Source: an archaeon
GTDB taxonomy: Archaea; Nanobdellota; Nanobdellia; Pacearchaeales; GW2011-AR1
Assembly (NCBI GenBank): GCA_038121585.1
Contig: JAYONY010000001.1
Location: 201,903 to 265,902, forward strand
Direction of reading: 5' to 3'
Length of the DNA: 64,000 nucleotides
Shown: in pieces, positions 1 through 64,000 of the stretch
Layout: each line of letters starts with the position of its first letter
Numbering within the stretch: position 1 is the first letter of the stretch
Notes under the pieces: generated by a model
The model's input: only the letters and a program-made list of their open reading frames with translations
What the model was told of the DNA's origin: nothing
Databases searched by the model: none
Translations under genes and position numbers: made by a program

Positions 1-1725
1 TGTTGCATTTACAACAGTTGTATTTTCTACAGTTACAAAATACGTTATGCTTGTTGCACTATAATTTTGATTACCGGTTGTGAATGCAGTGTAATTATAT
101 TCTCCGACTGGGAGTGTTTGATTAGTCCCGAGTTCTGTCAACACATTACTGCCGTTGCGCTCAACACTGAGTGTTCCGTGTGCGGTGCTTGCTGTTACGT
201 TTAGGGGGGTCCCAACTTCGAGCGTGAGGTTATCTGAAACCCCATTTAGGAGTAATGTTATATCATTTGATGCCTGTAATACTGTTAGGGTGAGATTATC
301 TTGCGCAAAGGTGTAGTTTTGCGTTGCGGTAACGTTCAAAACGATACTATAGTCCCCTGCTCCGAGTGTTACGTTCAAACCAACTTCTGACAGAATGCTC
401 TCATTTTTGCGAATAAGGCTAACTACGCCCTCTCCTGAATCACAACTTTCTGTGACATTTATTGCCGTTCCATATACTATAGTGGTACTTGGAAACACAT
501 TCAGCGTACACGTTGTCTCGTATTGCGTCACATTAAGATAGAAAGTAGTGCTTGCAGCTGTATAATTTTGATTTCCAGCATATGTTGCGGTTATATTGTA
601 GTAATCTACACCGCGAGTTAGGTTCAAACCGTTCTGTGAGGTGATGTCTACCCCATTTTGATAAAGCGTTATGCTTCCCTGCGCTGATTCAGCACTCAGA
701 TTTGTTGCTTGCGGATAACTAACATTTACATTGTCTGCATTGCCATTCAAGAGTAATGCAACAGTACCCTCAGCTTGCGTAATGGTATAACTTTGCATTG
801 CGGTAACATTAACGTTTCCGCTTGAATCATTAGCCCAAAAGTAATACGTGTACTCACCAACCCCTAAGTCTGAAATACTAAATGAGTATGTATCACTAAT
901 ATTTGATAATGAATAATTTACACCGTTAAATTCTATTCCTGTTTGCGAGAGTGCAACATCATCTGTTATTGTTACATTAAACTCATATGTTTGTCCTTGC
1001 ACATATTGTGTTGCATTACTTGGTTGTTGTGTTAGATTTGCAAATGTTGGAAAGGTTGTGTCCCCTCCACCTGCAAGTGCAGTTCCGGAAATTGTTATGT
1101 TATCAAGATTACATCCTTCAGTTCCTAAGTTTACATTACACAAAAATCGTATTGCAAAATTTTCATTGTCAGATGCAATAGAAGGCAATGTATTTGATTC
1201 AATAATGTAGAAATCTTGATCAGGTGTTCCTGTATAATCAAGCACTCGTGTCCATCCGGTACCATTATACCATTCAGCATAATAATAATCCCCAGTATCA
1301 AAATTGTTCGTATCAATACTCCACCAAAAACTAAAACTAATGTCTTCATAACCCGAAGTATTTACTCCCCGTTCAGCTATTGTTTCACTATCAGTATCTC
1401 GTGCAATTAAATGAAATGAATCGATAGGGCCTTCAATAGTTGAGATATTCCATCCAGACGTAAGACCATCAGTTATTGACCACCCAACAGCATCACCATC
1501 TTCAAAGTCTTCAAAGAGGATAACATCAGCAAACACACCTTGCATGAGGAAGAGTGCTATGAAGAATGAAAAGAAAAACATGAGAAACTTCTTTTTATGC
1601 TTGAGTAAGTCTTGCATGTAGAGTTCTATTTTTTTAGAAAGCATGATTGCGTTCGTATCGCAATAGTTTTTGAATTCATCATAGACTTTAGACTCTATGC
1701 TAAGCGTCACCTTCTTCTTTCCCAT
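1..1725 (-). CDS. Surface glycoprotein, partial (C-terminus lies beyond window start): RHH-like N-terminal module, TM/signal segment, MAM/LamG-like domain, repeated Ig-like domains
   Basis: Minus-strand frame is open from ATG 1725 to the window edge. It is absent from the ORF track because it has no stop. Hand translation: MGKKKVTLSIESKVYDEFKNYCDTNAIMLSKKIELYMQDLLKHKKKFLMFFFSFFIALFLMQGVFADVILFEDFEDGDAVGW... About 30 N-x-S/T sequons. TATA-like ATATTTAAAAAAG lies 25-35 nt upstream on the minus strand. Confidence 0.75.
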   Translation of the reverse strand, partial: MGKKKVTLSIESKVYDEFKNYCDTNAIMLSKKIELYMQDLLKHKKKFLMFFFSFFIALFLMQGVFADVILFEDFEDGDAVGWSITDGLTSGWNISTIEGPIDSFHLIARDTDSETIAERGVNTSGYEDISFSFWWSIDTNNFDTGDYYYAEWYNGTGWTRVLDYTGTPDQDFYIIESNTLPSIASDNENFAIRFLCNVNLGTEGCNLDNITISGTALAGGGDTTFPTFANLTQQPSNATQYVQGQTYEFNVTITDDVALSQTGIEFNGVNYSLSNISDTYSFSISDLGVGEYTYYFWANDSSGNVNVTAMQSYTITQAEGTVALLLNGNADNVNVSYPQATNLSAESAQGSITLYQNGVDITSQNGLNLTRGVDYYNITATYAGNQNYTAASTTFYLNVTQYETTCTLNVFPSTTIVYGTAINVTESCDSGEGVVSLIRKNESILSEVGLNVTLGAGDYSIVLNVTATQNYTFAQDNLTLTVLQASNDITLLLNGVSDNLTLEVGTPLNVTASTAHGTLSVERNGSNVLTELGTNQTLPVGEYNYTAFTTGNQNYSATSITYFVTVENTTVVNAT

Positions 1726-1825
1726 TACTCTGCACAACCATCCTTCTTTTTTAAATATTGCTTCTTACATATTAATATGTATATAGAAATACATAGAAGT
1801 ATACTCTATTGTCAAAAAAAATAGT

Positions 1826-2230
1826 TTATACCCCTAGAATAAGTGCTTGCGCTAGTCCTACAAATAACCCTATAAATCCGCCTGCGATAACGACAAAGCG
1901 GAGTTCTCTGTTTGTTGCATCAATGATTAAATGCTCCATTTCTGCATCGTCAAACGCTGCAACACGTTTGGTAACGCCGCCCTTAATGAATTTCATCATT
2001 GCTTCACCCACAATTGGCATATCTTTGAATTTTTCAAGGGACGAGGGCATAACGCGCGGTGCAAGTTCACCGAATCGTGCCGCTATTTTTTTCTTATTCT
2101 TCGGTACAACGCCTTGAATACCTAAAATTTTCTTTCTAGGATGAAACAGCATTTTTACCGCTATCCAATTCGTAAATAATCCAATTAATGCCCCAACAAC
2201 AGGTAACATAATGAATTGTGTGCTCACCAT
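1826..2230 (-). CDS. DUF445-like small membrane protein
   Basis: 134 aa. LIGLFTNWIAVKMLFHPRKK and GVVPKNKKKIAARFGE resemble DUF445 (YheB-like) proteins. Hydrophobic segments at both ends. Confidence 0.5.
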   Translation of the reverse strand: MVSTQFIMLPVVGALIGLFTNWIAVKMLFHPRKKILGIQGVVPKNKKKIAARFGELAPRVMPSSLEKFKDMPIVGEAMMKFIKGGVTKRVAAFDDAEMEHLIIDATNRELRFVVIAGGFIGLFVGLAQALILGV

Positions 2231-2262
2231 TGTCTATCAAGTAAGAATTCCTAGTTAAATGT

Positions 2263-3876
2263 TTACATACCAATAACACGGACGTTATCTACACTACACC
2301 ATTCACTTACTGCACCTGCAGTACATGAGAAGCGAATGCCCACGTTTGGATTATTATCTGCACTTGCAGGTAACGCATAACTTCGCAATACATAGCTACT
2401 ATCTGTGTGTGAACTAATATGTTCGAGTTCGTACCAACCACTGCCATCAGTCCATGATGCAATAAAGTCGTCTGCTGCATCAAGCCCGTTCACTTTACGA
2501 TAATACTCAAGTGTAATACCAGAGTATCCCGTAGTATCAACTGTTGTAGTAAGTACGCTTGCTGGGTCTGTTGTGTCTCGTGGTTTACAATACGCACTTG
2601 CTCCACCAAATGCAGGGTCTGTGGTGCTTGCAAGCCATGGGTCGCCACCGCCTGGTTGTGTTAATGTCCAAGCAGAAAGCCCAACTTCAAAATCATCAAA
2701 GAACAAGTCTGTTGGCCCAACAACTTCGTTAAATTCATCATTGTCAAATGCATCGTCACAGCCAGGGTCAGCTGCATCTACAAGTCCGTCACCGTCATTG
2801 TCGAGTCCATCAGAACAAGCGTATACTACCGGAGCACTACTTTCTGAATTGTCGTTAGCATCATCACAGTCTGGGTCTGCTAAGTCAACCAAACCATCAG
2901 AATCATTGTCTACACCGTCAGCACATTCTGGCACTGGTGGTGGAACATTGTATTCGTCATCATCAGCACTGTTCTCACACCCAGGGTCTGCTAAGTCTAC
3001 AAGCCCGTCACCGTCATTGTCTACTCCATCATCACAGCTGGCAGGTGCTGGGGGCTCGTATCCTGGCGGCATGCTAATTGGATTATTCATGGTCCAGTCA
3101 AGTGCTGTCCATAAGAATGGCCAGTCAGAACCGTCAGGCCCGTCACTGAGTTCTTCACCAAAGTTATTGTTATCACGACTGTCATCTTCTTCAATTTCAG
3201 GGTGGGGACCTACAAGGAGCAATCGTCCAGCACCGTATTCAACACCGATAATGCCTGGTGCCCCGTCAGCGACTGGGTTACCGGGAACGATCCACGTAGC
3301 AAAGGTTTCAACAGTTTGACCACCATACGGTACAAAGTATGGTTCTCCATAATACAGTACGTCTCGTTGCGCTGGTTCGTATTGGTTTGCTTCCAAATTA
3401 AGATTAATATCCATGGTAGTCATCGTGTAGTCTGGCCATGGTGCAATTTCAGGTATTGGACCGATACATTCACCATTAAACATGTCTGAAGGATAATCGA
3501 GATAGTCGCCTTCCCAAATAGTAACGTCACACGCATAGAATGCACCTGCACTCATACCAACGTATGCTCCACCACCAGAAACAAAGTCACGAATGTGTTG
3601 ATCACCCGATGCACGAATTCGTTGATTGTATGTTCCTGCCCATCCACCAGGCATGAACAATCCATCAAAGTGTCCGATGAGTTCTCCTCGGTTAATGTCT
3701 CGGTGATTCACTTCTTCCCAGGTTAAGCCTTTCCATTCTAAGAATGCTTTGAATGATGCAATACTTGGCTCCCATGAACCAGGCCCAGTATAAATTGCAA
3801 AGTCTGCATCCGCAGAAACAAGTGGTACAACAAATAGGGTTGCTATGATACTAAGTACAATCGCACTCTTTTTCAT
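2263..3876 (-). CDS. Secreted protein: GATase1-like (BPL_N-like) domain, three Cys-bracketed DNDGDG calcium-type repeats, C-terminal MAM/LamG-like domain
   Basis: 537 aa. Signal peptide MKKSAIVLSIIATLFVVPLVSADA. GGWAG..GGGAYVGMSAGAFYA..GPHPE motifs. Three repeats of C-x-DG-x-DNDGDGLVD-x-ADP-x-C. C-terminal FFDDFE...DNVRVIG domain. Confidence 0.7.
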   Translation of the reverse strand: MKKSAIVLSIIATLFVVPLVSADADFAIYTGPGSWEPSIASFKAFLEWKGLTWEEVNHRDINRGELIGHFDGLFMPGGWAGTYNQRIRASGDQHIRDFVSGGGAYVGMSAGAFYACDVTIWEGDYLDYPSDMFNGECIGPIPEIAPWPDYTMTTMDINLNLEANQYEPAQRDVLYYGEPYFVPYGGQTVETFATWIVPGNPVADGAPGIIGVEYGAGRLLLVGPHPEIEEDDSRDNNNFGEELSDGPDGSDWPFLWTALDWTMNNPISMPPGYEPPAPASCDDGVDNDGDGLVDLADPGCENSADDDEYNVPPPVPECADGVDNDSDGLVDLADPDCDDANDNSESSAPVVYACSDGLDNDGDGLVDAADPGCDDAFDNDEFNEVVGPTDLFFDDFEVGLSAWTLTQPGGGDPWLASTTDPAFGGASAYCKPRDTTDPASVLTTTVDTTGYSGITLEYYRKVNGLDAADDFIASWTDGSGWYELEHISSHTDSSYVLRSYALPASADNNPNVGIRFSCTAGAVSEWCSVDNVRVIGM

Positions 3877-3956
3877 ACCTCACATTCTAATAACTACTAT
3901 TTAACCTTTGTTGCACAAAACAATAATCATAAAAGGGAATATTCCCTCAGTTTTTC

Positions 3957-4853
3957 ATGGAAGTTACATTTCTTGGAACTGCAAGCCACACTCCGACCGC
4001 AAAGCGGAATCACACCGGCATTCTAGTGGAACTCCCGGGTGAGATGATTTTAGTTGATTGTGGCGAGGGCATGCAGCGCCAGTTTAAAATGGCGAAGAAG
4101 AATGCGTGTAAACTTACGAAACTATGTATTACGCATTGGCATGGTGATCATACGCTCGGTATTCCCGGCCTCATGCAGAGTTTAGCGATGGCAGAGTACT
4201 CGAAAGAATTACATATTTTTGGTCCGCGGGGCACGAAGAAAAAGTTTGCATTACTTGAGCAATTATACGGTCGTTTCAAGATTAACCATGTGTTGCATGA
4301 AATTACCAGTCCTGAGAAAGTAATTGTTGATGAGGACGAGTGGATGATTGAAGCAAGTAGTATGCAACACGGTGTTGCGGCGTACGCGTACGCAATTAGT
4401 AGTAAAGAAAAGCGCCGTATTGACAAGGAAAAACTTGCTAAGTACAAGATTGGTAATTCGCCAAAGCTCAAAGACTTGCAAGCAGGTAAGGATATTGAAA
4501 TTGATGGTACAACGTATACTGCAAAAGACATGACCTACATGCAAGAAGGTAAGAAAGTAGCGATTGTCATGGATACTGCACCGAATCAAGAAGCGATTGA
4601 CATAGCTCAAAATGCTGATGTGCTCGTGATTGAATCAACCTACCATACAAATGAAGAACAATTAGCGCGTGAGCGCGATCATTTAACAACGAAGGATGCA
4701 GCAACCATTGCGAAGAAAGCAAAGGTGAAGCAGATGGCAATAACGCATTTATCACATCGCTACGCTGCACGACCAAAAGAAATTCTGGATGAGGCGCGTA
4801 AAGTGTTTAAGAATACGATGTTACCACGAGACCTTGATAGCCTTACTGTTTAA
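3957..4853 (+). CDS. rnz: Ribonuclease Z (tRNA 3' endonuclease)
   Basis: 298 aa. Metallo-beta-lactamase motif ITHWHGDH. N-terminus FLGTASHTPTAKRNHT is typical of RNase Z. Confidence 0.85.
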   Translation: MEVTFLGTASHTPTAKRNHTGILVELPGEMILVDCGEGMQRQFKMAKKNACKLTKLCITHWHGDHTLGIPGLMQSLAMAEYSKELHIFGPRGTKKKFALLEQLYGRFKINHVLHEITSPEKVIVDEDEWMIEASSMQHGVAAYAYAISSKEKRRIDKEKLAKYKIGNSPKLKDLQAGKDIEIDGTTYTAKDMTYMQEGKKVAIVMDTAPNQEAIDIAQNADVLVIESTYHTNEEQLARERDHLTTKDAATIAKKAKVKQMAITHLSHRYAARPKEILDEARKVFKNTMLPRDLDSLTV

Positions 4854-5326
4854 GCTTCGCGGTAGTTGACAAGTGCCGCAGTGCCGATTGGAATAACACC
4901 TTTGTGCGCGGTGAAGTACCGTGTTCTAGAACCATTTGCCTGCATATCATCAGCAGTACCTATCATGAGATCACCAGGTTGTTCGGATGAGCGAAGTGGG
5001 GGAACAATTGTATCGATTGATACGTCAAACCCTTGCGCGTTAACGAGTGTGGTGAGAAACGGCATGAGTTCGGTGTGGAGTGCGTATCGCATGTCAGGCT
5101 CGCCGTGTTTGTACCCCATGCTACCGTCTTTGTGATGTACCGGTGACCACATATGGTTTTTGTACGTGAATGCAGTGTCTGTTGGATGTGCTGCAAAATA
5201 GTCTGCTACGGGTTTTGGAGCGTGTGAATGATGGATAATGTCCTGACTTTGCACCATAAGTTCATCAAGGTTCGGATGCACGTCCACGTCGAGAATACGT
5301 ACTTGTTTGTGTGATTGCATGCTCAT
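4850..5326 (-). CDS. Hypothetical protein
   Basis: 158 aa ORF. No motif recognised. 4-nt convergent overlap with the rnz stop. Confidence 0.45.
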   Translation of the reverse strand: MSMQSHKQVRILDVDVHPNLDELMVQSQDIIHHSHAPKPVADYFAAHPTDTAFTYKNHMWSPVHHKDGSMGYKHGEPDMRYALHTELMPFLTTLVNAQGFDVSIDTIVPPLRSSEQPGDLMIGTADDMQANGSRTRYFTAHKGVIPIGTAALVNYREA

Positions 5327-5373
5327 CGCTACACGAAATGCATTATAAATTTTGCGTTGCCAATACGGAAAAC

Positions 5374-5625
5374 TTACGCGGTTGAAGCTGGAGAAATATA
5401 GATGATAGTGTCACCACGAACGAACGTGAGTCCGAGTGATTTCTTCACTTCACCGTCTACCATTTCTTTTGTGTTTTCAAGAACGATGTTGATGTGGATG
5501 TCGAATGCTTTGAGCACTCCCACAAAATGTCGGTCGTTCTTTAGCTTGACCATTACTTCCTTACCTTTGGATGCGTTAAGCAAATCCAGTGGTCGTTCAA
5601 TGTTTGCTGCCATGAAGGATTGCAT
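5374..5625 (-). CDS. Sm-like archaeal protein (LSm/SmAP)
   Basis: 83 aa. Sm1/Sm2 pattern: RPLDLLNASKGKEVMVKLKNDRHFVGVLKAFDIHINIVLEN ... VRGDTIIYISP. Confidence 0.85.
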   Translation of the reverse strand: MQSFMAANIERPLDLLNASKGKEVMVKLKNDRHFVGVLKAFDIHINIVLENTKEMVDGEVKKSLGLTFVRGDTIIYISPASTA

Positions 5626-5674
5626 TATGTACAGTATATAAACATTGTGCTGTCGTCGCTGTCAAAAGTACGCA

Positions 5675-6052
5675 CTAATGCTGTAGAGAGGGAGTTTGTG
5701 TAAGTGTTGCTACAAATTCGTCGAGTTGTTCTTTGATTGTGTCGTCATGTGCTCTGATAGGAATGTTGTATGTGCGTGCGAGTTTGATTTCTCCTTGCAT
5801 GCCTGGACTTATGCGATCACCGCAGACGAGTACTTCGTCCATGACGCCACGTTTGAAGTACGCTTCATTAGCTGCAATACCCATTGCGCGTTCGTGTGTT
5901 ATGGTGTCATCTAAATATTGGAGCGATACTAAGTACGGAACACACGGTACGAGTCCTTGCAAGTGCAGTTCTTTACATATCGCCGTTATTTTTTTGATAT
6001 TTCCATGCACATCTCCTGAAACGGGGTGTGCGATGTAGACAAGTTTAGCCAT
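5675..6052 (-). CDS. Nucleoside 2-deoxyribosyltransferase-like (DUF4406-like) protein, tentative
   Basis: The track ORF extends to 6118. The internal ATG at 6052 (MAKLVYIAHPVSGD...) removes the overlap with the divergent gene. Rossmann-like VYIAHP start. Confidence 0.4.
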   Translation of the reverse strand: MAKLVYIAHPVSGDVHGNIKKITAICKELHLQGLVPCVPYLVSLQYLDDTITHERAMGIAANEAYFKRGVMDEVLVCGDRISPGMQGEIKLARTYNIPIRAHDDTIKEQLDEFVATLTQTPSLQH

Positions 6053-6116
6053 TGTGTAAAGCGTAAAACTATATTGATAAATGTTTTGAGCGAACACGTT
6101 TTTATAGCAGTGAATC

Positions 6117-6599
6117 ATGAGTGTAGTAATGGAATATGATACCCAGCGCTACGCGAAAGAAGCACTGCTAGCAGCTGGAGTGCTTGGTGCTGTCATGATC
6201 TTTTTCTTCTATGTCCCTGGCATGCCCTTGCATGAAAACGTGTCTGATAATGAGAAGTTACTTGCAACCAGCGTGTTTATCGGCGCGTTCTTGTGGAATG
6301 TGTTCTTGTACCAAAATCAACTGCATGCTGATGCGTTTAAAGAACAAGTCGGACCATTTTCTAGAATTGCAAATGTCTGGTCAGGACTGCATATAGCCGT
6401 GAATCGATTCGCACTCTTAGCGATTGAAGTCGTGCTCATGCTCACCGGTATTTTGTACTTGTTCGCGTTCACGGACAAATGGTATTTGGGAGCGTTACTC
6501 GTAAGTGTTGGAGCGGCCGGACTGCCCATTACCTGGCACTACTGGCAGCACTACGATAAGTTATTTGTTAAAAAGAAGCTGTCCGGGCGTAATTACTAG
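6117..6599 (+). CDS. Hypothetical multi-pass membrane protein
   Basis: 160 aa with about 4 hydrophobic helices. No family recognised. Confidence 0.5.
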   Translation: MSVVMEYDTQRYAKEALLAAGVLGAVMIFFFYVPGMPLHENVSDNEKLLATSVFIGAFLWNVFLYQNQLHADAFKEQVGPFSRIANVWSGLHIAVNRFALLAIEVVLMLTGILYLFAFTDKWYLGALLVSVGAAGLPITWHYWQHYDKLFVKKKLSGRNY

Positions 6600-6639
6600 A
6601 ATACTAATAGTTAAAAACCGACGATAAAGTACGTTTAGT

Positions 6640-7080
6640 ATGGACTATGACGACGTACAACGCCCCTCGTTTTCTTCTCGATTAGCACGTTCTTGGCAGT
6701 ACGTTACGGGAAAGCCGAAAGAGTCACTTGAAACAGCATTGTATGTTGCAAGTACGGGAGCGTTCGTTGCGTGTGCAGGTATTGGAAGCGGTTTTGCCCC
6801 GTGGTTATTCGCTCCGTTCACGATGATTCGTGCAGGACGACCTTCTGCGCGCCCAACACATGAAAACGGTAACCAATCATTCGATAAAAATATTCGAAAA
6901 GCAGAGATTGGAGTAGGGCTGTTTAGTCTTGCGGCAGGAGCATATGCGCTTGGTGCAGAAACGAATGCTGATGCGCTCGAGGCGTACCGGAGAGGTATTG
7001 AACTCCTCACGTTAGGTGCTGGCCTAACCACTGATGGCATAGCTAACTCGATAGCTGTTTTAGACGAGGATTATGCCTAA
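6640..7080 (+). CDS. Hypothetical membrane protein
   Basis: 146 aa with Gly/Ala-rich hydrophobic segments. TAGTTAAAAACC promoter-like motif about 30 nt upstream. Confidence 0.5.
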   Translation: MDYDDVQRPSFSSRLARSWQYVTGKPKESLETALYVASTGAFVACAGIGSGFAPWLFAPFTMIRAGRPSARPTHENGNQSFDKNIRKAEIGVGLFSLAAGAYALGAETNADALEAYRRGIELLTLGAGLTTDGIANSIAVLDEDYA

Positions 7081-7081
7081 C

Positions 7082-7098
7082 CACAACAGTTAAAAACC
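7082..7098 (+). promoter_or_regulatory. BRE/TATA-like promoter of rps8e
   Basis: CACAACAGTTAAAAACC lies about 25-30 nt upstream of ATG 7118 and matches the window-wide motif. Confidence 0.5.
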
Positions 7099-7117
7099 AA
7101 TTAATTCAGTTCTTAGC

Positions 7118-7486
7118 ATGCGTAAAGGTAAGAAAATTACGGGTGGCCGCTATCATAAGCCACGAAAGAAGAAGTTTTTTGAAAAAACACGTCAGGAACG
7201 AACCGTGTTTGTAGGCGAGACTCGCAAGAAAAAGATTCGTGAACGAGGCGGTAGTGTTCGAACAACACTCGCTCTCGAGAACCATGCGAATGTGAAAACA
7301 GCGAAAGGCGTGAAGCGCGTTGAAATAACGAACGTGCTTGACACACCGCAAAACACGTTTTTAGCACGTCAGAACCGAATTGCAAAGTCAGTCATTATCG
7401 AAACACCACTCGGTAAAGCACGCATTACAAACCGGCCAAGCCGAGAAGGCAGTGTAAATGCTGTTTTGATCGAAGAGAAAGAGTGA
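7118..7486 (+). CDS. rps8e: 30S ribosomal protein S8e
   Basis: 122 aa. GKKITGGRYHKPRKKK ... TPQNTFLARQNRIAKSVIIETPLGKARITNRPSREG is typical of S8e. Confidence 0.85.
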   Translation: MRKGKKITGGRYHKPRKKKFFEKTRQERTVFVGETRKKKIRERGGSVRTTLALENHANVKTAKGVKRVEITNVLDTPQNTFLARQNRIAKSVIIETPLGKARITNRPSREGSVNAVLIEEKE

Positions 7487-7663
7487 TTATTTTCTTCTCG
7501 TTAACAAATTCTTAAATACTTCATAAGCAACTATTTTTTAGAGGTGATCAGTGACGATTACCTCGTTCTGATTACTTCTGCCATAGGGAACTATGCATAT
7601 ACAAGACCTAAAAGAGTTGCTTAAAAGACTAGATGCAAATGCAGTTAGGTTCGACCCTCATAT

Positions 7664-7978
7664 ATGCCTATCAAAAACAAAACACTCCCACAACACTTTT
7701 ATACCGACGATACAAAGTTCAGTTCCATGAGCATTAGAGATTCACTTGGATTAACCCTTGACGGTTTTTTCAGACGGTTTAATTCGTATATGATCACCAG
7801 AGGCCCGTTTACAACTGAAAAAGCACGCACGATAGCTGATGATTATATCGGGCTTCTTGATAATGAAAAAGAACGATCACATGCGCGTGAAGGTGCTAAT
7901 ACCATGTTCTATCACCGCACGGGCAAGGACTTGTACGAGCCGGCAAGCGTGTCTGAATACGATAGAGAAAGCCATTAA
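7664..7978 (+). CDS. Hypothetical protein
   Basis: 104 aa soluble ORF. An alternative 45 aa ORF (7593..7730) overlaps its start, so the start is uncertain. Confidence 0.4.
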   Translation: MPIKNKTLPQHFYTDDTKFSSMSIRDSLGLTLDGFFRRFNSYMITRGPFTTEKARTIADDYIGLLDNEKERSHAREGANTMFYHRTGKDLYEPASVSEYDRESH

Positions 7979-8040
7979 GAGTAACTAGTAAGTAATAACA
8001 AAATAGTAATATTTATATACCTCGTGAAACGCACACATTC

Positions 8041-8292
8041 ATGGCAAATATCCCCTATTCAAAACTGTACGAAGAATTAGAAGAAACACTACATAGCGAA
8101 CGCGACATGTATCTTGAGCGTGTTGGTAACCTCCACCCGCTTACGACAACGCACGATGAGGACAAAAATAGACTTGGTGAAGAATACAATGCTGTCAAAA
8201 GCAATATACAATACTTAAACGAGCGTTTTGCTACGATGAGCGGTGAAGAAATAAGGCGATTCCCAAAAATATTGCTTGAAGACTTGTTCTAA
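8041..8292 (+). CDS. Hypothetical protein
   Basis: 83 aa acidic helical ORF. No family recognised. Confidence 0.4.
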   Translation: MANIPYSKLYEELEETLHSERDMYLERVGNLHPLTTTHDEDKNRLGEEYNAVKSNIQYLNERFATMSGEEIRRFPKILLEDLF

Positions 8293-8322
8293 TCAATAAT
8301 GTTCACGAGAATCCCAGTACCG

Positions 8323-8368
8323 AAAGGTTTATATATCCAAAGATTTAAAAATAGGTATATAAACCTTT
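8323..8368. promoter_or_regulatory. TFB promoter region with a perfect 13-bp inverted repeat of BRE/TATA-like arms
   Basis: AAAGGTTTATATA (8323-8335) and TATATAAACCTTT (8356-8368) flank GATTTAAAAAT. The right arm ends 12 nt before ATG 8381. Confidence 0.55.
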
Positions 8369-8380
8369 GCCCCAAATCCT

Positions 8381-9304
8381 ATGAGTTACGTTAAACGATG
8401 CCCTGAATGTTCAAGCATACATCTTACGTATGACGATCAACTAGGTGAAATCACATGTACTGAGTGTGGCCTCCTTATTGAAGAACAAATGGTTGATACC
8501 GGCCAAGACGTTGGCGGCCAATTCGATAAGGCTGATAAGAAAGGCCGTGGTGGAGCTCCATTATCTATTCAAAAGTTCGACTCAGGACTAACCACGAACG
8601 TTGGTGAAATCTCAGATATTTACAAGTTAGAATCAGGACAAACCCGTAAATTCTTGCGTTTGAAAAAATGGCAAGAGCGAGTATCAACTTCAATTGAACG
8701 AAACTTGCGACTAGCAATGGCTGAACTTCGAAGAGTAGCTTCATTTCTTACATTGCCATCCGTTGTGCGTGATGAAGCAGCACGCGTATATCGATTTGTA
8801 CTCCAACGAGGACTCGTTCGAGGTCGTTCTATGGAATCAGTTATTGCAGCATGTATTTACGCAGCGTGTCGTTCATATAATATTCCACGAACACTTGACG
8901 AAATCGCGTCAGCATCTGACGTACCACGAAAAGAAATTGGCCGAACATACCGATTCATTATTCGAAAGCTCGGTATCAAAGTGAAACCTTCATCACCAAA
9001 AGATTACATTTCACGATTTTCAAGCATTTTGCATCTTTCACCAAAGTCGCAAAACCACGCGTTGACAATCCTAAAGAAAGCTGACATTTCAGAATTAACA
9101 TCTGGCCGTGGACCTGCAGGCATTGCAGCAGCAGCACTCTACGTCTCAGCACTCTTAAATGACGAGAAGAAAACGCAAAGAGAAGTCGCTGACGTAGCAG
9201 GCATTACTGAAGTAACAATTCGTAACCGGTACAAAGAGCTTATCGACCGATTAGGTATTGAAGACAAGCTCAAAATGAAAGAAGCTGATAATAAGCGCAA
9301 GTAA
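8381..9304 (+). CDS. tfb: Transcription initiation factor IIB (TFB)
   Basis: 307 aa. N-terminal Zn ribbon CPECSS..CTECG. Two cyclin-fold repeats (AACIYAACR.., AAAALYVSA..). Confidence 0.95.
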   Translation: MSYVKRCPECSSIHLTYDDQLGEITCTECGLLIEEQMVDTGQDVGGQFDKADKKGRGGAPLSIQKFDSGLTTNVGEISDIYKLESGQTRKFLRLKKWQERVSTSIERNLRLAMAELRRVASFLTLPSVVRDEAARVYRFVLQRGLVRGRSMESVIAACIYAACRSYNIPRTLDEIASASDVPRKEIGRTYRFIIRKLGIKVKPSSPKDYISRFSSILHLSPKSQNHALTILKKADISELTSGRGPAGIAAAALYVSALLNDEKKTQREVADVAGITEVTIRNRYKELIDRLGIEDKLKMKEADNKRK

Positions 9305-9306
9305 GC

Positions 9307-9618
9307 ATGGTCAGACAACGAATTTCTAATGAACTATTAGCAGAGCACTACAAATCCATTGTAGACCAGTATGGCACGCCTACTAAAGACCCATGCATGC
9401 TCGATAGCCGTACTCGACAACAAGAAACAATTGCTGGCCTTACCACAAATTTACAAGAATTCTATGAGAGCAATAAAAGCCTTAAAGGAATGCGCTTGCA
9501 CACCTACCGCATCAGTCCTAAAACACAAGGAATTTTAGAGCTCATACTCAAGCGAGGGGTTGCAGACGCTACGCAAGAACTCGAAAATGCACGAAGAAGC
9601 ACTACTACGTTTGAGTAG
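9307..9618 (+). CDS. Hypothetical helical protein, paralogue A
   Basis: 103 aa. Starts 3 nt after the tfb stop. Homologous to the next ORF (NELLAEHYKSIVDQYG / TQGILELILKRG). Confidence 0.55.
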   Translation: MVRQRISNELLAEHYKSIVDQYGTPTKDPCMLDSRTRQQETIAGLTTNLQEFYESNKSLKGMRLHTYRISPKTQGILELILKRGVADATQELENARRSTTTFE

Positions 9619-9649
9619 CTTTAAAAAGCAAGTATGCAACGTTGAGCTA

Positions 9650-9985
9650 ATGAACCCTACAAATGAAGAATTAGCCAATGACTATGATAAGCTCATCTAT
9701 CAATTTGGGAGTAATTCTAAAAGACCACGAAAAAGTGTTAGAGACGAGCAAAAAAAGATTATTGCAAGTATTGAATACAGTATCAAAGACTACTTTGTAG
9801 ATAATGAGAGTTTAGAAAAAATGCCTGCAGAAGGACTCAGAGAACAAACAAGAGGTATTCTTGAATTACGACTACAAAGAGGATTTGCAGGTGCTAAAGA
9901 TGCACTGTACACTATGCGCGCAGAAGATATTCGATTAGGAACGTATCGGACTGGCAAAGGCACTAAGTCCTTAGGAGATGAATAA
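9650..9985 (+). CDS. Hypothetical helical protein, paralogue B
   Basis: The track ORF starts at 9560 and overlaps paralogue A. ATG 9650 (MNPTNEELANDYDKLIYQFG.. TRGILELRLQRG) aligns with paralogue A. Confidence 0.55.
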   Translation: MNPTNEELANDYDKLIYQFGSNSKRPRKSVRDEQKKIIASIEYSIKDYFVDNESLEKMPAEGLREQTRGILELRLQRGFAGAKDALYTMRAEDIRLGTYRTGKGTKSLGDE

Positions 9986-9987
9986 GC

Positions 9988-10746
9988 ATGCAAAACATTC
10001 TCGTTGTTCATCGTGATAAACCTTCTAAAAAGCAAGAAGAAATATTTGACGATCCAAAACTAACGTTCAAACACCTTTGGAAGAATACCTTAACGAATGA
10101 GTGTACAAAAGGCATGGATGCAGTAATAGCAATTGGCGGGGATGGAACGATAATGTCTGCTTCACACTACCTCAAAAAAATACCTTTGCTCGCGTTAAAC
10201 GATAAACCCCGAAGAAGTATTGGGGCGCATGCAACAGGAACGATTACACAGCTCCCAAAAAAACTAGAAGAACTTGCATCAAACACGTTTAAAACGGAAT
10301 TGCTCGAGCGAATACGCATTAGTATTAATGATGAAAAAGTAGAACCATTAGCGCTCAACGAAGTTTTTTTTGCGAATGAACGGGCGTACTTAGTCTCAAA
10401 TTATCTCCTAAAATATAAGCAGTTTATTGAAAAGCAAAAAAGTTCTGGTGTAATAATTAGCACAGGAACAGGTTCGACAGCGTGGTTTAAGTCATCAGGA
10501 GGAATTCCATTTAGCCCACAATCAAAATTTGTCAAGATGATTATTCGCGAACCGTTTATGGGTCATAAAGAAAGAAAGTACACGTACAAGTTGTTAAAAA
10601 CACAAATTAACGAGGGTGAAACAATGCACATTACTGCGAATACCCCAAGTGTTCTCGCAATAGATTCTATTCGAGAGTTTCACCTTAAAACTGGCGACAC
10701 GATAACTATTGAAATTTCTGAATTTCCACTGAAACGAATAATCTAA
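9988..10746 (+). CDS. nadK: NAD kinase
   Basis: 252 aa. AIGGDGTIMSA, NEVFF and STGTGSTAW motifs. Confidence 0.8.
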   Translation: MQNILVVHRDKPSKKQEEIFDDPKLTFKHLWKNTLTNECTKGMDAVIAIGGDGTIMSASHYLKKIPLLALNDKPRRSIGAHATGTITQLPKKLEELASNTFKTELLERIRISINDEKVEPLALNEVFFANERAYLVSNYLLKYKQFIEKQKSSGVIISTGTGSTAWFKSSGGIPFSPQSKFVKMIIREPFMGHKERKYTYKLLKTQINEGETMHITANTPSVLAIDSIREFHLKTGDTITIEISEFPLKRII

Positions 10747-10785
10747 CACAGCAGTTGTTAAATAGGCCGGAATCCGAATCAGTTA

Positions 10786-11496
10786 ATGAATAAAAAAGAA
10801 TTTACAAAAAGAGTGATTGAATCCCAAAAAGAGCTTACAATAATTACCAAAAGTAAAAAAGAAATTATTGTGAAGGCAAAACGCGGACCTTCAAAGCCCA
10901 CAAAAATCCCTTTAGAAATGAATAACGAACTCGCATTCTTCATTGCAGCAATAATTGGAGATGGCCACTTAAAGAAATCAAAGTATCAAACAGTTTTCGA
11001 GGTACAAGATAAAAAACTTGTTTTGAGAATGCAAGAAATTTGTAAGAAAAATTTCAACAGAATTTTTTCAATTAATGAACGAATAAATAAGGAAAAGAAA
11101 TATTTTGTTTTATACATCGATAGCAAGGCAATTCAAAATTATCTTAATTATGCATTAGAAATTCCAACTGGAAAGAAAAGCCATCTAGTAAAAGTACCTA
11201 ATATAGTTCAGAAGGGTTCAAAATCAATCAAGATATCATTTCTACAAGGAATTTTTGCCACAGAAGGAGGAAATCGAAGGAGAGGATATGGGGTTTCAAC
11301 AGCAAGCAAACAATTGTGGAACGATTTAGTAAAACTATTAGAAGATTTGAAGATCACTGTTAAGACAGATATTTGGACGCACAAAAAGTATAAAAGGGAA
11401 TATTATGGATTAGTATTTAGAAAGGAGTTCCTTTCTAAACTAAGCGGGGATACCGAAGCGGTCAAACGGGATAGGTTTAGGACCTATTGTGCTTAG
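10786..11496 (+). CDS. Free-standing double-motif LAGLIDADG homing endonuclease-like protein
   Basis: 236 aa. Motifs LAFFIAAIIGDGHL and ISFLQGIFATEGG. The last 53 nt, including the stop TAG, lie inside tRNA-Leu. Confidence 0.75.
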   Translation: MNKKEFTKRVIESQKELTIITKSKKEIIVKAKRGPSKPTKIPLEMNNELAFFIAAIIGDGHLKKSKYQTVFEVQDKKLVLRMQEICKKNFNRIFSINERINKEKKYFVLYIDSKAIQNYLNYALEIPTGKKSHLVKVPNIVQKGSKSIKISFLQGIFATEGGNRRRGYGVSTASKQLWNDLVKLLEDLKITVKTDIWTHKKYKREYYGLVFRKEFLSKLSGDTEAVKRDRFRTYCA

Positions 11497-11528
11497 TGCC
11501 TACCTAGGTTCGAATCCTAGTCCCCGCA
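11444..11528 (+). tRNA. tRNA-Leu (anticodon TAG)
   Basis: Hand-folded. Acceptor GCGGGGA/TCCCCGC. Anticodon arm ATAGG-TTTAGGA-CCTAT. Long variable arm. T arm CTAGG-TTCGAAT-CCTAG. Discriminator A. Confidence 0.85.
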
Positions 11529-11745
11529 TATCAGGGCTACAAGCCCTGCTGGACTCTGAATTGTAGACATTGCACGACTTCTGAACATTGGTTGCTGGAT
11601 TCACAAAAACCCGCAGGAGGTTTTTGTTTCGAATATCTCAATAACGTTAGTGCTAAGATTCCCAAAATTACGAAGTAATTTTTAGGACATAGTCCCATTC
11701 TGAACAATTAATTTTTAGAACAGAGTATCAATGTAGTAAGAATTT

Positions 11746-13719
11746 CTAAATCTGGCCGTTAATATCTGTTTTGACGAGATACACCTCTCCCCCGCAAGTA
11801 GTCGTACATTCAACTGCAGTACCCACACCAACGTATTTTCCAGCATCAACAAACCCACCCATAAAAATAGAGTCGTATACTGAACCAGAAGTTGGATGAT
11901 ACTCTTCAACCCATTCAAGTGCTCGTGTTGCACCATCAATTTTCATAATGATTGCTCGTTCAGGAGATGTTGCTTCAGAAAAACCAAATAGAATGAAGTC
12001 CTCACCATCATAATCAAATTCAAGCCCTATATACTCTTCAGGTAGCGAATACGTTTCTGACCACAGAAAATTTCCACTTGCATCCCAGGCAATCAATTCC
12101 AAACCATCAGGGGATTCATCATATCCAAGCACTACAACATCACCATTTACTCCAGGGAGCTGCAGTATATCAAGCGCGAGGAAATCATCTGAATTGTATT
12201 GTACTGACGGTTGTGCAACCCCTGATGCAGCATTGATTCGAATCCAAGCAGGATAATATGCAGACGTGCCTACATCAGAAGTGACACCTGTAACAAGAAT
12301 ATCTCCATTCGAAGCCTCTCGAAGAGAAATAGTGAGATCGTCCTCGCCAGGAGTAATATCATACTCATTTTCCCAATCTATTTGTGGCTGATTAGTTACA
12401 GGATCTACACTTACTTTTTCAACAAAGAAATTTTCATTTGTTACACTACTCATAAAGCCAGTTACTACAATATCACCATTGCTTAAGAGTATAAGATCAT
12501 GAATAGTTTCAAATCCAATAGTGCTACCAACTTGTTGCTCCCATTCAATAATCTGCCCTGTTGAATCAAATTTCAAAATAAGCAATGCATCAGGCGTTTG
12601 AGATTGATCAATTACGGTTGCAACATACCCTCCATCAGACAATTGTGCAACTCCGCCAGAAAAATATCCGACAATAATAGACCCAAATGATACAGCACTT
12701 GAAGGAACAGATTCCCACTCAAACACTCCCGCTCCTGAAAACTTAACAAGCCTAAAGAGCTGTTGTGAACCACGAGTTAATACAACATAGCCCCCGTCAG
12801 CAGTACTAGCAACCGCAAGTCCAAAATCATCTGCAATTGAACCATACGTTGTTTCAAATGTCCCACCAATACATCCTTCATCAAATAACCCATCAGCATC
12901 ATCATCTAGCGAGTTACACATTTCATCCACTCCAGGACTTATTTCAGCAGTTGAGGTAAAGTCAGAATTGTATGTTGGTGCAATCGTAAGTGGTGGCTGT
13001 CCTGAAATAGGGAATAAGTGGAGAAGCAGCGTTATTGCATCTGCAATATTGACAGTGTTATCATTGTTTGTATCTCCTGCGTCAACACATTCTGCTGCAT
13101 ATGCATCAAATGGCGGGACAAAGAGAGTATTGAGGATAAAGATTGCGTCTCCGATATTTCTCGTACCGCTAAGATCTACATCTCCTCGAATAAAGGTTGC
13201 TGCAGGTCCAGTACATACGCTCGCGAGCGTTCCTAACCCTCCGGGCCCGAGTTGAATGCCAGTGTATTCTGTAGGTACTTCATCAATAAGCTGGTTTCGG
13301 CGAATAAGCGAGGATTCTAAGTCTTGCATGAGCTCTAGGAGTGCAACGCCATCGTACACGTCTGTTGTGCCGTCTTGGTTCACGTCTCGTTCATATGCTG
13401 GCAAGTCTGAGATAGTGAGTGAAGCATAGGTTGTATCAACTGCTTGTAGTAAGTATACTGCGTCAGCAACGGTTAACTCACCGTTTCCATCAACATCCCC
13501 TAACACACCCGTTGTCTCACCGCTTATTTTCGGTTCTTCTTTCGTCGTTTCAGGCGTTAATTGCGTTCTTGAATCCTCTTTTGTTGCAGTCGTGCGTTCC
13601 GGCGCGAGTGCCGTGTCAGTGCCAACATTCGTTACTGTTACAACATACCCAATTGCAAGCCCCACGACGGTAATAGCTGCGATTACAACTACGATACCAC
13701 TCATCCCTCTTGTTTCCAT
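11746..13719 (-). CDS. Secreted protein with two dockerin-like modules and beta-propeller-like repeats
   Basis: 657 aa. N-terminus METRGMSGIVVVIAAITVVGLAIG. EF-hand/dockerin repeats DVDGNGELTVADAVYLL, DVNQDGTTDVYDGVALL, GDVDLSGTRNIGDAIFIL, GDTNNDNTVNIADAITLL. Recurring (S/A)DGGYV / SNGDI(V/L)VTG repeats. Confidence 0.7.
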   Translation of the reverse strand: METRGMSGIVVVIAAITVVGLAIGYVVTVTNVGTDTALAPERTTATKEDSRTQLTPETTKEEPKISGETTGVLGDVDGNGELTVADAVYLLQAVDTTYASLTISDLPAYERDVNQDGTTDVYDGVALLELMQDLESSLIRRNQLIDEVPTEYTGIQLGPGGLGTLASVCTGPAATFIRGDVDLSGTRNIGDAIFILNTLFVPPFDAYAAECVDAGDTNNDNTVNIADAITLLLHLFPISGQPPLTIAPTYNSDFTSTAEISPGVDEMCNSLDDDADGLFDEGCIGGTFETTYGSIADDFGLAVASTADGGYVVLTRGSQQLFRLVKFSGAGVFEWESVPSSAVSFGSIIVGYFSGGVAQLSDGGYVATVIDQSQTPDALLILKFDSTGQIIEWEQQVGSTIGFETIHDLILLSNGDIVVTGFMSSVTNENFFVEKVSVDPVTNQPQIDWENEYDITPGEDDLTISLREASNGDILVTGVTSDVGTSAYYPAWIRINAASGVAQPSVQYNSDDFLALDILQLPGVNGDVVVLGYDESPDGLELIAWDASGNFLWSETYSLPEEYIGLEFDYDGEDFILFGFSEATSPERAIIMKIDGATRALEWVEEYHPTSGSVYDSIFMGGFVDAGKYVGVGTAVECTTTCGGEVYLVKTDINGQI

Positions 13720-13751
13720 TGACTGACTATATCAAAGTTACTTTATATTAG

Positions 13752-14051
13752 TTACCGTGATGCTATTACCTGTAATGCCGCTACATCTAAAGAATCAACT
13801 ACGCAATCACCGTTTACGTCTGCTTCGCGATAATTAATGATTGCGCGTTCTCGTGCTAAGTATTGCGTTAGAAGTGTTGCGTCATCTAGCGTTACTTCCC
13901 CGTCTGAATTAATATCTCCATCGCCTTCTGAACAATCGGGAGATAACGCAATTCGTTCTAATCGTGTGGATGTAACATACGTGAATCCCAAAACGAGCAC
14001 TATCCCCAAAATTATAATTGCGATTTTATAGCTAAGATGGAGTTGCTTCAT
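13752..14051 (-). CDS. Small membrane-anchored dockerin-module protein
   Basis: 99 aa. TM IAIIILGIVLVLGF followed by one dockerin pair: GDINSDGEVTLDDATLLTQYL and DVNGDCVVDSLDVAALQ. Confidence 0.65.
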   Translation of the reverse strand: MKQLHLSYKIAIIILGIVLVLGFTYVTSTRLERIALSPDCSEGDGDINSDGEVTLDDATLLTQYLARERAIINYREADVNGDCVVDSLDVAALQVIASR

Positions 14052-14088
14052 GATACTAAGGGTACGACGAGGTTTTTAACAATTGTGA

Positions 14089-17000
14089 CTAATCAGCTTG
14101 TGTCAATTCCCGAGTGTCTGCATTAAAGCGATAGTTCTCTGCAAAGAAATATATGAACCCGTCTTCTTCTGGATGTATAAAATTACTAGGAAATATTTCC
14201 CAATTGGCCTCTTCTCGAATTATTGCCATAGTACCATCATCGCTCCAGAACTTCCAAAAGCCAAGTTCGTACCAGCTAAAGTCTTTTTCAATAGTGACTT
14301 CGTTGGGCCCTTGCTCGATATAATACCCCGTGTATTCCCCATCCTCAAAAATAGCAAGACTAGTACTTACTTCAATCCCATTACCAGTTATACCGTCTGC
14401 ATTTCCTTCTGAAGGTGCATTGTCTGATGAATCTTCTGACGTACTGCTTGACTCAGACGTTACCGCTACCGCTCCAAGGGATTTTGCGTGGAATCGGTCT
14501 GTTATAACTGCGTACACATCACCGATAAGGAGGTTGCGTGCTGCTACATGTTCTTGTAAGATAACCCCTCCAAGCCTGAGCTGTATGGTGTCGAGGATCA
14601 CTTCATAATCGGCGAGTGAAAATGTTTCGGGAGTGCGTATAGCATACAAGTCTGAGCGGAGTTCATCGATTTGTCCGTACACAATGTTTGGATCTACTGC
14701 TGCGGCTCGCTTATCAAGTTCTGATCGCTGTATTGCCTGGAGTTCGCTGAGTGTTTGGTTTTTGAGCCCTTCAGTTATTTTTTGGTTTGAACTCAGCGCG
14801 TCATCAACACTACGCTTGTCAAGCCAGCAGGTTACGGTATCATCACCACAATACCCTACATCAACATAACGCGTTGGGTCTGTTGCACTACCCGGATTTA
14901 CGTTTGAACAGATACGCACTATTCCTTGTTCGAAGACTTGCGGATTCACAAGTTCTTCTACTGCTTGTTGCGGATTAAGCGTGAGCGGTACATTAGTTGG
15001 TTGTAAGGTTGGCCCTGAGATACATTCTTGTTCTGACGTAATATCTGCATTCGTGAGTTCTTCAGCTACGAATGCATCACGCAGTTGCTCGATTGCAAAA
15101 CTAGTAGTTACTTGTTCGAACCCACATTCTTCGACCCCATTTATACTCACGCATAATTGCTGGTAACCTGATGGTAGGGTAAGGTCTCTGCTTTCAGTTG
15201 CGAATTCTCCGCGTGGAATAAATCCTGATGCCACACTTGCCGTTGGGTTAATACCAAACGTTCCTCCTTGTGGCGGATCTTTCAAGTACACTTGATAGTT
15301 TACCCCTTGATCATCTCCAGCAAAGATGTGATAGAATACTTTGTAGCGTGATGTTGGAGGAGGTATTGCATCTGAAAACGGTGAACTACTAAAGTAGGCA
15401 TGGAATTGATGCGGACTGTCTGGCTCTATGAGTGCTTGGAAGTCTGCTCCGATAGGGAAACTTCCGGAGATAAACCCTTGGCAGAGCGGTGAGCCTGCCT
15501 CTTCTATTGAGCGAACATTATAGGCTGAGATTGCATTGACGGCATATTCTTGCGTGAAGAAATCAACTGAGTTTTCAACATTTTGAATTACTGCACTGCC
15601 AGTAGCATATTCTCCGCCACCTCGTGCACCGCTAAATCCTGAAAAGAGCCGTGGCACTACGATTTCTGCAAGTGATATTGCTGGTTCCCAAAAGAGCTTA
15701 CACGTATTTACAGAAGTGATTTCATCACAAATACCTGTGAGTTGTCCAGTATCAATACTTTCTTGTAAACACGCTCGGTGTGACTCAAGGATTGAAGTGT
15801 ATCCCTGAATTCCTGCGTGAATACCGCTTAAACATACGGGGACGTACACTCCTTCGTTAATATTTGGCAAGCATAAGAGTGCTCCTCCAACAATCCCTGT
15901 TCGTACGACGTCTGCTACTTGATAATTACCTCCAAAGTCACATCGTGATGGCGGGCAGATGACAGGATCACATGCGTTGAAGAGGAGTTGGCACTCGCCT
16001 GGACTCATAAATTCCTGACATGCTGTTTTACTCACAGCATTTGCTGGTGTTCCACGCCTGAGTTGTTCATCAAAAATTGAGATGAATTCGTTACCGTACT
16101 GTTGTGCTGCTTCGATAAGTGCTGATTTTGCATCATGAATGATTTGTGATGATTTTGTCGCACTTAAGCCAAAAACTTGCCCATTATCTGAAATACCTAC
16201 ATCAACTCGTTGACAAGGGTCTTCATCACCGATAAGCCCGTTTGGCCCCACGTTACAAATCTTAAATGATCGAGGCTCTCCTGCTTCTGTATAACTCGCA
16301 ATATTACTTCCTACCCCGATAATAGGTTCGACTTTTACATAATACCCTCGTTGAAAGTCGAAAGGTACAAGTGCAGGTAACCCTTCATACGGTGCTGACT
16401 CAAAATATTTCACTTCTCGGCTACTTGCTTTTATAGGGTACTGGTACGTGTCGGAGGGAACATCCTGAAATCCAGAAATACCAAAATCATTAATGAATTC
16501 CTGTACGTTTTGTGATTGACTGCCAGTAGGTGCAAAACTTTCTGTTAGTACAATATCTCCGTTTTCTGCCCGTTCATAATAATAGATTTCTTGCGCTTGA
16601 AGCACTCCGTCTGCTCGTGTTCCGAGTACTGCAAAACTTTCTGGCACGCTACCATCTCCGAGTGCTCTCCCGGATACGAAGATGATACCATCACTGCTAC
16701 CGCTGTACGGTGCATTAGTTCCTGAATAGACGATAGTGTCTCCGTTTGCGATTTGCCCACTTGACCCAATAGCATATACTTTACCGATTGCTGGCATTGC
16801 ATTACGAGCTGTTGCCCCGATAGATGCAACTTGGAGTGGTCCAATGCCTTCTGAAGCCCCTCGTGCTTGTTCGAGCTCTTCAAATATTGATTGTCGTTCT
16901 TCTACTTTTGTTTGTACTTCTGAGAATAAGGCTTGTGATCGTGCAGTGTAGGTGCTCCCTTGCCCTTGCATACACAGCTCCATGTCCATTGCGCGCAGAT

Positions 17001-19419
17001 CAGCATAACTAAAGGCTGATAAGTCCAAATTTCCAAGGTTATTGATAAACTCATTACCTCCAGCACCTCCATACGTGTTTATGAGTACGGTTCGATAGGC
17101 TGCTTTCGCATCTTCCACATTTACTCGAGTGTTTAGAAATTCATTAGTGGTGATTTCCCCGCTTGCTTCGACTGAGCTTATTCGATCATTAACTGCTTCA
17201 ATACATCCTTGCCGTGCGTTGACTTCATTTTCTATAGCGCCAGAGTTTGCATTCAAACAAGAAGTTACGGTGTTGTATTCTCCTTGATTAACGAGTTCTT
17301 GACATTGTTGACTCCATCCGTCAGTTCCTTGCATGGTTTGTTGTCGAGCAAGTGCTTCTCCACTGAGCCCTGCTAGCAAGTTTTTCAAAGTGAGAACACC
17401 CATAGTTGCAAAACAAGCTGCTTTGTATCCTGTTACAATGTTACCAAGATTTTCTTCAACGCTTTGCCATTGGTCGAGTGTTTCGTCTAAGTTAGCGATT
17501 CGTTCTGCTGCTCGTGCAGGGTTGAGTTGAATGTCTCGTTGTTCAATACCTATACCTACTGAAAATTCAACTTCTGTGCTGAGACTGCCTGATGAAGTTT
17601 CAATATGGAGTTTTGCGATTTCACTGAAATCAACGTCTCGTAAATGAAGTGCTGAGCCACAGAGTGTTGGAGGATTTGCCTGATTCGCAGTGAGTGTTCG
17701 TTCAGTTTTCGTCCCGTCAGCACACGTTGTTCGAACACTCACACGTGTTTCAGATACTATACGAGTAACCTCAAGGAGCCCATTAGTTGTTTGCTCACCG
17801 TCATCTTCTGCTACTTCTACGCGTAGTGCCCCCCAATCAAAAACTCCTTTCGACCGCTCTTCAGGTACGCTAATACTTGTTAATTGGAGTATCTGATACT
17901 CATTATCTAGAAAGACACTTTGAGCTGCATCTGCCAGATTTATCTTATTGAGCCGTGCTATTTCGAGTAAATAATGAGCGGTATCTGGATGAGTTGGGTA
18001 AAGCTCTGCATGAAGTTCCATGAGTTCTACTTGCGTGCTTTGTTTTGCGAGTATTTGTGCTAAGAGTATCGCATTCGCAAGCCCTTGTTGTCCGAACGGA
18101 TCATCTTCTGACGTTCTGCGCTCATTAGTGTAGTCTTCTGCCAAGTCAGTGTATTGTTGTTTGGTTAGTGAAAAGTAGGTCTCTACATTTTCTTCTTTAT
18201 TACTATAATCTGCTTCAAAGAGAGATTGTTGATTATTCACATATATTTCATTGAGAAGCACAGGCAGTTGTAAAGTTCCCTTTTCAATTACTGCCACATT
18301 ACCCGTTATGCCAAGGATTTCCCACCCGTCATCTTGCCCATTATCATCTGTCACGAGCGTGACAGTATCTCCGATTTCAAGTGGTGTAACTCCGAGTGTG
18401 AGTTCAAGTTGCTTAGCACCACATTGTACTTCTGCAGTCCCACCCCGAGTTCCTAGAGCGTTTATAGTTGTGACGCGACACTTATTATTCAAAAACCTGC
18501 TTCCTTCTGTGAGTTGGTATACGTCATCGTTAACACGAATTGTGGCGAGTTTATCTGCTCGTTGCAATCCATCGTATACTACACTCATCCTTCCTCTACA
18601 ATACTGTCCTGGAACATAAATAGGGGTTGAGAGTTGTCCTCGATTTACCGATCGTGTTGCGACAGGATTATTATTCTGATCAAAGATTGTCACGCTTGCC
18701 TGATTTGCATCTGCACTGTTTAGCTTGAGCGCGTAATCCCCTTGCCAAAAACTACTTTGGTATTTGTTGTTAAAGAAGTCATCTTCGTCCTGTACGCTAA
18801 GTAAAAATTCTGCCCGTCCAACACCAAAAGTGTTTGCTGCCTGATAGTCTATCTGGCCAGTGAGTGATAATTCTAAAACTTCAGGAGAGAGTGCTTCATT
18901 AGGTTGCCGCTTGAGTACGACTACTACATATCCGATATTGTCAATGTACGGGCTTCCGGTGAGTTGTGTTGTTGAGCGAATTGCTGCTCGTGCTGGTTGA
19001 AACCCAATACTCCGCACTTCTGGCGGGAGGTCTCCTGTGAATCGAATATTTTTTACTTGTTGAATGTCTATGAGTGGGTTAAGTTTGAGTCCGTCTACCT
19101 TACAAAATACTGGCACGTCTTGTTCTGCTAAGAGTGAGCTTGAAACTACTGCCGGTTCACACCCGAGCGGAGAAAGTTGTAAGAGAAGGTCTGTTCGTGC
19201 TTCACATTGGTCGGCATCACCAAGCGTTGGCCAATAGACTGATGCATCAGCACCATATACTGATGAGGCACTTGCAAATGACCCGGTACTCACGATGCGT
19301 GCGGTACCTGTCCGACTACCTGTTCCGTACCCAAAAGATGTTTGTGTTGTTGAGACTTGTGCATACACACTTCCTAGGAGCATGCACGCTAAGAGTGCTA
19401 CTACAAATAATCGTTTCAT
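14089..19419 (-). CDS. Giant secreted protein (1776 aa), unknown family
   Basis: Uninterrupted 5.3 kb ORF. Sec-type signal MKRLFVVALLACMLLGSVYAQ. ATG overlaps the upstream stop (ATGA at 19416-19419). Cys-rich segment around residues 1130-1260 (CQEFMSPGECQLLFNACDPVICPPSRCDF..). Confidence 0.8.
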   Translation of the reverse strand: MKRLFVVALLACMLLGSVYAQVSTTQTSFGYGTGSRTGTARIVSTGSFASASSVYGADASVYWPTLGDADQCEARTDLLLQLSPLGCEPAVVSSSLLAEQDVPVFCKVDGLKLNPLIDIQQVKNIRFTGDLPPEVRSIGFQPARAAIRSTTQLTGSPYIDNIGYVVVVLKRQPNEALSPEVLELSLTGQIDYQAANTFGVGRAEFLLSVQDEDDFFNNKYQSSFWQGDYALKLNSADANQASVTIFDQNNNPVATRSVNRGQLSTPIYVPGQYCRGRMSVVYDGLQRADKLATIRVNDDVYQLTEGSRFLNNKCRVTTINALGTRGGTAEVQCGAKQLELTLGVTPLEIGDTVTLVTDDNGQDDGWEILGITGNVAVIEKGTLQLPVLLNEIYVNNQQSLFEADYSNKEENVETYFSLTKQQYTDLAEDYTNERRTSEDDPFGQQGLANAILLAQILAKQSTQVELMELHAELYPTHPDTAHYLLEIARLNKINLADAAQSVFLDNEYQILQLTSISVPEERSKGVFDWGALRVEVAEDDGEQTTNGLLEVTRIVSETRVSVRTTCADGTKTERTLTANQANPPTLCGSALHLRDVDFSEIAKLHIETSSGSLSTEVEFSVGIGIEQRDIQLNPARAAERIANLDETLDQWQSVEENLGNIVTGYKAACFATMGVLTLKNLLAGLSGEALARQQTMQGTDGWSQQCQELVNQGEYNTVTSCLNANSGAIENEVNARQGCIEAVNDRISSVEASGEITTNEFLNTRVNVEDAKAAYRTVLINTYGGAGGNEFINNLGNLDLSAFSYADLRAMDMELCMQGQGSTYTARSQALFSEVQTKVEERQSIFEELEQARGASEGIGPLQVASIGATARNAMPAIGKVYAIGSSGQIANGDTIVYSGTNAPYSGSSDGIIFVSGRALGDGSVPESFAVLGTRADGVLQAQEIYYYERAENGDIVLTESFAPTGSQSQNVQEFINDFGISGFQDVPSDTYQYPIKASSREVKYFESAPYEGLPALVPFDFQRGYYVKVEPIIGVGSNIASYTEAGEPRSFKICNVGPNGLIGDEDPCQRVDVGISDNGQVFGLSATKSSQIIHDAKSALIEAAQQYGNEFISIFDEQLRRGTPANAVSKTACQEFMSPGECQLLFNACDPVICPPSRCDFGGNYQVADVVRTGIVGGALLCLPNINEGVYVPVCLSGIHAGIQGYTSILESHRACLQESIDTGQLTGICDEITSVNTCKLFWEPAISLAEIVVPRLFSGFSGARGGGEYATGSAVIQNVENSVDFFTQEYAVNAISAYNVRSIEEAGSPLCQGFISGSFPIGADFQALIEPDSPHQFHAYFSSSPFSDAIPPPTSRYKVFYHIFAGDDQGVNYQVYLKDPPQGGTFGINPTASVASGFIPRGEFATESRDLTLPSGYQQLCVSINGVEECGFEQVTTSFAIEQLRDAFVAEELTNADITSEQECISGPTLQPTNVPLTLNPQQAVEELVNPQVFEQGIVRICSNVNPGSATDPTRYVDVGYCGDDTVTCWLDKRSVDDALSSNQKITEGLKNQTLSELQAIQRSELDKRAAAVDPNIVYGQIDELRSDLYAIRTPETFSLADYEVILDTIQLRLGGVILQEHVAARNLLIGDVYAVITDRFHAKSLGAVAVTSESSSTSEDSSDNAPSEGNADGITGNGIEVSTSLAIFEDGEYTGYYIEQGPNEVTIEKDFSWYELGFWKFWSDDGTMAIIREEANWEIFPSNFIHPEEDGFIYFFAENYRFNADTRELTQAD

Positions 19420-21287
19420 GAGAAACTCACCTCCACAACTCCCCCTTCAAGTGCAGCATAGTTTTGTTGTAATTGTTCTAAACTGTTTGGCGTTGGGAGA
19501 CCTTCAACATCTAAAACAACAGTTCCTTGTGCAAGATCAGTTGCTAGTATAAAGGTTATTGTACTACCACCGCCTTTAAGCGCGTATTCAACGTCAGTTG
19601 CTGGAATTTCTACATTGAAACATTCTTCTTCTGTTGCCCCAAAGACTCCTGCTATCCCTCCTGCTGCGACATCAGTACAGTAGCGATGTTGTGTTGCTGG
19701 AATAGTTATTCCTGACGCTGCATACACAAATACTGAAACATCATATTCCCCTTCATGAAGCGTTACACTTTCTAGTTCAGGAAGTGATGCGGTAACAACG
19801 TTTCTACCATCATCAAAACTAATCACTGCCGAACCGCTTAAGGACTGCCCATCAACAAGGACGGATACATCAACAGGATATTCTTTGCGTAAAATAATAT
19901 CTACTTCTCCGGGTTCGTTAGATGAGTATTGGAGGGCGGTTTCCGCAAATCCTTCTGCTGATACGACGAGTTCACCATTAATACATTGTGGAATTCCTCC
20001 GGAGTATACTGCTTCGCTACCCACTAGCTCCGTTGACCCGAGCGTGCATCGACTATCAAAGCAGGAGTAGGTTACAAGTGCACCCTCCACGGGAGCGAGT
20101 TGCTGATCATACACTCGAGCAGTTAGTTCCCCATTATAAAACTGGCACGCATCTACTTCTGGATTATCGAGTAAGCTTTGAATTTCAGCCTCTCGAGGAA
20201 CATTATTGTCAAGTATAACTGCGAGAGGGAACTGGAAGATTTCAGTCCCGCGAGTTACTTGGACCATAACAGGGAATCGTACATCCCACACAAAGTGATA
20301 CGGTACATAACAAAAGCCCATGATACCCATGCCTGATTGTGTCCCTACAGGGTCTGCTATCATTATTTCATTCGTTGCAGGCGTTACTTCAGTAATGCTT
20401 GGCCACCTTGGAGAGTAGAGCACTTGCACACTCGCATCTGTTAGCGTGTACCCAAGATCCACTATGAAATAATCGTCTTCTACATCATCAAGAATATACG
20501 CATTACCAGCTATTTTTATTGCTCCAAAGTTTGTTGCGAGTGCTTCATGCAGTTTAGTCACTTCATCTCGTGTTTGCCATATTTCAGGACTACACGATAC
20601 GGAAACACCATCAACAGGTACATGATTGCGCAGAGTATCAACAGCATACGATTCTAAAAATGCAGTTTCAAGTTCTTCTTCATGAATATCCCGTGCTATT
20701 TCATAGAGTGCACCTAGAGAACTTTCAACTGTTACTTCATGCCGTGTTTTGCGAGCGCTTCGCCCTTCTCGTTGAGTTACGAGTGCTCCGTTAACGACTA
20801 TATCAACTGCTTCATCATGTATTGCTGCACTGACTGATGGGCTAGCAGGTAATGAAATATAGAAGTCATTAAAGTAAAACGGGGTAAACTCACATTCTTG
20901 GATTCGTTGCGCTACGTACTCTTCTAAATGTTGTTCCATTTCGCTTTTTGTAGGCGCTTGTTCTACAAAGAAATTATTTCCTGTAACATATGACCAATAC
21001 GGTACTGGCGTCCCCATAAAGTTGAGGTGCGAGGAGAACGGGGCAAATTCACTACCTGGTACGTAGTCGCCCAATTCTATGCGTCCTCCTTGCACTCCCA
21101 TCACCTCTATTCCCTCTTCTGTTGCTGTTTGTATACAGCCTAAATATGATGTGTAAATTGGTGCAAATTCAGGGTCTATTGTTGTCTCAAAGAGCGATTC
21201 ACGAAACGCGTAGACGACTAGAATACTTCCTACAATTACGAGTGCGAGGATAATAAATCCTGTAGCAAGCCCTCGTTTAGCTACCAC
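19416..21287 (-). CDS. Membrane-anchored/secreted 623 aa protein, unknown family
   Basis: GTG start at 21287. N-terminus (M)VAKRGLATGFIILALVIVGSILVVYAF is class III signal-like. Translationally coupled to the giant gene. Confidence 0.75.
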   Translation of the reverse strand: MVAKRGLATGFIILALVIVGSILVVYAFRESLFETTIDPEFAPIYTSYLGCIQTATEEGIEVMGVQGGRIELGDYVPGSEFAPFSSHLNFMGTPVPYWSYVTGNNFFVEQAPTKSEMEQHLEEYVAQRIQECEFTPFYFNDFYISLPASPSVSAAIHDEAVDIVVNGALVTQREGRSARKTRHEVTVESSLGALYEIARDIHEEELETAFLESYAVDTLRNHVPVDGVSVSCSPEIWQTRDEVTKLHEALATNFGAIKIAGNAYILDDVEDDYFIVDLGYTLTDASVQVLYSPRWPSITEVTPATNEIMIADPVGTQSGMGIMGFCYVPYHFVWDVRFPVMVQVTRGTEIFQFPLAVILDNNVPREAEIQSLLDNPEVDACQFYNGELTARVYDQQLAPVEGALVTYSCFDSRCTLGSTELVGSEAVYSGGIPQCINGELVVSAEGFAETALQYSSNEPGEVDIILRKEYPVDVSVLVDGQSLSGSAVISFDDGRNVVTASLPELESVTLHEGEYDVSVFVYAASGITIPATQHRYCTDVAAGGIAGVFGATEEECFNVEIPATDVEYALKGGGSTITFILATDLAQGTVVLDVEGLPTPNSLEQLQQNYAALEGGVVEVSFS

Positions 21288-21417
21288 GTTTCTTTGACCC
21301 CTTTTTGATTTTTTCTTGGATTAATTTGATAAGTTCCGTATTGATATCCTTGTCAATTACTTGTTTAAACTGTTCCCACATGGCTTCGTCTTCGATTAAT
21401 AGTAAGTACTTCTTCAT
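21277..21417 (-). CDS. Small ribbon-helix-helix-like protein (46 aa), first gene of the giant-protein operon
   Basis: Not in the track (<60 aa). MKKYLLLIEDEAMWEQFKQVIDKDINTELIKLIQEKIKKGSKKRGS has a beta-alpha-alpha pattern. The stop overlaps the GTG start of the next gene by 11 nt. Confidence 0.5.
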   Translation of the reverse strand: MKKYLLLIEDEAMWEQFKQVIDKDINTELIKLIQEKIKKGSKKRGS

Positions 21418-21467
21418 GAATGCCCCAATTCCTTGCATCTCTTACGCATGTTCCCTATTTAAAGTTT

Positions 21468-21522
21468 CTTAGTAATTTAGTAAATTAATAACATACTTAC
21501 TAAGTAACTTACTAAGTAAATT
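21468..21522. promoter_or_regulatory. Operator-like repeats in a divergent intergenic region
   Basis: CTTAGTAA (21468-21475) is the inverted copy of TTACTAAG, which sits inside the tandem 12-mers ACTTACTAAGTA x2 (21495-21518). AGTAAATT occurs twice. Confidence 0.45.
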
Positions 21523-21564
21523 GATGCACAGGTTTAAAAACTAAAAATATGCAAACAAAATCCG

Positions 21565-21969
21565 ATGACCAATCAAAAACCATTAGCAGAAATGATTCAC
21601 TTACCTGTGCTGAGCACTGCATCACTAGGGGCTAAAATCTATGAACTATCGCAAGAAGTGAGAACACTAGAGAAAAAGCTTGATTTAGAAGAAACGAACC
21701 CGCAAGGAATAATGCGTGGAATCTTAAGTGAAATAACACGTGACAGACACCGATTTGGAAAAGGAAAATTACCACATACTGCAATGAGTGGAAGATATGA
21801 CTTTTCTGCTAGAGTACTTGCACAATACGGTACAGCATTAGACACGACACCCTCATTTTTAGAAGAAGAACGTGCAAAACCGCTACAATACGGCATTCAA
21901 GGAGAATCCTATTATACCAATACCGCATTTAAACGATTACAAAATCATCGAGATACGTTTTCCACATAA
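21565..21969 (+). CDS. Hypothetical protein
   Basis: 134 aa. CAGGTTTAAAAAC promoter motif about 25-30 nt upstream. No family recognised. Confidence 0.45.
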   Translation: MTNQKPLAEMIHLPVLSTASLGAKIYELSQEVRTLEKKLDLEETNPQGIMRGILSEITRDRHRFGKGKLPHTAMSGRYDFSARVLAQYGTALDTTPSFLEEERAKPLQYGIQGESYYTNTAFKRLQNHRDTFST

Positions 21970-21998
21970 GTAGTTTTCTAGAAACGTTCGATTCGAAG

Positions 21999-22011
21999 TG
22001 GCCCCGCGCAG
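21999..22011 (-). repeat. Distal copy of the tRNA-Val 3' end (CTGCGCGGGGCCA)
   Basis: Exact 13-mer tggccccgcgcag on the plus strand. Degenerate T-loop-like extension. Flanked by hairpins AAACATTC/GAATGTTT and TGCTC/GAGCA. Confidence 0.8.
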
Positions 22012-22069
22012 TTGAAAACATTCACTAACTAGAATGTTTGATGCTCGAGGGAGCACGAATGTCAATGAG

Positions 22070-22082
22070 TGGCCCCGCGCAG
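22070..22082 (-). repeat. Proximal copy of the tRNA-Val 3' end (CTGCGCGGGGCCA)
   Basis: Exact 13-mer located 70 nt from the genuine tRNA 3' end. Adjacent hairpin AACTTTA/TAAAGTT. Confidence 0.8.
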
Positions 22083-22139
22083 TCGAGAACTTTATGTTAA
22101 ATTAAAGTTAGAGACCAGCTGGGACAGAGGCATAGCCGA

Positions 22140-22210
22140 TGGCCCCGCGCAGAATCGAACTGCGGACTCCTCCACGTCAAGGAGATGGTTTACCACTAGC
22201 CTACGGGGCC
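22140..22210 (-). tRNA. tRNA-Val (anticodon GAC)
   Basis: Hand-folded on the minus strand. Acceptor GGCCCCG/CGGGGCC. Anticodon loop TTGACGT. T arm CGCAG-TTCGATT-CTGCG. One mismatch in the D stem. Confidence 0.8.
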
Positions 22211-22385
22211 TTTCTGCTTGCCGAAGATTGTAAGCCCACAGCACAAGCGAGGAGCTTACAGGCAAGAGCAAGTCAGAAATGACTTTTTCTTCTTACCCAT
22301 CAGCACGAGTGAGTCAAAGATAGCAGTGTACTATCAACACTCAACCCATCAATACTCGCTATAAAAAGCTTTACTCCTAAAACTA

Positions 22386-22400
22386 CTATCTTTTTAAAGC
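22386..22400 (+). promoter_or_regulatory. Archaeal-type BRE/TATA promoter of the sigma-70-like gene
   Basis: CTATCTTTTTAAAGC is centred about 29 nt upstream of ATG 22423. Same motif class as the housekeeping genes in this window. Confidence 0.5.
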
Positions 22401-22422
22401 CCTAAACGCTCAAATTATAAAC

Positions 22423-23295
22423 ATGCGACAACGAAACGAGGACATGGACCCCCTGTACAAGAAAGAACTCGAACAATTTACTTCTTATTTATCATTTGAG
22501 GAAGAATCTAAACGCGGTAAAATACTTCGTGATGAAACCCTCCCCGTCAACGTTCGTAAAAAGGCTGGTGCTGAACTTGTAGAAGCCAATTTACGCTTGG
22601 TACCTTTTATTGCGAGACGATATGAAAATCGAGGAGTTGCAAAAGACGATTTAATTGGGGAAGGAAATGAAGGACTAGTATATGCAACTACGAAATACGA
22701 TGGGAGGACAAAATTTGGTACGTACGCTGGCCGTTGGGTTAAACAACGCATAGGCCGTGCAATCATTGAAGGGACTGGCCCAATCCATATTCCTGAAACA
22801 ACCCTCCTCCTAGCTAAAAAATTTACCGAAGAAGATATCAAAAAACCAATTGAAGTGCTTGCAAAAGAGTATGATGTAAAACCGGGGAGAATAGCATGTG
22901 CTCTTGATGCATACGCCGTTTTACAAAGAAAAACTCATTCACTAACACGCCAAGATACTGATGGATCCAAAGGCTACAACGCTGATTTTGAAATCCCTTC
23001 TAGAGAAATTGATACGCTTGATGAATCAATTGAGAGTAAGCGATTACTCAAAAAATTGCCTAAGCGAGAAAGAAAAGTGATTGAAATGTATTATGGATTT
23101 ACACCTATGCCCCCTGTTCAAAGAAGACCTCACAGAAGAAACTGTAAAACAGGTCAATTACTCGAAGAACATTCTGTTCGGCGTGAAAAAGCAACCCTTG
23201 AAAATATTGGAAAAAAAGTAGGAATTAGCAGAGAATGGGTCCGTAGAATCACTATTGATGTACCACCAACCCTTCTAGAGTCGCTTAACGAATAA
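22423..23295 (+). CDS. Bacterial-type sigma-70 family factor homologue
   Basis: 290 aa. Region 2: [59 protein letters not shown]..IHIP (compare RpoD [58 protein letters not shown]..IRIP). Region 4: [30 protein letters not shown]. Confidence 0.85.
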   Translation: [290 protein letters not shown]

Positions 23296-23342
23296 TGTCC
23301 GAACGCTTTTAAACTCCTAATTCGTATAATACGTAGCAAAAA

Positions 23343-23636
23343 ATGGTGGTACAAAAAGGGCTTGGCTATATTTTAGCAATTATTGGATTAGCACTGGTTG
23401 TGGTATGGGCGTTTGAGGAAATTCGCACCCCTCTCAATGAATTTATTCCTGAAAGTATTCCTGAGATGGCCTATTTAATTGGAGGAGTTGTGCTTGTAGG
23501 CCTCAGTGTGTTTCTAATGCGTGGTACGAGCGGCAAAACGAAGCACGTTCATGAAGTCCCAATCTATCAAGGCCAGCATATTGTAGGCTATAGACGCCAC
23601 GGTAAAGCAAGTCATCGCAAACAAAAGCACCGATAA
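23343..23636 (+). CDS. Small two-TM membrane protein with a basic C-terminal tail
   Basis: 97 aa. TM segments GYILAIIGLALVVVWAF and YLIGGVVLVGLSVFLM. Tail ends HGKASHRKQKHR. Confidence 0.5.
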   Translation: MVVQKGLGYILAIIGLALVVVWAFEEIRTPLNEFIPESIPEMAYLIGGVVLVGLSVFLMRGTSGKTKHVHEVPIYQGQHIVGYRRHGKASHRKQKHR

Positions 23637-23725
23637 AGCAAGAAAAAACGCTTTTTGACCTCTTTCGCACCTAACGTAAAGCTTTTAAACACTCATTCTC
23701 ACGCTTTAGAACTACGAACGTCGAC

Positions 23726-23756
23726 CCACGTTTGACTTTCACTGGCAAAGTCGTGG
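23726..23756 (+). promoter_or_regulatory. Hairpin in the 5' leader of the L44e-S3Ae operon
   Basis: CCAC-GTTT-GACTTT-CACTGGC-AAAGTC-GTGG. It lies between the promoter-like AGCTTTTAAACAC (about 23680) and ATG 23798. Confidence 0.3.
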
Positions 23757-23797
23757 TTAGTTCTGATTCATACGAATCTATCGCCAGCCGGAAACTA

Positions 23798-24127
23798 ATG
23801 AAACTCCCAGAAAAAACTAACAGATACTGCCCGTATTGTCGGGAAAAAACTGAACAGAAGTTAAGTGTAGCGAAGCAAAAATCTCGTTCATCAGCTCACC
23901 CAATGAGTCGATGGTCTACTTCACGAGTTATTGCTCGAGGCCTTAAGTCAGGTACAGGTTCCAAAGGTCGTTTTTCTAAACCACCAATTAAGAAGTGGAA
24001 ACGAAAGTCTAAATCTACAAAGCGAATGACAATCATGTACACCTGTAAAGTATGTAATAAAGCCAAAGGGATTAAAAAGGGTATTCGCACATCACGATTA
24101 ACTATAGGAGATAAAGTAGCGAAGTAA
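23798..24127 (+). CDS. rpl44e: 50S ribosomal protein L44e
   Basis: MKLPEKTNRYCPYCREKTEQK...GKGRFSKPP...YTCKVCNKA has the zinc-ribbon pattern of L44e. The track ORF starts at an upstream TTG (23732). Confidence 0.8.
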   Translation: MKLPEKTNRYCPYCREKTEQKLSVAKQKSRSSAHPMSRWSTSRVIARGLKSGTGSKGRFSKPPIKKWKRKSKSTKRMTIMYTCKVCNKAKGIKKGIRTSRLTIGDKVAK

Positions 24128-24128
24128 C

Positions 24129-24764
24129 ATGGCAAGCAAACAAATGAAACATAAGCCAAAGCCGAAGAAAAAGCGAGTTGGTAAAAAGAAGTTTTTTGAT
24201 GCAACAATCCCCATGACAACTGCGAAAGTTAGTTTGTACGGATATGCAGCAGAAGATTTTGAAGGCCGATTTGTTAAGCTTGACTTAAGCAAGAGCATGC
24301 GTGGTAAGAACGTAGAACTACGTGCTAAACTAGCCCTTAATGAGAAGAAATTAGTTGGCCAGCTACATGGTTTACGACTAATTCCAACCTATATTAAGCG
24401 AGTTATGCGCCGAGGAACTGATTATGTTGAAGATTCATTTGAAGTTATTGGTAAAGAACACGTATTTCGTATCAAACCATTCCTAATTACCCGTAAGCGA
24501 GTTTCACGAGCAGTACGTAACGCCCTACGAACAACTGCGAAGAAACATCTTGAAAGTAAAGTTGTAATTATGAAAACTGAAGAATTATTCTCAAATATCA
24601 TGACTAACAAGTTCCAAAAAGACTTGAGTATGAAACTCAAAAAGATTTATCCATTAGCATTATGTGAAATTCGTGTACTAGAAGTACTTCGTCCTGCTCC
24701 TGAAAAGAAGGAAAAAAAGGCTGAGACCAAAGAGTCAAAGACAGACGCTGAAACGAAAGAGTAA
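24129..24764 (+). CDS. rps3ae: 30S ribosomal protein S3Ae (S1e)
   Basis: 211 aa. KKKFFDATIPM..GRFVKLDLS.. and C-terminal KKIYPLALCEIRVLEVL are typical of S3Ae. Confidence 0.8.
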   Translation: MASKQMKHKPKPKKKRVGKKKFFDATIPMTTAKVSLYGYAAEDFEGRFVKLDLSKSMRGKNVELRAKLALNEKKLVGQLHGLRLIPTYIKRVMRRGTDYVEDSFEVIGKEHVFRIKPFLITRKRVSRAVRNALRTTAKKHLESKVVIMKTEELFSNIMTNKFQKDLSMKLKKIYPLALCEIRVLEVLRPAPEKKEKKAETKESKTDAETKE

Positions 24765-24791
24765 CTGCGTTCACCATTCTTTTCATCCACT

Positions 24792-24863
24792 GCCTCCATA
24801 GCTCAGTGGCAGAGCATTAGTTTTGTAAACTAAGGGTCGGGGGTTCGAATCCCTCTGGGGGCT
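24792..24863 (+). tRNA. tRNA-Thr (anticodon TGT)
   Basis: Hand-folded. Acceptor GCCTCCA/TGGGGGC. D arm GCTC-AGTGGCA-GAGC. Anticodon arm TTAGT-TTTGTAA-ACTAA. T arm GGGGG-TTCGAAT-CCCTC. Confidence 0.9.
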
Positions 24864-24939
24864 CTCATCTTTATGATGCGGGAGCATCATAGAGAAACCA
24901 GAGGTACTAAAATTTCTAATTTTTCAACCTCTGGGGGCT
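24864..24939 (+). repeat. tRNA-sized trailer module 1, ending in a copy of the tRNA-Thr 3' end
   Basis: 76 nt. Hairpin ATGATGC-GGGA-GCATCAT. Stem CCAGAGGT/ACCTCTGG encloses hairpin AAAATT-TCT-AATTTT. Ends CCTCTGGGGGCT, identical to 24852-24863. Confidence 0.7.
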
Positions 24940-25013
24940 TGTTCTATAGTGTTGCGTAGGCAACACTCAGCAACCTGAGGTACACGACGTTAGTCGTTCA
25001 ACCTCTGGGAGCT
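24940..25013 (+). repeat. tRNA-sized trailer module 2, ending in a near-copy of the tRNA-Thr 3' end
   Basis: 74 nt. Hairpin AGTGTTGC-GTAG-GCAACACT. Stem CCTGAGGT/ACCTCTGG (one mismatch) encloses hairpin CGAC-GTTA-GTCG. Ends CCTCTGGGAGCT. Confidence 0.7.
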
Positions 25014-25014
25014 C

Positions 25015-25020
25015 TTTTTT
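25015..25020 (+). terminator. T6 run after the second trailer module
   Basis: TTTTTT immediately follows module 2. No comparable T-run follows the tRNA itself or module 1. Confidence 0.45.
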
Positions 25021-25092
25021 ATGATGCAAGAATAGCACGTGATAAAAATACTAAAAAGATGAATATATAAACAATCTTTAGCTTTTGAGTGT

Positions 25093-25992
25093 ATGGAAGG
25101 AGAAAGTGCTAAGTCCCCGACTGAACTCATGCATGATTCTGAACGTGAAGAGATAATACGTTTTTTGCAAGATAATATTGGATGGGTGAATTATTATGTC
25201 TTAGTGCTTATTGGAGAATTTGATAAGGTTCGTGCTAGAAAACCTACTCAGGGAGTTACAATTCAAGGTGAGCCTTTGAAAGTACGACGTAGGGATACGG
25301 GCGAGGAGGAAGTGTTTGGGTATATTGACCTAACCTCTTCTATGACACTTACCCCTGTTGCCCAGTCTGAATTTCCACAGTTTAAGAAGTGGAGCCTTTC
25401 TGAGAGTGAGGGCGAGGCATGGATGATTTTCAATTATGAAGTGTTTCCCCGAATTAGCATTCCTGACCAAACAATTCAATTAGTGAATCAATACAAGCAA
25501 TATGGCCTTTCGGGTGATGGGTGTTCTTGGATTGTCATTACTAAAACCCCGAATATGCAAAAACCGTTCAAAGATCATGACATTACCCTTATTGAATTTG
25601 AAACACTGCAAAAGGCTATTGCTGAAATGAAGAAAAAAACCGATGAAAACCTCAAAAAACAACGGGAAAAATCACAAAACACGTCTGAAACTCCAATAAA
25701 GAAACAAGGTTCTAAACATTCCCAGATAACTAATCCTGGAGGAAAAAAGGCAAGTAAGAAATTAGCTCAGGCAGTACAAAAAGTGACTAAGAAAAAAGCC
25801 TCTAAAAAAACAAGTGTGAAAAAACAGAAGAGCCCTGCAAGTAAAAAGATAGTGCAAAAAGGTACAAAAGAAAAAACACCTGCTAAGAAGACTACTCTCA
25901 AAAAGAAAAGTGAAATGGCAAAAGCAAAAAAGAAAGAAAACACTGCTGATTCGCTCAAAGCGTGGGCCCTAAAGCTAACAAGTAAAAAATAA
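25093..25992 (+). CDS. Hypothetical protein with a histone H1-like Lys-rich C-terminal tail
   Basis: 299 aa. Globular N-terminal 190 aa, then KKASKKLAQAVQKVTKKKASKKTSVKKQKSPASKK.. low-complexity tail. Confidence 0.55.
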   Translation: MEGESAKSPTELMHDSEREEIIRFLQDNIGWVNYYVLVLIGEFDKVRARKPTQGVTIQGEPLKVRRRDTGEEEVFGYIDLTSSMTLTPVAQSEFPQFKKWSLSESEGEAWMIFNYEVFPRISIPDQTIQLVNQYKQYGLSGDGCSWIVITKTPNMQKPFKDHDITLIEFETLQKAIAEMKKKTDENLKKQREKSQNTSETPIKKQGSKHSQITNPGGKKASKKLAQAVQKVTKKKASKKTSVKKQKSPASKKIVQKGTKEKTPAKKTTLKKKSEMAKAKKKENTADSLKAWALKLTSKK

Positions 25993-25996
25993 GGTT

Positions 25997-26263
25997 TTAA
26001 TTACTAAACAAATCGCCTATACCGTCAAAGAGGTTTTGTGCAGGATCAATTAATAATATTGCTGCGATTGCGATTGCTACAAAACCGAACAGTTTCTCAT
26101 TTATCTTGAGTAGCTTTAAACCGTTAATTATTACATACACGCCACCTGCAACGATGAGGAGTGTACTGATTATATTTTCAGGGCCAAGCCCCCCTACAAA
26201 TCTATCGATAAATATCATGCCAAGAATTGACATTATTATTCGCTCACCAATATTTAGTACCAT
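25997..26263 (-). CDS. Small membrane protein
   Basis: 88 aa with three hydrophobic helices. No family recognised. Confidence 0.45.
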   Translation of the reverse strand: MVLNIGERIIMSILGMIFIDRFVGGLGPENIISTLLIVAGGVYVIINGLKLLKINEKLFGFVAIAIAAILLIDPAQNLFDGIGDLFSN

Positions 26264-26339
26264 GCGTGCCTCTTTAGTATATTTAGATTACACGTACAGA
26301 GTATTTAAAGATTAAGTAAAAATAAAAAATAAGAGGCTA

Positions 26340-26456
26340 TTAACAGAATGGACAGTCTTCGTCGCCGTTACACACTTTTGGTTTCGACTTCTTGCTGGCC
26401 TTCTTAGTTGCCTTTTTCTTTTCAGTTTTTTTTGCTGCTTTCTTTTTAGCTGGCAT
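26340..26456 (-). CDS. Lys-rich micro-protein (38 aa) with a C-terminal C-x5-C-x2-C
   Basis: Not in the track. Hand translation MPAKKKAAKKTEKKKATKKASKKSKPKVCNGDEDCPFC. Coding status is uncertain. Confidence 0.3.
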   Translation of the reverse strand: MPAKKKAAKKTEKKKATKKASKKSKPKVCNGDEDCPFC

Positions 26457-26528
26457 TATAGGTACCCTCCTTTTAGAGTAGTATTGCCTATAATGCAATA
26501 TATAAAAATCTTTTCAATACTGAAAAAA

Positions 26529-27095
26529 TTATCCTTTTTCATCAACGTGCCGAGCCTTACCATCAGCAACGAGAATGTCTGCGACTGAGCGATCGATATT
26601 TGCAACAGCACCTTTTGTGAACGGTCCAATGGCATTACCTTGCATATCAACAAATTCAGTTACATCTTCCTCAAGCATAATTAGAGCCGTTGTTGCAGTA
26701 GGCGCTCCCGTATCACCACGTAACTGTTCCTGTAATGATTTATCTCCAGTCTCAAGTGCAGCAACGAGTTTTTCAAACAATTCCTTCTCATACGTGAGCA
26801 TATCTGCAAAATCTTTTTTCATTATCCCCGTTTCTGCTGCTACAAAGACGAGTTCAAGAATTTTTTTCTTTCGTCGTAAAATTAAATCACGAAAAAGCGT
26901 CATCGCATTTTCATATTGTTTTTTCTCGCGCAGAAGGTCATCCGCAAACATATCCCCTTCCATCAATGCAAACTGTTTACGTTTTGTTTCTACATAATCT
27001 ACATATTCTTCAATAAAGTTCTTAGGTAAATTTTGCAATCGTTCCCCAAATTTTTCTTTACGTAAATATTCATAGAGCTCTTCATACGTTATCAT
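26529..27095 (-). CDS. GINS subunit (Gins51/Gins15-like)
   Basis: 188 aa. N-terminus YEELYEYLRKEKFGERLQNLPKNFIEEYVDYV and C-terminal B-domain FVDMQGNAIGPFTKGAVANIDRSVADILVADGKA match the archaeal Gins51 pattern. Confidence 0.55.
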   Translation of the reverse strand: MITYEELYEYLRKEKFGERLQNLPKNFIEEYVDYVETKRKQFALMEGDMFADDLLREKKQYENAMTLFRDLILRRKKKILELVFVAAETGIMKKDFADMLTYEKELFEKLVAALETGDKSLQEQLRGDTGAPTATTALIMLEEDVTEFVDMQGNAIGPFTKGAVANIDRSVADILVADGKARHVDEKG

Positions 27096-27143
27096 GGCAC
27101 TGATAGCAAGGATGCCCTATTTAAGAATTCATGTGCGCTGTAG

Positions 27144-28409
27144 CTATTGCTTTGTACGCCGTGCGAAAAGGGTTTTTTCAAGCACTTCACGGCCAAGATA
27201 TTTTGTACCGGTCAGGCCTTCTGCCTCAGTATAGCGACGATTCCCTTCCCGCACCCGTTCTCCATCATAAAAGAGTACAGGAACAGGGTCCGCAGTATGA
27301 GTTTTTTTCTTACAAGATGTTGTATGATCAGGAGTGATAACTACACGGGCCTTGTGCTTTTGTGCTAGCTTGAGAATACTACTAAAGAGCCTTCTATCAA
27401 GCAACTCAAGCATTGCTACCTTTTCATGCGGTTTATTATCATGCCCCGGCAAGTCAGTTTCTTTAATATGGATAAAGAAATAATCGTATTTATGCTCATT
27501 TTTCCTAAGCGCTGCAACACTTTTTTTGATTGCTTTCTTAAGACCAGCATGCAAATGCGCATACACATCAGTACCTTTAAGCGGAGGATAGTCAAATGAG
27601 CGAACATCCATTTTTGCAGCTTTTGCAATACCAATCTCAAGAGGACTGTAGACTACGCCTAACCACTTACCTTTAAGTTTACGATAAGGAGGTAGTGCAG
27701 TGCCAGCACCACGACACATAAGAAAATTAGCTGAAAAAAGACCTTTGCGAGCTCGGACCTTGTTTAAATGGTGTTCGTCAAGCACAGCATGACTTTCACG
27801 TACAAATGTGTTAACGAGATTAGCGGCTAGATGTGAATCTTCTTCTTCATCCAACGGTTTTGCAAACCGTACTTTTTCTCGCGCATTTAGTACGACCTTC
27901 CCACCCTCATAGGCTGGATCAACATCTGAAATATTATTAGAAAACCCTCCCCGAATAACAAGCACTCCCCGATGCCCCATGGTAGGTACAAATTCATACG
28001 GAAAGGGTAGTGTGACACGTGATTGTACTGCTTGCGCAAGTTGTTTTGCTTCTTTAGTGGTGAGTGTTCGTCCAGCGCGCCTATCAAGAACAGTATTCGT
28101 TTCTAAATCTTCAACAGTTGCGAAATTCGTCCGAAAAGCTAAATCACCCCGTGTTAGATTCACTCCTGCCCCCAGTGCTTCAAGTGTTCCACGCGCTACT
28201 TTCGTTGGATCATACCCTAAAAGTGATAGAATAGCTGTTGATGATTCAGGTGCAACACCTTCTTTAACAGTATAGCAATAATCAACACGCCCGCCTGATG
28301 CGAGCTTATCTAAATGAGGAGTCTCTGCAGCTTCCAAAGGCGTTTTACCGTTCAAAACCTTTGAAGGCTCATCGGCCGCACCGTCAATAACCACAAATAT
28401 ACCCTTCAT
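27144..28409 (-). CDS. apgM: Cofactor-independent phosphoglycerate mutase, archaeal type
   Basis: 421 aa. MKGIFVVIDGAADEP..GKTPLEAAETPHLDKLA, HIKETDLPGHD and VITPDHTT motifs. Confidence 0.85.
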   Translation of the reverse strand: MKGIFVVIDGAADEPSKVLNGKTPLEAAETPHLDKLASGGRVDYCYTVKEGVAPESSTAILSLLGYDPTKVARGTLEALGAGVNLTRGDLAFRTNFATVEDLETNTVLDRRAGRTLTTKEAKQLAQAVQSRVTLPFPYEFVPTMGHRGVLVIRGGFSNNISDVDPAYEGGKVVLNAREKVRFAKPLDEEEDSHLAANLVNTFVRESHAVLDEHHLNKVRARKGLFSANFLMCRGAGTALPPYRKLKGKWLGVVYSPLEIGIAKAAKMDVRSFDYPPLKGTDVYAHLHAGLKKAIKKSVAALRKNEHKYDYFFIHIKETDLPGHDNKPHEKVAMLELLDRRLFSSILKLAQKHKARVVITPDHTTSCKKKTHTADPVPVLFYDGERVREGNRRYTEAEGLTGTKYLGREVLEKTLFARRTKQ

Positions 28410-28531
28410 TTTTTAACACCTAACACGTTGTACTACATAATATCAGAGGTTAGTAATAAACTTTCTAGTGCCAAGAGTCATTAATACTTTACAGGGACAA
28501 AACCTATAAACACCCTTTAGCTCGTTCCACC

Positions 28532-30058
28532 ATGTTCAAAGCACTCAAATCAAAGCTGAAGTCATGGATGGGCAATGATGCTGAAAAGGAAGAACAGGTT
28601 GAAGAGACACAAGAGGAAGTAGTTGAAACTCCGAAAGAAGACACAGTAAAAAAGGATTCTAAGAAAGATAAAAAACAAGACGCTCCTAAGAAAGCCACTA
28701 AAAAAACTGCAACAAAGAAAGAAGAATCAGCTAAAGAAAAAGCCCTTGCTAAGGACTCTGCTCAGAGCACCCCACAAGCGCAATCCCAAAAAACAGAGAG
28801 TTCTGAGGCAAAAGAACTACCTACTGAAGAAGAGCTCAAAAAAGAAGTGGACAAAATTGAAAAAGAAGTGCCACAAAAGTTTGCGCTTGGAAAGCTCAAG
28901 GCAGAACCTGATGTAAAAGCGATTAAGCAAGAAGGTACAAAAGAAGAACCTGCTCAAGAGATGAAAAAGAAAGGTTTTCTCAAGCGTATGTTCTCTAGTG
29001 ACAAAAAAGAGAAAGACTCTGAAACACTAGCAGAAACAATTAATGAAATAGAGCAAGTAGCAGAAAATACGGTAGAAAGCCTCAAAGAAGAAGAAACTCA
29101 AGCTGAAGAGAGTGAGGAAAAAAGTACAGAAAAGAGCCCTGCTCAGAGTGCCCCTGAAGCAAAGAATTCTGGGGCAAAGAAAGGGTTTTTCGCAAAATTA
29201 TCAAGCGGCGTTAAGGGTGAAACAACAATAACGCACGAACACATTGACGAAATGTTTGAAGATTTGGAAATGATTCTTTTAGAAAACAATGTTGCGCTTG
29301 AAGTTGTTGATAAGATTAAGGAAACATTAACCGAAGAACTTGTTGGTCAAGAAATGAAAAAGAATGTGATTGAGCAAAAAGTCATTGAGGGATTACGAAC
29401 AGCTATTGAAGATGTGCTCATCGAACCCCCTGACCTTGTAAAAGCAATTAAAGAACACGACGGAGTCTACACTATTATTTTCTTTGGCATTAATGGATCT
29501 GGTAAAACAACGAGCATTGCAAAACTTGCGCATAAACTCAAGTCTGAAGGTATCGATTGTGTGCTCGCTGCATGTGACACGTTTCGTGCGGCAGCAATTC
29601 AACAACTCGAAACGCACGCTACCAACCTTAACATTCCAATTATCAAACACGATTATGAATCTGACCCGACAGCAGTAGCATTTGATGCGAAAAAATATGC
29701 TGAAAAGCATAAGAAGCAATGCTTGCTTATTGACACAGCAGGTAGAATGTACACGAAAGATAATCTGATTAAACAAATGGAAAAAATGATGCGTGTGATT
29801 AGTCCTGAACTTAAGATTTTCGTGGGTGAATCAATTACTGGTAACGATGGCGTTACGCAAGCGAAAACGTTTAACGAAGCTGTTGGTATTGACGGCGTAA
29901 TTCTCTCTAAAGCTGATGTTGATGAAAAAGCAGGGACAATACTCTCTATCTCCTATGTTACGGGCAAACCGATTTACTATCTTGGTATCGGGCAAGAATA
30001 CAAAGACCTCCAACCATTTTCTAAGGAGACAGTACTCAAAAACGTGGGGCTTGCCTAA
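28532..30058 (+). CDS. ftsY: Signal recognition particle receptor FtsY
   Basis: 508 aa. Long Lys/Glu-rich N-terminal region, then an NG domain with GINGSGKTT, DTAGR and SKADVD motifs. Confidence 0.9.
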   Translation: MFKALKSKLKSWMGNDAEKEEQVEETQEEVVETPKEDTVKKDSKKDKKQDAPKKATKKTATKKEESAKEKALAKDSAQSTPQAQSQKTESSEAKELPTEEELKKEVDKIEKEVPQKFALGKLKAEPDVKAIKQEGTKEEPAQEMKKKGFLKRMFSSDKKEKDSETLAETINEIEQVAENTVESLKEEETQAEESEEKSTEKSPAQSAPEAKNSGAKKGFFAKLSSGVKGETTITHEHIDEMFEDLEMILLENNVALEVVDKIKETLTEELVGQEMKKNVIEQKVIEGLRTAIEDVLIEPPDLVKAIKEHDGVYTIIFFGINGSGKTTSIAKLAHKLKSEGIDCVLAACDTFRAAAIQQLETHATNLNIPIIKHDYESDPTAVAFDAKKYAEKHKKQCLLIDTAGRMYTKDNLIKQMEKMMRVISPELKIFVGESITGNDGVTQAKTFNEAVGIDGVILSKADVDEKAGTILSISYVTGKPIYYLGIGQEYKDLQPFSKETVLKNVGLA

Positions 30059-30096
30059 ACAATACCTTCTTAAACTCTTATTTTGTCGAAACTTTA

Positions 30097-30738
30097 TTGG
30101 TAGTATCAAAAAGACCCATAAAAGACAGATACTTAGAAGCACTATGTGAAAGTGTAGAGCATGCAACTCCCGATTGGGAACGAATAGATAAACAATTGAC
30201 AATACGCTATAACCTTCCGCCTGAATCTAGAGATAACCTTGGACATGTAAAAGGTAGAGCTGCAGAGTGCATTACATACAATGCATTTGAAGCAGTCAGA
30301 GAAAAATACCCTGACAGAATCCGCATTGGAATTGAACAATCAAAAGAAGTAAACCCAGAAAGGCTTGCAGTTCCCGATAAGCTTGGAAGTGTGAAAGTTT
30401 ACAACACTGCAGAAAAATGCGTCATTAATGAAATTGACATGGTAACACGAACACTTCACCCAACCGTTTGGGAGATTAAATCGGGAACATTTAGAAATAA
30501 AAGAGGAAAGACCCGAGATGGGATAAAACAAAAAAGTGTGAATATGCGCTCAGCTCCTATCAAAGCTTACTTTGAAACACATGGTGTTCGCTCTGCGACA
30601 ATACTACCAAAGGATATGATTGATCCTCAAAAATACGAGACGCAACTAGAATTCATTTCACGAGGAGGATTACTTGTCCCGTTCTACACCACTCACGAAC
30701 AATACGAACAAGAAGTACGAGAAAATCTTATGTCTTAA
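30097..30738 (+). CDS. Hypothetical protein with a possible PD-(D/E)xK nuclease motif
   Basis: 213 aa, non-ATG start. GRAAE ... NEIDMV ... WEIKSG spacing resembles the E..D..ExK restriction-endonuclease-like fold. Tentative. Confidence 0.4.
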   Translation: MVVSKRPIKDRYLEALCESVEHATPDWERIDKQLTIRYNLPPESRDNLGHVKGRAAECITYNAFEAVREKYPDRIRIGIEQSKEVNPERLAVPDKLGSVKVYNTAEKCVINEIDMVTRTLHPTVWEIKSGTFRNKRGKTRDGIKQKSVNMRSAPIKAYFETHGVRSATILPKDMIDPQKYETQLEFISRGGLLVPFYTTHEQYEQEVRENLMS

Positions 30739-31955
30739 CAAGCAGGATTGCTCGCGTGCGTCCAGTCAGTCCAACCCATATTCTTACCTGACTGTGCCCC
30801 TTCAACGGCAGGGTAGTCCGTACAATAATAGTAATTCGTTATCCACGGTTGCCATTCGTCATCACCCTCTGCAGGATAGTTGGTACCATCATCAAATTCT
30901 GTGCGGTGTGGCCAGTCAACTGCTCGCAAGATTGCTTGGTCGCCCCATTCCCATACATCTTCATACCCATTACGAGAGAGAATGACTGCGGTCATGTGCA
31001 CGCCTTGCAGAGCTTCCCAAACATAATTCTCCTTGGGCGGTGGCCACTCAAAGCAATTACATCGCCGCATATCATCAGGCAAGACACCGTCAAGATCCCA
31101 TCCTTCTTCACTCGTACATTCTGCAGGATTTACCCCTACGGGATTGTCCATATCACACTGCCAGTCAAGATCACCATAACTAAATTCAGCATAGTAATCC
31201 GTTTCCCCAAGCCATCCTCGAAAGACATCTGCGGTTATCTGGAGTTCTTCAGCATCACCAAGGTAAACGGCTATTGCTGCGCGTGATGCTCCAGCATGCG
31301 TTCCCCAATTATTAGGCCTGTCCTCATGCGTTGATACGAGCGTGCGCCCTTTCAAGGTTTTAGTAAGTAAGTCACTTAATTTTTCTGAGAATGCAGCGTG
31401 TAATTCAGGATTTTCTTCTGCTAGATTGATACTATCTGCTGCAATTACGTATGCCCCAAGTTCTCGTCCAAGCGCAAGTGTTTCACCACCATTCTCCGTT
31501 GCATCATATGTTATTGTTTCTAGCGCCTGCATTACATCTTCAAGATATGTTACTTCGCCAGTTTTTGCGTATACGAGTGCTTTTGCAAGGAAATGCACGT
31601 TTGTATTATCATTTTGATTCGATAAATCCGGACTTGATGTCCCTTCCTCTGCTGCAGCTAACAGATTTTCCCATGCAGCACCTTCTTCAGGCAACGCATC
31701 AATTTCTGCTTGTGAAATCCATACTGTGTCACCCACAGGAGCTGGAGGAGTAGGTGTTGGGTCTTCTTCAGGGTCTGGCGTTGGCTCCGGCGTTGGGTCT
31801 GGTTCAGGGTCGGGTGTTGGATCAGGATCAGGTGTAGGGTCAGGCGTTGGATCAGGCGTAGGAGTAGGAGTTGGGTCTGGTGTTGGCTCAGGCTCATCAC
31901 CCCCACCACTAATTGCAAAGTAAGCGCTCGCTCCCCCTACAAGCAGCACAACCAC
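30735..31955 (-). CDS. Secreted protein with a Pro/Thr/Asp-rich linker and a possible polysaccharide-lyase-like domain
   Basis: 406 aa. Start uncertain (GTG). PEPTPDPTPTPTPDPTPDPTPDPDPTPDPEPDPTPEPTPDP linker. DRPNNWGTHAGASRAAIAVYLGD is weakly alginate-lyase-like. Confidence 0.55.
   Translation of the reverse strand: MVVLLVGGASAYFAISGGGDEPEPTPDPTPTPTPDPTPDPTPDPDPTPDPEPDPTPEPTPDPEEDPTPTPPAPVGDTVWISQAEIDALPEEGAAWENLLAAAEEGTSSPDLSNQNDNTNVHFLAKALVYAKTGEVTYLEDVMQALETITYDATENGGETLALGRELGAYVIAADSINLAEENPELHAAFSEKLSDLLTKTLKGRTLVSTHEDRPNNWGTHAGASRAAIAVYLGDAEELQITADVFRGWLGETDYYAEFSYGDLDWQCDMDNPVGVNPAECTSEEGWDLDGVLPDDMRRCNCFEWPPPKENYVWEALQGVHMTAVILSRNGYEDVWEWGDQAILRAVDWPHRTEFDDGTNYPAEGDDEWQPWITNYYYCTDYPAVEGAQSGKNMGWTDWTHASNPAC
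31730..31900 (-). repeat. Low-complexity tandem repeat encoding the PT/PD linker
   Basis: Reiterated GGTGTTGG/GGATCAGG units on the plus strand. They encode (P-[TDE])n on the minus strand. Confidence 0.8.
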
Positions 31956-32114
31956 TATAATCGTAATCGTTGTTGCGGGCTCAATGCCTCACCTATCTAG
32001 CCTCTTTTTCATAATGATAAAATAGCAAATGCGATATATAATCGTTTCGTCAAAGCTAGAATATATTGTTTTAGACTCAATTATACTTTTATAGTCGATA
32101 AAATACATGATTTT

Positions 32115-32705
32115 ATGAGAAAACAACATGCACTTACACGAGCCCCGCAATGGTCTCCTTTTCTACTCCGTATTGCGCTTGGAACAGTCTTTATTGTACA
32201 TGGAGCCCAGAAATTATTTGGCATGTTTGGGGGCCCTGGACTTGATGGTTTCGGAGGATTCTTAGGGAGTTTAGGCGTTCCGATGGCTTCTGCAATTGCT
32301 ATTCTTGTAGGACTTATTGAGTTTGGAGGAGGAGTGTTTGTACTGCTTGGTCTTGGAACCCGTATTTTTGCTGGACTTATTACAATGGTCATGTTTAATG
32401 CTATTATCTTTGTACATGCGAAAAATGGCTTTCTAGCAAGTAATGGAGGTATTGAATTCGTACTAACACTTGCACTTGCAAGCCTTACCCTTCTACTTAT
32501 AGGCCCAGGAACGTTTTCAATAGATCGACTATTCACACGTTCTAGAATGCGAGAACGCCCTCGTGAAAGAGAGATTATTGTGCTTGAAGAGGAAGACCTG
32601 CGTGATACGAACGCTTCTATCCCACTCAAAAAAGATGATTCGCAGAAGAAAAAGCCTTTTTCTTCCAAAAAGACCTCTAAACCAGTGAAAAAGAAAGCGA
32701 ACTAG
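32115..32705 (+). CDS. DoxX family membrane protein
   Basis: 196 aa. LLRIALGTVFIVHGAQKLFGMFGGPGLDGFGGFL is typical of DoxX. Charged C-terminal tail. Confidence 0.75.
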   Translation: MRKQHALTRAPQWSPFLLRIALGTVFIVHGAQKLFGMFGGPGLDGFGGFLGSLGVPMASAIAILVGLIEFGGGVFVLLGLGTRIFAGLITMVMFNAIIFVHAKNGFLASNGGIEFVLTLALASLTLLLIGPGTFSIDRLFTRSRMRERPREREIIVLEEEDLRDTNASIPLKKDDSQKKKPFSSKKTSKPVKKKAN

Positions 32706-32711
32706 GAGCAT

Positions 32712-32729
32712 GCAAACCCTTTAATAACC
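32712..32729 (+). promoter_or_regulatory. BRE/TATA-like promoter of srp54
   Basis: GCAAACCCTTTAATAACC lies about 25-30 nt upstream of ATG 32749. Confidence 0.5.
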
Positions 32730-32748
32730 GTTTTCTCCTCGTGTATGC

Positions 32749-34107
32749 ATGCTAGATAAACTTTCAAGTGCTATTCGAAAAGCGACTGATAAAGTAGCGA
32801 ATGCTATCTTTCTTGACAAAAAAGTTGTTGATAGTATTGTTAAAGAATTGCAACGAGCGTTAATTGAAGCTGATGTTAATATTCAACTGGTGTTAGAACT
32901 ATCTCAAAAAATTAAGCGTGCTGCGTTAGACGAAAAAATTAAGGGTATTGAGAAAAAAGAGCACATTATCAAACTGCTCCATGATGAATTAATTACAATT
33001 TTAGGTGAGAGGCGTGAAATTGAACTTGGTAAACGCAATGCTATTATGATGCTTGGTCTCTATGGTGCCGGTAAAACAACAACGATTTCAAAACTTGCAT
33101 TATATTATGCTAAGCGAGGTAACAAAGTTTGTGCCGTTGGTCTTGACGTCCACCGACCGGCTGCTGCAACACAACTTAAACAACTCATGGATAAGCAAGG
33201 CCTTACTGCATTTATTGAACCTGAAGAAAAAGACCCAGTAAAAATTTGGAATACCCATAAGAAAGAAATTGAAAAACACAATGTTATCCTTGTTGACACT
33301 GCTGGTCGTGACGCATTAGATGATGAGCTCGTCAAAGAAATCGAGAATATTGCGAGTGCAGTGCAACCCACTGAGACATTCCTTGTTATTCCAGCCGATA
33401 TCGGACAGACAGCTAAAAAACAAGCACAGACATTTAAGGAAGCAGTTGATATCACCGGCGTTATCATTACTCGAATGGACTCTACCGCTAAAGCTGGCGG
33501 TGCCCTTACCGCATGCCATGAAGCACAAGTTCCAGTAGTCTTTATTGGTACTGGTGAAAAACCACATGACCTAGAACATTTCAATCCTGAACGGTTCTTA
33601 TCTCGTATGCTTGGCATGGGCGACCTTGAATCGCTCATGGAAAAAATCCAGGCAGTGACTGATGAGAAAAAACTCAAGAAAGCACAGAAAAATCTTGAAG
33701 AAGGAAAACTTACATTACGTGACGTACAACAACAACTTGAAGCCATGGAATCTGTTGGTTCAATGGATAAGATTATGGGCATGATCCCAGGTATGGGTAA
33801 AGCTAAGATTTCTGAAGAACAAATGGCACAACAACAAGAAAAAATGAAGCGATACAAAAATGCGATTAGTTCTATGACGCAAGAAGAGATTGAACATCCA
33901 GAAGTATTAGAAAAACAAACTGGTCGTTTACGTAGAATTGCTGATGGGTCAGGCACTTCAACAACAGATATTCGAACACTGCTAAAACAATACAAAATGC
34001 TCAAAGAATTAGCTAAGAGTCAATCAGCAATGGCAGAAGGGAAACTTGATCAACGAACACTCCAAAAGCTCGCCCGTAAAATGGGCAAACGAAGTATGAA
34101 ATTCTAA
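32749..34107 (+). CDS. srp54: Signal recognition particle protein SRP54
   Basis: 452 aa. GLYGAGKTT, DTAGR and TRMD motifs. Met-rich M domain (MGMIPGMGK). Confidence 0.95.
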   Translation: MLDKLSSAIRKATDKVANAIFLDKKVVDSIVKELQRALIEADVNIQLVLELSQKIKRAALDEKIKGIEKKEHIIKLLHDELITILGERREIELGKRNAIMMLGLYGAGKTTTISKLALYYAKRGNKVCAVGLDVHRPAAATQLKQLMDKQGLTAFIEPEEKDPVKIWNTHKKEIEKHNVILVDTAGRDALDDELVKEIENIASAVQPTETFLVIPADIGQTAKKQAQTFKEAVDITGVIITRMDSTAKAGGALTACHEAQVPVVFIGTGEKPHDLEHFNPERFLSRMLGMGDLESLMEKIQAVTDEKKLKKAQKNLEEGKLTLRDVQQQLEAMESVGSMDKIMGMIPGMGKAKISEEQMAQQQEKMKRYKNAISSMTQEEIEHPEVLEKQTGRLRRIADGSGTSTTDIRTLLKQYKMLKELAKSQSAMAEGKLDQRTLQKLARKMGKRSMKF

Positions 34108-34496
34108 CCAGGAAGATAATTGCCAATATCAAAATCCCAAATATTAAGCACTTCTCCAAAATACCCAAGTACAATATACAAAAAGAACCAATACGCAAAG
34201 GCAGCCACTATCAAAACGATAAGCGCGGTGTTAATAATACGTTTGCGCTGTCGCTTTGCTTCATCAAGTGTGCAAATACCTTTTTTTCTGAAGTAAATAA
34301 TAAGGCTTCCCGTAAGTAACAGCAGACCAAGTAATCGAAACGCCCAGGCATACCCATAATATAATGTATCTGCGAGTGATGCTGCAAATGCTACGCCTGA
34401 GAGCCCGAACAACACTAAGACGAGAGGTGTTAAACAACACAAGCTCGCAAACACGACAGGCAAGCCAGTGACTTTGAGAATATCTTTCCAATGCAT
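34104..34496 (-). CDS. Membrane protein with a CC motif in its first TM segment
   Basis: 130 aa. LPVVFASLCCLTPLVLVLFG is MerT-like. Function unknown. 4-nt convergent overlap with the srp54 stop. Confidence 0.5.
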   Translation of the reverse strand: MHWKDILKVTGLPVVFASLCCLTPLVLVLFGLSGVAFAASLADTLYYGYAWAFRLLGLLLLTGSLIIYFRKKGICTLDEAKRQRKRIINTALIVLIVAAFAYWFFLYIVLGYFGEVLNIWDFDIGNYLPG

Positions 34497-34510
34497 ACTA
34501 TGCTAACGAA

Positions 34511-34527
34511 GAAAACGTTTAAATTAC
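34511..34527 (+). promoter_or_regulatory. BRE/TATA-like promoter of bud32
   Basis: GAAAACGTTTAAATTAC lies about 25-30 nt upstream of ATG 34547. This supports that start over GTG 34532. Confidence 0.5.
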
Positions 34528-34546
34528 TGTCGTGTTCGGTGTTATC

Positions 34547-35155
34547 ATGCTAAGCAATATTATTGGGCAAGGTGCAGAGGCAGTTCTCACAAAAAATAAT
34601 TCGACCGTTGTGAAAGACCGTGTTGCAAAAGGGTATCGTCTCCCGCAGCTTGATGAATCAATTCGAAAATTACGAACACGACATGAAGGAAAAATTCTTG
34701 AGCGAGCAGCAAAACTAATTCCTGTTCCAAAACTAATTACGAGTGATGAACGAGAAAAAAAGATAACAATGGAATATATAGCAGGAAAAAAACTATCAGA
34801 GCATCTTGAAACATTAAAGAATTACAAAACAATTTGCAAACAAATAGGAAAATCAATTGCAAAACTCCATGATGCAGATATTATTCACGGTGACCTCACA
34901 ACCAGCAACATGATTCTCAAAGATAAAACAGTGTACTTCATTGATTTCGGCCTAGCTTTTCATTCCCCACGTGCAGAAGCAAAAGCGGTTGATTTGCACC
35001 TTATTAAGCAAGCACTTGAAGCAAAACATCCAACAATTTTCGAGCAAGCAGCGAAAGCTGTAATGCAAGGCTATGAAACATCTAAAAATTATAAATCAGT
35101 TATGACACGCCTCGCGAAAGTTGAGAAGCGCGGCAGATACAAAGCACAGTATTAA
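34547..35155 (+). CDS. bud32: Bud32/PRPK kinase (KEOPS complex subunit)
   Basis: IIGQGAEAVL, RHEGKILERA, IIHGDLTTSNMIL and FIDFGLA motifs. Confidence 0.8.
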   Translation: MLSNIIGQGAEAVLTKNNSTVVKDRVAKGYRLPQLDESIRKLRTRHEGKILERAAKLIPVPKLITSDEREKKITMEYIAGKKLSEHLETLKNYKTICKQIGKSIAKLHDADIIHGDLTTSNMILKDKTVYFIDFGLAFHSPRAEAKAVDLHLIKQALEAKHPTIFEQAAKAVMQGYETSKNYKSVMTRLAKVEKRGRYKAQY

Positions 35156-35769
35156 CCAAACAATCTCAGTAACCCTTCTGGCTTATCAACAAAATAATCT
35201 GGATGTGCGTTGCGCAAATGTGCGTGTGTGTGATAGCCCCACGTTACTGCGACCGTTTTTGTTCCAGCGGCTCGTCCATCAATAATATCATGATTGGTGT
35301 CTCCAATGTAATAATAGTGATTGTGACCGAACACTTTTTTCACATTATGTATTTTTTTCACTTTGCTCAAACTTGTTTCTGAACCAAGAACGCTTTTAAT
35401 GCCTCGTATTTTATGACGGGCTAACACGTCTTCAACTACATCCGCTACGTTTGAAGTTATAACGACCACATCATGTTCCTTAGTTAATTGTAGAAGCACG
35501 TGTTTCATGCCAGGAACAAGTTTTGCGTGTTTGTCTTGTAATTTCAAACCCTTATGATAATCATGATACATGAACGGTAATTTCCAAAATGAAACTCCTA
35601 AGTGTTTGAATACGTATTGTGCGGATTTATCAAATAAGTGCGTAAATTCATCTTTGTCTTTAAATGTCCGACACCCGTACTTTGTACATAATTGATTGTA
35701 AAGGTTGTGCGCGTCATTGAGCGAGTCAACAATCACCCCATCATAATCAAATAATAACACCTGCTTCAT
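35152..35769 (-). CDS. HAD-superfamily hydrolase
   Basis: Start moved to ATG 35769 (MKQVLLFDYDGVIVDS, motif I DxDG). This ATG overlaps the upstream stop (TAATG). VITSN and GDTNHD motifs. Confidence 0.7.
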   Translation of the reverse strand: MKQVLLFDYDGVIVDSLNDAHNLYNQLCTKYGCRTFKDKDEFTHLFDKSAQYVFKHLGVSFWKLPFMYHDYHKGLKLQDKHAKLVPGMKHVLLQLTKEHDVVVITSNVADVVEDVLARHKIRGIKSVLGSETSLSKVKKIHNVKKVFGHNHYYYIGDTNHDIIDGRAAGTKTVAVTWGYHTHAHLRNAHPDYFVDKPEGLLRLFG

Positions 35770-36524
35770 TACTTCTTTGTAGTGCGTGGTGCTTTTAGAG
35801 TTTTGCGCATGCGCAGGTGTAATGTTACGATTGGGACAATCATACATGCTATACCGACTAAGAAAATGCCCCACATGAAGTGTGTTGGGACGTACACATT
35901 TACAACATCAAGAAATGCTTGATCTTCTGCGAGTGCGAAATAATCTTTGAGATACCCGCCTTGAATGAGTATTTTACCATAATCGTAAATGAAGGTATAC
36001 AATACAATACAAGATGCTGCGAGGAACCACGTCCATTCTTTCCAGTTCATTTTTGGATCTTCACCTTTGTCAACCCAGTAGATAATAACCCCTGCTAGAC
36101 CAAGCATACCAAGTGCATAGATGACGGGGGCAATAACCGGTCCGACCCACGGCCATGGAATTAAAAATAAGATGTCCCATGTCAGAAGTGATGCTGGCCA
36201 ATCAAGCATATACTTGAGTGACAGATAATAGAAGATATCCCAGACTGCAAACCCTACGAGAAAGAACGCGAATCGTTCATAGTGCGTTCGTCCGGCAGCA
36301 ATGCCAACCCCGAGTAACATGACAATCGTCCAGAATTCTCGTATCCATTCAACACTTAAGAGCTCTGGGTCTACAAATCCTTGTAATGGAAATTCAAATC
36401 CTCCACCGTAGAAAATAACACGCAAATACTTGACTATCGCAGCTTCAACAAATCCAAACCCAATACCAAACAAAGTTACTCCAACAATTAGATACCACGT
36501 CTTTTTCTGCATGAAAGCACACAA
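35769..36524 (-). CDS. Multi-pass membrane protein, unknown family
   Basis: 251 aa with about 7 hydrophobic helices. Translationally coupled to the HAD gene. Confidence 0.55.
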   Translation of the reverse strand: MCAFMQKKTWYLIVGVTLFGIGFGFVEAAIVKYLRVIFYGGGFEFPLQGFVDPELLSVEWIREFWTIVMLLGVGIAAGRTHYERFAFFLVGFAVWDIFYYLSLKYMLDWPASLLTWDILFLIPWPWVGPVIAPVIYALGMLGLAGVIIYWVDKGEDPKMNWKEWTWFLAASCIVLYTFIYDYGKILIQGGYLKDYFALAEDQAFLDVVNVYVPTHFMWGIFLVGIACMIVPIVTLHLRMRKTLKAPRTTKK

Positions 36525-36542
36525 CTCCCGTAGTATAAAAAA

Positions 36543-36791
36543 CTAATCATACACGTTTTTTCTATGACCAATTCTTAATACAATGAGTTTGTTGTTTGAC
36601 ACTACAACATCGATTACTGCGCGGTAGTTGTGTATTCTGAGCCGCCACAATTTCTGTCCTGATAAGCGCTTCAAATAGCGATAGGGATTTTCTCGTATTG
36701 AATAGAGTTTCCTCAAAATCAGAGTTGCATCTTTTTTAGGTACTTTTTTCAAATACTTCTTTGCAATATCAGTTAATTCAATAGAGAACAT
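36543..36791 (-). CDS. relE: RelE/ParE-family toxin
   Basis: 82 aa. KRLSGQKLWRLRIHNYRAVIDVVVSNNKLIVLRIGHRKNVY is the classic RelE/ParE C-terminal pattern. Confidence 0.75.
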   Translation of the reverse strand: MFSIELTDIAKKYLKKVPKKDATLILRKLYSIRENPYRYLKRLSGQKLWRLRIHNYRAVIDVVVSNNKLIVLRIGHRKNVYD

Positions 36792-36792
36792 C

Positions 36793-37029
36793 TTACATGA
36801 GAGAGATGCCGAGCTCCTCCGCTACCGATTCGATAGAGTGAACTTTTCCTTTTCGAACATTATCGAGCCCTTCCTGTATTTCTTTAATTTCTGCATCACT
36901 CAAGACTTCTTCATCCACGTTATCAAGCAAGTTATTCAAAACATCATCGTACGATTGCCGAGAAAAAGCCCGTAGCGCTTTAAGCCGTGCTAACGTCTCA
37001 ACATTAATTTGTATCGTTGTTTTCTGCAT
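36793..37029 (-). CDS. RHH-type antitoxin
   Basis: 78 aa. N-terminal beta-alpha-alpha TTIQINVETLARLKALRAFSRQSYDDVLNNLLD. Its stop lies 1 nt before the toxin start. Confidence 0.6.
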   Translation of the reverse strand: MQKTTIQINVETLARLKALRAFSRQSYDDVLNNLLDNVDEEVLSDAEIKEIQEGLDNVRKGKVHSIESVAEELGISLM

Positions 37030-37225
37030 ATTATATAGTCCCTATAACAGCTATATAAGCATTACGATAGTAAAAAAAATGCAAGAAAATCGGAGTACAT
37101 AATCTACCCCCTCCTTAAGCAGTTAGACTTCTGAGGAGAATTTAGAAATAAACTATCAGGTGATTATTTACTCAAATAGCCCTGACAATCGGAGATTGCT
37201 GCACTATCAGTGCACCTCTAATAGT

Positions 37226-37330
37226 GCCCTGCCAGGATTGGTCGAACTTCGAAGAAGTTTGAGCCCCAGAGAATCATAGATTCTCTGAGCGTTCGAATCC
37301 TGCATTAGCAGGGCTGTGAACGAAAGTGAG
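37226..37330 (-). repeat. Trailer module downstream of tRNA-Gln, ending in a copy of its 3' end
   Basis: The minus strand starts AGCCCTG (same as the tRNA 5' end). It carries hairpins CCTGC-TAAT-GCAGG, CAGAGAAT/ATTCTCTG and AACTTC/GAAGTT. It ends AATCCTGGCAGGGC (14-mer 37226-37239 is identical to 37333-37346). Confidence 0.65.
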
Positions 37331-37403
37331 TAGCCCTGCCAGGATTCGAACCTGGGTCTGCGGGCCCAAAACCCGCCATACTTGACCACTATACTACAGG
37401 GCT
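37331..37403 (-). tRNA. tRNA-Gln (anticodon TTG)
   Basis: Hand-folded on the minus strand. Acceptor AGCCCTG/CAGGGCT. Anticodon arm GCGGG-TTTTGGG-CCCGC. T arm CCAGG-TTCGAAT-CCTGG. Confidence 0.85.
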
Positions 37404-37551
37404 GTATTGTTTCTATGCGAGAGAACACATTTTAAATGTTTTCCTCGACATAATATCAAAGAATGTTTCGTCCCGTGAAAAAGACTAAAGAAAGTTAATA
37501 AACTAAAATGCATTATGTAGAATTCCATAGTAAAGGAGGTGCTTATACCTC

Positions 37552-37650
37552 ATGGAAAAAACAAAAAAGACTTCCGCATCTAGTAAGAAGAAAGCTCCTG
37601 CAACTAGAAAGAAGGAAGCAATGAAATCACCCTCTAAAAAGAAGAGATAG
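37552..37650 (+). CDS. Lys-rich micro-protein (32 aa)
   Basis: Not in the track. MEKTKKTSASSKKKAPATRKKEAMKSPSKKKR. Strong SD-like AAAGGAGGTG sits 8-17 nt upstream of the ATG. Confidence 0.3.
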   Translation: MEKTKKTSASSKKKAPATRKKEAMKSPSKKKR

Positions 37651-37700
37651 CTTGACTGCATAAAGCAGCATATTTTTGTATTTATTATGTTACTATTTTT

Positions 37701-37717
37701 CTACCGCAACCTTTAAA
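37701..37717 (+). promoter_or_regulatory. Promoter with the exact motif CTACCGCAACCTTTAAA
   Basis: The same 17-mer occurs at 49853-49869. The 14-mer CCGCAACCTTTAAA also occurs at 38161. It lies about 28 nt upstream of ATG 37745. Confidence 0.55.
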
Positions 37718-37744
37718 TCATGCTAATAATGCGTGTTACTCCCG

Positions 37745-38155
37745 ATGATTACGAAACTACGACAATCAGTCCTGCTCCGCAGAGAACTTTCTGAGGAAGA
37801 ATTAGCGAAGGCTAAAGAGGGCGCTACGATAGAATCAGGGGATGCGAGTTACAAAATTATTCGTGAATACGGTATGCAGGGTGACAATCCAACATATACC
37901 CGTAGAGAATTAGCTCGTAGTACAACGCAAGGCCTCTCAAACCCTGATGATCTCTACACAGGCCTTCGTAACAGGGTGACTGATATGTTCACATTCACCC
38001 CTGATGGCAAGCTTGAGGAACGAGTGACGTTGTGCGGGAATAGTTGTGAGAGCCACACGCATAGGATGAGCATTACACATTTTAATCCTCCCGGCGCACT
38101 TGTAGGCAAGAGTGCTAAAACAACAAAATACAGGCACTATCCAATGTATGACTAG
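37745..38155 (+). CDS. Hypothetical protein
   Basis: The track starts at GTG 37733. ATG 37745 fits the promoter spacing. 136 aa, no family recognised. Confidence 0.45.
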   Translation: MITKLRQSVLLRRELSEEELAKAKEGATIESGDASYKIIREYGMQGDNPTYTRRELARSTTQGLSNPDDLYTGLRNRVTDMFTFTPDGKLEERVTLCGNSCESHTHRMSITHFNPPGALVGKSAKTTKYRHYPMYD

Positions 38156-38160
38156 GGTAA

Positions 38161-38174
38161 CCGCAACCTTTAAA
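38161..38174 (+). promoter_or_regulatory. Promoter CCGCAACCTTTAAA of rps15
   Basis: Exact 14-mer about 30 nt upstream of ATG 38204. Confidence 0.55.
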
Positions 38175-38203
38175 ACAGTCTATTTCGAGGAACAAACGTA
38201 AAA

Positions 38204-38545
38204 ATGGCAGACAAACCAGAAGAAAAAAAAGCACAAAAACTCAAACCGACAGAGGTTGAAGCTAAAGTAGTGGAACTTGCGAAAAGCGGCACCCCTCCTG
38301 AAAAGATAGGCCTTATTCTACGAGACCAATTTGGAGTGGCAAAGGTTCGAGCGTTCGGTAAAAAAATAAGTCAGATTCTCAAGGAAAACGACTTGTATGT
38401 TGATAGCGAACACGCTAACATTGCTAAAAAAGTTGATACGCTCAAAGGACACTTTGAAAATAACAAGCATGATTACTCTGCTAAACGCTCTCTTATGACA
38501 TATACTGCTCAGCTACACAAACTGAATCGTAAAGTAGCTGCTTAA
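38204..38545 (+). CDS. rps15: 30S ribosomal protein S15 (S13e)
   Basis: 113 aa. IGLILRDQFGVAKVRAFGKKISQIL ... HDYSAKRSLMTYTAQLHKLNR matches archaeal S15. Confidence 0.85.
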   Translation: MADKPEEKKAQKLKPTEVEAKVVELAKSGTPPEKIGLILRDQFGVAKVRAFGKKISQILKENDLYVDSEHANIAKKVDTLKGHFENNKHDYSAKRSLMTYTAQLHKLNRKVAA

Positions 38546-38568
38546 AAATTTCCTTTTGAGGTGACCTG

Positions 38569-39897
38569 GTGATTGATACAAGTATTAACGCGTGCGTTTC
38601 ATATGTGCAACAACTTCCCAGTTCGACCCCCATTACGGTAACAAGTCATAACGACACTGATGGCATTACTGCCGCCGCCATTATGACGCGTGCCTTATCG
38701 CGTGAAAATAAAAGTTTCTCACTCAATATTGTAAAATCATTAACCAAGGAATATGTTGAGTCATTACCTGAAAACCATGTTTTGATATTTACCGATCTTG
38801 CTTCTAACTCGCTAGCATACCTAGCTCAAAAAAAGAATGAAGTCGTTATCATTGATCATCACGAAATAACACAAGACATTCCAGAAAATGTACGAATGAT
38901 AAATCCAGTGCAGTTTAATGAAGAAAACATGTGTAGTGCAGGATTGTGTTATCGAGTAGCTAAAAAACTCAGTGAACAAAACACTGATCTTGCAACACTA
39001 GCAGTTATTGGCATGGTTGGCGATATGCATGAGACGCATGCCCATAAAGAATATCAAAAAATTCTTAGTGATGCAGAGGTCCATATTAAAAAAGGACTAT
39101 TACTCTATCCTGCTACGCGACCGTTAGATAGGGTTCTTGAAAGCTCACATAGTTTATTCATTCCAGGTGTGACAGGCTCCATTAAAGGAACGCTTGAATT
39201 ACTAAGAGAAACGGGTATTGAAAAGACTCCGCGAGGATACAAATCACTTGCTGAATTAACCCCTGAGGAGATGGAGCGATTAACTACTTCGATTATGCTT
39301 AAACAAATCGGTAATGAAGTTGATCCGAATAGAATGGTTGGTAACATGTACTTAATCAAATTCTTTAATCATATGGAAGACGCGCGTGAAATGTCTGCGT
39401 TAATTAATGCGTGTTCAAGAATGGACCAACCAGAAATTTCACTAGGTTTTTGTTTAGGTAATAAAACACTGCGCAAAGAAGCTACGCGTGTCTACACAAA
39501 GTACCGTAAAACGATTTCTTCAGCGCTAGGCGATATTGAATCTATGGAGAAAATTGCGGGGAACAAATACACAATTATTAATGCGAAAGATACAATTAAA
39601 GACACGATTGTTGGGACAGTGACTTCTATCATGTCTTTTTCACCAGTATATGAAGAAGGGACAATTTTAGTTACAATGGCATATACACCTGAGGATACTA
39701 TCAAAGTTTCAGCTAGAATTGCCGGCCGTAATGGCCGTAATGTCCGCGAAATCCTTGAAAAAGCAGTGTCTGATTTAGACAATGTGCAAATTGGCGGCCA
39801 CCCGCAAGCGGCAGGATGCCTACTTGAGAAACCCCATGAAGAGGCATTCATCACGAGTCTGAAAAGGGCGTTAGATATTGAATTAATCAAGGTATAA
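38569..39897 (+). CDS. DHH-family phosphoesterase, RecJ/Cdc45-like (GAN-like)
   Basis: 442 aa, GTG start. HNDTDGITAAA, FTDLAS and IIDHH motifs. C-terminal GGHPQAAG (DHHA1). Confidence 0.7.
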   Translation: MIDTSINACVSYVQQLPSSTPITVTSHNDTDGITAAAIMTRALSRENKSFSLNIVKSLTKEYVESLPENHVLIFTDLASNSLAYLAQKKNEVVIIDHHEITQDIPENVRMINPVQFNEENMCSAGLCYRVAKKLSEQNTDLATLAVIGMVGDMHETHAHKEYQKILSDAEVHIKKGLLLYPATRPLDRVLESSHSLFIPGVTGSIKGTLELLRETGIEKTPRGYKSLAELTPEEMERLTTSIMLKQIGNEVDPNRMVGNMYLIKFFNHMEDAREMSALINACSRMDQPEISLGFCLGNKTLRKEATRVYTKYRKTISSALGDIESMEKIAGNKYTIINAKDTIKDTIVGTVTSIMSFSPVYEEGTILVTMAYTPEDTIKVSARIAGRNGRNVREILEKAVSDLDNVQIGGHPQAAGCLLEKPHEEAFITSLKRALDIELIKV

Positions 39898-39952
39898 ATC
39901 CTAAAATTCCACTATAGGTAACCTTAAATGCCCTGTTTTCAATGGTTTTTTC

Positions 39953-40144
39953 ATGCCTAAGACCAATTTTATCAAGATTACGTGTCCGCGGTGTAGTAAA
40001 GATCAGATTACGTTTAGCAAGGCTTCTAGCTGGGTTAAGTGTGCTGAGTGTAATAAGTTACTCATAAAACCTAAAGGCGGAAAAGCTAAGGTTAACGCCC
40101 CTATTCGAGAAGTTATCAGAAAACCACTTGATGAAAACCCTTAA
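39953..40144 (+). CDS. rps27e: 30S ribosomal protein S27e
   Basis: 63 aa. Zinc ribbon CPRCSKDQ..CAECNKLL. Confidence 0.9.
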   Translation: MPKTNFIKITCPRCSKDQITFSKASSWVKCAECNKLLIKPKGGKAKVNAPIREVIRKPLDENP

Positions 40145-40170
40145 ATAACGTATTCTCGCGTTTTACTACA

Positions 40171-40890
40171 ATGGCAGAAGATACCACATTACACGAAGAT
40201 GATATTGTATTATGTACTGTTAAGCGTATTGAGGGAGCAACAGTATTTCTAGATATTGAAGGTCATGGTGAGGGAAGCATGATGCTCTCAGAAGTTGCTG
40301 CTGGTCGAATTCGTAATTTACGTGAATATGTTGTTCCTAACAAAGTAATTGTCTGTAAAGTATTACGCATTCAAGGTAACAATGTACAATTAAGTTTGCG
40401 ACGAGTTACGGGCGGTGAACGTGATGAAGTTATGGAACGCTATAAAAAAGCGCGTGTTCTTTCAAATATGTTAAAACCTGTTCTTAAGGATAAAACGAAA
40501 GCTACTCTTGCAAAAATTAAAGAAAAATATGAATTAGCTGATTTTCTTGATGATGCTCGTGAAAATCCTGAACTACTCAAGCCATTTGTAAGCAGTCCTG
40601 AATTTGAAAAATTAGAACCTTTTTTTGCTGATAAAAAAGAGCGAGATAAAACAGTACATGAGACAATTACGGTTACGTGTGATGAGCCAAACGGGGTTAT
40701 TGCAATGCAAGAAACGTTGCGTGTTGCAGGTGATGAAGCTGAAATTCACTATAAAGGATCATCAAAGTTTTCTATTGCTACGAAAGCTAAAGATTTCAGA
40801 GCAGCTAACGCAATAATGCACGCAGTAATTGAGAAAATTAAGGATGCTGCTAAAAAGCATAAAGTGCACGTTGAGCATAAGAGTAAATAA
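40171..40890 (+). CDS. eif2a: Translation initiation factor aIF2 alpha subunit
   Basis: 239 aa. N-terminal S1 domain DDIVLCTVKRIEGATVFLDIEGHGEGSMMLSEVAAGRIRNLREYV. Conserved S27e-aIF2a-Nop10 gene order. Confidence 0.85.
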   Translation: MAEDTTLHEDDIVLCTVKRIEGATVFLDIEGHGEGSMMLSEVAAGRIRNLREYVVPNKVIVCKVLRIQGNNVQLSLRRVTGGERDEVMERYKKARVLSNMLKPVLKDKTKATLAKIKEKYELADFLDDARENPELLKPFVSSPEFEKLEPFFADKKERDKTVHETITVTCDEPNGVIAMQETLRVAGDEAEIHYKGSSKFSIATKAKDFRAANAIMHAVIEKIKDAAKKHKVHVEHKSK

Positions 40891-40899
40891 TAATAATAA

Positions 40900-41040
40900 A
40901 TGAAACTCAAATTTTATCTTAATGAAAAAGGCGAAAAAGTCTACACCCTGAAAAATTCTAAACAAACCAAGGACGCACATTACAAGTTCAAATCAGCTCC
41001 AGTATTTACACGAAAGAAGACGCCTACAAAATCAAAATAG
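40900..41040 (+). CDS. nop10: H/ACA RNP protein Nop10 (Cys-less form)
   Basis: Not in the track (46 aa). MKLKFYLNEKGEKVYTLKNSKQTKDAHYKFKSAPVFTRKKTPTKSK. Sits in the expected position after aIF2-alpha. Has the YTL core but lacks the Zn-ribbon cysteines. Confidence 0.6.
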   Translation: MKLKFYLNEKGEKVYTLKNSKQTKDAHYKFKSAPVFTRKKTPTKSK

Positions 41041-41619
41041 CGTCTTCTGCGTTATTTCTTTCTTGACTATTTCCATATCTGCTTCCCACTGAGGTAATAA
41101 CCCGCGATTGTAAATGATTGCTGCTGGATGAAAGAGCGGTATGAGTTTGAATGTTTGTCCGTGCATGGTTATCATGCGCGGTTTGCCGTGCACTGCTGTA
41201 ATGCCTGGTTGTGATTTCATTGCGTCAACCTCTCCGTTAGCTAAGAAGAATTTTGTTGCATAATTTCCGAGTGAACATACAACTTTTGGTTTGATATCTT
41301 TGATTTGTTTCAACAACCAGGGCGTGTGCGCTCGTATCTCTTCTGGCAAGGGATCACGATTTTCTGGCGGTCGACATTTCAATATATTAGCGATATACAC
41401 ATCATCTAAACTCAATCCTACGTTAGCAAGCATTTTGTCTAGATTCTTTCCAGCCGCTCCAACAAAAGGAAGCCCTTCAATATCCTCCCGTGCTCCCGGC
41501 GCCTCGCCCACGAATAAGATATTTGCATGTTCATTACCTTTCCCAACAACAATATTTGTGCACTGCTTGAAAATCTCGGTTTGTTTTACGAGTTCTACGA
41601 CATCTTCCATTATTCTCAA
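41032..41619 (-). CDS. udg: Uracil-DNA glycosylase, family 4
   Basis: 195 aa. GEAPGAREDIEGLPFVGAAGKNLDKML and HPAA motifs. Confidence 0.85.
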   Translation of the reverse strand: MRIMEDVVELVKQTEIFKQCTNIVVGKGNEHANILFVGEAPGAREDIEGLPFVGAAGKNLDKMLANVGLSLDDVYIANILKCRPPENRDPLPEEIRAHTPWLLKQIKDIKPKVVCSLGNYATKFFLANGEVDAMKSQPGITAVHGKPRMITMHGQTFKLIPLFHPAAIIYNRGLLPQWEADMEIVKKEITQKTLF

Positions 41620-41662
41620 ACGTGTGAAGATTTTTTAAAGATACAGATAGTCACGTAAGTAG

Positions 41663-42706
41663 ATGAAAAGAGTAATGCAGAATGTTAAAAATCTAGAGCA
41701 TTATTTCTTTAATGTCGTTATTATTTGGTGTGCGATTATTTTCTTTCGTACAAATACATTTTATAGTAGGTTTCTTCGTAGCGATACACAATCAATTCTC
41801 CTTGTTATTGCTATTGCCTATTCCATTCTAGGACTAGCTTATTACCTATACATTCCCCCTTCTAAAAACACGCAAAGTAAGGGTTCGCTTATTGCTCGTG
41901 CGATTAGTCGCACAAGCCATGATAGCGCAAAATATCTTGCATTTCTATTTTCTAAAAAGAAACATCCACTGCCAAAGATTTCTAAACAGGAAAAAACAGC
42001 GTTTCTGTTTATTGCTGTTAAAGTGTTTTTCTTACCGTTAATGCTTAACTTCTTTCTAAATAACTATTTTGCAATTAAGAATAGCATTGTGAATAATGCT
42101 GCTAATATCCATTCCCTATTTACAATTGCAGGTTTTAACGGTTCCTTATTTCCATTACTGCTCTCTGCTATTTTCTTGTTTGATACTGCCTGGTTTGCGT
42201 TTGGGTACTTGTTTGAATCAAAACGTTTGAAGAATACAGTGCGTTCTGTTGAACCAACCGTACTTGGTTGGGTTGCCGCACTTATTTGTTACCCCCCGTT
42301 TAATGGCATGCTCACAGGCTACGTTAATTGGTATGCGAATGATTATATTATTTTTTTCAATGATGGTTTCACATTTGTGATGAGAATATGCATTCTACTG
42401 CTTCTAGGAATTTATCTTTCCGCAACGTTTGCGCTCGGTGCGAAATGCTCAAATCTTACAAATCGAGGTATTGTGTCTCGCGGACCGTACAAGTATGTTC
42501 GCCACCCCGCATACATTGCTAAAAATACTGCGTGGTGGTTAACACTCATTCCTATTTTCTCATGGGCTGCAGTTCTAAGCATGAGTGTTTGGTCAACTAT
42601 TTACCATGTACGTGCGGTTACTGAAGAACGTCATTTGAGCAACGACCCAGACTACAGGGAATACAAGAAGAAAGTGAAGTATCGCTATATTCCATTTGTC
42701 TACTAG
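41663..42706 (+). CDS. Membrane methyltransferase, ICMT/PEMT-like
   Basis: 347 aa, multi-pass. C-terminal RGPYKYVRHPAYIAKNTAWW..EERHL is typical of the isoprenylcysteine carboxyl / phospholipid methyltransferase family. Confidence 0.6.
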   Translation: MKRVMQNVKNLEHYFFNVVIIWCAIIFFRTNTFYSRFLRSDTQSILLVIAIAYSILGLAYYLYIPPSKNTQSKGSLIARAISRTSHDSAKYLAFLFSKKKHPLPKISKQEKTAFLFIAVKVFFLPLMLNFFLNNYFAIKNSIVNNAANIHSLFTIAGFNGSLFPLLLSAIFLFDTAWFAFGYLFESKRLKNTVRSVEPTVLGWVAALICYPPFNGMLTGYVNWYANDYIIFFNDGFTFVMRICILLLLGIYLSATFALGAKCSNLTNRGIVSRGPYKYVRHPAYIAKNTAWWLTLIPIFSWAAVLSMSVWSTIYHVRAVTEERHLSNDPDYREYKKKVKYRYIPFVY

Positions 42707-42742
42707 CACAATGTTTAAAAAACAAGAACTACAAGTCCTTCC

Positions 42743-43243
42743 ATGAATAAAGAACGAACACTGGTTCTCGTTAAACCTGATGGGGTAAAGCGTAATTTAA
42801 TTGGTAAAATCATTTCCCGTTTTGAAGATGCAGGTCTTAAAATTATTGGCATGAAAATGCTCTGGGCAGATGATGAAAAGTCAGGGACGCATTACAAGCA
42901 AGATATTGCGGATAAATATGGTGAAGAAATCCGTAATCGATTACTCAAATACATTAAGTCAGGCCCAATTATTGCTATGGTACTTGAAGGTGTTGATGCT
43001 ATTAAGAACGTGCGAAAGATTGTTGGAGCAACGTATCCGAGTGAATCAGCTCCTGGAACGATTCGTGGTGATTTCGCCCATATTTCAAAAGACTATGCGA
43101 ATGCATTAAATCTTGATGTTAAAAACTTAATTCACGCGTCTGGTGACAAGGAAGATGCAGCACATGAAGTGCCTATTTGGTTTACTGATGAAGAGCTGCA
43201 CTCCTACAAAACAGTGCATGACATCATGTGTTTTGATGAGTAA
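42743..43243 (+). CDS. ndk: Nucleoside diphosphate kinase
   Basis: 166 aa. ERTLVLVKPDGVKRNLIG, GATYP..PGTIRGDF and NLIHASG motifs. Confidence 0.9.
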   Translation: MNKERTLVLVKPDGVKRNLIGKIISRFEDAGLKIIGMKMLWADDEKSGTHYKQDIADKYGEEIRNRLLKYIKSGPIIAMVLEGVDAIKNVRKIVGATYPSESAPGTIRGDFAHISKDYANALNLDVKNLIHASGDKEDAAHEVPIWFTDEELHSYKTVHDIMCFDE

Positions 43244-43289
43244 AGCACAATAATTCTTATAAGCAATACCAGCTTACAGTCATTATCCG

Positions 43290-43781
43290 ATGACTATGAA
43301 GCGAATCAACAGGGGTGGTGAGAGTAACAAAAAGAAATATTTAGCCCATTGTCCCGAGTGGGGCTATGCATCTCGAAGAGTTGAAGAACAAATTGGTGCT
43401 AGCGGTCTAGAAGCCATTCCAGAGTTTAAGTTTAGCCCTGATTCTAAAAAAGGATATCGTGAACGAATAAATTATTTAGGAGAAGCGTGGAAAGAAAAAT
43501 CTTCACAAATCGAAGACATTATTAATGCGGTGTATCATGATGAACCAGAATTTACGTTTGATCATAAACCAAGCACTATGCGAGGATTTTACGAACGATT
43601 AGGCGCTTTATCACATCATGCGCGTAGTACAAGGATTCGTTCGAGCGGAAGAATTCAAAAGTTAGAAAAAGATTTGAGTCGGGCAATTACAAAAATCAAG
43701 GACATAAACGATAATATTTACGGGAAAAATATTGAAACTGAAGACTTTGACACTAAGTACGACCCTGACGAAGAAGACTAA
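43290..43781 (+). CDS. Hypothetical protein
   Basis: 163 aa charged soluble ORF. No family recognised. Confidence 0.45.
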   Translation: MTMKRINRGGESNKKKYLAHCPEWGYASRRVEEQIGASGLEAIPEFKFSPDSKKGYRERINYLGEAWKEKSSQIEDIINAVYHDEPEFTFDHKPSTMRGFYERLGALSHHARSTRIRSSGRIQKLEKDLSRAITKIKDINDNIYGKNIETEDFDTKYDPDEED

Positions 43782-43812
43782 CTCTTAAAAACCCACTATT
43801 GCTAGATTTCAC

Positions 43813-43884
43813 GTTCCCGTAGTTTAGTGGATAGAATACAACCTTGCGGAGGTTGGGACCGGAGTTCGATTCTCCGCGGGAACG
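43813..43884 (+). tRNA. tRNA-Arg (anticodon GCG)
   Basis: Hand-folded. Acceptor GTTCCCG/CGGGAAC. Anticodon arm CAACC-TTGCGGA-GGTTG. T arm CGGAG-TTCGATT-CTCCG. Confidence 0.85.
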
Positions 43885-43890
43885 TTGTAC

Positions 43891-44478
43891 CTATACAAGT
43901 TCCCCTTCTATCAGAATAAAACTATTTTGTTCTGCTAAACAATTTACATATTTTACAAATGATAGCGTATCTTCGTTTGTTTGCACAAAGCATAATCCGT
44001 TATGATCCGGCACAATTATTTGTGCATCACCTTCTTGCGGAAATACGAGTTGCCCACCCCATGCAGGATTCCATTCTACGATTGAAGTATCAAATAAAAA
44101 ATAATAGAATCGTGCTGTTCCAGTATGTGTTTGTTGCTCTGCATCGTGCAAAAGGGTATAATCGCCATGTGCAAATCTTCGAACACTCAATTTTCCTAAT
44201 TTGACATCGTTCCCAATGACTCCAGAGGCATATTTTGTGAATGCAGATGTTGAAAAGACATCTTGTATGACATTTGTAGTGCATTTGCCATATGAGTAGC
44301 GGTCTGGAATGCATTGTTTTTCCCATTCCGCCCCTTTCAGACTCTTTTCAAGTAAAAACAGAGTATCTTGTTCTAAAAACGTAGGTAGCCATAGAATACC
44401 TGCATTGCAAAAATGAGAACATTGTACAGTAACTGATTCGTTGACACTATAGTCTTTGTTAATATTCAATGTACCCAC
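43891..44478 (-). CDS. 2OG-Fe(II) oxygenase-like protein (divergent paralogue)
   Basis: 195 aa. YTLLHDAEQ (HxD-like) .. GGQLVF resembles the upstream gene. 13-nt overlap with it. Confidence 0.45.
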   Translation of the reverse strand: MGTLNINKDYSVNESVTVQCSHFCNAGILWLPTFLEQDTLFLLEKSLKGAEWEKQCIPDRYSYGKCTTNVIQDVFSTSAFTKYASGVIGNDVKLGKLSVRRFAHGDYTLLHDAEQQTHTGTARFYYFLFDTSIVEWNPAWGGQLVFPQEGDAQIIVPDHNGLCFVQTNEDTLSFVKYVNCLAEQNSFILIEGELV

Positions 44479-45089
44479 CCCCCGCCCGCATACCGTTCTT
44501 TAGTAGACTTGAGCACTTCAGCAACCCTATGAAAGCTTTTTGTACTTACTGCAAACAAAAGGAGGGTTCCAAAGCGAGGGGGGTAGGCCATTGCGACTTC
44601 ACCGGGCTGCCCATCGCCTCGAGTTTCGTGTAATTGGAATGCTCCGCCATCGTTCTGTTCAAAATCATCTCCTAAATACAATAAATACGCAATTTTTCGA
44701 TCTGCAATGCGGTCATCATGACACAATAAATAATCTGTTTGCTGATACAAACTACCAAATACATCTACTGCACCTGCCTTTACTCCAATGCCCGTTATTG
44801 CCGTAACGAATTGTGCAAAGTCTTGTGATGCGAGCACAGCGTAATAATCTTTGAGTGCTCCTGACCGAACACCAACTAAATCAGATGTTTGTGCGAATGA
44901 GAATAAGTCAGCTTCTTTAGTTTCAAACGACATCTGTTTCAAACTATCAGCAAGTACTTTCGCACGATCGGTTTTTAGAAATTCAGGAATAACGACATGT
45001 TCAAATGGTTCCCCACTGCGAAATGCATGTAACAATTGCGTTTGCTTGTGTTCGTCAAGTACAGTATTATTTACAAAATCTCGAAACAT
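44466..45089 (-). CDS. 2OG-Fe(II) oxygenase (prolyl hydroxylase/Tpa1-Ofd1-like)
   Basis: 207 aa. LLCHDDRIADRKIAYLLYL (HxD), DGGAFQL and SFHRV motifs. Confidence 0.65.
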   Translation of the reverse strand: MFRDFVNNTVLDEHKQTQLLHAFRSGEPFEHVVIPEFLKTDRAKVLADSLKQMSFETKEADLFSFAQTSDLVGVRSGALKDYYAVLASQDFAQFVTAITGIGVKAGAVDVFGSLYQQTDYLLCHDDRIADRKIAYLLYLGDDFEQNDGGAFQLHETRGDGQPGEVAMAYPPRFGTLLLFAVSTKSFHRVAEVLKSTKERYAGGGWVH

Positions 45090-45121
45090 GAAACTAGAAG
45101 AAGTAAGTAATTAGTTAAGTC

Positions 45122-46135
45122 TTACGTATCACGCACTCCGCCTTCTTGTAGTGCGAAGATTGCTTCGTTGTCAGGTAAGTTTGGACTATCAATTAATTTT
45201 GCAACTCGACTTCCTGCCTTTCCTCGTCGCAAATACATTCGATAGGTGCTTGCATGTCCAACAATATTTCCACCAATAGCTGTTGTCGGGTCCCCAAACA
45301 TCATTGCAGGGTTTGCCATGACTTGATTTGTTACATAGACTGCGATATTATGTTGCTCTGCAAGTTTCATTAAGTCATGTAAGTAGCGATTGAGTTTCTG
45401 TTGCCGATCTGCTAACTGCCCTCGACCTGAAAATTCTGCTCGAAAATGTGCTGTTAATGAATCAACGATTAGCAATTTGATTGGTTCACCATCCTTAACG
45501 AGTTCTCCGACTTTATCTAAGAGCAATATTTGATGGTCTGAGTTAAACGCACGAGCAATTAAGATATTTTTCAAGACTTTTTCAGGATTTGCACCGATTG
45601 AATCTGCAATTTGCCGAATTCTATCTGGCCGAAACGTTCCTTCAGTATCAATATACACTGCTTTTCCATTTGCCCCTCCAGCGTTTTTAGGTAATTGTAC
45701 ATTAACAGCCAAGGTAAGTGCTAACTGAGTCTTTCCCGAACCAAATGCACCGTATGCTTCAGTGATTGCACGTGATTCAATACCCTTACCACCAAGCAAG
45801 TCATTCAAAGAAGTACTGCCGGTTGTAATATACAATACATCAGATCGACGTTTTGCAAATTCAGCCCCATCAGTGAACCCGAGTTTCATCATGGTTCGAG
45901 CTGCCTGAATTGCTTTGCGCGCAACCGCAGTCCCTACACCTGCGAGTTCAGATAATGCTGATGGGCTCATAACTGCAAGACCCATGAGATCATACACGCC
46001 AGCTGCTTCAAGCTTTGATGCTATGCCTGGACCAATACCTGGAATATCAGTTAATGTAGGTTCTGCTTCTTCAGTTTTTTCTGCATCTGCTTTGGAAGTA
46101 GATTCAGCTGCCTTCACCTTAGTAGTTGCTGCCAT
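45122..46135 (-). CDS. radA: DNA repair and recombination protein RadA
   Basis: 337 aa. HhH N-domain [15 protein letters not shown]. Walker [10 protein letters not shown]. Walker B LLIVDS. Confidence 0.95.
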
Positions 46136-46236
46136 GATTATTTCGTATTGGTGGCGCTATATAAAGTTTGTAGTTATGCGACGGTTATATTCGACGGTTT
46201 GAAATACTTACAACAATAAAACTGTTTCTTACAATT

Positions 46237-46689
46237 TCATATAAAGAATAACCGAAGCACTGCTAAAATTCCTAAGATTATAAACACGAAGAACACGAGT
46301 TGCTCCGTCGTTCCACCAGTGCGTACTTTTCCTTTAGCTTGTTCTTGCAATGGCCAAAAGGGTTTGATACCGTCAATCGTCCATGCGTCAGCGAGTAAAT
46401 GTAAGCTGTACCCTAGAAAAAACGGAAATGCAATTACAGGTATAAAATACGCAAAAATGAGGGATAGCGCAATACAGACCGTTAAGCTATGAAGTGCTCC
46501 GCGATGCTTAAAGAATAATTGTATGGGGCGAAAGATAGCGCGCTTGCCCATGGTTGAAAATCCGCTATCAATATCAGGTAGCATGCTCGCAATAAGCACG
46601 ACTGGAATAAACACGAGCTTGTTTTCTACGTATGGTAGAAAAAAGAACATGGCAAACACTCCGATAGCAATATGTGTCCTTCCCTGCAT
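46237..46689 (-). CDS. Membrane-bound metal-dependent hydrolase (YdjM/DUF457-like)
   Basis: 150 aa. GRTHIAIG, DIDS, HRGALHS and LHLLADAWT motifs. Confidence 0.65.
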   Translation of the reverse strand: MQGRTHIAIGVFAMFFFLPYVENKLVFIPVVLIASMLPDIDSGFSTMGKRAIFRPIQLFFKHRGALHSLTVCIALSLIFAYFIPVIAFPFFLGYSLHLLADAWTIDGIKPFWPLQEQAKGKVRTGGTTEQLVFFVFIILGILAVLRLFFI

Positions 46690-46720
46690 ACTAAACTATC
46701 AAGTTTGTGAGATATAAAGA

Positions 46721-47317
46721 TTATGCCCTAACGTCTTTTACGTATAAGACACTACCTGAAGCTTCGGCCTCTGGATGCGCTTTCCATTCAGGATTGTACG
46801 TTTCAACATTTTGTCTAAAACCATGATGCTCCCAAAAACGAGCTTCTCGTTCACTCGCAGGTCGGCCCATTGCATGAAGGGTTACAAGATGATCTGTCTG
46901 CGGATCTGCTTTCGCTCGTGCAGCAACATACTCGATTAGTTGGCCTGATAGTCCTCGTGAGCGGTGCGGTTGTGCAACGGCAACCCCGGTAACATACAGC
47001 ACATCACCTTCTAATTTAACCCACCCATTACGCGGATCATGGTCTGCTTGCGGCATTTCTTTGCCAAGGTCAAGATATTCTATACGTTCAAGCCCTGCAA
47101 ATCCTGCGATGCGATCATCAAGTGTTGTAGCAACAACAATAGACGTTGGATCAGCAGTATGGAGTGCTCGGTAATGACGATACCCTTCCTCCTGCCAGGT
47201 TGTATCACTCAATCCTTGCACGGGAGCAACGTCACGCACTCGTGCGTCATGAAGGCGGTAGGTCGTTGAAGTGGAAGAATCAGAATCTGCGAGCGAAATA
47301 TGTGTTTCACCCTTCAT
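46721..47317 (-). CDS. GNAT family N-acetyltransferase
   Basis: 198 aa. VAVAQPHRSRGLSGQLIEYV acetyl-CoA-binding motif. Confidence 0.65.
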   Translation of the reverse strand: MKGETHISLADSDSSTSTTYRLHDARVRDVAPVQGLSDTTWQEEGYRHYRALHTADPTSIVVATTLDDRIAGFAGLERIEYLDLGKEMPQADHDPRNGWVKLEGDVLYVTGVAVAQPHRSRGLSGQLIEYVAARAKADPQTDHLVTLHAMGRPASEREARFWEHHGFRQNVETYNPEWKAHPEAEASGSVLYVKDVRA

Positions 47318-48204
47318 TGCTTAGCCTCTAGTTCTGCTAAGAGTGCTGTAACGTCAACTTCTTCAACACCGTTCACCGTCATTTCAATACGATTAAAGAA
47401 TGTGTTCATCCTAAAGTTTCCTTTGAACACTTTTTCCTCACCGATAAGATCTGCTTTTTTCTTTCCGAATTGTTCAACATCAAAAATTTCTTCATCTGTT
47501 AAGCCAAGTTTGTTGATTTGTTCCCCAAATGCAACAGCACGCATGGTATCAGTCCCATCATCTAACACAAAATTAAGGAGTGCGCGTTTATCACCTGTTT
47601 TTTTATCATTGAAGTATTTTGGATCAAACGTTTGGACAATGACTGCTCGAGTAGCTATTTGCGCTCCTGCTTGTGCTTCAGCAAGTGTTCCTGCAGAGAC
47701 TGTTTCAGTCGTTTTCACTTCACCCTCAACTGCCTCCTTACTTTGACCAATATCTGAGAAACTTGACAAGTGTAATTCGTTATTACGTACTGATGCATTA
47801 GCTATTTGTACCACATCACCGACCTTAAGTTTTTCATTTTCTATAAGGGCAATATGATTCACGTCCCATAATACTACTCGTACATTAGCAGTTGCATCAC
47901 CAAGTTGCAAACTACCAATTTTTCCTTCGCGATCATTTTTCTTATACTCTCGAACAGGCAAAATTTCAGTCACCTTACCAACCACATTCGCTTTGCGCAT
48001 CCCATGTACAAGTTCAGATAATTTCAACCGTTCCTGTTCAAAACTAATGCCCAGTTCTGCAGCAACGATTTGTGCAGCCCCTTCTTTTGAGATAAGACCC
48101 GATAATTTAGCTCGTTTTGCCTCTACTTTGCGAATGACCTCTTCTTCGGCGATGTCAGCTGCTCGCGCAACTCGAGCAACTAAACTCTCATAATTATTCC
48201 CCAT
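47314..48204 (-). CDS. rpa: Replication protein A-like single-stranded DNA-binding protein (OB folds)
   Basis: Start moved to ATG 48204 (MGNNYESLVARVARAADI..). This removes the overlap with the divergent gene and sits about 30 nt from a CTTTTAAAG motif on the minus strand. OB-fold repeats. Confidence 0.7.
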   Translation of the reverse strand: MGNNYESLVARVARAADIAEEEVIRKVEAKRAKLSGLISKEGAAQIVAAELGISFEQERLKLSELVHGMRKANVVGKVTEILPVREYKKNDREGKIGSLQLGDATANVRVVLWDVNHIALIENEKLKVGDVVQIANASVRNNELHLSSFSDIGQSKEAVEGEVKTTETVSAGTLAEAQAGAQIATRAVIVQTFDPKYFNDKKTGDKRALLNFVLDDGTDTMRAVAFGEQINKLGLTDEEIFDVEQFGKKKADLIGEEKVFKGNFRMNTFFNRIEMTVNGVEEVDVTALLAELEAKQ

Positions 48205-48287
48205 GTCCAAGTGGAGTCTCGCCTGCTTTAAAAGAATTGTTGTCGTGCCGATATCGACTAAACGATTATAAACTAAAATGACCCTTA

Positions 48288-49790
48288 TTGAGTATGAAAA
48301 GAGGGGCAATTCATCTCGCATTACTTGTTATCGTGCTTGTCGGAGCAGGCATTACCTTACAAACTGTTGGTAGAGCACAAGGAGTGACCCCTCCGCCAGC
48401 TTGGATTTCACTTGATAATATCCGAGTGCTAATAAGCATTGAGCCCCACAGTGTTGACGGAAATAATAACGGGGTTGTTGATAGATGCGAAACAATGACA
48501 TATGATCCTGCAAGTGTATCAGGCCCATATGTATTGGGTGCTAGCAGTCCAAGCCACAGTATTAGCGAGGTAAGCGTTACTGCTGAAGAATTTATACCTG
48601 TTGATGATAATGAAAATGGATTTTTCGATGTGGGAGAAATCATTGATCAAGGCCAAGGAGTTGATCAAGGTGGCCAGATAATTCAAGGTAACTGGTTCCA
48701 TACATTTCTTGATATTGCTGGTGGATTAACAGGTACTGATGCAGTTAACACCCATGTAGATGATTTAGGATGGCCTGATCGATGTGATTGTATTTTAGAA
48801 GAACGCGATACTGATCCACGTAATTGTGGCGATTGTGGAATTGTTTGCCCGTTCTGGGCCCCTATTTGCGACGGCGGAGAATGTCGTGAGGCTGCTCCAG
48901 CAGAACCCGTACCCCAAGACAACGGCCCTGTATGTGGTGATCAAATTATTGAGGGTGCGGAAGTGTGTGACCCCCCAGGCCGTGGATGGGCTGGGCCCGG
49001 AGGAGACTCTAATGGGTGTCCGCCAAATCAAGTTTGTGCTGATGATTGCTCCTCTTGTGGAAATACAATCCTCTTATGTGGCGATGGAGTTGTCACGTTC
49101 CCTGAAGAATGTGAAGGACCTGGCCGTGTTGCGGGAGGAGTAAATAGATTTGGTGAATCATACCCTAATTTAAACGCATATGGAGATACGTGCCCTTTCG
49201 CTGCTTGTGGCAATGATTGTCGATGCCTACTATTACCCCCAGGAGGGTATTACGACCCTACAGGAAATCCCGGACCTGGAAATGATTGGATACCACCGCC
49301 ACAACCAGGCGTTCCATGGCCTGACCCTCCAGGGTCGCCAGGTCAGCCAGCAGGAGAGGCTGAATGTGGAGATGGTGCCTGGTCATGGGGCGAACAATGT
49401 GACCCATCAGCACAACCACCTGGAGACAATGGACATTGCGCATACTATCAAGAATGTACCCAGGATTGTGTTTGTTCAAACAGATTCCCTGCATATGAGC
49501 AAGCAGCCATTGATCCAACATTCGGAACATACCCTCCAGCACCAGCAGGTAGCAACTTAGAAGGAGAATACCTAACAGGCAACATTCCTAACTACGGATG
49601 GAACTGGCCTTCTCCTATAGAGCCCCCAATAGCCACTCCAGAATGCGGAGATGGTTTCTGGAAAACTGGAACGCCTGAAGAATGCGACGCATCAGCACCC
49701 GGAGGAACAGTGCCTTGTGGAGACGGCAATGCTTGTTTAGCAGATTGTACTTGTGAGGGAGGAGTTATCATCGGACCGCCAGGCGGATAA
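48288..49790 (+). CDS. Secreted Cys-rich protein with four CGDG..(E)ECD repeats
   Basis: 500 aa. N-terminus MSMKRGAIHLALLVIVLVGAGI. Repeats VCGDQIIEGAEVCDPPG, LCGDGVVTFPEECEGPG, ECGDGAWSWGEQCDPS and ECGDGFWKTGTPEECDAS resemble the Myxococcus-type cysteine-rich repeat. Confidence 0.7.
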   Translation: MSMKRGAIHLALLVIVLVGAGITLQTVGRAQGVTPPPAWISLDNIRVLISIEPHSVDGNNNGVVDRCETMTYDPASVSGPYVLGASSPSHSISEVSVTAEEFIPVDDNENGFFDVGEIIDQGQGVDQGGQIIQGNWFHTFLDIAGGLTGTDAVNTHVDDLGWPDRCDCILEERDTDPRNCGDCGIVCPFWAPICDGGECREAAPAEPVPQDNGPVCGDQIIEGAEVCDPPGRGWAGPGGDSNGCPPNQVCADDCSSCGNTILLCGDGVVTFPEECEGPGRVAGGVNRFGESYPNLNAYGDTCPFAACGNDCRCLLLPPGGYYDPTGNPGPGNDWIPPPQPGVPWPDPPGSPGQPAGEAECGDGAWSWGEQCDPSAQPPGDNGHCAYYQECTQDCVCSNRFPAYEQAAIDPTFGTYPPAPAGSNLEGEYLTGNIPNYGWNWPSPIEPPIATPECGDGFWKTGTPEECDASAPGGTVPCGDGNACLADCTCEGGVIIGPPGG

Positions 49791-49870
49791 CTACCACAGC
49801 CTTTAAACCTAAAGTGAGACGATAATCGAACGAAGGTCTAAAGGTTGCAACACTACCGCAACCTTTAAAA
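49791..49870. promoter_or_regulatory. Three copies (two direct, one inverted) of the promoter motif in one intergenic region
   Basis: CTACCACAGCCTTTAAACC (49791-49809). Inverted TCTAAAGGTTGCAACAC (49838-49854). CTACCGCAACCTTTAAAAC (49853-49871). ATG of ef1b is at 49896. Confidence 0.55.
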
Positions 49871-49895
49871 CTACCCTATAACTAACCAATCTACG

Positions 49896-50171
49896 ATGGG
49901 AGCTACAGCAGCAGTCATTCTTAAAATCATGCCGGACGCACCGGACGCTGATTTAGAAGCGATTAAGAAAAAAGCGAAGGAAGTACTTGAGAGTGAAGGC
50001 GCTCAAAACATTAGTTTTGAAGAAGAGCCTGTTGCGTTCGGTCTGAAAGCGATTATGATGAAGATGGCGTGGCCTGAGGAAAAATCAACGGATATTATTG
50101 AAGAAAAAGCTGCTGGAGTAGATAATGTTTCTTCAGCACAAATCGCTGATTATCGCCGAGCGTTTGGATAA
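49896..50171 (+). CDS. ef1b: Elongation factor 1-beta (aEF-1beta)
   Basis: 91 aa. VILKIMPDAPDADLEAIKKK ... EEEPVAFGLKAI ... pattern of aEF-1beta. Confidence 0.85.
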   Translation: MGATAAVILKIMPDAPDADLEAIKKKAKEVLESEGAQNISFEEEPVAFGLKAIMMKMAWPEEKSTDIIEEKAAGVDNVSSAQIADYRRAFG

Positions 50172-50181
50172 AGAGCACTAA

Positions 50182-50637
50182 TTATCCGACTAAACCTTTT
50201 CTTTTTGCACGTTCTTTTCGAGCTTCTTCTGCTGCTTCATTCATTGCTGCTGTTCGACGTTCCATTTCTGCAGGATCTAGATTTGCTGTTTCAATATCAT
50301 CAGGAACAACTCGTTTTGTAGTGTATGCTTTTCTTCCACTACTACGCGCAGGTATAGCACGTGCTTGACCGAACTCGCCTCGTATGCTTTCTAAGTGGGT
50401 GTAAATATCATTCATGCTAGGGTCGCGTTTTCGAGTTACACATTCATCAAATCGATCTATGAGCGCACCGTACGCTTGACGTTGTGATTCGAGAGGTAAA
50501 TCATCGAAGCGATCGACTATTTCACTGATCATTGGCTCTCGTTGTGCTTTGGGAAAATCAATAAAGTGCTTGGAGAAATACGTGCGAATCTGTCGTTCGT
50601 AATGAGCGCCTGATGACATACCAGTATAGGAAATCAA
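50182..50637 (-). CDS. Hypothetical protein
   Basis: 151 aa charged soluble ORF. No family recognised. Confidence 0.45.
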   Translation of the reverse strand: MISYTGMSSGAHYERQIRTYFSKHFIDFPKAQREPMISEIVDRFDDLPLESQRQAYGALIDRFDECVTRKRDPSMNDIYTHLESIRGEFGQARAIPARSSGRKAYTTKRVVPDDIETANLDPAEMERRTAAMNEAAEEARKERAKRKGLVG

Positions 50638-50700
50638 TCATATTTAAGATTACTGTCAGAGTACCGATAACCCCTTAAACTCGTGTGTGTTTACGTATAC

Positions 50701-51309
50701 ATGACACTTACTGATGAACAAATTGCTGAGGCTAAGAAACAATTGTCTGAGCAAATAGCACACTTGCCTGATGATCAAAAAGCTCAGGCACAGCAACAGA
50801 TTGATAGTATGAGCCCTGAGGCGATTGAAAAGATGGTTGCAGAGCAAGCGCAGGGAAATTCCCAACAAGTGTTTCGATTAATTGTACAAGGTAAAATCCC
50901 TGCGAAGGTAATTGCAGATATTGATGATGCGATTGCAGTGCTTTCTACTAAATCAATTTCTAAAGGGCACTCAGTGATAATTCCTAAAACTGCAGTTACT
51001 AAGTCTTCTGATATGCCAGCGAGTGTGTTTGAACTTGCGAAAGTGATTTCTGCGAAAGTAATTGAGGTGTTGCAAGCGCATGGTTCTGAGATTCAAACAC
51101 AATTTGCATTTGGTGAATTAGTAGTGCATGTTATTCCAGTATTTGATAAGCCAGTTTCTATTAATTCTCAACCGACTGATGCTGATGAGAAGGAGCTTGA
51201 GGAATTAGCTAAGAAGCTGTTTATTCCTGCTGCTAAAAAAGAACCTGACATAATTACCCAGCCTGAGAAGGATGAGACAGTGTTCAAATTACGTCGTAAA
51301 GTTCCTTAG
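50701..51309 (+). CDS. HIT-like protein with a degenerate histidine triad and a helical N-terminal extension
   Basis: Start at ATG 50701. GHSVIIPK and GELVVHVIPVF align to the HIT GHxLVIPK / HxHxHxIP motifs, but only one His of the triad is retained. Confidence 0.5.
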   Translation: MTLTDEQIAEAKKQLSEQIAHLPDDQKAQAQQQIDSMSPEAIEKMVAEQAQGNSQQVFRLIVQGKIPAKVIADIDDAIAVLSTKSISKGHSVIIPKTAVTKSSDMPASVFELAKVISAKVIEVLQAHGSEIQTQFAFGELVVHVIPVFDKPVSINSQPTDADEKELEELAKKLFIPAAKKEPDIITQPEKDETVFKLRRKVP

Positions 51310-52145
51310 AAGAGTGCGAAACGACCAAAAGAATACCACGACCAGATAAGTACGAATAAACTAATGAGGAATGTTGGGGTGAAGGGGATTCCTCGTTTTA
51401 TCCATACGTTCTTTTTGTGTTTGAGCAAGAATAAAATTTCTTTTTTTGTGAGCCCATGAACGCTTGGTTCAATCGTTGTTTTCCCCACTGTTACTGCTCG
51501 GTCAAGCCAGTCTCCTTCTGTTAGCTTTGTAGGTGCTACGCGCACGATCATTATTCCTCGTTCGAGCGCGCGAGCATACATGACAAGGAGTGGGAGTAAG
51601 CTAAAGAGCACTACCCAAAAACCATAGGGAAAGAGAGGTGCTCCTGATGCGAGTACAATTTCGAGTCCGAGTCCGACGAAGAACATTGCAATAAATAATT
51701 TGCGAAATGCACTCCATTCTTTCTTGAATGCGTTAGTAAATCCTTTTGTGTTGCGTGCGACGAGCACCCCACTATATACAAGAGTGTAGAGAATGCCTGC
51801 AACAAAAAAGACGAGGAGGAATGTCAGAGTGATTGTTATGAGGCTGGTTATACTCGTGAAAGGGAGCACTCCCCCGTACCCCATAAGGAGTTTTGCGTCT
51901 CCTCCCGCAAATACTCGTCCGTAATAGAAGAGGTATGCAAGTCCTACAAAAACTCCGACTCCAAGCACCCCGTACCAAAAGAAGTAAGGCACCTCATAGA
52001 CGAGTGCATAAAATCCTCGATAGGCAAGTGTGAATGCGATTAACGTGAAATTAAGCCAGTTAGCGACTTCTGTTGTGCGCATATCCTGCACTACCGCAAA
52101 AAAAGTCCAGATGGCAGCAAGTCCAAATAAAAAATAGTATTCCAC
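51306..52145 (-). CDS. A24-family prepilin/preflagellin peptidase (FlaK/PibD/EppA-like)
   Basis: 279 aa, multi-pass. FAVVQDMRTTEVANW and FAGGDAKLLMGYGGVLPF match the two catalytic Asp motifs of archaeal A24 peptidases. Confidence 0.75.
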   Translation of the reverse strand: MEYYFLFGLAAIWTFFAVVQDMRTTEVANWLNFTLIAFTLAYRGFYALVYEVPYFFWYGVLGVGVFVGLAYLFYYGRVFAGGDAKLLMGYGGVLPFTSITSLITITLTFLLVFFVAGILYTLVYSGVLVARNTKGFTNAFKKEWSAFRKLFIAMFFVGLGLEIVLASGAPLFPYGFWVVLFSLLPLLVMYARALERGIMIVRVAPTKLTEGDWLDRAVTVGKTTIEPSVHGLTKKEILFLLKHKKNVWIKRGIPFTPTFLISLFVLIWSWYSFGRFALF

Positions 52146-52211
52146 AAGTAAGCCCTCTTCTTAAGGAGTACCTAACCGAATCTTTATTAACTTTCCTGCG
52201 CAAAAAAGGGT

Positions 52212-53189
52212 ATGAAAAAAGAGGAATTAAGTAGATATTTGTATGTTGCAATCATTGCAGCACTTATTTTTCTCTCGTATCTTATCATTAAACCGTATGC
52301 AATTCCTATTATTTCAGCATTTATTCTTGCGTATTTAAGCAAACCTTTGTATGAACGATTAGCGCGTGGCATGCCTCGTAGTATTGCAGCGTTAGGAACG
52401 ATTGCGTTTGTGATTGTTATCACCTTAGTCCCTATTGCAAGTATTGTTGGCGGACTTATTAATCAGGCTACGAGCACGATTAAATCTTCAACAATGCAAG
52501 AATATGTTGATAATCTTGAAAATGTTGGCCTTGTACAACTTTTGAATTTAGATATTGAAGGATTACTTGATCAGGGACTTTCTAATTTTATTGAAATACT
52601 AACGAATGTTACAACGCACATCCCTTCGATTTTCATCGCGTTCTTCATTACGCTGTTTGGTATGTACTACTTACTTATTGATTGGGAGCGCGTTACCAAA
52701 GGACTTACTGTGTACTTGCCAGTTCGCAATAAGTCTCGTTTAGCGTCTGAAATTGCGCAAGTAAGCCGTAGTTTAGTGTATGGTACCCTTCTCATAGCTC
52801 TTATTGAGTTCGTACTGGGCATTATTGGGTTCTATCTTGCTGGTGTGAAGTACTTCTTACTACTACCCGCGCTCATTGCTATCTTTGCGTTCGTTCCAGG
52901 CCTTGGACCTATGGCTGTGTGGATTCCTACAGCAATTATTCTAGTTGCACAACAGAATTGGCCAGGAGCATTGATTATTACCGTTACAGGATTTATCTTA
53001 ACAATTTTTGTGGATAATATTCTCCGTATTAGAATCACGGGCAAGGCAGCGAGTACCCACCCACTTGTAATGCTCGTAGGTATTTTCGGTGGTATCACAC
53101 TCTTTGGAGCATTTGGATTTATTATTGGTCCTTTGCTACTCAGCTACACGATGAAAATAGTGCAAGAAGTAGCTGAAGAAATGAGATAA
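52212..53189 (+). CDS. AI-2E family transporter (PerM/UPF0118)
   Basis: 325 aa, about 8 TM segments. The FVPGLGPMAVWIP.. pattern is typical of the family. Confidence 0.7.
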   Translation: MKKEELSRYLYVAIIAALIFLSYLIIKPYAIPIISAFILAYLSKPLYERLARGMPRSIAALGTIAFVIVITLVPIASIVGGLINQATSTIKSSTMQEYVDNLENVGLVQLLNLDIEGLLDQGLSNFIEILTNVTTHIPSIFIAFFITLFGMYYLLIDWERVTKGLTVYLPVRNKSRLASEIAQVSRSLVYGTLLIALIEFVLGIIGFYLAGVKYFLLLPALIAIFAFVPGLGPMAVWIPTAIILVAQQNWPGALIITVTGFILTIFVDNILRIRITGKAASTHPLVMLVGIFGGITLFGAFGFIIGPLLLSYTMKIVQEVAEEMR

Positions 53190-53266
53190 TGCTAAAATAC
53201 TTTGTCTTAAGAATGCTCTGAGCAGGGCACCTTTGAACATTTAGGCACTGGGTACTTTGAGCAGAG

Positions 53267-53491
53267 CTACTTCTTCTTTTTCTTTGCCCCAGAACGTTTT
53301 TGTTTAGGGGTACTCCGAGCGGAGTTAGATTTCTTCTTACCTTTATTCTTAGGAGTGTGTTCCTTACCTTTAGAAGTAGTGTCCACTACGGTTGTTGCGC
53401 GGAACTTACCTCCTCGCTTATACTTGTTATGTTTGCTTTTCTTACGCTTATCATTTTTTGATTTGCGCTTTTCAGGATAGGCATAGTCCAT
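53267..53491 (-). CDS. Highly basic Lys-rich small protein
   Basis: 74 aa, about 40 percent Lys/Arg (KRKSKNDKRKKSKHNKYKRGGK...). No family recognised. Confidence 0.4.
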   Translation of the reverse strand: MDYAYPEKRKSKNDKRKKSKHNKYKRGGKFRATTVVDTTSKGKEHTPKNKGKKKSNSARSTPKQKRSGAKKKKK

Positions 53492-53521
53492 GTTGAAATA
53501 GGGAAAATAGAGTATTTAGGA

Positions 53522-54076
53522 TTATTGCAGGATGAATGCTCGTGCAAACGAGATTTCTTTTGCATCTGCAGTAAGGGTAAATCGCCCGTCACCAGTATCG
53601 TAGTACACGATGAGGACTGCTCGCTTACCTTTTTGATTACCCCCAAGTTCTATTTGAACAGGCCCACCTTTGCCTTGAATCAAGCCTGTTTTACCAATTA
53701 TACCGCCGGGAGTGCCATCAGTTGCAAGGAGATGCACAACAATAAAGCCAGGTTGTGAAAGGTCGTAAGAGTCAATCGTGAGTGCTCCATCAGTTATTGC
53801 TGAGCTTCGCATGGTTACTGCAAGATTTGACGTTTCAGGAGTCGGTTGAGATGTTGAAGTATGAGAAGAAGTGTCTCGTGAAGCAACAGTAAGCAAGAGC
53901 ATATAAAGAATTGCTACAACAACACATGCTCCGAGCACCATGAGAAGTTTGCGATCATGTGCCTGTTGTGTTGCTAAAACCTTACGTTTCACAGGAGAAC
54001 GTTTGGCACGAACAGGCGTTTTTTTCCGAGGAGCAGAAGTTTTTTTTGAGCGAGTAACTTTCTTTTTTACTGCCAT
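53522..54076 (-). CDS. Type II membrane protein with a basic N-terminus and a beta-rich ectodomain
   Basis: 184 aa. KKKVTRSKKTSAPRKKTPVRAKR, then TM LLMVLGACVVVAILYMLLLTV, then ectodomain GFIVVHLLATDGTPGGIIGKTGL. Confidence 0.5.
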   Translation of the reverse strand: MAVKKKVTRSKKTSAPRKKTPVRAKRSPVKRKVLATQQAHDRKLLMVLGACVVVAILYMLLLTVASRDTSSHTSTSQPTPETSNLAVTMRSSAITDGALTIDSYDLSQPGFIVVHLLATDGTPGGIIGKTGLIQGKGGPVQIELGGNQKGKRAVLIVYYDTGDGRFTLTADAKEISFARAFILQ

Positions 54077-54080
54077 CTAC

Positions 54081-54422
54081 CTAACAAGTGATTGTTGAAC
54101 AAGAATCTAAGCCAACATTCTTCGTCTGAAGACCCCCACAAGTATAGTTTGTTCCGCTAGCCAATCCAGTACCCGTTATGTCATCACCAAACGTGATATT
54201 TCTCTGGAGATTACAGTACGCAGTCCGGTCACCAGAAGCACAAGCTAATTGACATTTACGTACTTCTTCAGCAATATTAGAATCATTACTTGGAATAAAG
54301 TCAAAGAAGTTGCCCCATCCAACGGAGAATCCGTAAATGAGCGATACGAGAACAACAAGTGCGAGAATTACTACGACAATTGCTTGTACACTTAATCCCT
54401 GCCCTCTTTTTTCAGTTATCAT
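54081..54422 (-). CDS. Pilin-like protein (class III signal-like N-terminus, KRGQ)
   Basis: 113 aa. MITEKRGQGLSVQAIVVVILALVVLVSLIYGF. Cys-containing C-terminal domain. Confidence 0.65.
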   Translation of the reverse strand: MITEKRGQGLSVQAIVVVILALVVLVSLIYGFSVGWGNFFDFIPSNDSNIAEEVRKCQLACASGDRTAYCNLQRNITFGDDITGTGLASGTNYTCGGLQTKNVGLDSCSTITC

Positions 54423-54466
54423 TATCCCTTATAGAGCGTTCCTAGATTTATAAAGGTTATGCGTTC

Positions 54467-54778
54467 TTACCTTCTACGATAATGGTTTGGAAAAAATCGC
54501 CGTGCGAAAAACCGGAAGAATATTCCAACTATAGCTATGAATAGGAATACAGCTAAGAGTTGAAATCCAACATTCAAGGTAAAGAGATATCTAAACGTAA
54601 TAAGCGTTACAACGAGGGTTACAACCATTGCAATTTTTCTGTTGCGATAAAAAAGCGGTACTCGAGTTAAAGTCGTAAAAGTAAGAATAAAGACTAATAA
54701 ACAGATTGCGATTATGACTGCATCAGGATTACGATACAAGTCTGCTATGGAAGCACCTACTTGGTAAAAAATAATCAT
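54467..54778 (-). CDS. Small multi-pass membrane protein in the pilin-like cluster
   Basis: 103 aa with 3 hydrophobic helices. 4-nt overlap with the upstream gene. No [KR]G motif. Confidence 0.5.
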   Translation of the reverse strand: MIIFYQVGASIADLYRNPDAVIIAICLLVFILTFTTLTRVPLFYRNRKIAMVVTLVVTLITFRYLFTLNVGFQLLAVFLFIAIVGIFFRFFARRFFPNHYRRR

Positions 54779-55464
54779 TTCTTAAATGCCTCCTCTACAT
54801 GCGCTAGTCCTTTTTCTAATCCTTCCACGCGAATGTGGAATATGTCTCGTTCCATTTTTTCTTTGAGTTTTGCAGCTGCTTCCGAGTGCTTTGCAAGTAT
54901 ACACGCATTCCAATACAAGAATCTTCGTATAAAGATTATTGCTGCTGCCCAAAGCACGATAAAGAGTATGAATGCAATCCAACCCCACCAGCCATCACGG
55001 AAGAAGATGAGTTTAAACAAGAGTTCTGCGAGCATGGCAAAAACCCCTAAGTGTGCTGATATTACGACCATCACAAGCGCTATCCCAAATGAAGGTAATG
55101 CTCCAAGGGTTGACATGTCAGCTAAAACTCTCCCAAAAACAAAGAAGAAGAAAATCCAGATAAGGACAACAAAGAACAGCGTGAGCGATAGAGAATACGG
55201 CTGGCCAAAGAGTACGACAAATACAGGACTCAAAAACGTAAAGAATGCATTAATTGCTTGCACGGCTTTGTTACGTGCTAAGATTTCACGCCATTTATCA
55301 CCGAGAAAATCCCATCGTTGTTCTTCAAGCGACTCGCGTATTGTTTCCGTAGCATTATTAAGTTGTTCAACATTGTCGCCAATGTCACCCGGAATGCCTG
55401 ACTGTCCAAGCACAAAAGGAAGTATCAATACTACAATAAAGAATATTCCTACACCTCGTCGCAT
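54775..55464 (-). CDS. Multi-pass membrane protein with a pilin-like N-terminus (paralogue group)
   Basis: 229 aa. MRRGVGIFFIVVLILPFVLG, an ectodomain, 3-4 TM segments, and a charged C-terminal tail. Confidence 0.55.
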   Translation of the reverse strand: MRRGVGIFFIVVLILPFVLGQSGIPGDIGDNVEQLNNATETIRESLEEQRWDFLGDKWREILARNKAVQAINAFFTFLSPVFVVLFGQPYSLSLTLFFVVLIWIFFFFVFGRVLADMSTLGALPSFGIALVMVVISAHLGVFAMLAELLFKLIFFRDGWWGWIAFILFIVLWAAAIIFIRRFLYWNACILAKHSEAAAKLKEKMERDIFHIRVEGLEKGLAHVEEAFKK

Positions 55465-55494
55465 AGTTGCATATCAAAAACTGAATTTATATAG

Positions 55495-55923
55495 TTATTT
55501 GCCAGCGAGTGCATCACCAACAGTTTCTATTCCCTTAATTGCTCCAGCAACTTTCTTGCCGCCTGCTTCTGAGGCAATCGCTGTTTGATCAGCTTTCATG
55601 AATGCTCGTCGACGCATAATCCATTGCCCAAGTCCCTTAACACCCCAGTTAACCGCAAAGAATGCGACAAATGCTGCGAGCATGCCCGCAAAAGCAGCTA
55701 AAGAACCGAGCCAAACAAACAGGCTTGTGAATACAACAAGGATGTACACAGTCACTTTCAAGTTAGCAGCGATTATAGCTACAGCAAATGAAACACCAAA
55801 TGAAGTCCACCCATCAAACGTTGAGAACGAACGCAAAATACTCGTAAACGTCATAAGTATCAAAAAGAAAATTCCTATGAGAATAACTTGAGCAATAAGA
55901 TCATTTGTTCCCAGTTCAAACAA
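55495..55923 (-). CDS. Multi-pass membrane protein, paralogue of 56250..56888
   Basis: 142 aa. The C-terminal 100 aa align with the 212 aa paralogue (AAFVAFFAVNWGVKGLGQW.. AGGKK..). Confidence 0.55.
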   Translation of the reverse strand: MFELGTNDLIAQVILIGIFFLILMTFTSILRSFSTFDGWTSFGVSFAVAIIAANLKVTVYILVVFTSLFVWLGSLAAFAGMLAAFVAFFAVNWGVKGLGQWIMRRRAFMKADQTAIASEAGGKKVAGAIKGIETVGDALAGK

Positions 55924-55950
55924 ATACTTAGGTACATTAACAAAAACATA

Positions 55951-56136
55951 TTACAACAAAGAAAAACGAGAATCTTCACTAAACGGCTGGGTTGTCATCG
56001 TGAAATCAGGCTTAAAATACGTGACTAAAAAGATAAAGCCGCCAATAACCAGGAGCAACGCAACTATCGCAAGAATAGCAGTACCAATAGATTTAACATC
56101 CTCTTCAGTATGACTCTCACCTCGTTTATTCATCAT
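55951..56136 (-). CDS. Small pilin-like protein
   Basis: 61 aa. MMNKRGESHTEEDVKSIGTAILAIVALLLVIGGFIFLV. Confidence 0.5.
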   Translation of the reverse strand: MMNKRGESHTEEDVKSIGTAILAIVALLLVIGGFIFLVTYFKPDFTMTTQPFSEDSRFSLL

Positions 56137-56249
56137 GCAGGAAAGAGTACTCGGCGATATAAAAACATTACTGCTCTAAATTTCAAACAAGAATTAAAAA
56201 ATAGAAAAAAATAAAAAAATAAAAAATAAGGTTTTAAAAATAACAAAAA

Positions 56250-56888
56250 TTACGCTTTTTCGAGTCCTTCGCCGGCTTCATTCAGGCCTTCTACCGAACC
56301 CTTCGTCTTTTTACCACCAGCTTTACGCTTAGCAGCTATAAGGTCTGCTTCACGCATTGTTCGTCGTTCTTCAAGCCAAGGACTGAGAGATTTGACCCCC
56401 CAGTTAACTGCAAAGAATGCGACAAACGCTGCGAACATTCCGATGAACACTGCAGCAGATCCCGCAAACACAAACAGGCCTACACTCAAAGCAATCATTG
56501 TTACAATACCATTAAGGTTTGCAGCAATGATACCAAGCAAGATGGCGACAATCAACGAAACAGGTCTTGAGAATGTTCCAAAGGTCCATAGCACGTCAAA
56601 AAACGTGACAGTAATTAGTAACCAAACCGCAACAACCACTATCTGTGCACTCATAGGACTAACACCTATATTTGCAAGAAAGGCAGGTACATCACCGAAG
56701 ATATACCCGAGCCAACTAAATGCTGGGTTGTCGGAAAATGCTTCTGTAGCAGTATCTACGCCATCAGAAACGTTTGAAAACCAACCGCTTTGGACAAGGA
56801 ACCATCCAAGACTAAATAGTCCGAAGATAACTACAAGTACAATAACTGTAGCTGTAGTTTTGTTCAATTTGCCTCTTTTATTTATCAT
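56250..56888 (-). CDS. Multi-pass membrane protein with a pilin-like N-terminus
   Basis: 212 aa. MINKRGKLNKTTATVIVLVVIFGLFSLGWF. Four further TM segments. C-terminal AAKRKAGGKKTKGSVEGLNEAGEGLEKA. Confidence 0.6.
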   Translation of the reverse strand: MINKRGKLNKTTATVIVLVVIFGLFSLGWFLVQSGWFSNVSDGVDTATEAFSDNPAFSWLGYIFGDVPAFLANIGVSPMSAQIVVVAVWLLITVTFFDVLWTFGTFSRPVSLIVAILLGIIAANLNGIVTMIALSVGLFVFAGSAAVFIGMFAAFVAFFAVNWGVKSLSPWLEERRTMREADLIAAKRKAGGKKTKGSVEGLNEAGEGLEKA

Positions 56889-56962
56889 GACCCAAGTTAC
56901 GCGTTATACTATTTAAATATTTCTTTAATGTAACACGTGCTACCGAGGGATACATGTAGCAA

Positions 56963-57421
56963 TTATAGTGAAACACGCGCCTGAAAAATCCGTTCTTGCG
57001 ATGCAACATGCGCTCCGACACGCGTTGTAACGTCTACAGGGTCAATAGTTACTAAATACCCGTCCCCTGAAGAGGTTACTTCGTACTGACCATTAGCAAC
57101 ACGTGTAAAGAACTGCGAGTCTGAAATGCCTTGGTCTCGTTCTGCTACGATTCGCTCAAATGCTTCTTCAAATGCAGCGATAAAATCATCAGCTCCTGTT
57201 GCATTTTGAAGGGCGTAATCAGCTGAGGTTTGAAGTACTGCGGCCAAGTATTCTTGCTCAAATTGGTGTTGTGAAGCAAATTGGTCAAATGCTTCTTGTT
57301 CTACTACGAGTGATCCTTGAAATGAAACCATTGCAAACAGCATTGCTACTGCGAGCGCGAGCGCTACTATAAAGAAAAGTGCAAACATGAGTTCTTGCCC
57401 TCGTTTGTTCATGTCGGACAC
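56963..57421 (-). CDS. Pilin-like protein (KRGQ)
   Basis: 152 aa. MSDMNKRGQELMFALFFIVALALAVAMLFAMV. Confidence 0.65.
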   Translation of the reverse strand: MSDMNKRGQELMFALFFIVALALAVAMLFAMVSFQGSLVVEQEAFDQFASQHQFEQEYLAAVLQTSADYALQNATGADDFIAAFEEAFERIVAERDQGISDSQFFTRVANGQYEVTSSGDGYLVTIDPVDVTTRVGAHVASQERIFQARVSL

Positions 57422-58059
57422 ACCCCATAATAATAGTAAATGTACGCGTTCTTCTCAGGTACGTGCAATGACCGTACAGGTAATTCCCGACCGATAGTTT
57501 GTAATTGTGATGAACTCAATTGCTCAGCAACCCCTTCTTGTAATCGGTACGCATGATACAAAGGGATATGTCCTGATTGCACACTTTGGTTCGGAGCACC
57601 ACTAAGCCGGTGCATTTCACTTGCAAAGTCTGTACCAGGGCCGATACCAATAGTGAATGCTGTGCAAATTGGCTCCTTACCATTATACGATGCCGCGAGT
57701 GCTTCTTGCAATGCTCGTTGCCCATCTTCCATAAACAAGGCTATCTCGTCAATCTTTGATTCATCCATCATAGAAAATCCTGCGCGAAACGCTTGATCAT
57801 AATCCAAACTTTCTATTCCAAACTCTACAAAAGTATACAGCGCCCCTTGAATGGCAAATGGCATGAATAATATTCGTTGCCCACTCCCGAACGAAAACTC
57901 ATTGCGATACCCTTCAGCCTTAATCAAATCAGAGGGTTTGTCTACAAACACTCCGGTAATAATTAAAAACAAGGTCATGAGTACGAGCACTAAGAGATAC
58001 GTTGGCATTGCAGAGATGTATGAACCAACAACCCCTCGTTTAGTGTTAAAAGTCAGCAT
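57409..58059 (-). CDS. Pilin-like protein
   Basis: 216 aa. MLTFNTKRGVVGSYISAMPTYLLVLVLMTLFLIITG. Overlaps both neighbours by 13-14 nt. Confidence 0.6.
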   Translation of the reverse strand: MLTFNTKRGVVGSYISAMPTYLLVLVLMTLFLIITGVFVDKPSDLIKAEGYRNEFSFGSGQRILFMPFAIQGALYTFVEFGIESLDYDQAFRAGFSMMDESKIDEIALFMEDGQRALQEALAASYNGKEPICTAFTIGIGPGTDFASEMHRLSGAPNQSVQSGHIPLYHAYRLQEGVAEQLSSSQLQTIGRELPVRSLHVPEKNAYIYYYYGVCPT

Positions 58060-58501
58060 ATACTTTTCGCGGCGGGTTATTTGTTGCTACAAATAATCGG
58101 TACGTTTCCCCTCCTTTTACAAACGATCCCGTAGCACAGCTCGGTGCGGTCGGATTATCAAAATAACATTGGGTTTCATAATCTCGTTTTCCCCAAAAAG
58201 CTTCGGTTTCCCCGACTTTATCTATTAAAATAAGATAATTTCCAAGCGCTTCCTCATGAATAGCGCATTGTTCAAACATAACTTCCTTAAATGATTGCGA
58301 AACGATGTCCTGGTTTACCGTGAGTAAACAGTGATACACTTGTGAGTATAACGCATCACTCTCAACTTGTTTTGCACTATACCCCCCTGCTAGAAACAAA
58401 AACTTCGCTCCGACTATCGGACCGAGCACAGTAATCGTAAATAAGAGGAGCATTGGGAGTGAAAACGTATTCCGACCGATTGCTTGTCCGCGCCGATTCA
58501 T
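58046..58501 (-). CDS. Pilin-like protein (RRGQ)
   Basis: 151 aa. MNRRGQAIGRNTFSLPMLLLFTITVLGPIVGA. Confidence 0.6.
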   Translation of the reverse strand: MNRRGQAIGRNTFSLPMLLLFTITVLGPIVGAKFLFLAGGYSAKQVESDALYSQVYHCLLTVNQDIVSQSFKEVMFEQCAIHEEALGNYLILIDKVGETEAFWGKRDYETQCYFDNPTAPSCATGSFVKGGETYRLFVATNNPPRKVYADF

Positions 58502-58923
58502 GTTACTTGTCGCTCCAGAGTTTCCTCAATTTCGAAACAGTACCGGTTCGTTGTTTCCCCACCTGAAGGAAAGACGATGCGACCTTCAACTACATTCACA
58601 TCATTAAAAAATGAAGCGACCGTCCCACTCCCACTATTCATTGTTACGCGTACTTGATTCGCTACATTATCAATCCGTATTATTTGATTTACAGGTATCC
58701 CATTCGTAATTGCAATTTCTGAACCGCGAGTTACATCAAGGCAAATTGATGCGCCAGGATGTGCATAATTTATGGCCCGTGCTAGTTCTTGCGAATACAT
58801 TGCTTCATACACCCCGCCTGCATTGCGCAAGTCCGCAATATACACACTGCCAATCGCAAGAATAGCTAGCACTAGCAAAATGTATACTACGTTTCCTTTA
58901 ACAACATCATATGGACTACTCAT
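58498..58923 (-). CDS. Pilin-like protein (VKG variant)
   Basis: 141 aa. MSSPYDVVKGNVVYILLVLAILAIGSVYI. Confidence 0.55.
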   Translation of the reverse strand: MSSPYDVVKGNVVYILLVLAILAIGSVYIADLRNAGGVYEAMYSQELARAINYAHPGASICLDVTRGSEIAITNGIPVNQIIRIDNVANQVRVTMNSGSGTVASFFNDVNVVEGRIVFPSGGETTNRYCFEIEETLERQVT

Positions 58924-58925
58924 AG

Positions 58926-59573
58926 TTATTCAACGTCACACGGACCCATTTGACCAGTAACCCTTCCCGAAGTAAATCTGAGATTGGTACATAACTCTGG
59001 AAAAGTAGGATCATACAACGCTATTGAATCATCCCCTTTTGTAATCGCAAGTTCAAAGAGGGCATCTTTAAGCACAATTTCACCCATTGCACCATATTCA
59101 TAAAGATCATGCTCTTGTAACGTCCCAACTATTCGTGTATAAGAAAGAATTGGGCCAAGCTCGAGAGTAGCAACATCAAAGGACCTACATATCCCTTCAT
59201 TCTGGCACGTTGACGCTCCCTTGCACACACAAATACAACTATCAAAAAAACATTTATCTGGCTTACTTCCAACACCTACCCATGCAGAAACGGCAGAATC
59301 TACCCCGGATTGTTGGTTAAGACTCCATCCGTAAAGAGCCCAACCTTCCAGTCCACGAAAGGCAAATGTATTAGATTGCCCTTCTTCAAGAGTATTGATT
59401 TTTCCTTCCAGACTATCCATTAGCTTAATCGCATTGCGCGCTTCATTCGTCACAAACACATCATACAATTTTACTCCTGCAAAAACGAGGATGAGCATTG
59501 CTACAACTGCAATAATAATACCAAGTGTTTCATTTAAGAGCATTCCTTCCCCTCGTTTTACAAAGACTCCCAT
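58926..59573 (-). CDS. Pilin-like protein, Cys-rich ectodomain
   Basis: 215 aa. MGVFVKRGEGMLLNETLGIIIAVVAMLILVFAGV. CFFDSCICVCKGASTCQNEGIC segment. Confidence 0.6.
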   Translation of the reverse strand: MGVFVKRGEGMLLNETLGIIIAVVAMLILVFAGVKLYDVFVTNEARNAIKLMDSLEGKINTLEEGQSNTFAFRGLEGWALYGWSLNQQSGVDSAVSAWVGVGSKPDKCFFDSCICVCKGASTCQNEGICRSFDVATLELGPILSYTRIVGTLQEHDLYEYGAMGEIVLKDALFELAITKGDDSIALYDPTFPELCTNLRFTSGRVTGQMGPCDVE

Positions 59574-60611
59574 CTATAAGTTCCCCTGAATGCCTCCACC
59601 GCAAAGTGCATTCACATTTGATACAGTATACGGTACTGCTTGCACGGTTGAACATCCTGCTTTCGCTTCTTCTGTTGCAGTACTCGTAAACCCACCGCAA
59701 TACCCTGCAGCAGCGGATTGACCAAGATATGCATTGTGCGTTGCATACACTGCCCCTCCTCCAACTACAAGCACCGCTCCCGTTAACGCGTATGGGTTAG
59801 AAACAATTGCACCTGCAACTTTAGCGCTACCAGGGAGCATGAATGCAGTGCCCCCTACTGCTGCAACCCCCAACCCATAATTTTGTAATGCAGTACTATA
59901 ATCAACTGACTTAATTTGATTAAATACAAATGCAACTTGACGCGCAGTTCCACGATACGACAAGTCCCCATCAAGCTTATCTCCAGAATAATTTTGTAAG
60001 GTAACACCTGGATAATTTTGAAATTGCCGATCAGTAAATAATTCAAGATAAGTTAATGATGACTCAGGAGGTTTTGTAGTTGCAAGGTACGCATCAAACG
60101 CAGGACCAATTTCAGCATCAAGCGTTTCATTAACACTCCTGCCTAAAGCAACTCGTGAGCAAATAACACAGGTTGGTGCTTCTAACGAACTAATGCCAAA
60201 ACTAGTGTAGGCTTTACCAAAAATATCTAGTTTTCCTTCACCCATCATCTTCCAACAATCAAACATTTTTTTCGCTGATTCTTCAACGATGGTTTGTCGT
60301 TGTTCTGCAAGACTCCCAGTTAATCGAATAACTTGCACATCTTCCTCGCCAGCAAATTGTGGGCAATCATCACGATCCCCCGTTGGTGTCAAGCAGATTT
60401 TTTCTACGGTGCACTGCAACGGTATTGCTTGTTGCGCAGCATCTGCTACGGTTGCGCGCGTAATGATTGATGCTTCACATAAGTCTCGTTCTGTCTGCCC
60501 TTGATCATCAAATACATCAATAACAAAGAAGAGTAATACTGCAAATCCTGCTAAGGCCAAGATAATAGTGGTGACCATGGTCATAACGCTTGCAATCCCC
60601 TTTTTTGACAT
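59574..60611 (-). CDS. Large pilin-like protein (345 aa)
   Basis: Start moved from 60725 to ATG 60611 (MSKKGIASVMTMVTTIILALAGFAVLLFFVI). TTATAAAG promoter-like element about 25 nt upstream. Gly/Ala-rich C-terminus. Confidence 0.6.
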   Translation of the reverse strand: MSKKGIASVMTMVTTIILALAGFAVLLFFVIDVFDDQGQTERDLCEASIITRATVADAAQQAIPLQCTVEKICLTPTGDRDDCPQFAGEEDVQVIRLTGSLAEQRQTIVEESAKKMFDCWKMMGEGKLDIFGKAYTSFGISSLEAPTCVICSRVALGRSVNETLDAEIGPAFDAYLATTKPPESSLTYLELFTDRQFQNYPGVTLQNYSGDKLDGDLSYRGTARQVAFVFNQIKSVDYSTALQNYGLGVAAVGGTAFMLPGSAKVAGAIVSNPYALTGAVLVVGGGAVYATHNAYLGQSAAAGYCGGFTSTATEEAKAGCSTVQAVPYTVSNVNALCGGGIQGNL

Positions 60612-60658
60612 GCTCACTAATCTGCTTAAATCTTTATAAGTAAATCGCTGAATAATGA

Positions 60659-60769
60659 TCACACCAAAAGCCGTCGTAAAAGAAACGTTACGGCAAAAAG
60701 AGCTGCAACAAGAAGTATACTCCATAACACCGCACTGAGCGTGCCTTCAATTACCCCTCGTTTTTTCAT
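60659..60769 (-). CDS. Minimal pilin-like micro-protein (36 aa)
   Basis: Not in the track. MKKRGVIEGTLSAVLWSILLVAALFAVTFLLRRLLV. Its ATG overlaps the stop of the 515 aa gene (ATGA at 60766-60769). Confidence 0.5.
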   Translation of the reverse strand: MKKRGVIEGTLSAVLWSILLVAALFAVTFLLRRLLV

Positions 60770-62313
60770 GGCAATACCTCTGACATATCGCTTAATAAAT
60801 GCCCGTTTAGAGTTTCAAAATGAGAGATAAGAGATTCAAAGTGAGCCTGATATTCTACAGGAACATCTGATTCAGGGTTGAACTGTATAACCCCGTTAGC
60901 AAGCGCTCCCGCAACACCTCGAACTTCTAAATAATTATACCCTCCAACAGTTCCCTCAAAAGTCCCCCATTGTAAGAATGAAACTCCTGCCACAGGTGCA
61001 CCCACTATCTGAATAGGCAAGTATTCTCCCTGATAAGCTAGCCGTGAGGCAGTAACGCTTTCAGAAGAATACTCTGATCCAAGATTAAGATACGTATATC
61101 CCTCTAAAGGGTTTGGTGGACTAAATGCTTTGTTATATTCTAAGAGGATTGCTTCCCTAACGGGAATATACCCTTCAAACCCTGTAATTTTTCCAATAGA
61201 GTTTACAGGCAGAGAGACTTCATTTGAAACTGAATCAACAGTATTAGGGTGAATGATAATAGTCGCTGAGAGCCCTGTATACCCTTTCGTCATCATTCCA
61301 TTAAATGCTTTAAGGATTGAGGTAAGGCCAGCATACATATTTCGCCAAGAACTTGCAACTTCAGCCTCTAATGCTTCATTCGTTAACAGAGGTCGTTTCA
61401 ACACTTGACTTACAGGGACATTTTCATTATTCGAAGCAGGGCCTGAATAATACCATCCTTGCTCCCCATCAACAATAGTCCAACGAATACCTGTTAGCAC
61501 ACCATCACTGTCAAAATACCGTAAGCGTATCATCGCATCATTTACCCAGTTACTACGATCACGAATTTCAGGAGCACAGTTTTGATACGGCTCAGGATTA
61601 GTTGCAAGTTTATCTAAATCAACAAACAAGAACTTTCCTTGTTTTTCTACCGAAAACGGTTGCGCTGGATTGAGTAATCGAATATATTTTTCACAAGGAT
61701 GACCCTTAAGTATTTGGTCGCGCCATGCTATAAGTTCATCTTTGATTGAAGCGAGATCTGTAAGGGCAGCGTTTATTTGATCCTCACTACCAGCACTGCG
61801 CGCGGAAGCTGAATCATCAAAACGATTATCAGTTACACGCAACCATAAGTTGAGAGGGGTAAACGGCTCCCAAACATACGGCGGTTTAACAGAATATACT
61901 ATGCGCAGATGAGAAAGATAGCTAGTACCTACAGAGTTATCAATAAACGAAACTTCAGCCCCTTTGAGCCCATCAGTGTAAAAAAGATTACTCCCGTTTC
62001 GCTCACCAGTCCAAAACGCATGAAATGCTTCTTTGGTTGCGGGCATGGGCACGGTTGAACCAAGTAATTCAAATGTTTCTTCACGCAGTATCCAATCTCG
62101 TCCATCGTACGCGTACACTTCCCCATCTTCTAAATTAAACCCTACAATACGCACCCCTTCAATATCGAGTTGTTCGTTTCGTTCAAATCCAGGTATGATG
62201 TCTGCAAGCGTATCGGCCCGCATAATGATGAGTGCTGCAGCCACGAGCACTACAAGACCAAGAATTATTAAAATAATATAATTTAGTGAGAGGAGCATAC
62301 CGCGTGATTTCAT
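60766..62313 (-). CDS. Large pilin-like protein (515 aa)
   Basis: MKSRGMLLSLNYIILIILGLVVLVAAALII. ATGA overlap with the upstream 50 aa gene. No family recognised for the mature part. Confidence 0.65.
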   Translation of the reverse strand: MKSRGMLLSLNYIILIILGLVVLVAAALIIMRADTLADIIPGFERNEQLDIEGVRIVGFNLEDGEVYAYDGRDWILREETFELLGSTVPMPATKEAFHAFWTGERNGSNLFYTDGLKGAEVSFIDNSVGTSYLSHLRIVYSVKPPYVWEPFTPLNLWLRVTDNRFDDSASARSAGSEDQINAALTDLASIKDELIAWRDQILKGHPCEKYIRLLNPAQPFSVEKQGKFLFVDLDKLATNPEPYQNCAPEIRDRSNWVNDAMIRLRYFDSDGVLTGIRWTIVDGEQGWYYSGPASNNENVPVSQVLKRPLLTNEALEAEVASSWRNMYAGLTSILKAFNGMMTKGYTGLSATIIIHPNTVDSVSNEVSLPVNSIGKITGFEGYIPVREAILLEYNKAFSPPNPLEGYTYLNLGSEYSSESVTASRLAYQGEYLPIQIVGAPVAGVSFLQWGTFEGTVGGYNYLEVRGVAGALANGVIQFNPESDVPVEYQAHFESLISHFETLNGHLLSDMSEVLP

Positions 62314-62462
62314 CTACCAAACCGTAGCTTATCAAGTAAAAACTCAATAGCGTTACTCCCCTTATCACTGAGCGACATGGTAAGTATCAGCCCGAATGCA
62401 AGTACGAGCACCCCAATAATTATCCAAATGAGTGCTGAAACTGCAATTCCTCGTTTTCCCAT
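62310..62462 (-). CDS. Minimal pilin-like protein (50 aa), first gene of the cluster
   Basis: The track ORF extends to 62603. Internal ATG 62462 (MGKRGIAVSALIWIIIGVLVLAFGLILTM..) sits 26 nt from a TATA element and avoids overlap with the divergent gene. Confidence 0.55.
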   Translation of the reverse strand: MGKRGIAVSALIWIIIGVLVLAFGLILTMSLSDKGSNAIEFLLDKLRFGR

Positions 62463-62484
62463 ACAGTGCTCAGTTGTTCCAGAA

Positions 62485-62500
62485 TTATAAATGTTTATAA
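62485..62500. promoter_or_regulatory. Back-to-back TATA boxes of a divergent promoter
   Basis: In TTATAAATGTTTATAA, each strand reads TTTATAA. The left box is centred 26 nt from ATG 62462 (minus strand). The right box faces the platform gene. Confidence 0.5.
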
Positions 62501-62544
62501 CGCACAACCACGTCTTCTTCCCATGATAAAGAGTGTGAGAGACT

Positions 62545-64000
62545 GTGGCCTCTAGAGACGATATTCTCAAGAAGTACGGTGCGAGAATTGAGTCGCAATT
62601 CAAAAACGGTGGACAGCAAGGTACCCCTGCGAGCTACTCTGCTGAGTACGAACAATTTGTGAATGAGGATATTCCCGAAACGTCACGGTATGCGAGGTGG
62701 GCGAATACATTAGGTAATCTTATCAAGATTAATGTGTCTGAGAAGGACAGGGTTAAATTACAAAAGCATCTTTCTGCTGGCCACATTAATGTGACGCCGT
62801 CCCAAGCAGTGACTCTTGCGCTTGTAGCTTTTCTTGTTACATTTTTTGGCACTGCATTAATTACAGTGGCGTTTTACCTCATTAATGAATCTATTCAATT
62901 CCTATTCATGTTTCTAGGATTTATGGCGAGCGTGTTTGTATTTTATTACACCTACTCAATGCCTGCGCGTTTAGCTAAGATGTGGCGACTTAAAGCTTCT
63001 TCACAGATGGTTCCTGCAATCCTCTATATTGTGGTGTACATGAAACACACGTCTAATCTTGAGCGTGCGATTGGATTTGCTGCTGACCATCTTGACGCTC
63101 CGCTCGGGATGGATTTCAAGCGAATTTTTTACGAGGTCCAAGTTGGTAAGTACGCTTCAATTAAAGAATCACTTGATAAATATTTAGAATCCTGGCAAGA
63201 TGACGCTCCTGAGTTTGTTGAAGCTATGCACTTAATTGAGTCTTCCTTGCTTGAACCGTCTGGTCCGAGAAGAATTCAAACACTTGAGAAATCACTCCAG
63301 GTTAGTCTTGATGGGGTCTATGAAAAAATGCTTGAATTCTCTCGTAGTATTCGATCTCCCTTAACGAACTTGTACATGTTAGGCATTATTCTCCCTACAT
63401 TAGGTCTTGCCTTACTCCCGCTCGCTTCTACATTACTCAATGGCGCTCTTGCGTGGTATCATGTGTTTGTTATTTTCAATTTGCTCATTCCGTTCATTGT
63501 GTTTTACATGACGTCTGAGGTATTACTCAAGCGCCCAGGGGGGCATGGTGAAAGTGAAGCGATAGAACAAAATCCTGACTATTGGCGTTTTACATCTAAG
63601 ACCCCCTGGATTATGGCAACAATTATTGCCTTGCCATTTATCATTATTGGCACCTTGCCGTTCCTCCTCCAAATAGAGTTTGTTACACAAACGTTAGGGT
63701 TGCAAAGTGATTATACATTTGCGGAAATTGGATTAACACAGTTTGCTCCTGAAACGCAAATTTTTAATTTTAGAGAAGTTTCTGCTAACAAAACGGTTGG
63801 TCCGTTCGGACCGATTGCAGTACTACTGAGTTTATTCATTCCGTTAGGTGTCGGTCTCTTTTTCACCGTTGCGTACTCGCAGAAAACGAAGGTACTTATC
63901 AAAAGTAGGAATCAGACTAAGACGTTAGAGCAAGAATTTGCAAATTCCCTGTTCCAATTAGGGAGCAGGTTAGGTGATGGAACGCCTGCTGAAGCTGCTT
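62545..64000 (+). CDS. FlaJ/TadC-type (T2SS-F family) polytopic platform protein, partial
   Basis: The frame is open from 62539 to the window end and is absent from the track. GTG 62545 is the first candidate start, so the start is uncertain. Hand translation: ..SQMVPAILYIVVYMKHTSNLERAIGFAADHLDAPLGMDFKRIFYEVQVGKYASIKESL.. and ..LEQEFANSLFQLGSRLGDGTPAEAA, two T2SS-F-like repeats separated by TM helices. Confidence 0.7.
   Translation, partial: MASRDDILKKYGARIESQFKNGGQQGTPASYSAEYEQFVNEDIPETSRYARWANTLGNLIKINVSEKDRVKLQKHLSAGHINVTPSQAVTLALVAFLVTFFGTALITVAFYLINESIQFLFMFLGFMASVFVFYYTYSMPARLAKMWRLKASSQMVPAILYIVVYMKHTSNLERAIGFAADHLDAPLGMDFKRIFYEVQVGKYASIKESLDKYLESWQDDAPEFVEAMHLIESSLLEPSGPRRIQTLEKSLQVSLDGVYEKMLEFSRSIRSPLTNLYMLGIILPTLGLALLPLASTLLNGALAWYHVFVIFNLLIPFIVFYMTSEVLLKRPGGHGESEAIEQNPDYWRFTSKTPWIMATIIALPFIIIGTLPFLLQIEFVTQTLGLQSDYTFAEIGLTQFAPETQIFNFREVSANKTVGPFGPIAVLLSLFIPLGVGLFFTVAYSQKTKVLIKSRNQTKTLEQEFANSLFQLGSRLGDGTPAEAA

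Follow-up and report, generated by a model that had tools for sequence, protein, structure and literature searches.

A large surface glycoprotein gene at the edge of the 64,000-nt stretch of DNA from a tiny DPANN archaeon analysed here (the window) opens in frame with a 46-residue ribbon-helix-helix (RHH)-like module, directly followed by a hydrophobic segment that resembles the h- and c-regions of cleavable Sec signal peptides. The arrangement is not an isolated oddity; it is a recurrent in-frame merger of a widespread gene pair, in which a small RHH gene is followed by a surface-protein gene. We observed directly the ORF and its fusion, a conserved family of such modules, the pairing with surface-protein genes, the geometry of the promoter and an array of short boxes there. 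From these we infer that the gene probably encodes an autoregulatory RHH protein fused to the Sec signal peptide of its own target, a reading in which the RHH fold, its binding to DNA, the steps of cleavage and release and the direction of the regulation are predicted.

The frame of the fused gene is open on the minus strand from the start codon ATG at 1723..1725, as the preliminary description of this DNA had stated, and its translation agrees exactly with the product quoted there. The ORF extends past the window edge, and the whole gene (C1:199764-203627) encodes 1287 aa comprising the RHH-like module (residues 1-46, MGKKKVTLSIESKVYDEFKNYCDTNAIMLSKKIELYMQDLLKHKKK, 1588..1725, minus strand), a 20-residue hydrophobic segment ending in VFA↓D (residues 47-66, FLMFFFSFFIALFLMQGVFA, 1528..1587, minus strand), a large ectodomain and a C-terminal membrane anchor. 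The predicted mature ectodomain (1..1527, minus strand, continuing to C1:199764) starts with a MAM/LamG-like domain followed by sequon-rich Ig-like repeats, and the protein ends in a poly-Gly linker and a conserved C-terminal module, followed by a TM helix and a basic tail. Homologues of 793-1891 aa have their N- and C-terminal parts in common; comparison of the ectodomain with Pfam gave weak matches only, to DUF4625 and Ig_SibA.

A TATA box (TTTAAAAAA, 1747..1755, minus strand) starts at -30 from ATG 1725, which bears out the TATA-like element previously placed 25-35 nt 5′ of this codon. Upstream of 425 long ORFs of the same genome, TATA-like hexamers form a sharp peak at -30 to -27 from the ATG, so that ATG 1725 has the standard promoter geometry of this genome; such a peak is as expected for leaderless genes, and the mRNA of the fused gene is probably leaderless. 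Its homologues begin with M[GSK]KKKVTLS. When the sequence was read by eye, no TATA-like hexamer was seen at that distance before the internal Met37 (1617) or Met49 (1581). A T8 run (1814..1821, minus strand) immediately follows the stop codon that ends the upstream gene (1826-2230) and is likely an archaeal terminator, oligo-T runs being established terminators in archaea; the fused gene would therefore have its own transcription unit. A scan for sigma-70 promoters and terminators, irrelevant in an archaeon, flagged solely a 6-bp stem within the coding region.

Judged by its sequence conservation, the 46-residue module is a real and strongly conserved DPANN domain family, far beyond chance. 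Among 1.84 billion representative proteins we found 306 relatives, most of them free proteins of 45-65 aa and a few tandem repeats, and the module was present at 69 loci from species genomes. Nineteen fused homologues share 46-62% identity over the module and the hydrophobic segment, with 14 invariant positions in the module. In one relative, P0118, the module is fused to an N-terminal domain with a nuclease-like motif (recognized by eye) and lacks the membrane segment. No other close copy was found in the genome that contains the window, where the only distant free RHH (C2:292415-292615, 21.6 bits) is located beside an EF-2-like gene. The preliminary description had aligned the module with the 46-aa ORF at 21277-21417 and proposed that the same module heads two unrelated surface-protein loci, and neither proposal was supported. 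This ORF belongs to a real, conserved family of 44-46 aa, which phmmer and a family HMM did not link to the module even at E<=50-100, and profile-profile comparison (hhalign) of the two returned a probability of 0.15% (E=0.39). The sole feature common to both loci is their gene order, in which a tiny ORF overlaps the beginning of a gene for a large membrane or surface protein.

Across the 69 species genomes, the free module gene is usually directly adjacent to, or overlaps, the gene of a protein with a signal peptide, which is often 500-2000 aa long. On our best reading, the free form, a 45-65-aa protein encoded by the first gene of an operon, is typical of most Woese-, Pace- and Nanoarchaeota. 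We counted 54 free copies with a same-strand downstream ORF within 400 nt; 37 of these overlap that ORF (16 of them by ATGA), and the downstream product has a signal-peptide-like N-terminus in 41/54 cases and at least 400 aa in 35/54. The junctions are mostly out of frame, with ATGA or longer overlaps, and in frame in only 4/54, so that read-through of in-frame stops is generally unsupported as the source of matches with internal stops. At 13 of the 69 species loci the two genes form an in-frame fusion, with ORFs of 546-1876 aa, two of which run off contigs. The fused proteins include differing ectodomains (DNRLRE, LamG and BNR among at least four types), their modules score equal to free copies (70-93 bits), and within the order to which the window belongs a second close copy of the module is absent from genomes that have the fused form. 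At the syntenic locus of P0012, a wHTH gene occupies the same slot and overlaps a surface-protein gene with a plain signal peptide.

We consider it very improbable that the fusion is functionless, either as a recent near-neutral loss of the stop/start junction or as an extension bypassed by an internal Met start, with the RHH inactive, decaying or never made. Such an origin would be consistent with the free gene pair being the commoner state and with junction overlaps of 1-4 nt that a single indel could merge; however, the merger is found in 13 species genomes with several ectodomain types, the fused modules retain all invariant residues together with the scores of free ones, and the fused genomes have no other close copy. 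An internal start is suggested by Met37, which with the following QDLLKHKKK and the h-region would alone make a good signal peptide, but Met37 is a conserved core position of helix B in the free copies too, and the TATA box is placed for ATG 1725, with none seen for the internal Met codons.

We propose for the module a layout of a β-strand (K5-I10), helix A (approximately residues 12-24), a loop (NAIML) and helix B beginning at the invariant S30. This follows the textbook pattern of RHH proteins, namely an N-terminal alternating strand, helix A, a short loop and a helix B that is N-capped by Ser, Thr or Asn. Across the 19 fused homologues, K5-V6-T7-L8-S9 and S30 are invariant, residue 10 is only Ile or Val, and K31 is nearly invariant. 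Pfam DUF6364 matched the module alone with 24.1 bits (E=5e-5), below its gathering threshold of 27.3 bits, and the longer protein with 17.1-19.5 bits, also below 27.3 bits; all fused members (19/19) matched this family, each below threshold and at best with E 5e-5. Weak sub-threshold matches to the module (E 0.005-0.05) were given by RelB, CcdA, RepB-RCR_reg and NCBIfam YbfE, and no RHH family model was matched above its curated threshold. A module-only profile search of the PDB placed SvtR (2kel, E=0.13), E73 (4aai, E=0.28) and DinJ (9lew, E=0.84) among the top ten matches, all weak and in the correct register, with SvtR as the best small-protein match; the same search with the hydrophobic part included returned a chance match only.

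The consistency of these sub-threshold matches supports the earlier assignment of the first ~45 residues to the RHH type, and on our best reading residues 1-46 would form a genuine DNA-binding domain of the RHH type, belonging to a family specific to DPANN and distantly related to DUF6364. Structure prediction gave two differing models. In the AlphaFold2 monomer model of residues 1-74 the two helices run together as one continuous helix (12-42) followed by the TM helix, with no helix-turn-helix (pLDDT 77), whereas the monomer model of a natural tandem protein had helix 14-26, a loop and helix 33-48 in each repeat, with no strand and a pLDDT of only 50; both are monomer predictions of what would be a dimeric fold. 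RHH proteins are obligate dimers, and natural tandem RHH-RHH proteins exist among the relatives, as expected for such a fold. DUF6364 and the RHH antitoxins RelB, CcdA and DinJ gave the best-scoring profile matches, extending over the strand and both helices, although the scores remain under the curated cut-offs and the neighbouring gene encodes a secreted protein rather than a toxin. We rejected a toxin-antitoxin reading because a toxin gene is not adjacent; the partner is a signal-peptide protein in 41/54 loci, and the module is fused to one here.

Upstream of the fused gene, two direct operator-like boxes (TATACTTCTA, 1803-1794, and TGTATTTCTA, 1793-1784) are located 10 bp apart at 1784..1803 on the minus strand. 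Between these boxes and the TATA box, at 1761..1783, the sequence of the same strand contains a third box of degenerate sequence (TATACATATT, 1783-1774), a palindrome that is perfect over 14 bp (ACATATTAATATGT, 1780-1767) and a box in inverted orientation (ATATGTAAGAAG, 1772-1761) that fits the 9/19/29-bp convergent spacing of the family. The whole 974-kb genome contains only two clusters of TAyTTCyWT, one of them at the fused-gene promoter. Across the family, at least one TAyTTCyWT was present in 44/57 RHH promoters compared with 4/61 control TATA promoters of the same loci, and at least two in 30/57 compared with 1/61. Boxes are spaced by 10, 20 or 30 bp on the same strand and by 9, 19 or 29 bp when convergent, and a phased TAyTTCT pair was found in 32/57 RHH promoters versus 2/61 controls (Fisher p=4e-11). 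The motif was discovered and tested on overlapping data, and the enrichment is supported by the control promoters and by held-out data, being kept in 19/20 train/test splits. Fused-gene promoters have boxes in 9/13 cases, and the other 4/13 are without a strict match. The phased array is thus a candidate operator that adds support to the idea of DNA binding, and its binder could also be another factor.

The same evidence bears on whether the module is a transcription factor at all. It could instead be a cytoplasmic helper in the export or biogenesis of very large surface proteins, whose likeness to RHH would reflect only a small β-α-α shape; such a helper might extend the signal-peptide region, serve as a dedicated factor for targeting or holding, or act as a dimerization handle. 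A conserved protein partner would suit the unusually high conservation across distant DPANN lineages, the module always adjoins or is fused to secreted-protein genes with translational coupling, the RHH database matches are all sub-threshold and structure prediction did not give the RHH fold. Nevertheless, every database resemblance is to DNA-binding RHH families in the right register, the module also exists as tandem repeats and, in P0118, in a fusion without a membrane segment, and the conserved 10-bp-phased box array is specific to these promoters and would also explain the invariant β-strand residues. We therefore regard the helper as improbable and retain the DNA-binding reading.

The hydrophobic segment with its preceding flank reads KHKKK, FLMFFFSFFIALFLM and QGVFA↓D, corresponding to the n-region, the h-region and a c-region with small residues at -3 and -1, and the predicted signal-peptidase site lies between bases 1528 and 1527. 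In the 19 homologues, position -1 is Ala in at least 90%, and the residue at position -3 is small or neutral. At the corresponding place the ectodomain homologue P0012 carries an ordinary signal peptide and lacks the RHH, and unfused partner genes begin with equivalent signal peptides. The genome itself encodes two archaeal signal-peptidase-I-like ORFs, which both score slightly under their family cut-off, and one ORF of the PF06550 presenilin/SPP family that exceeds its own; no SppA-type signal peptide peptidase is present in this genome, which is 82% complete.

The preliminary description envisaged an RHH regulator tethered to the membrane and coupled to an exported protein. The coupling stood, the fusion being real and conserved (19 homologues, 13/69 loci), and the permanent anchor appears less likely. 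In an uncleaved regulator the hydrophobic segment would be a type II signal-anchor and the glycoprotein would be fixed at both ends; the RHH would act from the membrane in the manner of ToxR or CadC, and might sense the state of the ectodomain or tie its own gene to the membrane for co-translational export. The topology fits, with a K-rich flank, an N-in orientation and ~20 hydrophobic residues, enough to span the membrane; the fused genes keep their operator boxes; and DPANN cells are tiny, so that membrane-bound factors could reach the DNA. ToxR and CadC likewise have a DNA-binding domain at the N-terminus, in the cytoplasm, which one hydrophobic span connects to a large extracytoplasmic part; however, their DNA-binding domain is a winged helix (OmpR-type), their anchor is uncleaved and their outer domain is a sensor, whereas here the domain is RHH-like with no winged-helix match, a giant structural glycoprotein makes up the outer part, and the span, with its conserved peptidase site, appears cleavable. 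We think a tethered regulator unlikely, given the conserved Ala at -1 and small residue at -3 in at least 90% of fused homologues, the ordinary N-terminal signal peptides at the equivalent place in P0012 and unfused partners, and the C-terminal TM anchor already present. A cleaved RHH-signal-peptide stub is likelier than a permanent anchor because Ala at -1 is near-invariant and the protein has its own C-terminal anchor.

In the autoregulatory reading that we favour, the free module, coupled by overlapping stop and start codons to the gene for a secreted or surface protein, most likely autoregulates its operon, with RHH dimers binding cooperatively to TAyTTCT boxes on a 10-bp grid 5′ of and overlapping the BRE/TATA region. 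In this genome, and in 13/69 module-carrying species genomes, the regulator gene would have become joined in frame to the signal peptide of the protein that it controls. A leaderless mRNA from ATG 1725 would yield a single chain of RHH, KHKKK, h-region, VFA↓D, ectodomain and C-terminal anchor, which the hydrophobic segment would target to the Sec translocon while the RHH remained cytoplasmic (N-in). Signal peptidase would cut after Ala66, the glycoprotein would then be anchored by its own C-terminal TM helix, and the 66-residue RHH-signal-peptide stub would stay in the membrane, from which the presenilin/SPP-type protease of the genome may free it. Stubs pairing as RHH dimers would repress the promoter, so that repressor would be made one-for-one with the exported product. 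As a membrane-held repressor may be poorer than a free one, the fusion may have been almost neutral and not adaptive. More doubtful is the full form of this scheme, in which the signal peptide would act as a transcription factor in its own right: signal-peptidase cleavage would yield one 66-residue stub per exported molecule, and the RHH, once freed by the presenilin/SPP-type protease, would return to its phased operator.

Known systems resemble parts of this arrangement. RHH autorepressors of the CopG/Arc/MetJ type, such as CopG of pMV158, and the archaeal-virus RHH repressor SvtR of SIRV1 (PDB 2kel) share the ~45-residue β-α-α module, the position as first gene of the operon that is presumably controlled, and repeated boxes phased by one helical turn beside the core promoter. 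Similarity to them is below significance, and in contrast to both, the module here is fused to the signal peptide of an exported protein and the operator is a candidate. SvtR also controls the gene for a large structural protein. In the trifunctional PutA of E. coli and Salmonella, an N-terminal RHH is fused to the enzyme that it autoregulates (PMC5293562). As in our prediction, an RHH of ~47 residues heads a product of >1000 residues and represses its own gene, and PutA switches between DNA and membrane; unlike the fused gene product, it is an uncleaved bacterial flavoenzyme, cytoplasmic and peripheral to the membrane, without a signal peptide, and the remainder of the protein shows no homology. 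After signal-peptidase cleavage, the signal peptide of MMTV Rem/Env, 98 residues long, becomes a regulator (PMC8725593). As predicted for the fused protein, it has a long extension before the h-region with an independent function related to nucleic acids, obtained through signal peptidase as a by-product of export, but Rem is RNA-binding and eukaryotic/viral, and is extracted from the ER membrane, whereas cleavage and release are predicted here. We know of no prokaryotic example of a functional long signal peptide of this kind, and none was found in the literature. Publications on RHH proteins and DPANN surface proteins, DUF6364, membrane-anchored RHH proteins and DNA-binding long signal peptides did not describe the arrangement, so that what appears to be new is a putative DNA-binding domain preceding a predicted cleavable Sec signal peptide, for which we found no published description.

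DPANN archaea depend on contact with host cells, and giant surface proteins are obvious candidates for mediating it. The locus points to a compact and testable candidate system, composed of a 46-residue regulator, TAyTTCT boxes on a 10-bp grid and secreted giant-protein targets, that is spread over Woese-, Pace- and Nanoarchaeota. If the fused protein is processed as predicted, repressor would be supplied one-for-one with the product that is made and exported; if the signal peptide acts as a transcription factor, a giant surface-protein gene would be throttled by the number of molecules exported, and the locus would provide the first case in prokaryotes of a signal peptide that has gene regulation as a second function, as well as a DPANN-wide regulator/operator pair for surface proteins that plausibly mediate host contact. 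For genome annotation, N-terminal extensions of this type could be trimmed as wrong starts, and the free genes of 45-65 aa could be missed.

The minus-strand surface-glycoprotein gene runs from ATG 1725 past the left edge of the window, and in the whole genome (974 kb in five contigs, G+C approximately 40%, with relatives labelled Pace-, Woese- or Nanoarchaeota) the full open reading frame (ORF) comprises 1287 codons at C1:199764-203627. Its translation exactly matched the N-terminus reported in the preliminary description: a ribbon-helix-helix (RHH)-like module (residues 1-46, MGKKKVTLSIESKVYDEFKNYCDTNAIMLSKKIELYMQDLLKHKKK) and a hydrophobic segment (residues 47-66, FLMFFFSFFIALFLMQGVFA) precede a large, sequon-rich ectodomain that begins at Asp67 and is followed by a poly-Gly linker, a conserved C-terminal module and, at the protein end, a transmembrane (TM) helix with a basic tail. 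Upstream of 425 long ORFs of this genome, TATA-like hexamers peak at -30 to -27, approximately half of the ORFs having one that starts exactly 27-30 nt before the ATG, and Shine-Dalgarno-like motifs give only a weak signal. Such a peak is the signature of leaderless transcripts, and transcription in this organism is thus predominantly leaderless. The fused gene has its TATA box at 1755-1747 (minus strand, TTTAAAAAA, starting at -30), and a T8 run (1821-1814) follows the upstream gene, which ends at 1826. With this TATA box in place, none of that kind seen on reading the sequence ahead of Met37 (1617) or Met49 (1581), and homologues beginning with M[GSK]KKKVTLS, ATG 1725 is the best-supported predicted start. 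Within the RHH coding part, at codons Y21-I27, a terminator scan flagged on both strands a hairpin with a 6-bp stem and a 7-nt loop (ATTGCG ATACGAA CGCAAT; 1646-1664), which is probably a chance feature.

The 46 residues alone matched Pfam DUF6364 (E=5e-5, 24.1 bits, below the cut-off of 27.3), with further matches to CcdA (0.05) and the NCBIfam YbfE/LexA-regulated protein (0.008). A search with residues 1-220 gave 19 long homologues (793-1891 aa), all but one of which open with the module and then a hydrophobic segment; DUF6364 was matched by 19 of 19, and RelB or RepB-RCR_reg by some as well. Fourteen positions are invariant (K5, V6, T7, L8, S9, Y15, F18, C22, A26, I27, M28, L29, S30 and E34) and Ala66 is nearly so. 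Against PDB sequences the module profile produced weak matches only; RHH proteins, aligned in proper register, account for three of the ten best: SvtR of SIRV1 (2kel, 0.13), E73 of SSV-RH (4aai, 0.28) and DinJ (9lew, 0.84). RHH domains are obligate intertwined dimers; our models are of monomer chains, and that of residues 1-74 (pLDDT 77) has an extended N-terminus, a single long helix (12-42) and the TM helix, while a natural tandem-repeat relative was modelled with a helix-loop-helix in each repeat at a pLDDT of only 50. Matches that are weak but consistent, together with the pattern of residues and the occurrence of tandem repeats, make it probable that the module is an RHH. Its score falls below the curated DUF6364 cut-off, so that it cannot be shown to belong to any curated family, and an antitoxin identity was ruled out for want of a toxin partner.

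Searching 1.84 billion representative proteins with a profile retrieved 306 relatives at E<=1e-3, the majority of them 44-80 aa long and consisting of the module and nothing else; in approximately a dozen, the module forms the N-terminus of a chain of 1000-1465 aa. The few tandem duplications (P0021, P0022, P0090 and P0112) fit a domain that works as a dimer; across proteins and loci (also L014, L042, L050, L058 and L064), tandem forms are either single chains of approximately 100 aa or pairs of small ORFs that adjoin or overlap each other. All 69 loci recovered from species-representative genomes lie in DPANN MAGs or SAGs; at 13 the module belongs to a fused gene with a hydrophobic segment, the ORF measuring 546-1876 aa (two of these run off their contigs), and at the remainder it is free, five times with an N-terminal extension. 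One homologous protein, P0118, carries a domain of approximately 100 residues ahead of the module. This extra domain of approximately 95-105 residues (L005, L022, L046, L052, L060, L066; P0016, P0019, P0020, P0118), without a Pfam match, has a CPDF..(K)EVGVELE motif reminiscent of PD-(D/E)xK nucleases, and is found both in free proteins of approximately 150 aa and ahead of an RHH, signal peptide and giant protein; in at least five loci a winged-helix-like small ORF (approximately 75-90 aa) overlaps the start of its gene. The window's genome holds two other free RHH-type ORFs, both minus strand: a distant module relative (C2:292415-292615, 21.6 bits), which closely follows an EF-2-like gene, and a FitA/CopG-antitoxin-like ORF (C2:139045-139251) adjoining an integrase-like ORF, probably part of a mobile element.

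We examined 54 free module genes with a same-strand downstream ORF no more than 400 nt away. The downstream ORF is overlapped in 37 of the 54, by an ATGA stop/start overlap in 16; 41 of these ORFs encode a signal-peptide-like hydrophobic N-terminal stretch and 35 are at least 400 aa long, some nearly 2000 aa. The ectodomain classes of fused genes recur among these downstream proteins, and for eight long homologues the likeness to the window's protein is limited to the module and segment (47-76% identity), their ectodomains being of different kinds (DNRLRE, LamG or BNR/sortilin-like, for example). Judged from the free-gene context and the common ectodomain classes, the fused gene represents the in-frame joining of two genes that widely occur as a translationally coupled pair, first a small RHH gene and then one for a surface protein. 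The module occurs in 48 of the 151 genomes of the window's own order, fused in approximately nine; none of the latter has a second close copy, and the fused copy must therefore do the job of the free one. At the syntenic locus of P0012, a homologue that lacks the RHH and whose neighbouring BPL_N/MAM protein matches that of the window (E=1e-77), the surface protein has a plain signal peptide, and a 69-aa winged-helix gene (L070:2795-3004, weak HTH_11) overlaps its start by ATGA. A small DNA-binding protein thus occupies the same slot, and different ones seem interchangeable there. The window's neighbour (2263-3876; compare L070:1141-2706), with synteny kept in another DPANN genome, is a secreted BPL_N-domain protein in which Cys residues bracket DNDGDG repeats and the C-terminal domain is MAM/LamG-like, resembling the domain that opens the ectodomain of the fused protein.

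When the 110 nt upstream of module genes were aligned by eye, a TAyTTCT(A/T)T box was seen to recur, in many cases as a palindrome (TATACTTCTATAGAAGTATA, for example), at a position that overlaps the TATA box or immediately precedes it. With both strands counted, the strict form TAyTTCyWT occurs at least once in 44 of 57 module-gene promoters and at least twice in 30; among 61 TATA promoters of the same loci that served as controls, the numbers are 4 and 1. The two sets have similar A+T (0.77 vs 0.74). Same-strand boxes are spaced by 10, 20 or 30 bp and convergent boxes by 9, 19 or 29 bp, indicating a one-helical-turn period; phased pairs are present in 32/57 module promoters vs 2/61 controls (Fisher p=4e-11). 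The promoters were also divided at random into halves 20 times; in 19 of these splits, the top k-mer learned from one half formed part of the box and proved enriched in the other, held-out half. Boxes are kept in 9 of 13 fused-gene promoters and absent from all six promoters of N-terminal-extension genes. Only two strict-motif clusters exist in the 974-kb genome, one being the fused-gene promoter, with direct boxes at 1803-1794 (TATACTTCTA) and 1793-1784 (TGTATTTCTA), a degenerate box at 1783-1774 (TATACATATT), a palindrome at 1780-1767 (ACATATTAATATGT) and an inverted box at 1772-1761 (ATATGTAAGAAG). RHH repressors classically have operators made of phased repeats beside the core promoter. 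The array is a conserved candidate operator, which would explain why the K-V-T-L-S strand residues are invariant across distant lineages. We lean towards an RHH that is autoregulatory and joined to the signal peptide of the very protein whose gene it would control. An export or dimerisation helper without DNA binding, which we regard as improbable, and a meaningless or untranslated fusion, which appears very unlikely, are both countered by the way the fused module is conserved, by the absence of another copy, and by the promoter geometry and candidate operator.

The preliminary description had suggested, as one possibility, a membrane-tethered regulator. The 20-residue segment follows a Lys-rich flank, has at its end a small-x-Ala motif that the fused family conserves, and occupies the position of ordinary signal peptides in P0012 and unfused partner proteins, and the fused protein has a C-terminal anchor of its own. 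For these reasons we favour predicted cleavage after Ala66 over a permanent N-terminal anchor. A permanently tethered regulator is rather doubtful; the earlier interpretation stands in part, in sharpened form. Cleavage would leave a 66-residue N-in stub bearing the RHH. Two ORFs of the genome resemble archaeal signal peptidase I (50.5 and 41.5 bits, cut-off 51.85), and one presenilin/SPP-family ORF scores above its cut-off; SppA was not found in this genome. Stubs of this kind are substrates of SPP-type enzymes, so the RHH might conceivably be released by one.

Also claimed was kinship of the module with a 46-aa ORF at 21277-21417, for which no test that we ran found homology; the rest of that observation was confirmed. 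This ORF (ATG 21417, MKKYLLLIEDE..., in the minus-strand region 19416-21438) belongs to a conserved family of 44-46 aa, with 67-71% identity in four metagenome proteins and no Pfam match. It overlaps by 11 nt the GTG start of a 623-aa membrane protein, likewise a tiny ORF before a surface-protein gene.

In literature searches we came across no account of an RHH joined to a signal peptide or of a DPANN regulator and operator pair of this type. In its proposed working, the fused RHH would resemble CopG/Arc-type autorepressors and the archaeal-virus protein SvtR. In PutA an RHH is similarly fused to the product it regulates (PMC5293562), the functional 98-residue signal peptide of MMTV has a nucleic-acid-related function ahead of its h-region (PMC8725593), and ToxR and CadC are alike in topology. 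All giant homologues, whatever their ectodomain, have a common tail (C1:199764-200700, outside the window; P0002-P0020) of a poly-Gly or Ser linker, a module of approximately 250 residues (motifs FLN.C and TGLA(I/V)S) without a Pfam match, a TM helix and a basic tail, which may be a lineage-specific anchoring or sorting domain.

What the first reader, a model, noticed from the sequence alone, without database searches (positions are those of the whole stretch)
11746..21417. 9.7 kb surface operon: RHH-like ORF, 623 aa anchor protein, 1776 aa giant secreted protein, two dockerin-module proteins
All five genes are on the minus strand. Overlaps or gaps between them are tiny: an 11-nt overlap, an ATGA overlap, and gaps of 37 and 32 nt. 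The 1776 aa and 623 aa proteins carry secretion or anchor N-termini, and I recognise no domain in either. The giant protein has a dense Cys cluster around residues 1130-1260. The last two genes carry dockerin-type EF-hand pairs (D-x-[DN]-x-[DN]-G-x(4-5)-D-x(3)-L): one module on a 99 aa membrane-anchored protein and two on a 657 aa propeller-repeat protein. I see no obvious cohesin, so the giant or 623 aa proteins are candidate binding partners. The arrangement looks like a self-contained, cellulosome-style cell-surface complex of unknown function, which is inference.
Basis: partly seen in the sequence, partly recalled or inferred. Interest (0 to 1): 0.75.

Follow-up and report, generated by a model that had tools for sequence, protein, structure and literature searches.

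The report
Conserved DPANN surface-protein cassette plus dockerin genes
The five genes are real, but they are two things: a three-gene cell-surface cassette of unknown families (tiny regulator-like protein, pilin-signal-anchored stalk protein, giant cysteine-rich secreted protein) kept together in at least 556 species of tiny DPANN archaea, plus two dockerin genes found only in this genome, so it is not a cellulosome.

Summary
The sequence observation holds: gene coordinates, overlaps, N-terminal signals, Cys cluster and dockerin motifs are as described.

The window is from a DPANN archaeon of the Woesearchaeota/Pacearchaeota group. The conserved unit is three genes, not five:
- a 46-aa protein (63% median identity);
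- a ~620-aa protein with an archaeal class III (prepilin-type) signal, a head domain and three beta-sandwich domains;
- a ~1,750-2,800-aa Sec-secreted protein with about 29 invariant cysteines.

This trio is syntenic in all 76 related loci that include upstream flank. Relatives occur in at least 556 species genomes and about 1,000 50%-identity clusters. The two large genes usually overlap by 4 nt. An operator-like TTACTWAGTAA array sits against the BRE/TATA in 46 of 47 loci.

No Pfam, NCBIfam, PDB, PHROG or PADLOC family matches the large proteins, and the giant's model has no fold match. Its variable C-terminal tail carries trypsin or lytic-transglycosylase domains in a few homologs.

The dockerin genes appear in 0 of 84 related loci, and no cohesin was found.

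Best reading (inferred): a regulated complex of a membrane-anchored stalk and a secreted giant, acting on external or host envelopes. This genome added dockerin proteins downstream.

The parts
21468..21520 (-). Operator-like array of TTACTWAGTAA-type (near-palindromic) repeats directly upstream of the promoter
   Evidence: Sequence read. The only exact TTACTWAGTAA matches in the 64-kb window are here. An equivalent array abuts the BRE/TATA in 46 of 47 unique related loci. In 1.54 Mb of loci, at least 58 of 62 motif clusters sit just upstream of the cassette.
21456..21470 (-). BRE/TATA-like promoter element (AAGAAACTTTAAATA), 38 nt upstream of the ATG of the 46-aa gene
   Evidence: the consensus TAAGAAAGnTTT(T/A)TATA is conserved across loci, with a median TATA-to-ATG distance of 38 nt. 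Promoter function is inferred.
21277..21417 (-). 46-aa conserved small protein (MKKYLLLIEDExLWxxFK..DIN[ST]EI..basic tail); candidate DNA-binding autoregulator, RHH-like by pattern only
   Evidence: Found upstream of the 623-aa homolog by tblastn in 58 loci, median 63% identity. It has 12 invariant residues. Synonymous codons vary freely at invariant residues, so it is a real coding gene. No RHH profile hit. hhalign against Arc gives 13% probability, in the expected register.
19416..21287 (-). 623-aa stalk/anchor protein: class III (prepilin-type) signal MVAKRG|LATGF plus a hydrophobic helix (res 1-28), an alpha/beta head (about 40-370) and three beta-sandwich domains (about 385-600); 10 invariant Cys
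   Evidence: At least 240 homologs of uniform length, about 620 aa. All 66 N-termini inspected show a leader of variable length, then [KR][GA]|Q, then a hydrophobic stretch. AF2 model pLDDT 87.6. Foldseek matches tandem beta-sandwich stalks: B. anthracis TIE 2e-7, Gram-positive pilins, SlaB 8qox_B 1.2e-5.
14089..19419 (-). 1776-aa Sec-secreted giant protein with no membrane anchor, acidic, 33 Cys; conserved body of about 1,650 aa plus a variable C-terminal tail
   Evidence: At least 140 homologs at 30-44% identity over about 90% of the length, all named hypothetical. 1,040 representatives at 50% clustering, 902 of them with E <= 1e-30. No Pfam, NCBIfam, PDB, PHROG or PADLOC hit. AF2 of res 421-1620 gave pLDDT 65.9, with no significant Foldseek match in PDB (best E 0.05) or BFVD (best E 5.9e-4 but prob 0.15, TM 0.05).
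15700..16020 (-). Cys-rich, most conserved core of the giant (res 1134-1240: 10 invariant Cys, including C-x6-C-x4-C-x4-C), with two conserved Gly-rich hydrophobic segments (res 1168-1185, 1190-1205)
   Evidence: Invariant columns. Family-averaged hydropathy and Cys positions. AF2 confidence is low here despite high conservation.
14092..14472 (-). Variable C-terminal tail of the giant (res about 1650-1776): Ser/Asp-rich linker plus an aromatic-rich domain of about 95 aa
   Evidence: Conservation falls to 0.13-0.27, and large insertions occur only here. In homologs this tail carries trypsin (P0065, P0068), SLT (P0115) or DUF4347 (P0077) domains.
13752..14051 (-). 99-aa protein: N-terminal TM helix plus one type I dockerin module (res 45-93; window 13773-13919)
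   Evidence: Pfam Dockerin_1 42.9 bits, E = 5.5e-11. No counterpart in the 84 related loci.
11746..13719 (-). 657-aa protein: class III-like signal/anchor (METRG|MSG...), two dockerin-like modules (res 73-123 = 13351-13503; res 177-238 = 13006-13191), a MopE-like Cys/Asp motif, and a repeat-rich C-terminal half (propeller-like)
   Evidence: Pfam Dockerin_1 18.1 bits, below the cut-off, and MopE motif E = 0.021. PDB dockerin match E = 0.01. delta-60 repeat E = 0.0015. Orphan: only weak partial hits elsewhere. Absent from the 84 loci.
51306..52145 (-). Type IV prepilin/preflagellin peptidase (Peptidase_A24), acting in trans; the likely processing enzyme for the class III signals of the 623-aa and 657-aa proteins
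   Evidence: Pfam PF01478, E = 3.4e-10, 40.7 bits (cut-off 26.5). It sits next to a cluster of small genes with KRG|Q-type N-termini at 54081-62313.

Best explanation
**What is there.** The locus holds a deeply conserved three-gene surface cassette of Woesearchaeota/Pacearchaeota-type DPANN archaea. Two lineage-specific dockerin genes have been added downstream.

**How it most likely works.**
1. Shown: a conserved BRE/TATA promoter is flanked by an array of near-palindromic TTACTWAGTAA repeats. Inferred: the co-encoded 46-aa protein binds this array and autoregulates the operon.
2. Shown by sequence: the 623-aa protein carries a class III (prepilin-type) signal, and an A24 peptidase gene is in the window. 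Inferred: the peptidase cuts the signal after Gly, and the protein stays held by its N-terminal hydrophobic helix. Its head domain then sits on a stalk of three beta-sandwich domains.
3. Shown: the giant is exported with a Sec signal peptide, has no anchor of its own, and its gene overlaps the stalk gene, usually by 4 nt. Inferred: the two are made in fixed ratio, and the stalk protein holds the disulfide-rich giant at the cell surface.
4. Shown: the roughly 1,650-aa body of the giant is under strong constraint, while its C-terminal tail varies and in some lineages carries a protease or a peptidoglycan lytic transglycosylase. Inferred: the tail is the outward-facing working end, and the complex contacts or attacks external (host or neighbour) cell envelopes rather than forming a passive coat.
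5. In this genome, a membrane-anchored dockerin (99 aa) and a protein with two dockerin-like modules and a propeller-like half (657 aa) follow with no obvious terminator. They may be co-transcribed accessories, but they are not part of the conserved machine.
For: **Organism.** Archaeal and DPANN-type: TFIIB and S3Ae in the window; homolog names are Nanoarchaeota, Pacearchaeota and Woesearchaeota.

**Synteny.**
- The trio is syntenic in 76/76 loci with upstream flank, and the small ORF is detected by tblastn in 58.
- Relatives occur in at least 556 species genomes.
- The neighbourhood is core genome: TFIIB is beside the cassette in 50 loci and S8e in 45.

**Coupling.** The stop of the 623-aa gene overlaps the giant's start by 4 nt in 42/73 unique loci and by 1-14 nt in 58/73.

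**Constraint.** Median identity is 35% for the giant, 41% for the 623-aa protein and 63% for the small protein. In the same loci S3Ae is 46% and the Lactamase_B protein 48%.

**Class III signal.**, with the A24 peptidase. Archaeal class III signals on non-pilin surface proteins are established (PMC2910488).

**Stalk fold.**

**Giant.** Sec signal and no anchor. Accessory hydrolase domains occur only in the C-terminal tail.

**Promoter array.**

**Small protein.** It is a real, constrained coding gene.

**Not viral or defence-related.**
Against: - No direct evidence exists for a 623-aa/giant interaction, for DNA binding by the 46-aa protein, or for any host-directed activity.
- RHH membership failed the profile tests.
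- Only 4 of 120 listed homologs carry a recognisable hydrolase in the tail.
- High conservation is unusual for host-recognition proteins.
- Universal presence in a core-genome context fits a housekeeping envelope role (S-layer or envelope biogenesis) equally well.
- The giant's N-terminal 420 residues were never modelled, and the model of the rest has only moderate confidence (pLDDT 65.9).
Confidence: 0.4

Rival explanations
1. Two-component S-layer (functional analogue of Sulfolobales SlaB/SlaA). The 623-aa protein would be the membrane stalk, and the giant the lattice-forming canopy that covers the whole cell.
For: - Anchor plus large unanchored secreted partner, encoded side by side and translationally coupled.
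- Foldseek match of the 623-aa model to SlaB, 8qox_B, E = 1.2e-5.
- Near-universal, core-genome location with a strong conserved promoter.
- Both proteins are very acidic.
- No S-layer protein has been determined experimentally for any DPANN archaeon (bioRxiv 10.1101/2023.10.27.564410).
Against: - The SlaB match is to generic tandem beta-sandwiches that also match Gram-positive pilins.
- The anchor is an N-terminal class III signal, not a C-terminal TM with a coiled coil.
- The modelled part of the giant is largely helical and Cys-rich rather than a chain of Ig-like domains, and it has no SlaA or other S-layer fold match.
- About 29 cysteines are invariant, and identity is 35-41% across orders. 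S-layer proteins usually diverge beyond recognition above genus level (bioRxiv 10.1101/2023.10.27.564410).
- The giant has only one N-glycosylation sequon.
- Lytic-enzyme fusions occur in the tail.
- Other genes are annotated as S-layer genes among the top-expressed Woesearchaeota genes (PMC11606122).
Confidence: 0.2
2. One reading: a self-contained cellulosome-style complex. The dockerins of the 99-aa and 657-aa proteins would plug into cohesin-like modules on the giant or the 623-aa protein.
For: - A genuine type I dockerin in the 99-aa protein, and two dockerin-like modules in the 657-aa protein.
- Same strand, gaps of 37 and 32 nt, and no T-run terminator until after the 657-aa gene.
- In other lineages the giant's tail carries its accessory domains directly. 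Separate docking modules could be an alternative way to attach cargo.
Against: - No cohesin by Pfam in any of the five proteins.
- No cohesin-type fold: the best match to a scaffoldin chain containing cohesin is E = 0.02, prob 0.47.
- Dockerin genes are absent from 84/84 related loci, while the supposed scaffold is always present.
- The 657-aa protein is an orphan.
- No carbohydrate-active enzymes are present.
- Archaeal dockerins commonly occur without scaffoldins (PMC9012536).
Confidence: 0.07
3. Type IV pilus tip or minor-pilin adhesin complex. The 623-aa pilin-signal protein would be built into a pilus-like fibre and would carry the giant as a PilY1-like tip adhesin.
For: - A conserved class III signal on the 623-aa protein.
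- An A24 peptidase and a cluster of pilin-like genes in the same window.
- A large Sec-secreted non-pilin partner encoded next to a pilin-like gene resembles bacterial pilY1/minor-pilin operons (my own knowledge, not tested).
Against: - The cassette never includes an assembly ATPase, a platform protein or further pilins.
- 620 aa is far larger than structural pilins.
- No PilY1, vWA or propeller signature in the giant.
- Class III signals in archaea also serve non-filament surface proteins (PMC2910488).
Confidence: 0.13

Closest known systems
SlaA/SlaB two-component S-layer of Sulfolobales (PDB 8qox)
   Same: Adjacent genes encode a membrane-anchored stalk of tandem beta-sandwich domains and a large, unanchored, secreted partner of more than 1,400 aa. 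The 623-aa model matches SlaB at Foldseek E = 1.2e-5.
   Different: The anchor is N-terminal and of class III signal type, not a C-terminal TM with a coiled coil. The giant has no fold or sequence match to SlaA. It is Cys-rich and unusually conserved. A small regulator-like gene and an operator array are part of the unit.
Archaeal class III signal-peptide surface proteins (pilins, archaellins, bindosome binding proteins) processed by PibD/FlaK-type A24 peptidases
   Same: [KR]G|Q plus a hydrophobic N-terminus, with a leader of variable length, in all 66 homologs inspected. An A24 peptidase is in the window. Use of this signal by large non-pilin surface proteins is documented (PMC2910488).
   Different: A 620-aa multidomain protein with no Pilin_N/DUF361 profile hit. 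It is paired with a giant secreted partner rather than with a pilus-assembly operon.
Cohesin-dockerin systems (cellulosomes; non-cellulosomal archaeal dockerins)
   Same: Dockerin_1 module in the 99-aa protein, and two dockerin-like EF-hand pairs in the 657-aa protein.
   Different: No cohesin, scaffoldin or carbohydrate-active enzymes were found. The dockerin genes are not linked to the conserved cassette in any relative. This fits the known scatter of orphan dockerins in archaea (PMC9012536).
Ribbon-helix-helix autoregulators (Arc/MetJ/CopG)
   Same: Size (46 aa). The predicted strand-helix-helix pattern, with a DIN[ST]EI helix-2 start resembling Arc's SVNSEI. First gene of the operon. Repeated near-palindromic sites at its own promoter.
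   Different: No Pfam or PDB profile hit. hhalign probability is only 13% against Arc and about 1% against CopG. The N-terminal strand is unusually hydrophobic (YLLLI).
Giant surface proteins of other DPANN archaea or ultrasmall symbionts (for example the SPEARE proteins of Nanohaloarchaeota)
   Same: A very large secreted protein in a DPANN genome. Some homologs carry protease domains. A role in host contact is proposed.
   Different: No sequence relationship was tested or seen. This family is a tight, self-contained cluster: 902 of 1,040 hits have E <= 1e-30. It has a fixed three-gene context.

Membership tests
Dockerin type I (Pfam PF00404) | Profile match above the gathering score covering both Ca-binding repeats (99-aa protein) | tested here: met
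   42.9 bits against a cut-off of 22.9, residues 45-93.
Dockerin type I (Pfam PF00404) | Profile match above the gathering score for the two modules of the 657-aa protein | tested here: inconclusive
   Module 1 scores 18.1 bits, below the cut-off of 22.9. Module 2 matches only solved dockerins, at E = 0.01-0.23. The two modules match each other at about 1e-3. The D-x-[DN]-x-[DN]-G motif is present in both.
Cellulosome-type cohesin-dockerin system | A cohesin-bearing partner or scaffoldin | tested here: not met
   No Cohesin hit in the five proteins at E <= 0.1, nor in the other window ORFs scanned. Foldseek on both models gives no cohesin-specific match. The rest of the genome and giant residues 1-420 were not examined.
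Cellulosome-type cohesin-dockerin system | Conserved genetic linkage of the dockerin genes with the putative scaffold | tested here: not met
   0 of 84 related loci encode a homolog of either dockerin protein. The closest relative runs straight from the giant gene to TFIIB.
Ribbon-helix-helix superfamily | Profile or structure match to an RHH family | tested here: inconclusive
   No RHH family among the Pfam hits of 28 members at E <= 10. No PDB RHH hit. hhalign against Arc gives prob 13% in the right register, and against CopG about 1%.
Archaeal class III (type IV prepilin-like) signal peptide proteins | Short charged leader ending in [KR][GA], a cleavage site followed by a hydrophobic stretch of about 20 residues, and an A24 peptidase in the genome | tested here: met
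   The motif is present in all 66 homologs inspected, whatever the leader length. Peptidase_A24 lies at 51306-52145. Cleavage itself cannot be tested here.
SlaA/SlaB S-layer | SlaB: beta-sandwich domains plus a coiled coil and a C-terminal TM. SlaA: characteristic multidomain fold. | tested here: not met
   Only the beta-sandwich part matches (8qox_B, E = 1.2e-5). The anchor is N-terminal. The giant shows no SlaA hit.
Viral or archaeal membrane fusogens (class I-III, fusexins) | Fold match to a known fusion protein | tested here: not met
   PDB: Fsx1 (7p4l) matches only at E = 0.21 over one beta-sandwich. BFVD: no credible match, all TM <= 0.07 over long alignments. No relatives in 2.9 million viral contigs.

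The most novel reading that the evidence does not exclude
The giant protein could be the conserved membrane-contact machine of Woesearchaeota/Pacearchaeota: a disulfide-stapled, stalk-mounted protein. Its long helices and two invariant Gly-rich hydrophobic segments (res 1168-1205, and also 661-682) would insert into a partner cell's membrane. That would open the pore, bridge or fusion through which these metabolically dependent archaea take up host material. The variable C-terminal hydrolase or adhesion tail would clear or recognise the host wall. This would be a new class of cell-cell fusogen or translocon.
Probability: 0.12. Interest if true: 0.9.

Novelty: new variant of a known kind. Interest (0 to 1): 0.6.

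Why it matters
Woesearchaeota and Pacearchaeota are among the most abundant and least understood archaea, and none is in pure culture. How they build their envelope or contact hosts is unknown.

A three-gene surface module present in hundreds of their species is a concrete handle on that question:
- Its gene overlap is conserved.
- It has its own operator-like promoter array.
- It evolves almost as slowly as a ribosomal protein.
- It matches no described family.

It gives defined targets for cryo-ET labelling, metaproteomics, structure determination and DNA-binding assays. It also shows that the eye-catching dockerin genes are a local add-on rather than the core of the system.

Tried and rejected
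1. **Fused model of the 623-aa protein and the giant's N-terminus.** I tried to concatenate the two into one AF2 job. MAFFT aligned the giant homologs against the wrong half, so I abandoned it. The giant's residues 1-420 therefore remain unmodelled.
3. **N-glycosylation sequon depletion.** The giant has 1 sequon against about 13.7 expected, and the family 349 against 665. This looked striking, but cytoplasmic proteins of the window show the same roughly 0.5 ratio. It is not a family-specific signal, and shows only that there is no sequon enrichment.
4. **Viral or defence origin.** Rejected: no PHROG or PADLOC hits, no relatives in IMG/VR, no BFVD fold match.
5. **Catalytic triad in the 623-aa head.** The invariant GFCYxPYHF motif was considered from the sequence. 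The Cys/His spacing does not fit transglutaminase or papain-like cores, and the even number of invariant Cys (10) suggests disulfides instead.
6. **Literature.** Searches for this family found no description.
7. **Exact look-up of the window's giant protein.** No contig is on record.

Full report
**1. Checking the observation**

- 657 aa, 11746-13719
- 99 aa, 13752-14051
- 1776 aa, 14089-19419
- 623 aa, 19416-21287 (GTG start)
- a small ORF, 21277-21438

Homologs of the small ORF begin at its Met8, so the conserved start is 21417 and the product is 46 aa. The 11-nt and 4-nt overlaps and the 37-nt and 32-nt gaps are exact.

The giant has only an N-terminal Sec-type signal peptide. The other three proteins have one N-terminal hydrophobic helix each. 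All are strongly acidic. Ten of the giant's 33 cysteines lie at residues 1134-1240.

Pfam confirms a type I dockerin in the 99-aa protein (42.9 bits, cut-off 22.9). In the 657-aa protein it gives only a sub-threshold hit (18.1 bits). The second module there matches a solved dockerin at E = 0.01, and the two modules match each other at about 1e-3.

The two large proteins and the small ORF match nothing in Pfam, NCBIfam, PHROGs, PADLOC or the PDB sequences.

**2. Organism and context**

The window encodes TFIIB and ribosomal protein S3Ae, so it is archaeal. Every named homolog of the large proteins comes from Nanoarchaeota, Pacearchaeota or Woesearchaeota MAGs.

**3. What is conserved**

The giant protein has at least 140 homologs at 30-44% identity over about 90% of its length, all annotated as hypothetical.

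An exhaustive HMMER search was run with the conserved core (res 990-1560) against 1.84 billion representatives. It found 1,040 proteins, 902 of them at E <= 1e-30. The family is large but tight, with almost no remote relatives. The core always sits at about residue 1,000 of a 1,700-2,800-aa protein.

In the 84 loci fetched:
- A homolog of the 623-aa protein lies immediately upstream of the giant gene in all 76 loci that include upstream flank.
- The small ORF is detected by tblastn in 58 loci.
- Neither dockerin protein has a counterpart in any locus.

Gene calls on four public contigs show the same order, roughly 45 aa, then 620 aa, then 1,760 aa. Different genes follow downstream. The closest relative (44% identity) runs straight from the giant gene to TFIIB. 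The 657-aa protein is an orphan in a 5.8-billion-protein search.

The unit is therefore 3 + 2: a conserved trio, plus two genes specific to this lineage.

The trio sits in a conserved core-genome neighbourhood. TFIIB is nearby in 50 loci, S8e in 45 and LSM in 37.

**4. Strength of constraint**

Measured in the same loci, median identity to the window proteins is:

| Protein | Median identity |
|---|---|
| Giant | 35% |
| 623-aa protein | 41% |
| 46-aa protein | 63% |
| S3Ae | 46% |
| Lactamase_B-fold protein | 48% |
| S8e | 54% |

For extracellular proteins this is unusually slow evolution.

- About 29 cysteines of the giant and 10 of the 623-aa protein are invariant.
- The 46-aa ORF is a real gene. 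Its invariant residues are encoded by freely varying synonymous codons; Leu5, for example, uses five codons.
- The stop of the 623-aa gene overlaps the giant's start by 4 nt in 42 of 73 unique loci, and by 1-14 nt in 58 of 73. This indicates conserved translational coupling.

**5. A conserved promoter with an operator-like array (new)**

Upstream of the 46-aa gene the window reads TTTACTTAGTAAGTTACTTAGTAAGT...TTTACTAAATTACTAAGAAACTTTAAATA. The near-palindrome TTACTWAGTAA occurs exactly only here in the 64 kb.

- In 46 of 47 unique related loci, a stretch of about 40 nt of the same TTACT/AGTAA/TAAGT/ACTTA units abuts a conserved TAAGAAAGnTTT(T/A)TATA element, a median of 38 nt before the ATG.
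- These pentamers occur 9.4 times in the 53 nt before the BRE-like element, against 0.29 times in distal sequence.
- In 1.54 Mb of loci, at least 58 of 62 such clusters lie just upstream of the cassette.

DNA-level conservation of this kind points to a dedicated sequence-specific regulator. The co-encoded, highly conserved 46-aa protein is the obvious candidate; this is inference.

Its pattern (strand MKKYLLLIE, then a helix, then DIN[ST]EI starting a second helix, then a basic tail) resembles ribbon-helix-helix proteins. However, no Pfam or PDB profile supports this. hhalign gives only 13% probability against Arc and about 1% against CopG. 'RHH-like' remains a lead, not a finding.

**6. The 623-aa protein**

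All 66 homolog N-termini inspected share one design: a leader of 3 to about 45 residues, ending in [KR][GA], then Q (L in the window protein), then about 20 hydrophobic residues. This is the archaeal class III, prepilin-type signal.

The window itself encodes a Peptidase_A24 (51306-52145, E = 3.4e-10). Next to it is a cluster of small genes with KRG|Q N-termini. In archaea such signals are also used by non-pilin surface proteins (PMC2910488).

AF2 with 66 sequences gives a confident model (pLDDT 87.6):
- an N-terminal helix;
- an alpha/beta head (about residues 40-370) with no PDB counterpart;
- three beta-sandwich domains of about 80-90 residues each.

Foldseek matches the sandwich part to tandem-sandwich stalks. 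The hits are B. anthracis TIE (2e-7), Gram-positive pilins, S. acidocaldarius SlaB (1.2e-5) and transthyretin-like/CnaB domains. A scaffoldin chain containing cohesin appears only at E = 0.02, prob 0.47.

**7. The giant protein**

AF2 of residues 421-1620 with 41 sequences gave moderate confidence (pLDDT 65.9, pTM 0.38). The model shows:
- helical bundles, including a 52-residue helix at res 634-685;
- several beta-sandwich or beta-rich domains;
- a low-confidence but extremely conserved Cys-rich region (res 1134-1320).

Foldseek found no significant match in the PDB. The best hit is E = 0.05, to generic sandwiches. BFVD gave no credible match either.

Apart from the signal peptide, the only conserved hydrophobic segments are res 661-682 and the pair 1168-1185/1190-1205.

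The C-terminal tail, after about residue 1650, is the variable part. Among the 120 listed homologs, four carry extra Pfam domains, all in this tail:
- trypsin-like peptidase (P0065 res 1749-1914; P0068 res 1788-1929);
- SLT lytic transglycosylase (P0115 res 1645-1720);
- DUF4347 (P0077).

**8. Interpretation**

*Shown:* a conserved, translationally coupled trio with a conserved promoter array; a class III-signal stalk protein; a Sec-secreted, unanchored, Cys-rich giant with a variable C-terminal end.

*Inferred:*
- The 46-aa protein autoregulates the operon through the array.
- The stalk protein retains the giant at the surface.
- The tail is the distal working end.

Because the tail sometimes carries wall-degrading enzymes, and these archaea are thought to depend on other cells, I favour a contact or attack complex (confidence 0.4).

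The main rival is a SlaB/SlaA-like two-component S-layer (0.2).
- In favour: the architecture and the universality.
- Against: the cysteines, the slow evolution, the non-Ig fold, the single sequon and the dedicated regulator. Other genes are also annotated as S-layer genes among highly expressed Woesearchaeota genes (PMC11606122). S-layer proteins normally diverge beyond recognition above genus level (bioRxiv 10.1101/2023.10.27.564410).

The remaining probability is for roles I cannot name.

**9. The dockerin genes**

They follow the giant gene with short gaps and no T-run terminator until after the 657-aa gene. Co-transcription in this genome is therefore plausible, although TATA-like sequences precede both genes.

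With no cohesin, no conservation and no carbohydrate-active enzymes, they fit the known scatter of non-cellulosomal dockerins in archaea (PMC9012536). Whether they dock onto the giant's tail is untested.

**10. Novelty and limits**

No paper describing this family turned up, and every database calls the proteins hypothetical. The protein families and the operator array appear undescribed. The general kind, an anchored archaeal surface complex, is known.

Limits of this work:
- The giant's residues 1-420 were not modelled.
- No multimer prediction was possible.
- No expression data were examined.
- Only the 64-kb window of a 421-kb contig was available for the cohesin search.

Noticed in passing
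window 22423-23295 (+): A 290-aa sigma-70 family protein (Sigma70_r2 and r4; NCBIfam sigma70-ECF 77 bits against a cut-off of 42.9) in an archaeal genome. It lies about 1 kb upstream of the cassette on the opposite strand. Its role with an archaeal RNA polymerase is unclear.
   Followed up: partly
window 51306-52145 (-) and 54081-62313 (-): A type IV prepilin peptidase (Peptidase_A24) sits next to a run of at least seven genes whose products start with a KRG|Q-type class III signal (113-515 aa, no Pfam hits). This is probably a pilus or pseudopilus locus. The 500-aa ORF at 48288-49790 also starts MKRG|AIHLALLVIV.
   Followed up: partly
L003 19931-19985 and L015 21506-21560: A second cluster of the same TTACT/AGTAA repeats lies upstream of another large hypothetical gene (about 970 aa, next to the Lactamase_B gene) in two related genomes. 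The putative regulator may control more than one surface gene.
   Followed up: no
window 10786-11496 (+) and tRNA-Leu 11444-11528 (+): A LAGLIDADG-domain ORF (E = 2.3e-11) overlaps the 5' part of a tRNA-Leu gene by about 50 nt. It lies in the roughly 4.8-kb stretch between TFIIB and the giant gene. That stretch also holds the NAD kinase and dockerin genes, and it is absent from the closest relative.
   Followed up: no
many related loci, e.g. L008, L016, L020, L033, L039, L043, L055, L067 (about 100-160 nt upstream of the small-gene ATG): The 3' end of a tRNA gene (…GTTCGATTCTGC…GGCCA) lies directly upstream of the operator array in many genomes. In the window, the nearest is tRNA-Val at 22140-22210, about 620 nt away.
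   Followed up: no
window 36543-37029 (-): A ParE-toxin gene (82 aa, E = 1.5e-7) is preceded by a 78-aa DUF7557/VapB-like antitoxin gene. This is a type II toxin-antitoxin pair.
   Followed up: partly
window 30735-31955 (-): A 406-aa secreted or anchored protein with a long Pro/Thr/Asp-rich linker and an alginate-lyase-like domain (E = 1.4e-9). A polysaccharide lyase also lies near the cassette in L003/L004.
   Followed up: no
P0115: The homolog carrying the SLT domain is deposited as 'Methanococcoides sp. SA1', on a 569-kb contig. Every other named homolog is from a DPANN archaeon, so that record may be misassigned or mixed.
   Followed up: no

Follow-up and report, generated by a model that had tools for sequence, protein, structure and literature searches.

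Archaeal transcription initiates through TBP, TFB, and TFE, and because these factors leave a sigma factor with no partner that is known to us, a constrained sigma gene in an archaeal chromosome is puzzling. Sigma-70-like genes in DPANN archaea were reportedly first noted by Rinke et al. in 2013; the puzzle has stood since that year and was restated in 2021 without a mechanism. It is raised again by an open reading frame (ORF) in the window analyzed here, a stretch of 64,000 nucleotides of an archaeal contig. The question is whether the product is a sigma factor, whether the gene belongs to the chromosome in which it is found, and what it may do there. The locus is a genuine sigma-70 gene in a DPANN chromosome and is read, on balance and with modest confidence, as horizontally acquired, held under constraint, and perhaps encoding an accessory regulator. 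The features on which the analysis is based are collected in Table 1.

Table 1. Features of the sigma locus and its flanks, in coordinates of the window.
Feature	Coordinates	Strand	Evidence and remarks
orf623, conserved left flank, DPANN-specific, no Pfam match	19416..21287	-	Homologs 34-52% identical
att-like repeats (two) of the tRNA-Val 3' end (final ~21-25 nt), 3' of the tRNA	21999..22091 (21999-22020, 22070-22091)	-	Exact 13-mers; only the 3' segment repeated
tRNA-Val(GAC), conserved anchor of the variable slot	22140..22210	-	ARAGORN; Rfam 57.7 bits
TATA-like box CTTTTTAAAG	22390..22399	+	Center ~28 nt before ATG; YTTWAWA class at -40..-26
Sigma-70-family CDS, 290 aa, pI 9.4	22423..23295	+	ORF; Pfam r2 and r4; NCBIfam superfamily model; PDB RpoS E=4e-19; AF2 and Foldseek
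Region 1.2-like N-terminal helices (aa 8-40)	22444..22542	+	RpoS/RpoD NCBIfam colinearity from residue 11, MAFFT; model helices 10-17, 25-36; PF00140 not matched
Sigma-2 domain, regions 2.1-2.4 (aa 41-116)	22543..22770	+	Sigma70_r2 at 52-113; pLDDT 86-96
Divergent sigma-3-like helical region (aa 117-171)	22771..22935	+	RpoD_Cterm colinearity; helices 125-132, 143-149, 154-176, pLDDT 69-91; Pfam r3 not matched
Region 3.2-like linker (aa 172-198), predicted disordered, acidic motif lost	22936..23016	+	pLDDT <50 at 172-198; DDED -> DGSK
Sigma-4 domain, regions 4.1 and 4.2 (aa 199-290)	23017..23292	+	Sigma70_r4 in two stretches; model helices 193-223, 259-289
Basic, disordered lineage-specific segment between regions 4.1 and 4.2 (aa 227-257)	23101..23193	+	25-aa gap vs E. 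coli sigma-70; pLDDT <50 at 233-254; K+R 8 vs D+E 3
orf97, small two-TM protein with its own TATA-like box at 23302-23314 (box repeat D3)	23343..23636	+	ORF; no Pfam/PHROG match
L44e and S3Ae genes, conserved right flank	23798..24764	+	Pfam; synteny in 35/35 related loci

The product of the ORF is a genuine but very divergent sigma-70-family protein. Pfam, NCBIfam, the PDB, and the structural model all agreed with the bacterial-type sigma-70 homolog of the original prediction. In Pfam, Sigma70_r2 (PF04542) was matched with an E-value of 1e-11 (44.9 bits against a cut-off of 24), and Sigma70_r4 (PF04545) with an E-value of 7e-9 (35.5 bits against 24.1), the latter in two stretches because region 4 is split by an insertion. 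This insertion, anticipated at about 25 aa, measured 25 aa when the protein was aligned pairwise with E. coli sigma-70, to which it is 37% identical over 202 columns. The NCBIfam sigma-70 superfamily model TIGR02937 was passed at residues 50-276 (77.3 bits against a cut-off of 42.9). In the PDB search, RpoS was followed by SigA, HrdB, and RpoD, and the AlphaFold model was aligned by Foldseek to sigma-S and SigA chains along its length, over ~300 columns.

Among the specific NCBIfam models, RpoD_Cterm scored highest (94.8 bits, with residues 50-228 colinear with profile positions 3-193), followed by RpoS (92.1 bits), while RpoH, SigB/F/G, and SigK reached 54-59 bits. By these scores, which serve as a proxy for group placement, the protein resembles group 1/2 sigma factors (RpoD/RpoS) most. 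The equivalog cut-offs were missed by far, with 94.8 bits against 354 for RpoD_Cterm, 92.1 against 378.7 for RpoS, and 82.3 against 555 for PRK05658.

The protein had been described as a complete sigma-70 in which regions 1.2 to 4.2 are recognizable. This description was borne out for regions 2 and 4, which exceeded the Pfam cut-offs, and had to be qualified for the rest. In the Pfam search that had been suggested as a check, r2 and r4 were significant and r3 found no match; region 3 (PF04539) and region 1.2 (PF00140) remained unmatched in the protein even at E<=1. Both regions are weakly recognizable, being colinear in the NCBIfam and MAFFT alignments and backed by helices in the model. The W433/W434 dyad is broken by an R in place of W433, and region 1.1 and the acidic finger of region 3.2 are absent.

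The genes that surround the sigma gene are those of an archaeon. TFB, L44e, and S3Ae, which had been named as its archaeal surroundings, were all found, and so were S8e, S15, Gins51, RadA, eIF2-alpha, SRP54, and FtsY. RadA is 82-90% identical to proteins from Pacearchaeota, Nanoarchaeota, and Parvarchaeota MAGs, and the window belongs to the chromosome of a Pacearchaeota/Woesearchaeota-like DPANN archaeon, small and of the symbiotic type. A Pfam scan of the window ORFs identified neither bacterial core RNA polymerase (RNAP) subunits nor an anti-sigma factor.

The sigma gene itself is resident in this chromosome, as the original prediction had argued. In Logan assemblies of the runs SRR26337539 and SRR26337541, contigs that cross both junctions match the window at 100% identity over their whole length, such that the gene and its neighbors occur identically on three contigs, namely the NCBI contig (421 kb) and one from each Logan run. 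The codon usage of the gene is host-like (z=+0.23, rank 33/55), its GC content of 0.402 and GC3 of 0.271 compare with window means of 0.420 and 0.332, and the locus has a flat GC profile. A bacterial-type gene whose closest homologs lie in bacterial contexts could also be a bacterial fragment that was misjoined to archaeal DNA during assembly or binning. This reading is effectively refuted and retains hardly any probability: both junctions were recovered exactly in two independently assembled runs, conserved archaeal genes lie within ~1 kb on either side, and the gene has the codon usage, GC, and promoter type of its host. Additionally, no bacterial protein is more than ~38% identical, and hence there is no plausible contaminating donor.

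The promoter type is that of a TATA-like box. In 14 of the 74 genes, a YTTWAWA motif begins between 26 and 40 nt ahead of the start codon, while 0.8 such genes were expected by chance (~17-fold enrichment). The sigma gene was predicted to carry the same box as the housekeeping genes, and the agreement extends to the motif class and its position; the exact 10-mer CTTTTTAAAG is not common to other genes and occurs nowhere else on the + strand of the window. With the box at this distance from the ATG, the mRNA would be leaderless or nearly so, and the gene is probably expressed from this host-type element. Bacterial-type -35/-10 sites were not enriched near the locus (36 vs 40.1 +/- 5.8).

A global search for relatives of the protein returned distant sequences. 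Among ~15 billion proteins, the closest full-length protein had an identity of at most ~38%, no homolog was found in the 50-90% identity range, and the 90% identity cluster of the protein has a single member. In an exhaustive search, the protein itself was the sole genuine entry below E=1e-30. Several apparent close relatives (P0121-P0125, P0127, P0128, P0130, and P0132) were rejected as bacterial sigmas in which region 2 occurs twice, which inflated their scores. An archaeal sister clade was likewise rejected: the full-length matches whose genomic context was read (P0003, P0004, P0008, P0126, and P0142) were all in bacterial contexts. Among 10 good full-length matches, the one with an organism name was from a Mariprofundaceae bacterium, and the sole match in a scan of GTDB representative genomes was a Saccharibacteria sigma with 29% identity. 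When compared to 39 bacterial sigmas, the protein showed a uniform identity of 29-34.5%, while the bacterial sigmas average 56% among themselves, which places it on a long isolated branch relative to them. Judged by sequence comparison, the protein is an orphan whose nearest neighbors are bacterial.

The position of the gene was further characterized by comparison to related DPANN loci that carry S3Ae. The tRNA-Val(GAC) was found in the same orientation in L009, L011, L013, L014, L018, L025, L026, L040, and L042, and syntenic orf623 homologs were found in L009, L011, L013, L014, L018, L025-L027, L037, and L040. A sigma homolog was absent from all 35 related loci (30 + 5), and the interval between orf623 and L44e spans 2510 nt here vs 900-1450 nt in the relatives. 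The cargo beside the tRNA-Val varies among these relatives, and includes a Zn-ribbon membrane protein, a peptidase M16, an AbrB-PIN pair, and a dehydrogenase-like gene. The sigma gene is thus a single-gene insertion specific to this lineage. The insertion measures ~1.1-1.5 kb and occupies a variable hotspot between tRNA-Val(GAC) and L44e-S3Ae, and the absence of the gene from all relatives shows that it is dispensable in the related lineages.

The downstream gene orf97 may or may not have arrived together with the sigma gene. It was considered as an anti-sigma factor and rejected, with no such domain, its own promoter box, and a weak homolog upstream of L44e in L015, a locus without sigma. Hence, a pairing of the kind seen for ECF-type sigma and anti-sigma factors was not observed: orf97 has two TM segments but no anti-sigma domain.

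The gene had also been noted to adjoin a tRNA-Val with att-like repeats of its 3' end. The tRNA and the repeats are real: three copies of the 3' 13-mer of the tRNA were found, at positions 21999, 22070, and 22140, compared with an expectation of 0.4, and the tRNA model gave no match on the two additional copies. The repeats are, however, located on the 3' side of the tRNA, away from the gene, and because of this arrangement they do not simply explain the position of the gene. A pair of att sites enclosing the sigma gene was rejected, given that no direct repeats flank it and that the tRNA lies between the gene and the tRNA-derived fragments.

These observations bear on whether the gene was carried in by, or is left over from, a DPANN virus or an integrative element targeting tRNA-Val, in which case it would serve, or would once have served, the element and not the cell, as phage sigmas do. 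The adjoining tRNA-Val with two extra att-like copies, the variable hotspot slot with a toxin-antitoxin-like pair in L018, and the orphan status, which is frequent for mobile genes, are all in its favor. In addition, divergent rpoS-like genes are reported for DPANN viruses and one DPANN prophage (PMC12647753), and the PHROGs sigma family phrog_351 matches the protein with an E-value of 1.5e-30. Yet the neighbors included no integrase, capsid, terminase, or other PHROG match, and none was found in the Pfam-scanned window ORFs. The insertion is small, the att-like repeats are on the 3' side of the tRNA while the gene is on the 5' side, no direct repeats flank the gene, and its codon usage is host-like. 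IMG/VR contained no relative, and phage matches in tblastn had 30-44% identity with partial coverage, no better than the bacterial ones. A viral origin as such, when searched for by phage tblastn, IMG/VR, and PHROGs on the neighbors, returned generic sigma similarity only. We consider mobile cargo unlikely; it is nevertheless compatible with the favored reading, because it concerns the route of acquisition. Under the favored reading, horizontal transfer probably brought the gene in, either directly from a bacterial donor or by way of a virus or another mobile element. This would have happened long enough ago for full amelioration to the codon usage of the host, and the gene would since have evolved fast under constraint.

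The residues that the protein has kept and lost are informative about this constraint. In sigma-2, the equivalents of N383, L386, D403, I405, E407, N409, K426, F427, T429, Y430, W434, Q437, and R441 are kept; besides W433, Q406 is changed to G and Y425 is deleted. The equivalents of H455 and E458 are kept in the sigma-3-like region, and those of R554, E555, T572, L573, E574, R584, E585, and R588 in sigma-4. Further changes of canonical residues include T440G, R586W, and Q589R, and the helix following region 4.2 has diverged. The identity to E. coli sigma-70 amounts to 6/9 at core-contact positions and 7/13 at -10 positions, with conservative replacements at two more of the latter (F419Y and R436K). 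Residues of the sigma-2 and sigma-4 folds, of the contact to the clamp coiled-coil of core RNAP, and of the -10 and -35 DNA contacts thus appear to be preferentially kept. At the same time, the changed canonical residues, the lost acidic finger, and the diverged helix suggest that canonical sigma activity may have been lost.

When alignment columns were graded by their conservation among sigmas, 72% of the strongly conserved ones (>=90%) were kept, vs 29%, 23%, and 11% in the classes of lower conservation, a gradient that comes from one sequence and is partly inherent to any alignment of a remote homolog. Bacterial sigmas retain a mean of 97% of the strongly conserved columns and a minimum of 76%, and the archaeal protein falls just outside this range. 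Such graded divergence indicates that the protein has probably been under constraint. It also bears on the alternative that an old transferred gene is in neutral drift, a functionless relic with an ORF intact by chance. A relic would agree with the dispensability that the absence from all relatives implies, with the long isolated branch, the loss of several canonical residues, the decay of regions 1.2 and 3 below detection, and the lack of an anti-sigma or bacterial core polymerase partner in the window. Against drift stand substitutions that strongly avoid the conserved sigma columns, an intact 290-codon ORF in a genome with high coding density, a correctly placed promoter box of its own, a sigma-2 domain predicted with high pLDDT, and three identical copies from separate assemblies. 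A relic is hence quite unlikely.

If the gene is functional, its product may be an accessory regulator of transcription in which the DNA-binding surfaces of sigma-2 and sigma-4 are still in use, a tentative proposal to which we assign somewhat less than an even chance. The clamp coiled-coil of archaeal RNAP is homologous to the bacterial beta-prime element bound by sigma-2, and the regulator may dock on it, although no sigma is known to interact with archaeal RNAP. In this position, it would modulate TBP/TFB/TFE-dependent initiation at a few genes without replacing that machinery. In a stronger version, archaeal RNAP would use the protein as a functioning factor for initiation or specificity, with sigma-2 docked on the Rpo1N clamp coiled-coil, where TFE and Spt5 also bind, and with sigma-4 and its basic insertion bound to upstream DNA. 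There is only a slight chance that this is the case. If true, promoter selection in this DPANN lineage would be a bacterial/archaeal hybrid, and the sigma-clamp interface would either predate the split between bacteria and archaea or be re-establishable across it.

A further alternative is that the protein acts outside the cell that encodes it, as an effector delivered to a bacterial partner or prey, where it would redirect the RNA polymerase of the recipient. The residues for bacterial core and promoter DNA contacts are largely kept, and the hosts of Pace/Woesearchaeota-type DPANN are for the most part not known. The N-terminus has no signal peptide, however, no secretion genes are adjacent, and no feature of the window ties the gene to cell-cell transfer; the known DPANN hosts are archaea (PMC8204110). 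Delivery to a bacterium is therefore very improbable. Among these functions, that of an accessory regulator is retained as the favored one. Its small size (290 aa) and clear definition make the protein a good candidate for the question of whether such sigmas bind archaeal RNAP, bacterial RNAP, or DNA only.

Compared to the bacterial group 1/2 sigma-70 factors (RpoD, RpoS, and SigA), the protein shares the colinear regions 2.1-2.4, 3.0, 4.1, and 4.2, and most recognition residues for the core and the -10, extended -10, and -35 elements. It differs in the absence of region 1.1, the W433R change, the lost acidic region 3.2, the 25-aa basic insertion, and a pI of 9.4, as well as in a host that has TBP/TFB and encodes no bacterial core polymerase within the window. 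The archaeal TFB (8381-9304) has a role in initiation akin to that of sigma in bacteria and includes HTH-containing repeats, the second cyclin repeat being a weak Pfam match to Sigma70_r4 (E=8.7e-6). In contrast to the orphan accessory gene described here, TFB consists of TFIIB repeats and a Zn ribbon and is conserved in all archaea.

Comparable systems are known from other DPANN archaea. As stated in the original prediction, DPANN genomes carry bacterial-like sigma factors: sigma-70-like genes of the family fam00359 are prevalent in Woesearchaeota, with mis-binning excluded (Castelle et al., 2021; PMC8204110). The present locus is therefore a further case of a published phenomenon and no new kind of system. 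Similar to the fam00359 genes, it is a sigma-70 gene among archaeal genes, with TFB present and no anti-sigma. It differs from that family, which was compared by description, in having no relative above ~38% identity and in its absence from the 35 related loci, and may hence represent an independent acquisition or an extreme outlier of the DPANN sigmas. The rpoS-like auxiliary genes of DPANN viruses and one DPANN prophage are likewise highly divergent (PMC12647753), and they resemble the present gene, which lies beside a tRNA with att-like repeats, in encoding a divergent RpoS-like sigma. Here, however, no viral or integrase genes are nearby, IMG/VR holds no relative, and the chromosomal neighborhood is conserved. 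What this locus adds to the known systems is an orphan gene that has been ameliorated within a hotspot beside a tRNA, with a host-type promoter, preferential retention of the residues for core and DNA binding, and a new basic insertion in sigma-4.

The homology of the 290-aa protein to the sigma-70 family is genuine, as Pfam, NCBIfam, structure-match, AlphaFold2, and Foldseek results attest. In the Pfam search proposed with the original prediction, Sigma70_r2 was found at residues 52-113 (E=1e-11, 44.9 bits against a cut-off of 24) and Sigma70_r4 over two separate stretches (E=7e-9, 35.5 bits against a cut-off of 24.1), and Sigma70_r3 and Sigma70_r1_2 gave no match even at E<=1. Thus, of the regions 1.2 to 4.2 described there as recognizable, regions 2 and 4 held and regions 1.2 and 3 are weakly recognizable. 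The NCBIfam sigma-70 superfamily model was passed (77.3 against a cut-off of 42.9). The top specific model was RpoD_Cterm (94.8 bits), where residues 50-228 were colinear with profile positions 3-193, followed by RpoS (92.1 bits, from residue 11) and by RpoH, SigB/F/G, and SigK (54-59 bits); every NCBIfam equivalog cut-off was missed by a wide margin. The nearest solved structures were RpoS (E=4e-19), then SigA, HrdB, and RpoD. An AlphaFold2 model built from a 40-sequence input (mean pLDDT 73.7) predicted sigma-2 confidently (pLDDT 86-96), followed by a helical sigma-3-like segment (residues 125-176), a disordered linker (172-198), and sigma-4 helices (193-223 and 259-289) broken by a disordered loop (233-254). 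This model was aligned by Foldseek to sigma-S and SigA chains of holoenzyme structures over ~300 columns (E ~1e-9).

Positions of the features discussed
Feature	Position	Strand	Remark
TFB	8381-9304		Sigma70_r4 match at aa 261-291
LAGLIDADG-domain ORF	10786-11496		free-standing
tRNA-Leu	11444-11528		start overlapped by LAGLIDADG-domain ORF
ORFs of 657, 1776, and 623 aa	11746-21287	-	623-aa ORF at 19416-21287
tRNA-Val 3'-end repeat units	21999-22210		
tRNA-Val(GAC)	22140-22210	-	
TATA-like box CTTTTTAAAG	22390-22399	+	centre ~28 nt 5' of the sigma gene ATG
Sigma-70-family ORF	22423-23295	+	290 aa
Two-TM ORF	23343-23636	+	3' of the sigma gene
L44e-S3Ae	23798-24764	+	right flank
15-mer CCGCAACCTTTAAAA	37703-37717, 38160-38174, 49855-49869		upstream of genes at 37733, 38204 (S15), and 49896
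Ofd1_CTDD ORF	43891-44478	-	13-nt overlap with the next
2OG-FeII_Oxy_4 ORF	44466-45089	-	
Type IV prepilin peptidase	51306-52145		
Block of nine ORFs	56250-62603	-	co-directional, partly overlapping

A pairwise alignment with E. coli sigma-70 (numbering of the reference verified internally) gave 37% identity over 202 columns. Among the core contacts, N383, L386, D403, I405, E407, and N409 were kept, and Q406G, L402D, and M413V were changed. The -10 region retained K426, F427, T429, Y430, W434, Q437, and R441, with W433R, T440G, and a deletion of Y425; H455 and E458 of the extended -10 element were kept, with no change among the positions checked. The acidic DDED of the region 3.2 finger became DGSK. 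Regions 4.1 and 4.2 kept R554, E555, T572, L573, E574, R584, E585, and R588; R586W, Q589R, and the helix after 4.2 were altered, and a basic insertion of 25 aa was added, in agreement with the predicted insertion of about that length. With a pI of 9.4, the protein is basic overall. In a 40-sequence alignment, 72% of the columns at least 90% conserved in bacteria were kept, as compared with 97% on average (minimum 76%) for the bacterial members; in column classes of successively lower conservation, the proportion kept by the protein fell to 29%, 23%, and 11%. Although a single sequence is not proof, this gradation argues for a folded protein still under selection, away from canonical sigma behaviour; that the gene is a neutral relic appears quite improbable.

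The protein is isolated among known sequences. A word-indexed search of 5.8 billion clusters recovered the protein itself, then matches of only 29-33% identity, and its 90% cluster has one member. An exhaustive HMMER search of 1.84 billion representatives returned 39,461 sigma-family matches, where only the protein itself fell below 1e-30. P0121 and similar top scorers were rejected as relatives, being bacterial sigmas in which region 2 is duplicated and was matched twice. True full-length matches scored 80-97 bits at up to ~38% identity, and those examined in context stood in bacterial surroundings, beside either ECF sigma and Ser/Thr kinase genes or a PolA-type exonuclease gene. Over residues 41-290, identity to 39 bacterial sigmas was a flat 29-34.5%, where those sigmas average 56% mutually. 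These comparisons point to no donor lineage.

The surroundings of the gene are archaeal, as had been predicted: the window encodes TFB, S8e, S15, L44e, S3Ae, Gins51, RadA, and eIF2-alpha, in addition to SRP54, FtsY, an archaeal-type phosphoglycerate mutase, a RIO kinase, and a prepilin peptidase. RadA shares 82-90% identity with proteins labelled Candidatus Pacearchaeota, Nanoarchaeota, and Parvarchaeota. Therefore, with this gene set, the host belongs to the DPANN archaea, Pace/Woesearchaeota type. The ~70 of 82 candidate window ORFs scanned included no integrase, no anti-sigma factor, and no subunit of a bacterial core polymerase. The identical protein and the same neighbours occurred on three contigs, one from NCBI (420,989 bp) and two from Logan assemblies of single runs. 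The Logan contigs reproduce the window exactly, over 19423-26295 and 21966-24804, and both cover the two gene junctions. GC was flat over the locus, synonymous codon usage was window-typical (z=+0.23, rank 33/55, GC 0.402, GC3 0.271), and the protein-collection searches yielded no bacterial protein close enough to represent a contaminating donor. The gene is thus resident, as first proposed, and a chimera of bacterial DNA misjoined to archaeal DNA, now of negligible probability, is regarded as refuted, short of read mapping.

The insertion site was compared with 30 metagenome loci carrying S3Ae relatives (36-59% identity) and five loci of the nearest protein-collection relatives (60-71%); tblastn detected a sigma homologue in none of the 35. 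The order of the 623-aa ORF (-), L44e, S3Ae, Gins, and aPGM was kept in nine loci, seven of which carry tRNA-Val(GAC) in the same gap and orientation. In five of these, the gene of a small Zn-ribbon membrane protein lies 56-155 nt beyond the tRNA, and L44e comes next. The gap between the 623-aa ORF and L44e is 2510 nt in the window and 900-1450 nt in relatives. Its cargo is a peptidase M16 in locus L040, an AbrB-PIN pair with a Zn-ribbon protein in L018, and a dehydrogenase-like gene in the closest relative, L039, whose L44e is 84% identical. The AbrB/MazE-like and PIN-domain-like ORFs of L018 (4616-5211, assigned by eye from translations) indicate that the slot accepts mobile-type cargo. Since cargo differs among relatives, the slot beside tRNA-Val is a variable hotspot. 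The sigma gene is a cargo particular to its lineage, and the two-TM ORF may have arrived with it or separately. In L011 (6905-6992) and L018 (6705-6790), ARAGORN reported tRNAs of 86-88 nt with a 4-base 'tgta' anticodon where tRNA-Thr(TGT) stands elsewhere; they are probably intron-containing tRNA-Thr.

The last 13 nt of tRNA-Val occurred three times at 70-71 nt intervals, against 0.4 expected. The repeat units are limited to the 3' ~21-25 nt of the tRNA, with two extra copies directly downstream in which no tRNA identity was found, and they resemble att sites left behind by two earlier integrations, the elements of which would since have been lost. The spacing is equal and tRNA-length. The predicted att-like repeats were present but lay on the 3' side of the tRNA, with the sigma gene on its 5' side. 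No repeats enclosing the sigma gene and no neighbouring integrase or viral gene (Pfam, PHROG) were found, and IMG/VR and phage searches gave nothing specific. Entry by way of a mobile element is nevertheless plausible because rpoS-like genes were reported in DPANN viruses and one prophage (PMC12647753). The reading of the gene as mobile-element cargo, which mainly concerns the acquisition route and for which the nearby att-like copies also speak, is rather unlikely.

The exact 10-mer CTTTTTAAAG occurs once on the window + strand, so the predicted sharing of one box with housekeeping genes holds for the motif class YTTWAWA (TFB, S15, RadA) and not for the exact sequence. This motif started 26-40 nt 5' of the start codon in 14 of 74 genes (0.8 expected), with a sharp positional peak at -35..-26, and box-bearing genes also include SRP54 and NDK. 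Such position and sequence are typical of archaeal TATA boxes before leaderless mRNAs (cf. PMC7289017). Because the box matches this class and position, the sigma gene has an apparent host-type promoter, and from its sequence we infer expression. The 15-mer CCGCAACCTTTAAAA is probably the organism's strong BRE and TATA consensus. Bacterial-type -35/-10 sites were not enriched near the locus (36 versus 40.1 +/- 5.8), so canonical sigma-70 promoter use gets no support, although so divergent a sigma may have another specificity.

Several other window features were observed. The second cyclin repeat of TFB matched Sigma70_r4 in Pfam (E=8.7e-6, 25.6 bits, cut-off 24.1), the HTH similarity that underlies proposals of a remote sigma-TFB homology (cf. 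PMC8131849). The 2OG-FeII_Oxy_4 and Ofd1_CTDD pair looks like one frameshifted or fissioned Ofd1/Tpa1-type gene, a eukaryote-like ribosomal prolyl hydroxylase. The LAGLIDADG-domain ORF has the lowest GC of the window (0.32). The ORFs of 657, 1776, and 623 aa had no Pfam or PHROG match and may encode surface or attachment proteins peculiar to DPANN. Homologues of the 623-aa protein occur in many related DPANN loci at 34-52% identity, and the one in L040/L041 (618 aa) again precedes a ~1760-aa gene. The tight nine-ORF block gave no Pfam match in the seven ORFs scanned (58498-58923 and 62310-62603 left out), and may be a pilus-/archaellum-like or other surface-structure operon given the prepilin peptidase gene a few kb away.

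The sigma-70-family gene of this locus is resident, ameliorated, and specific to its lineage, and has a predicted host-type promoter. It would have been acquired horizontally and then evolved fast yet constrained. Our tentative best guess is an accessory transcription regulator whose sigma-2 and sigma-4 would still bind DNA, and which may contact the clamp coiled-coil of archaeal RNAP, homologous to the site where sigma-2 docks in bacteria; an effector against bacterial polymerase is very unlikely. Sigma genes in DPANN were reportedly first noted by Rinke et al. in 2013. As the original prediction held, such genes are known: sigma-70 genes (fam00359) occur in many DPANN genomes, especially Woesearchaeota, where mis-binning was excluded, no anti-sigma factors were found, and the mechanism was left unclear (Castelle et al., 2021, PMC8204110), and our literature searches found no functional study of them. 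The kind of finding was therefore known beforehand, and the locus in itself leaves existing knowledge unchanged. For the study of sigma factors in archaea, the protein makes a clean test case. Its status as an extreme orphan, the mapped insertion hotspot, and the residue audit against sigma-70 are new here.
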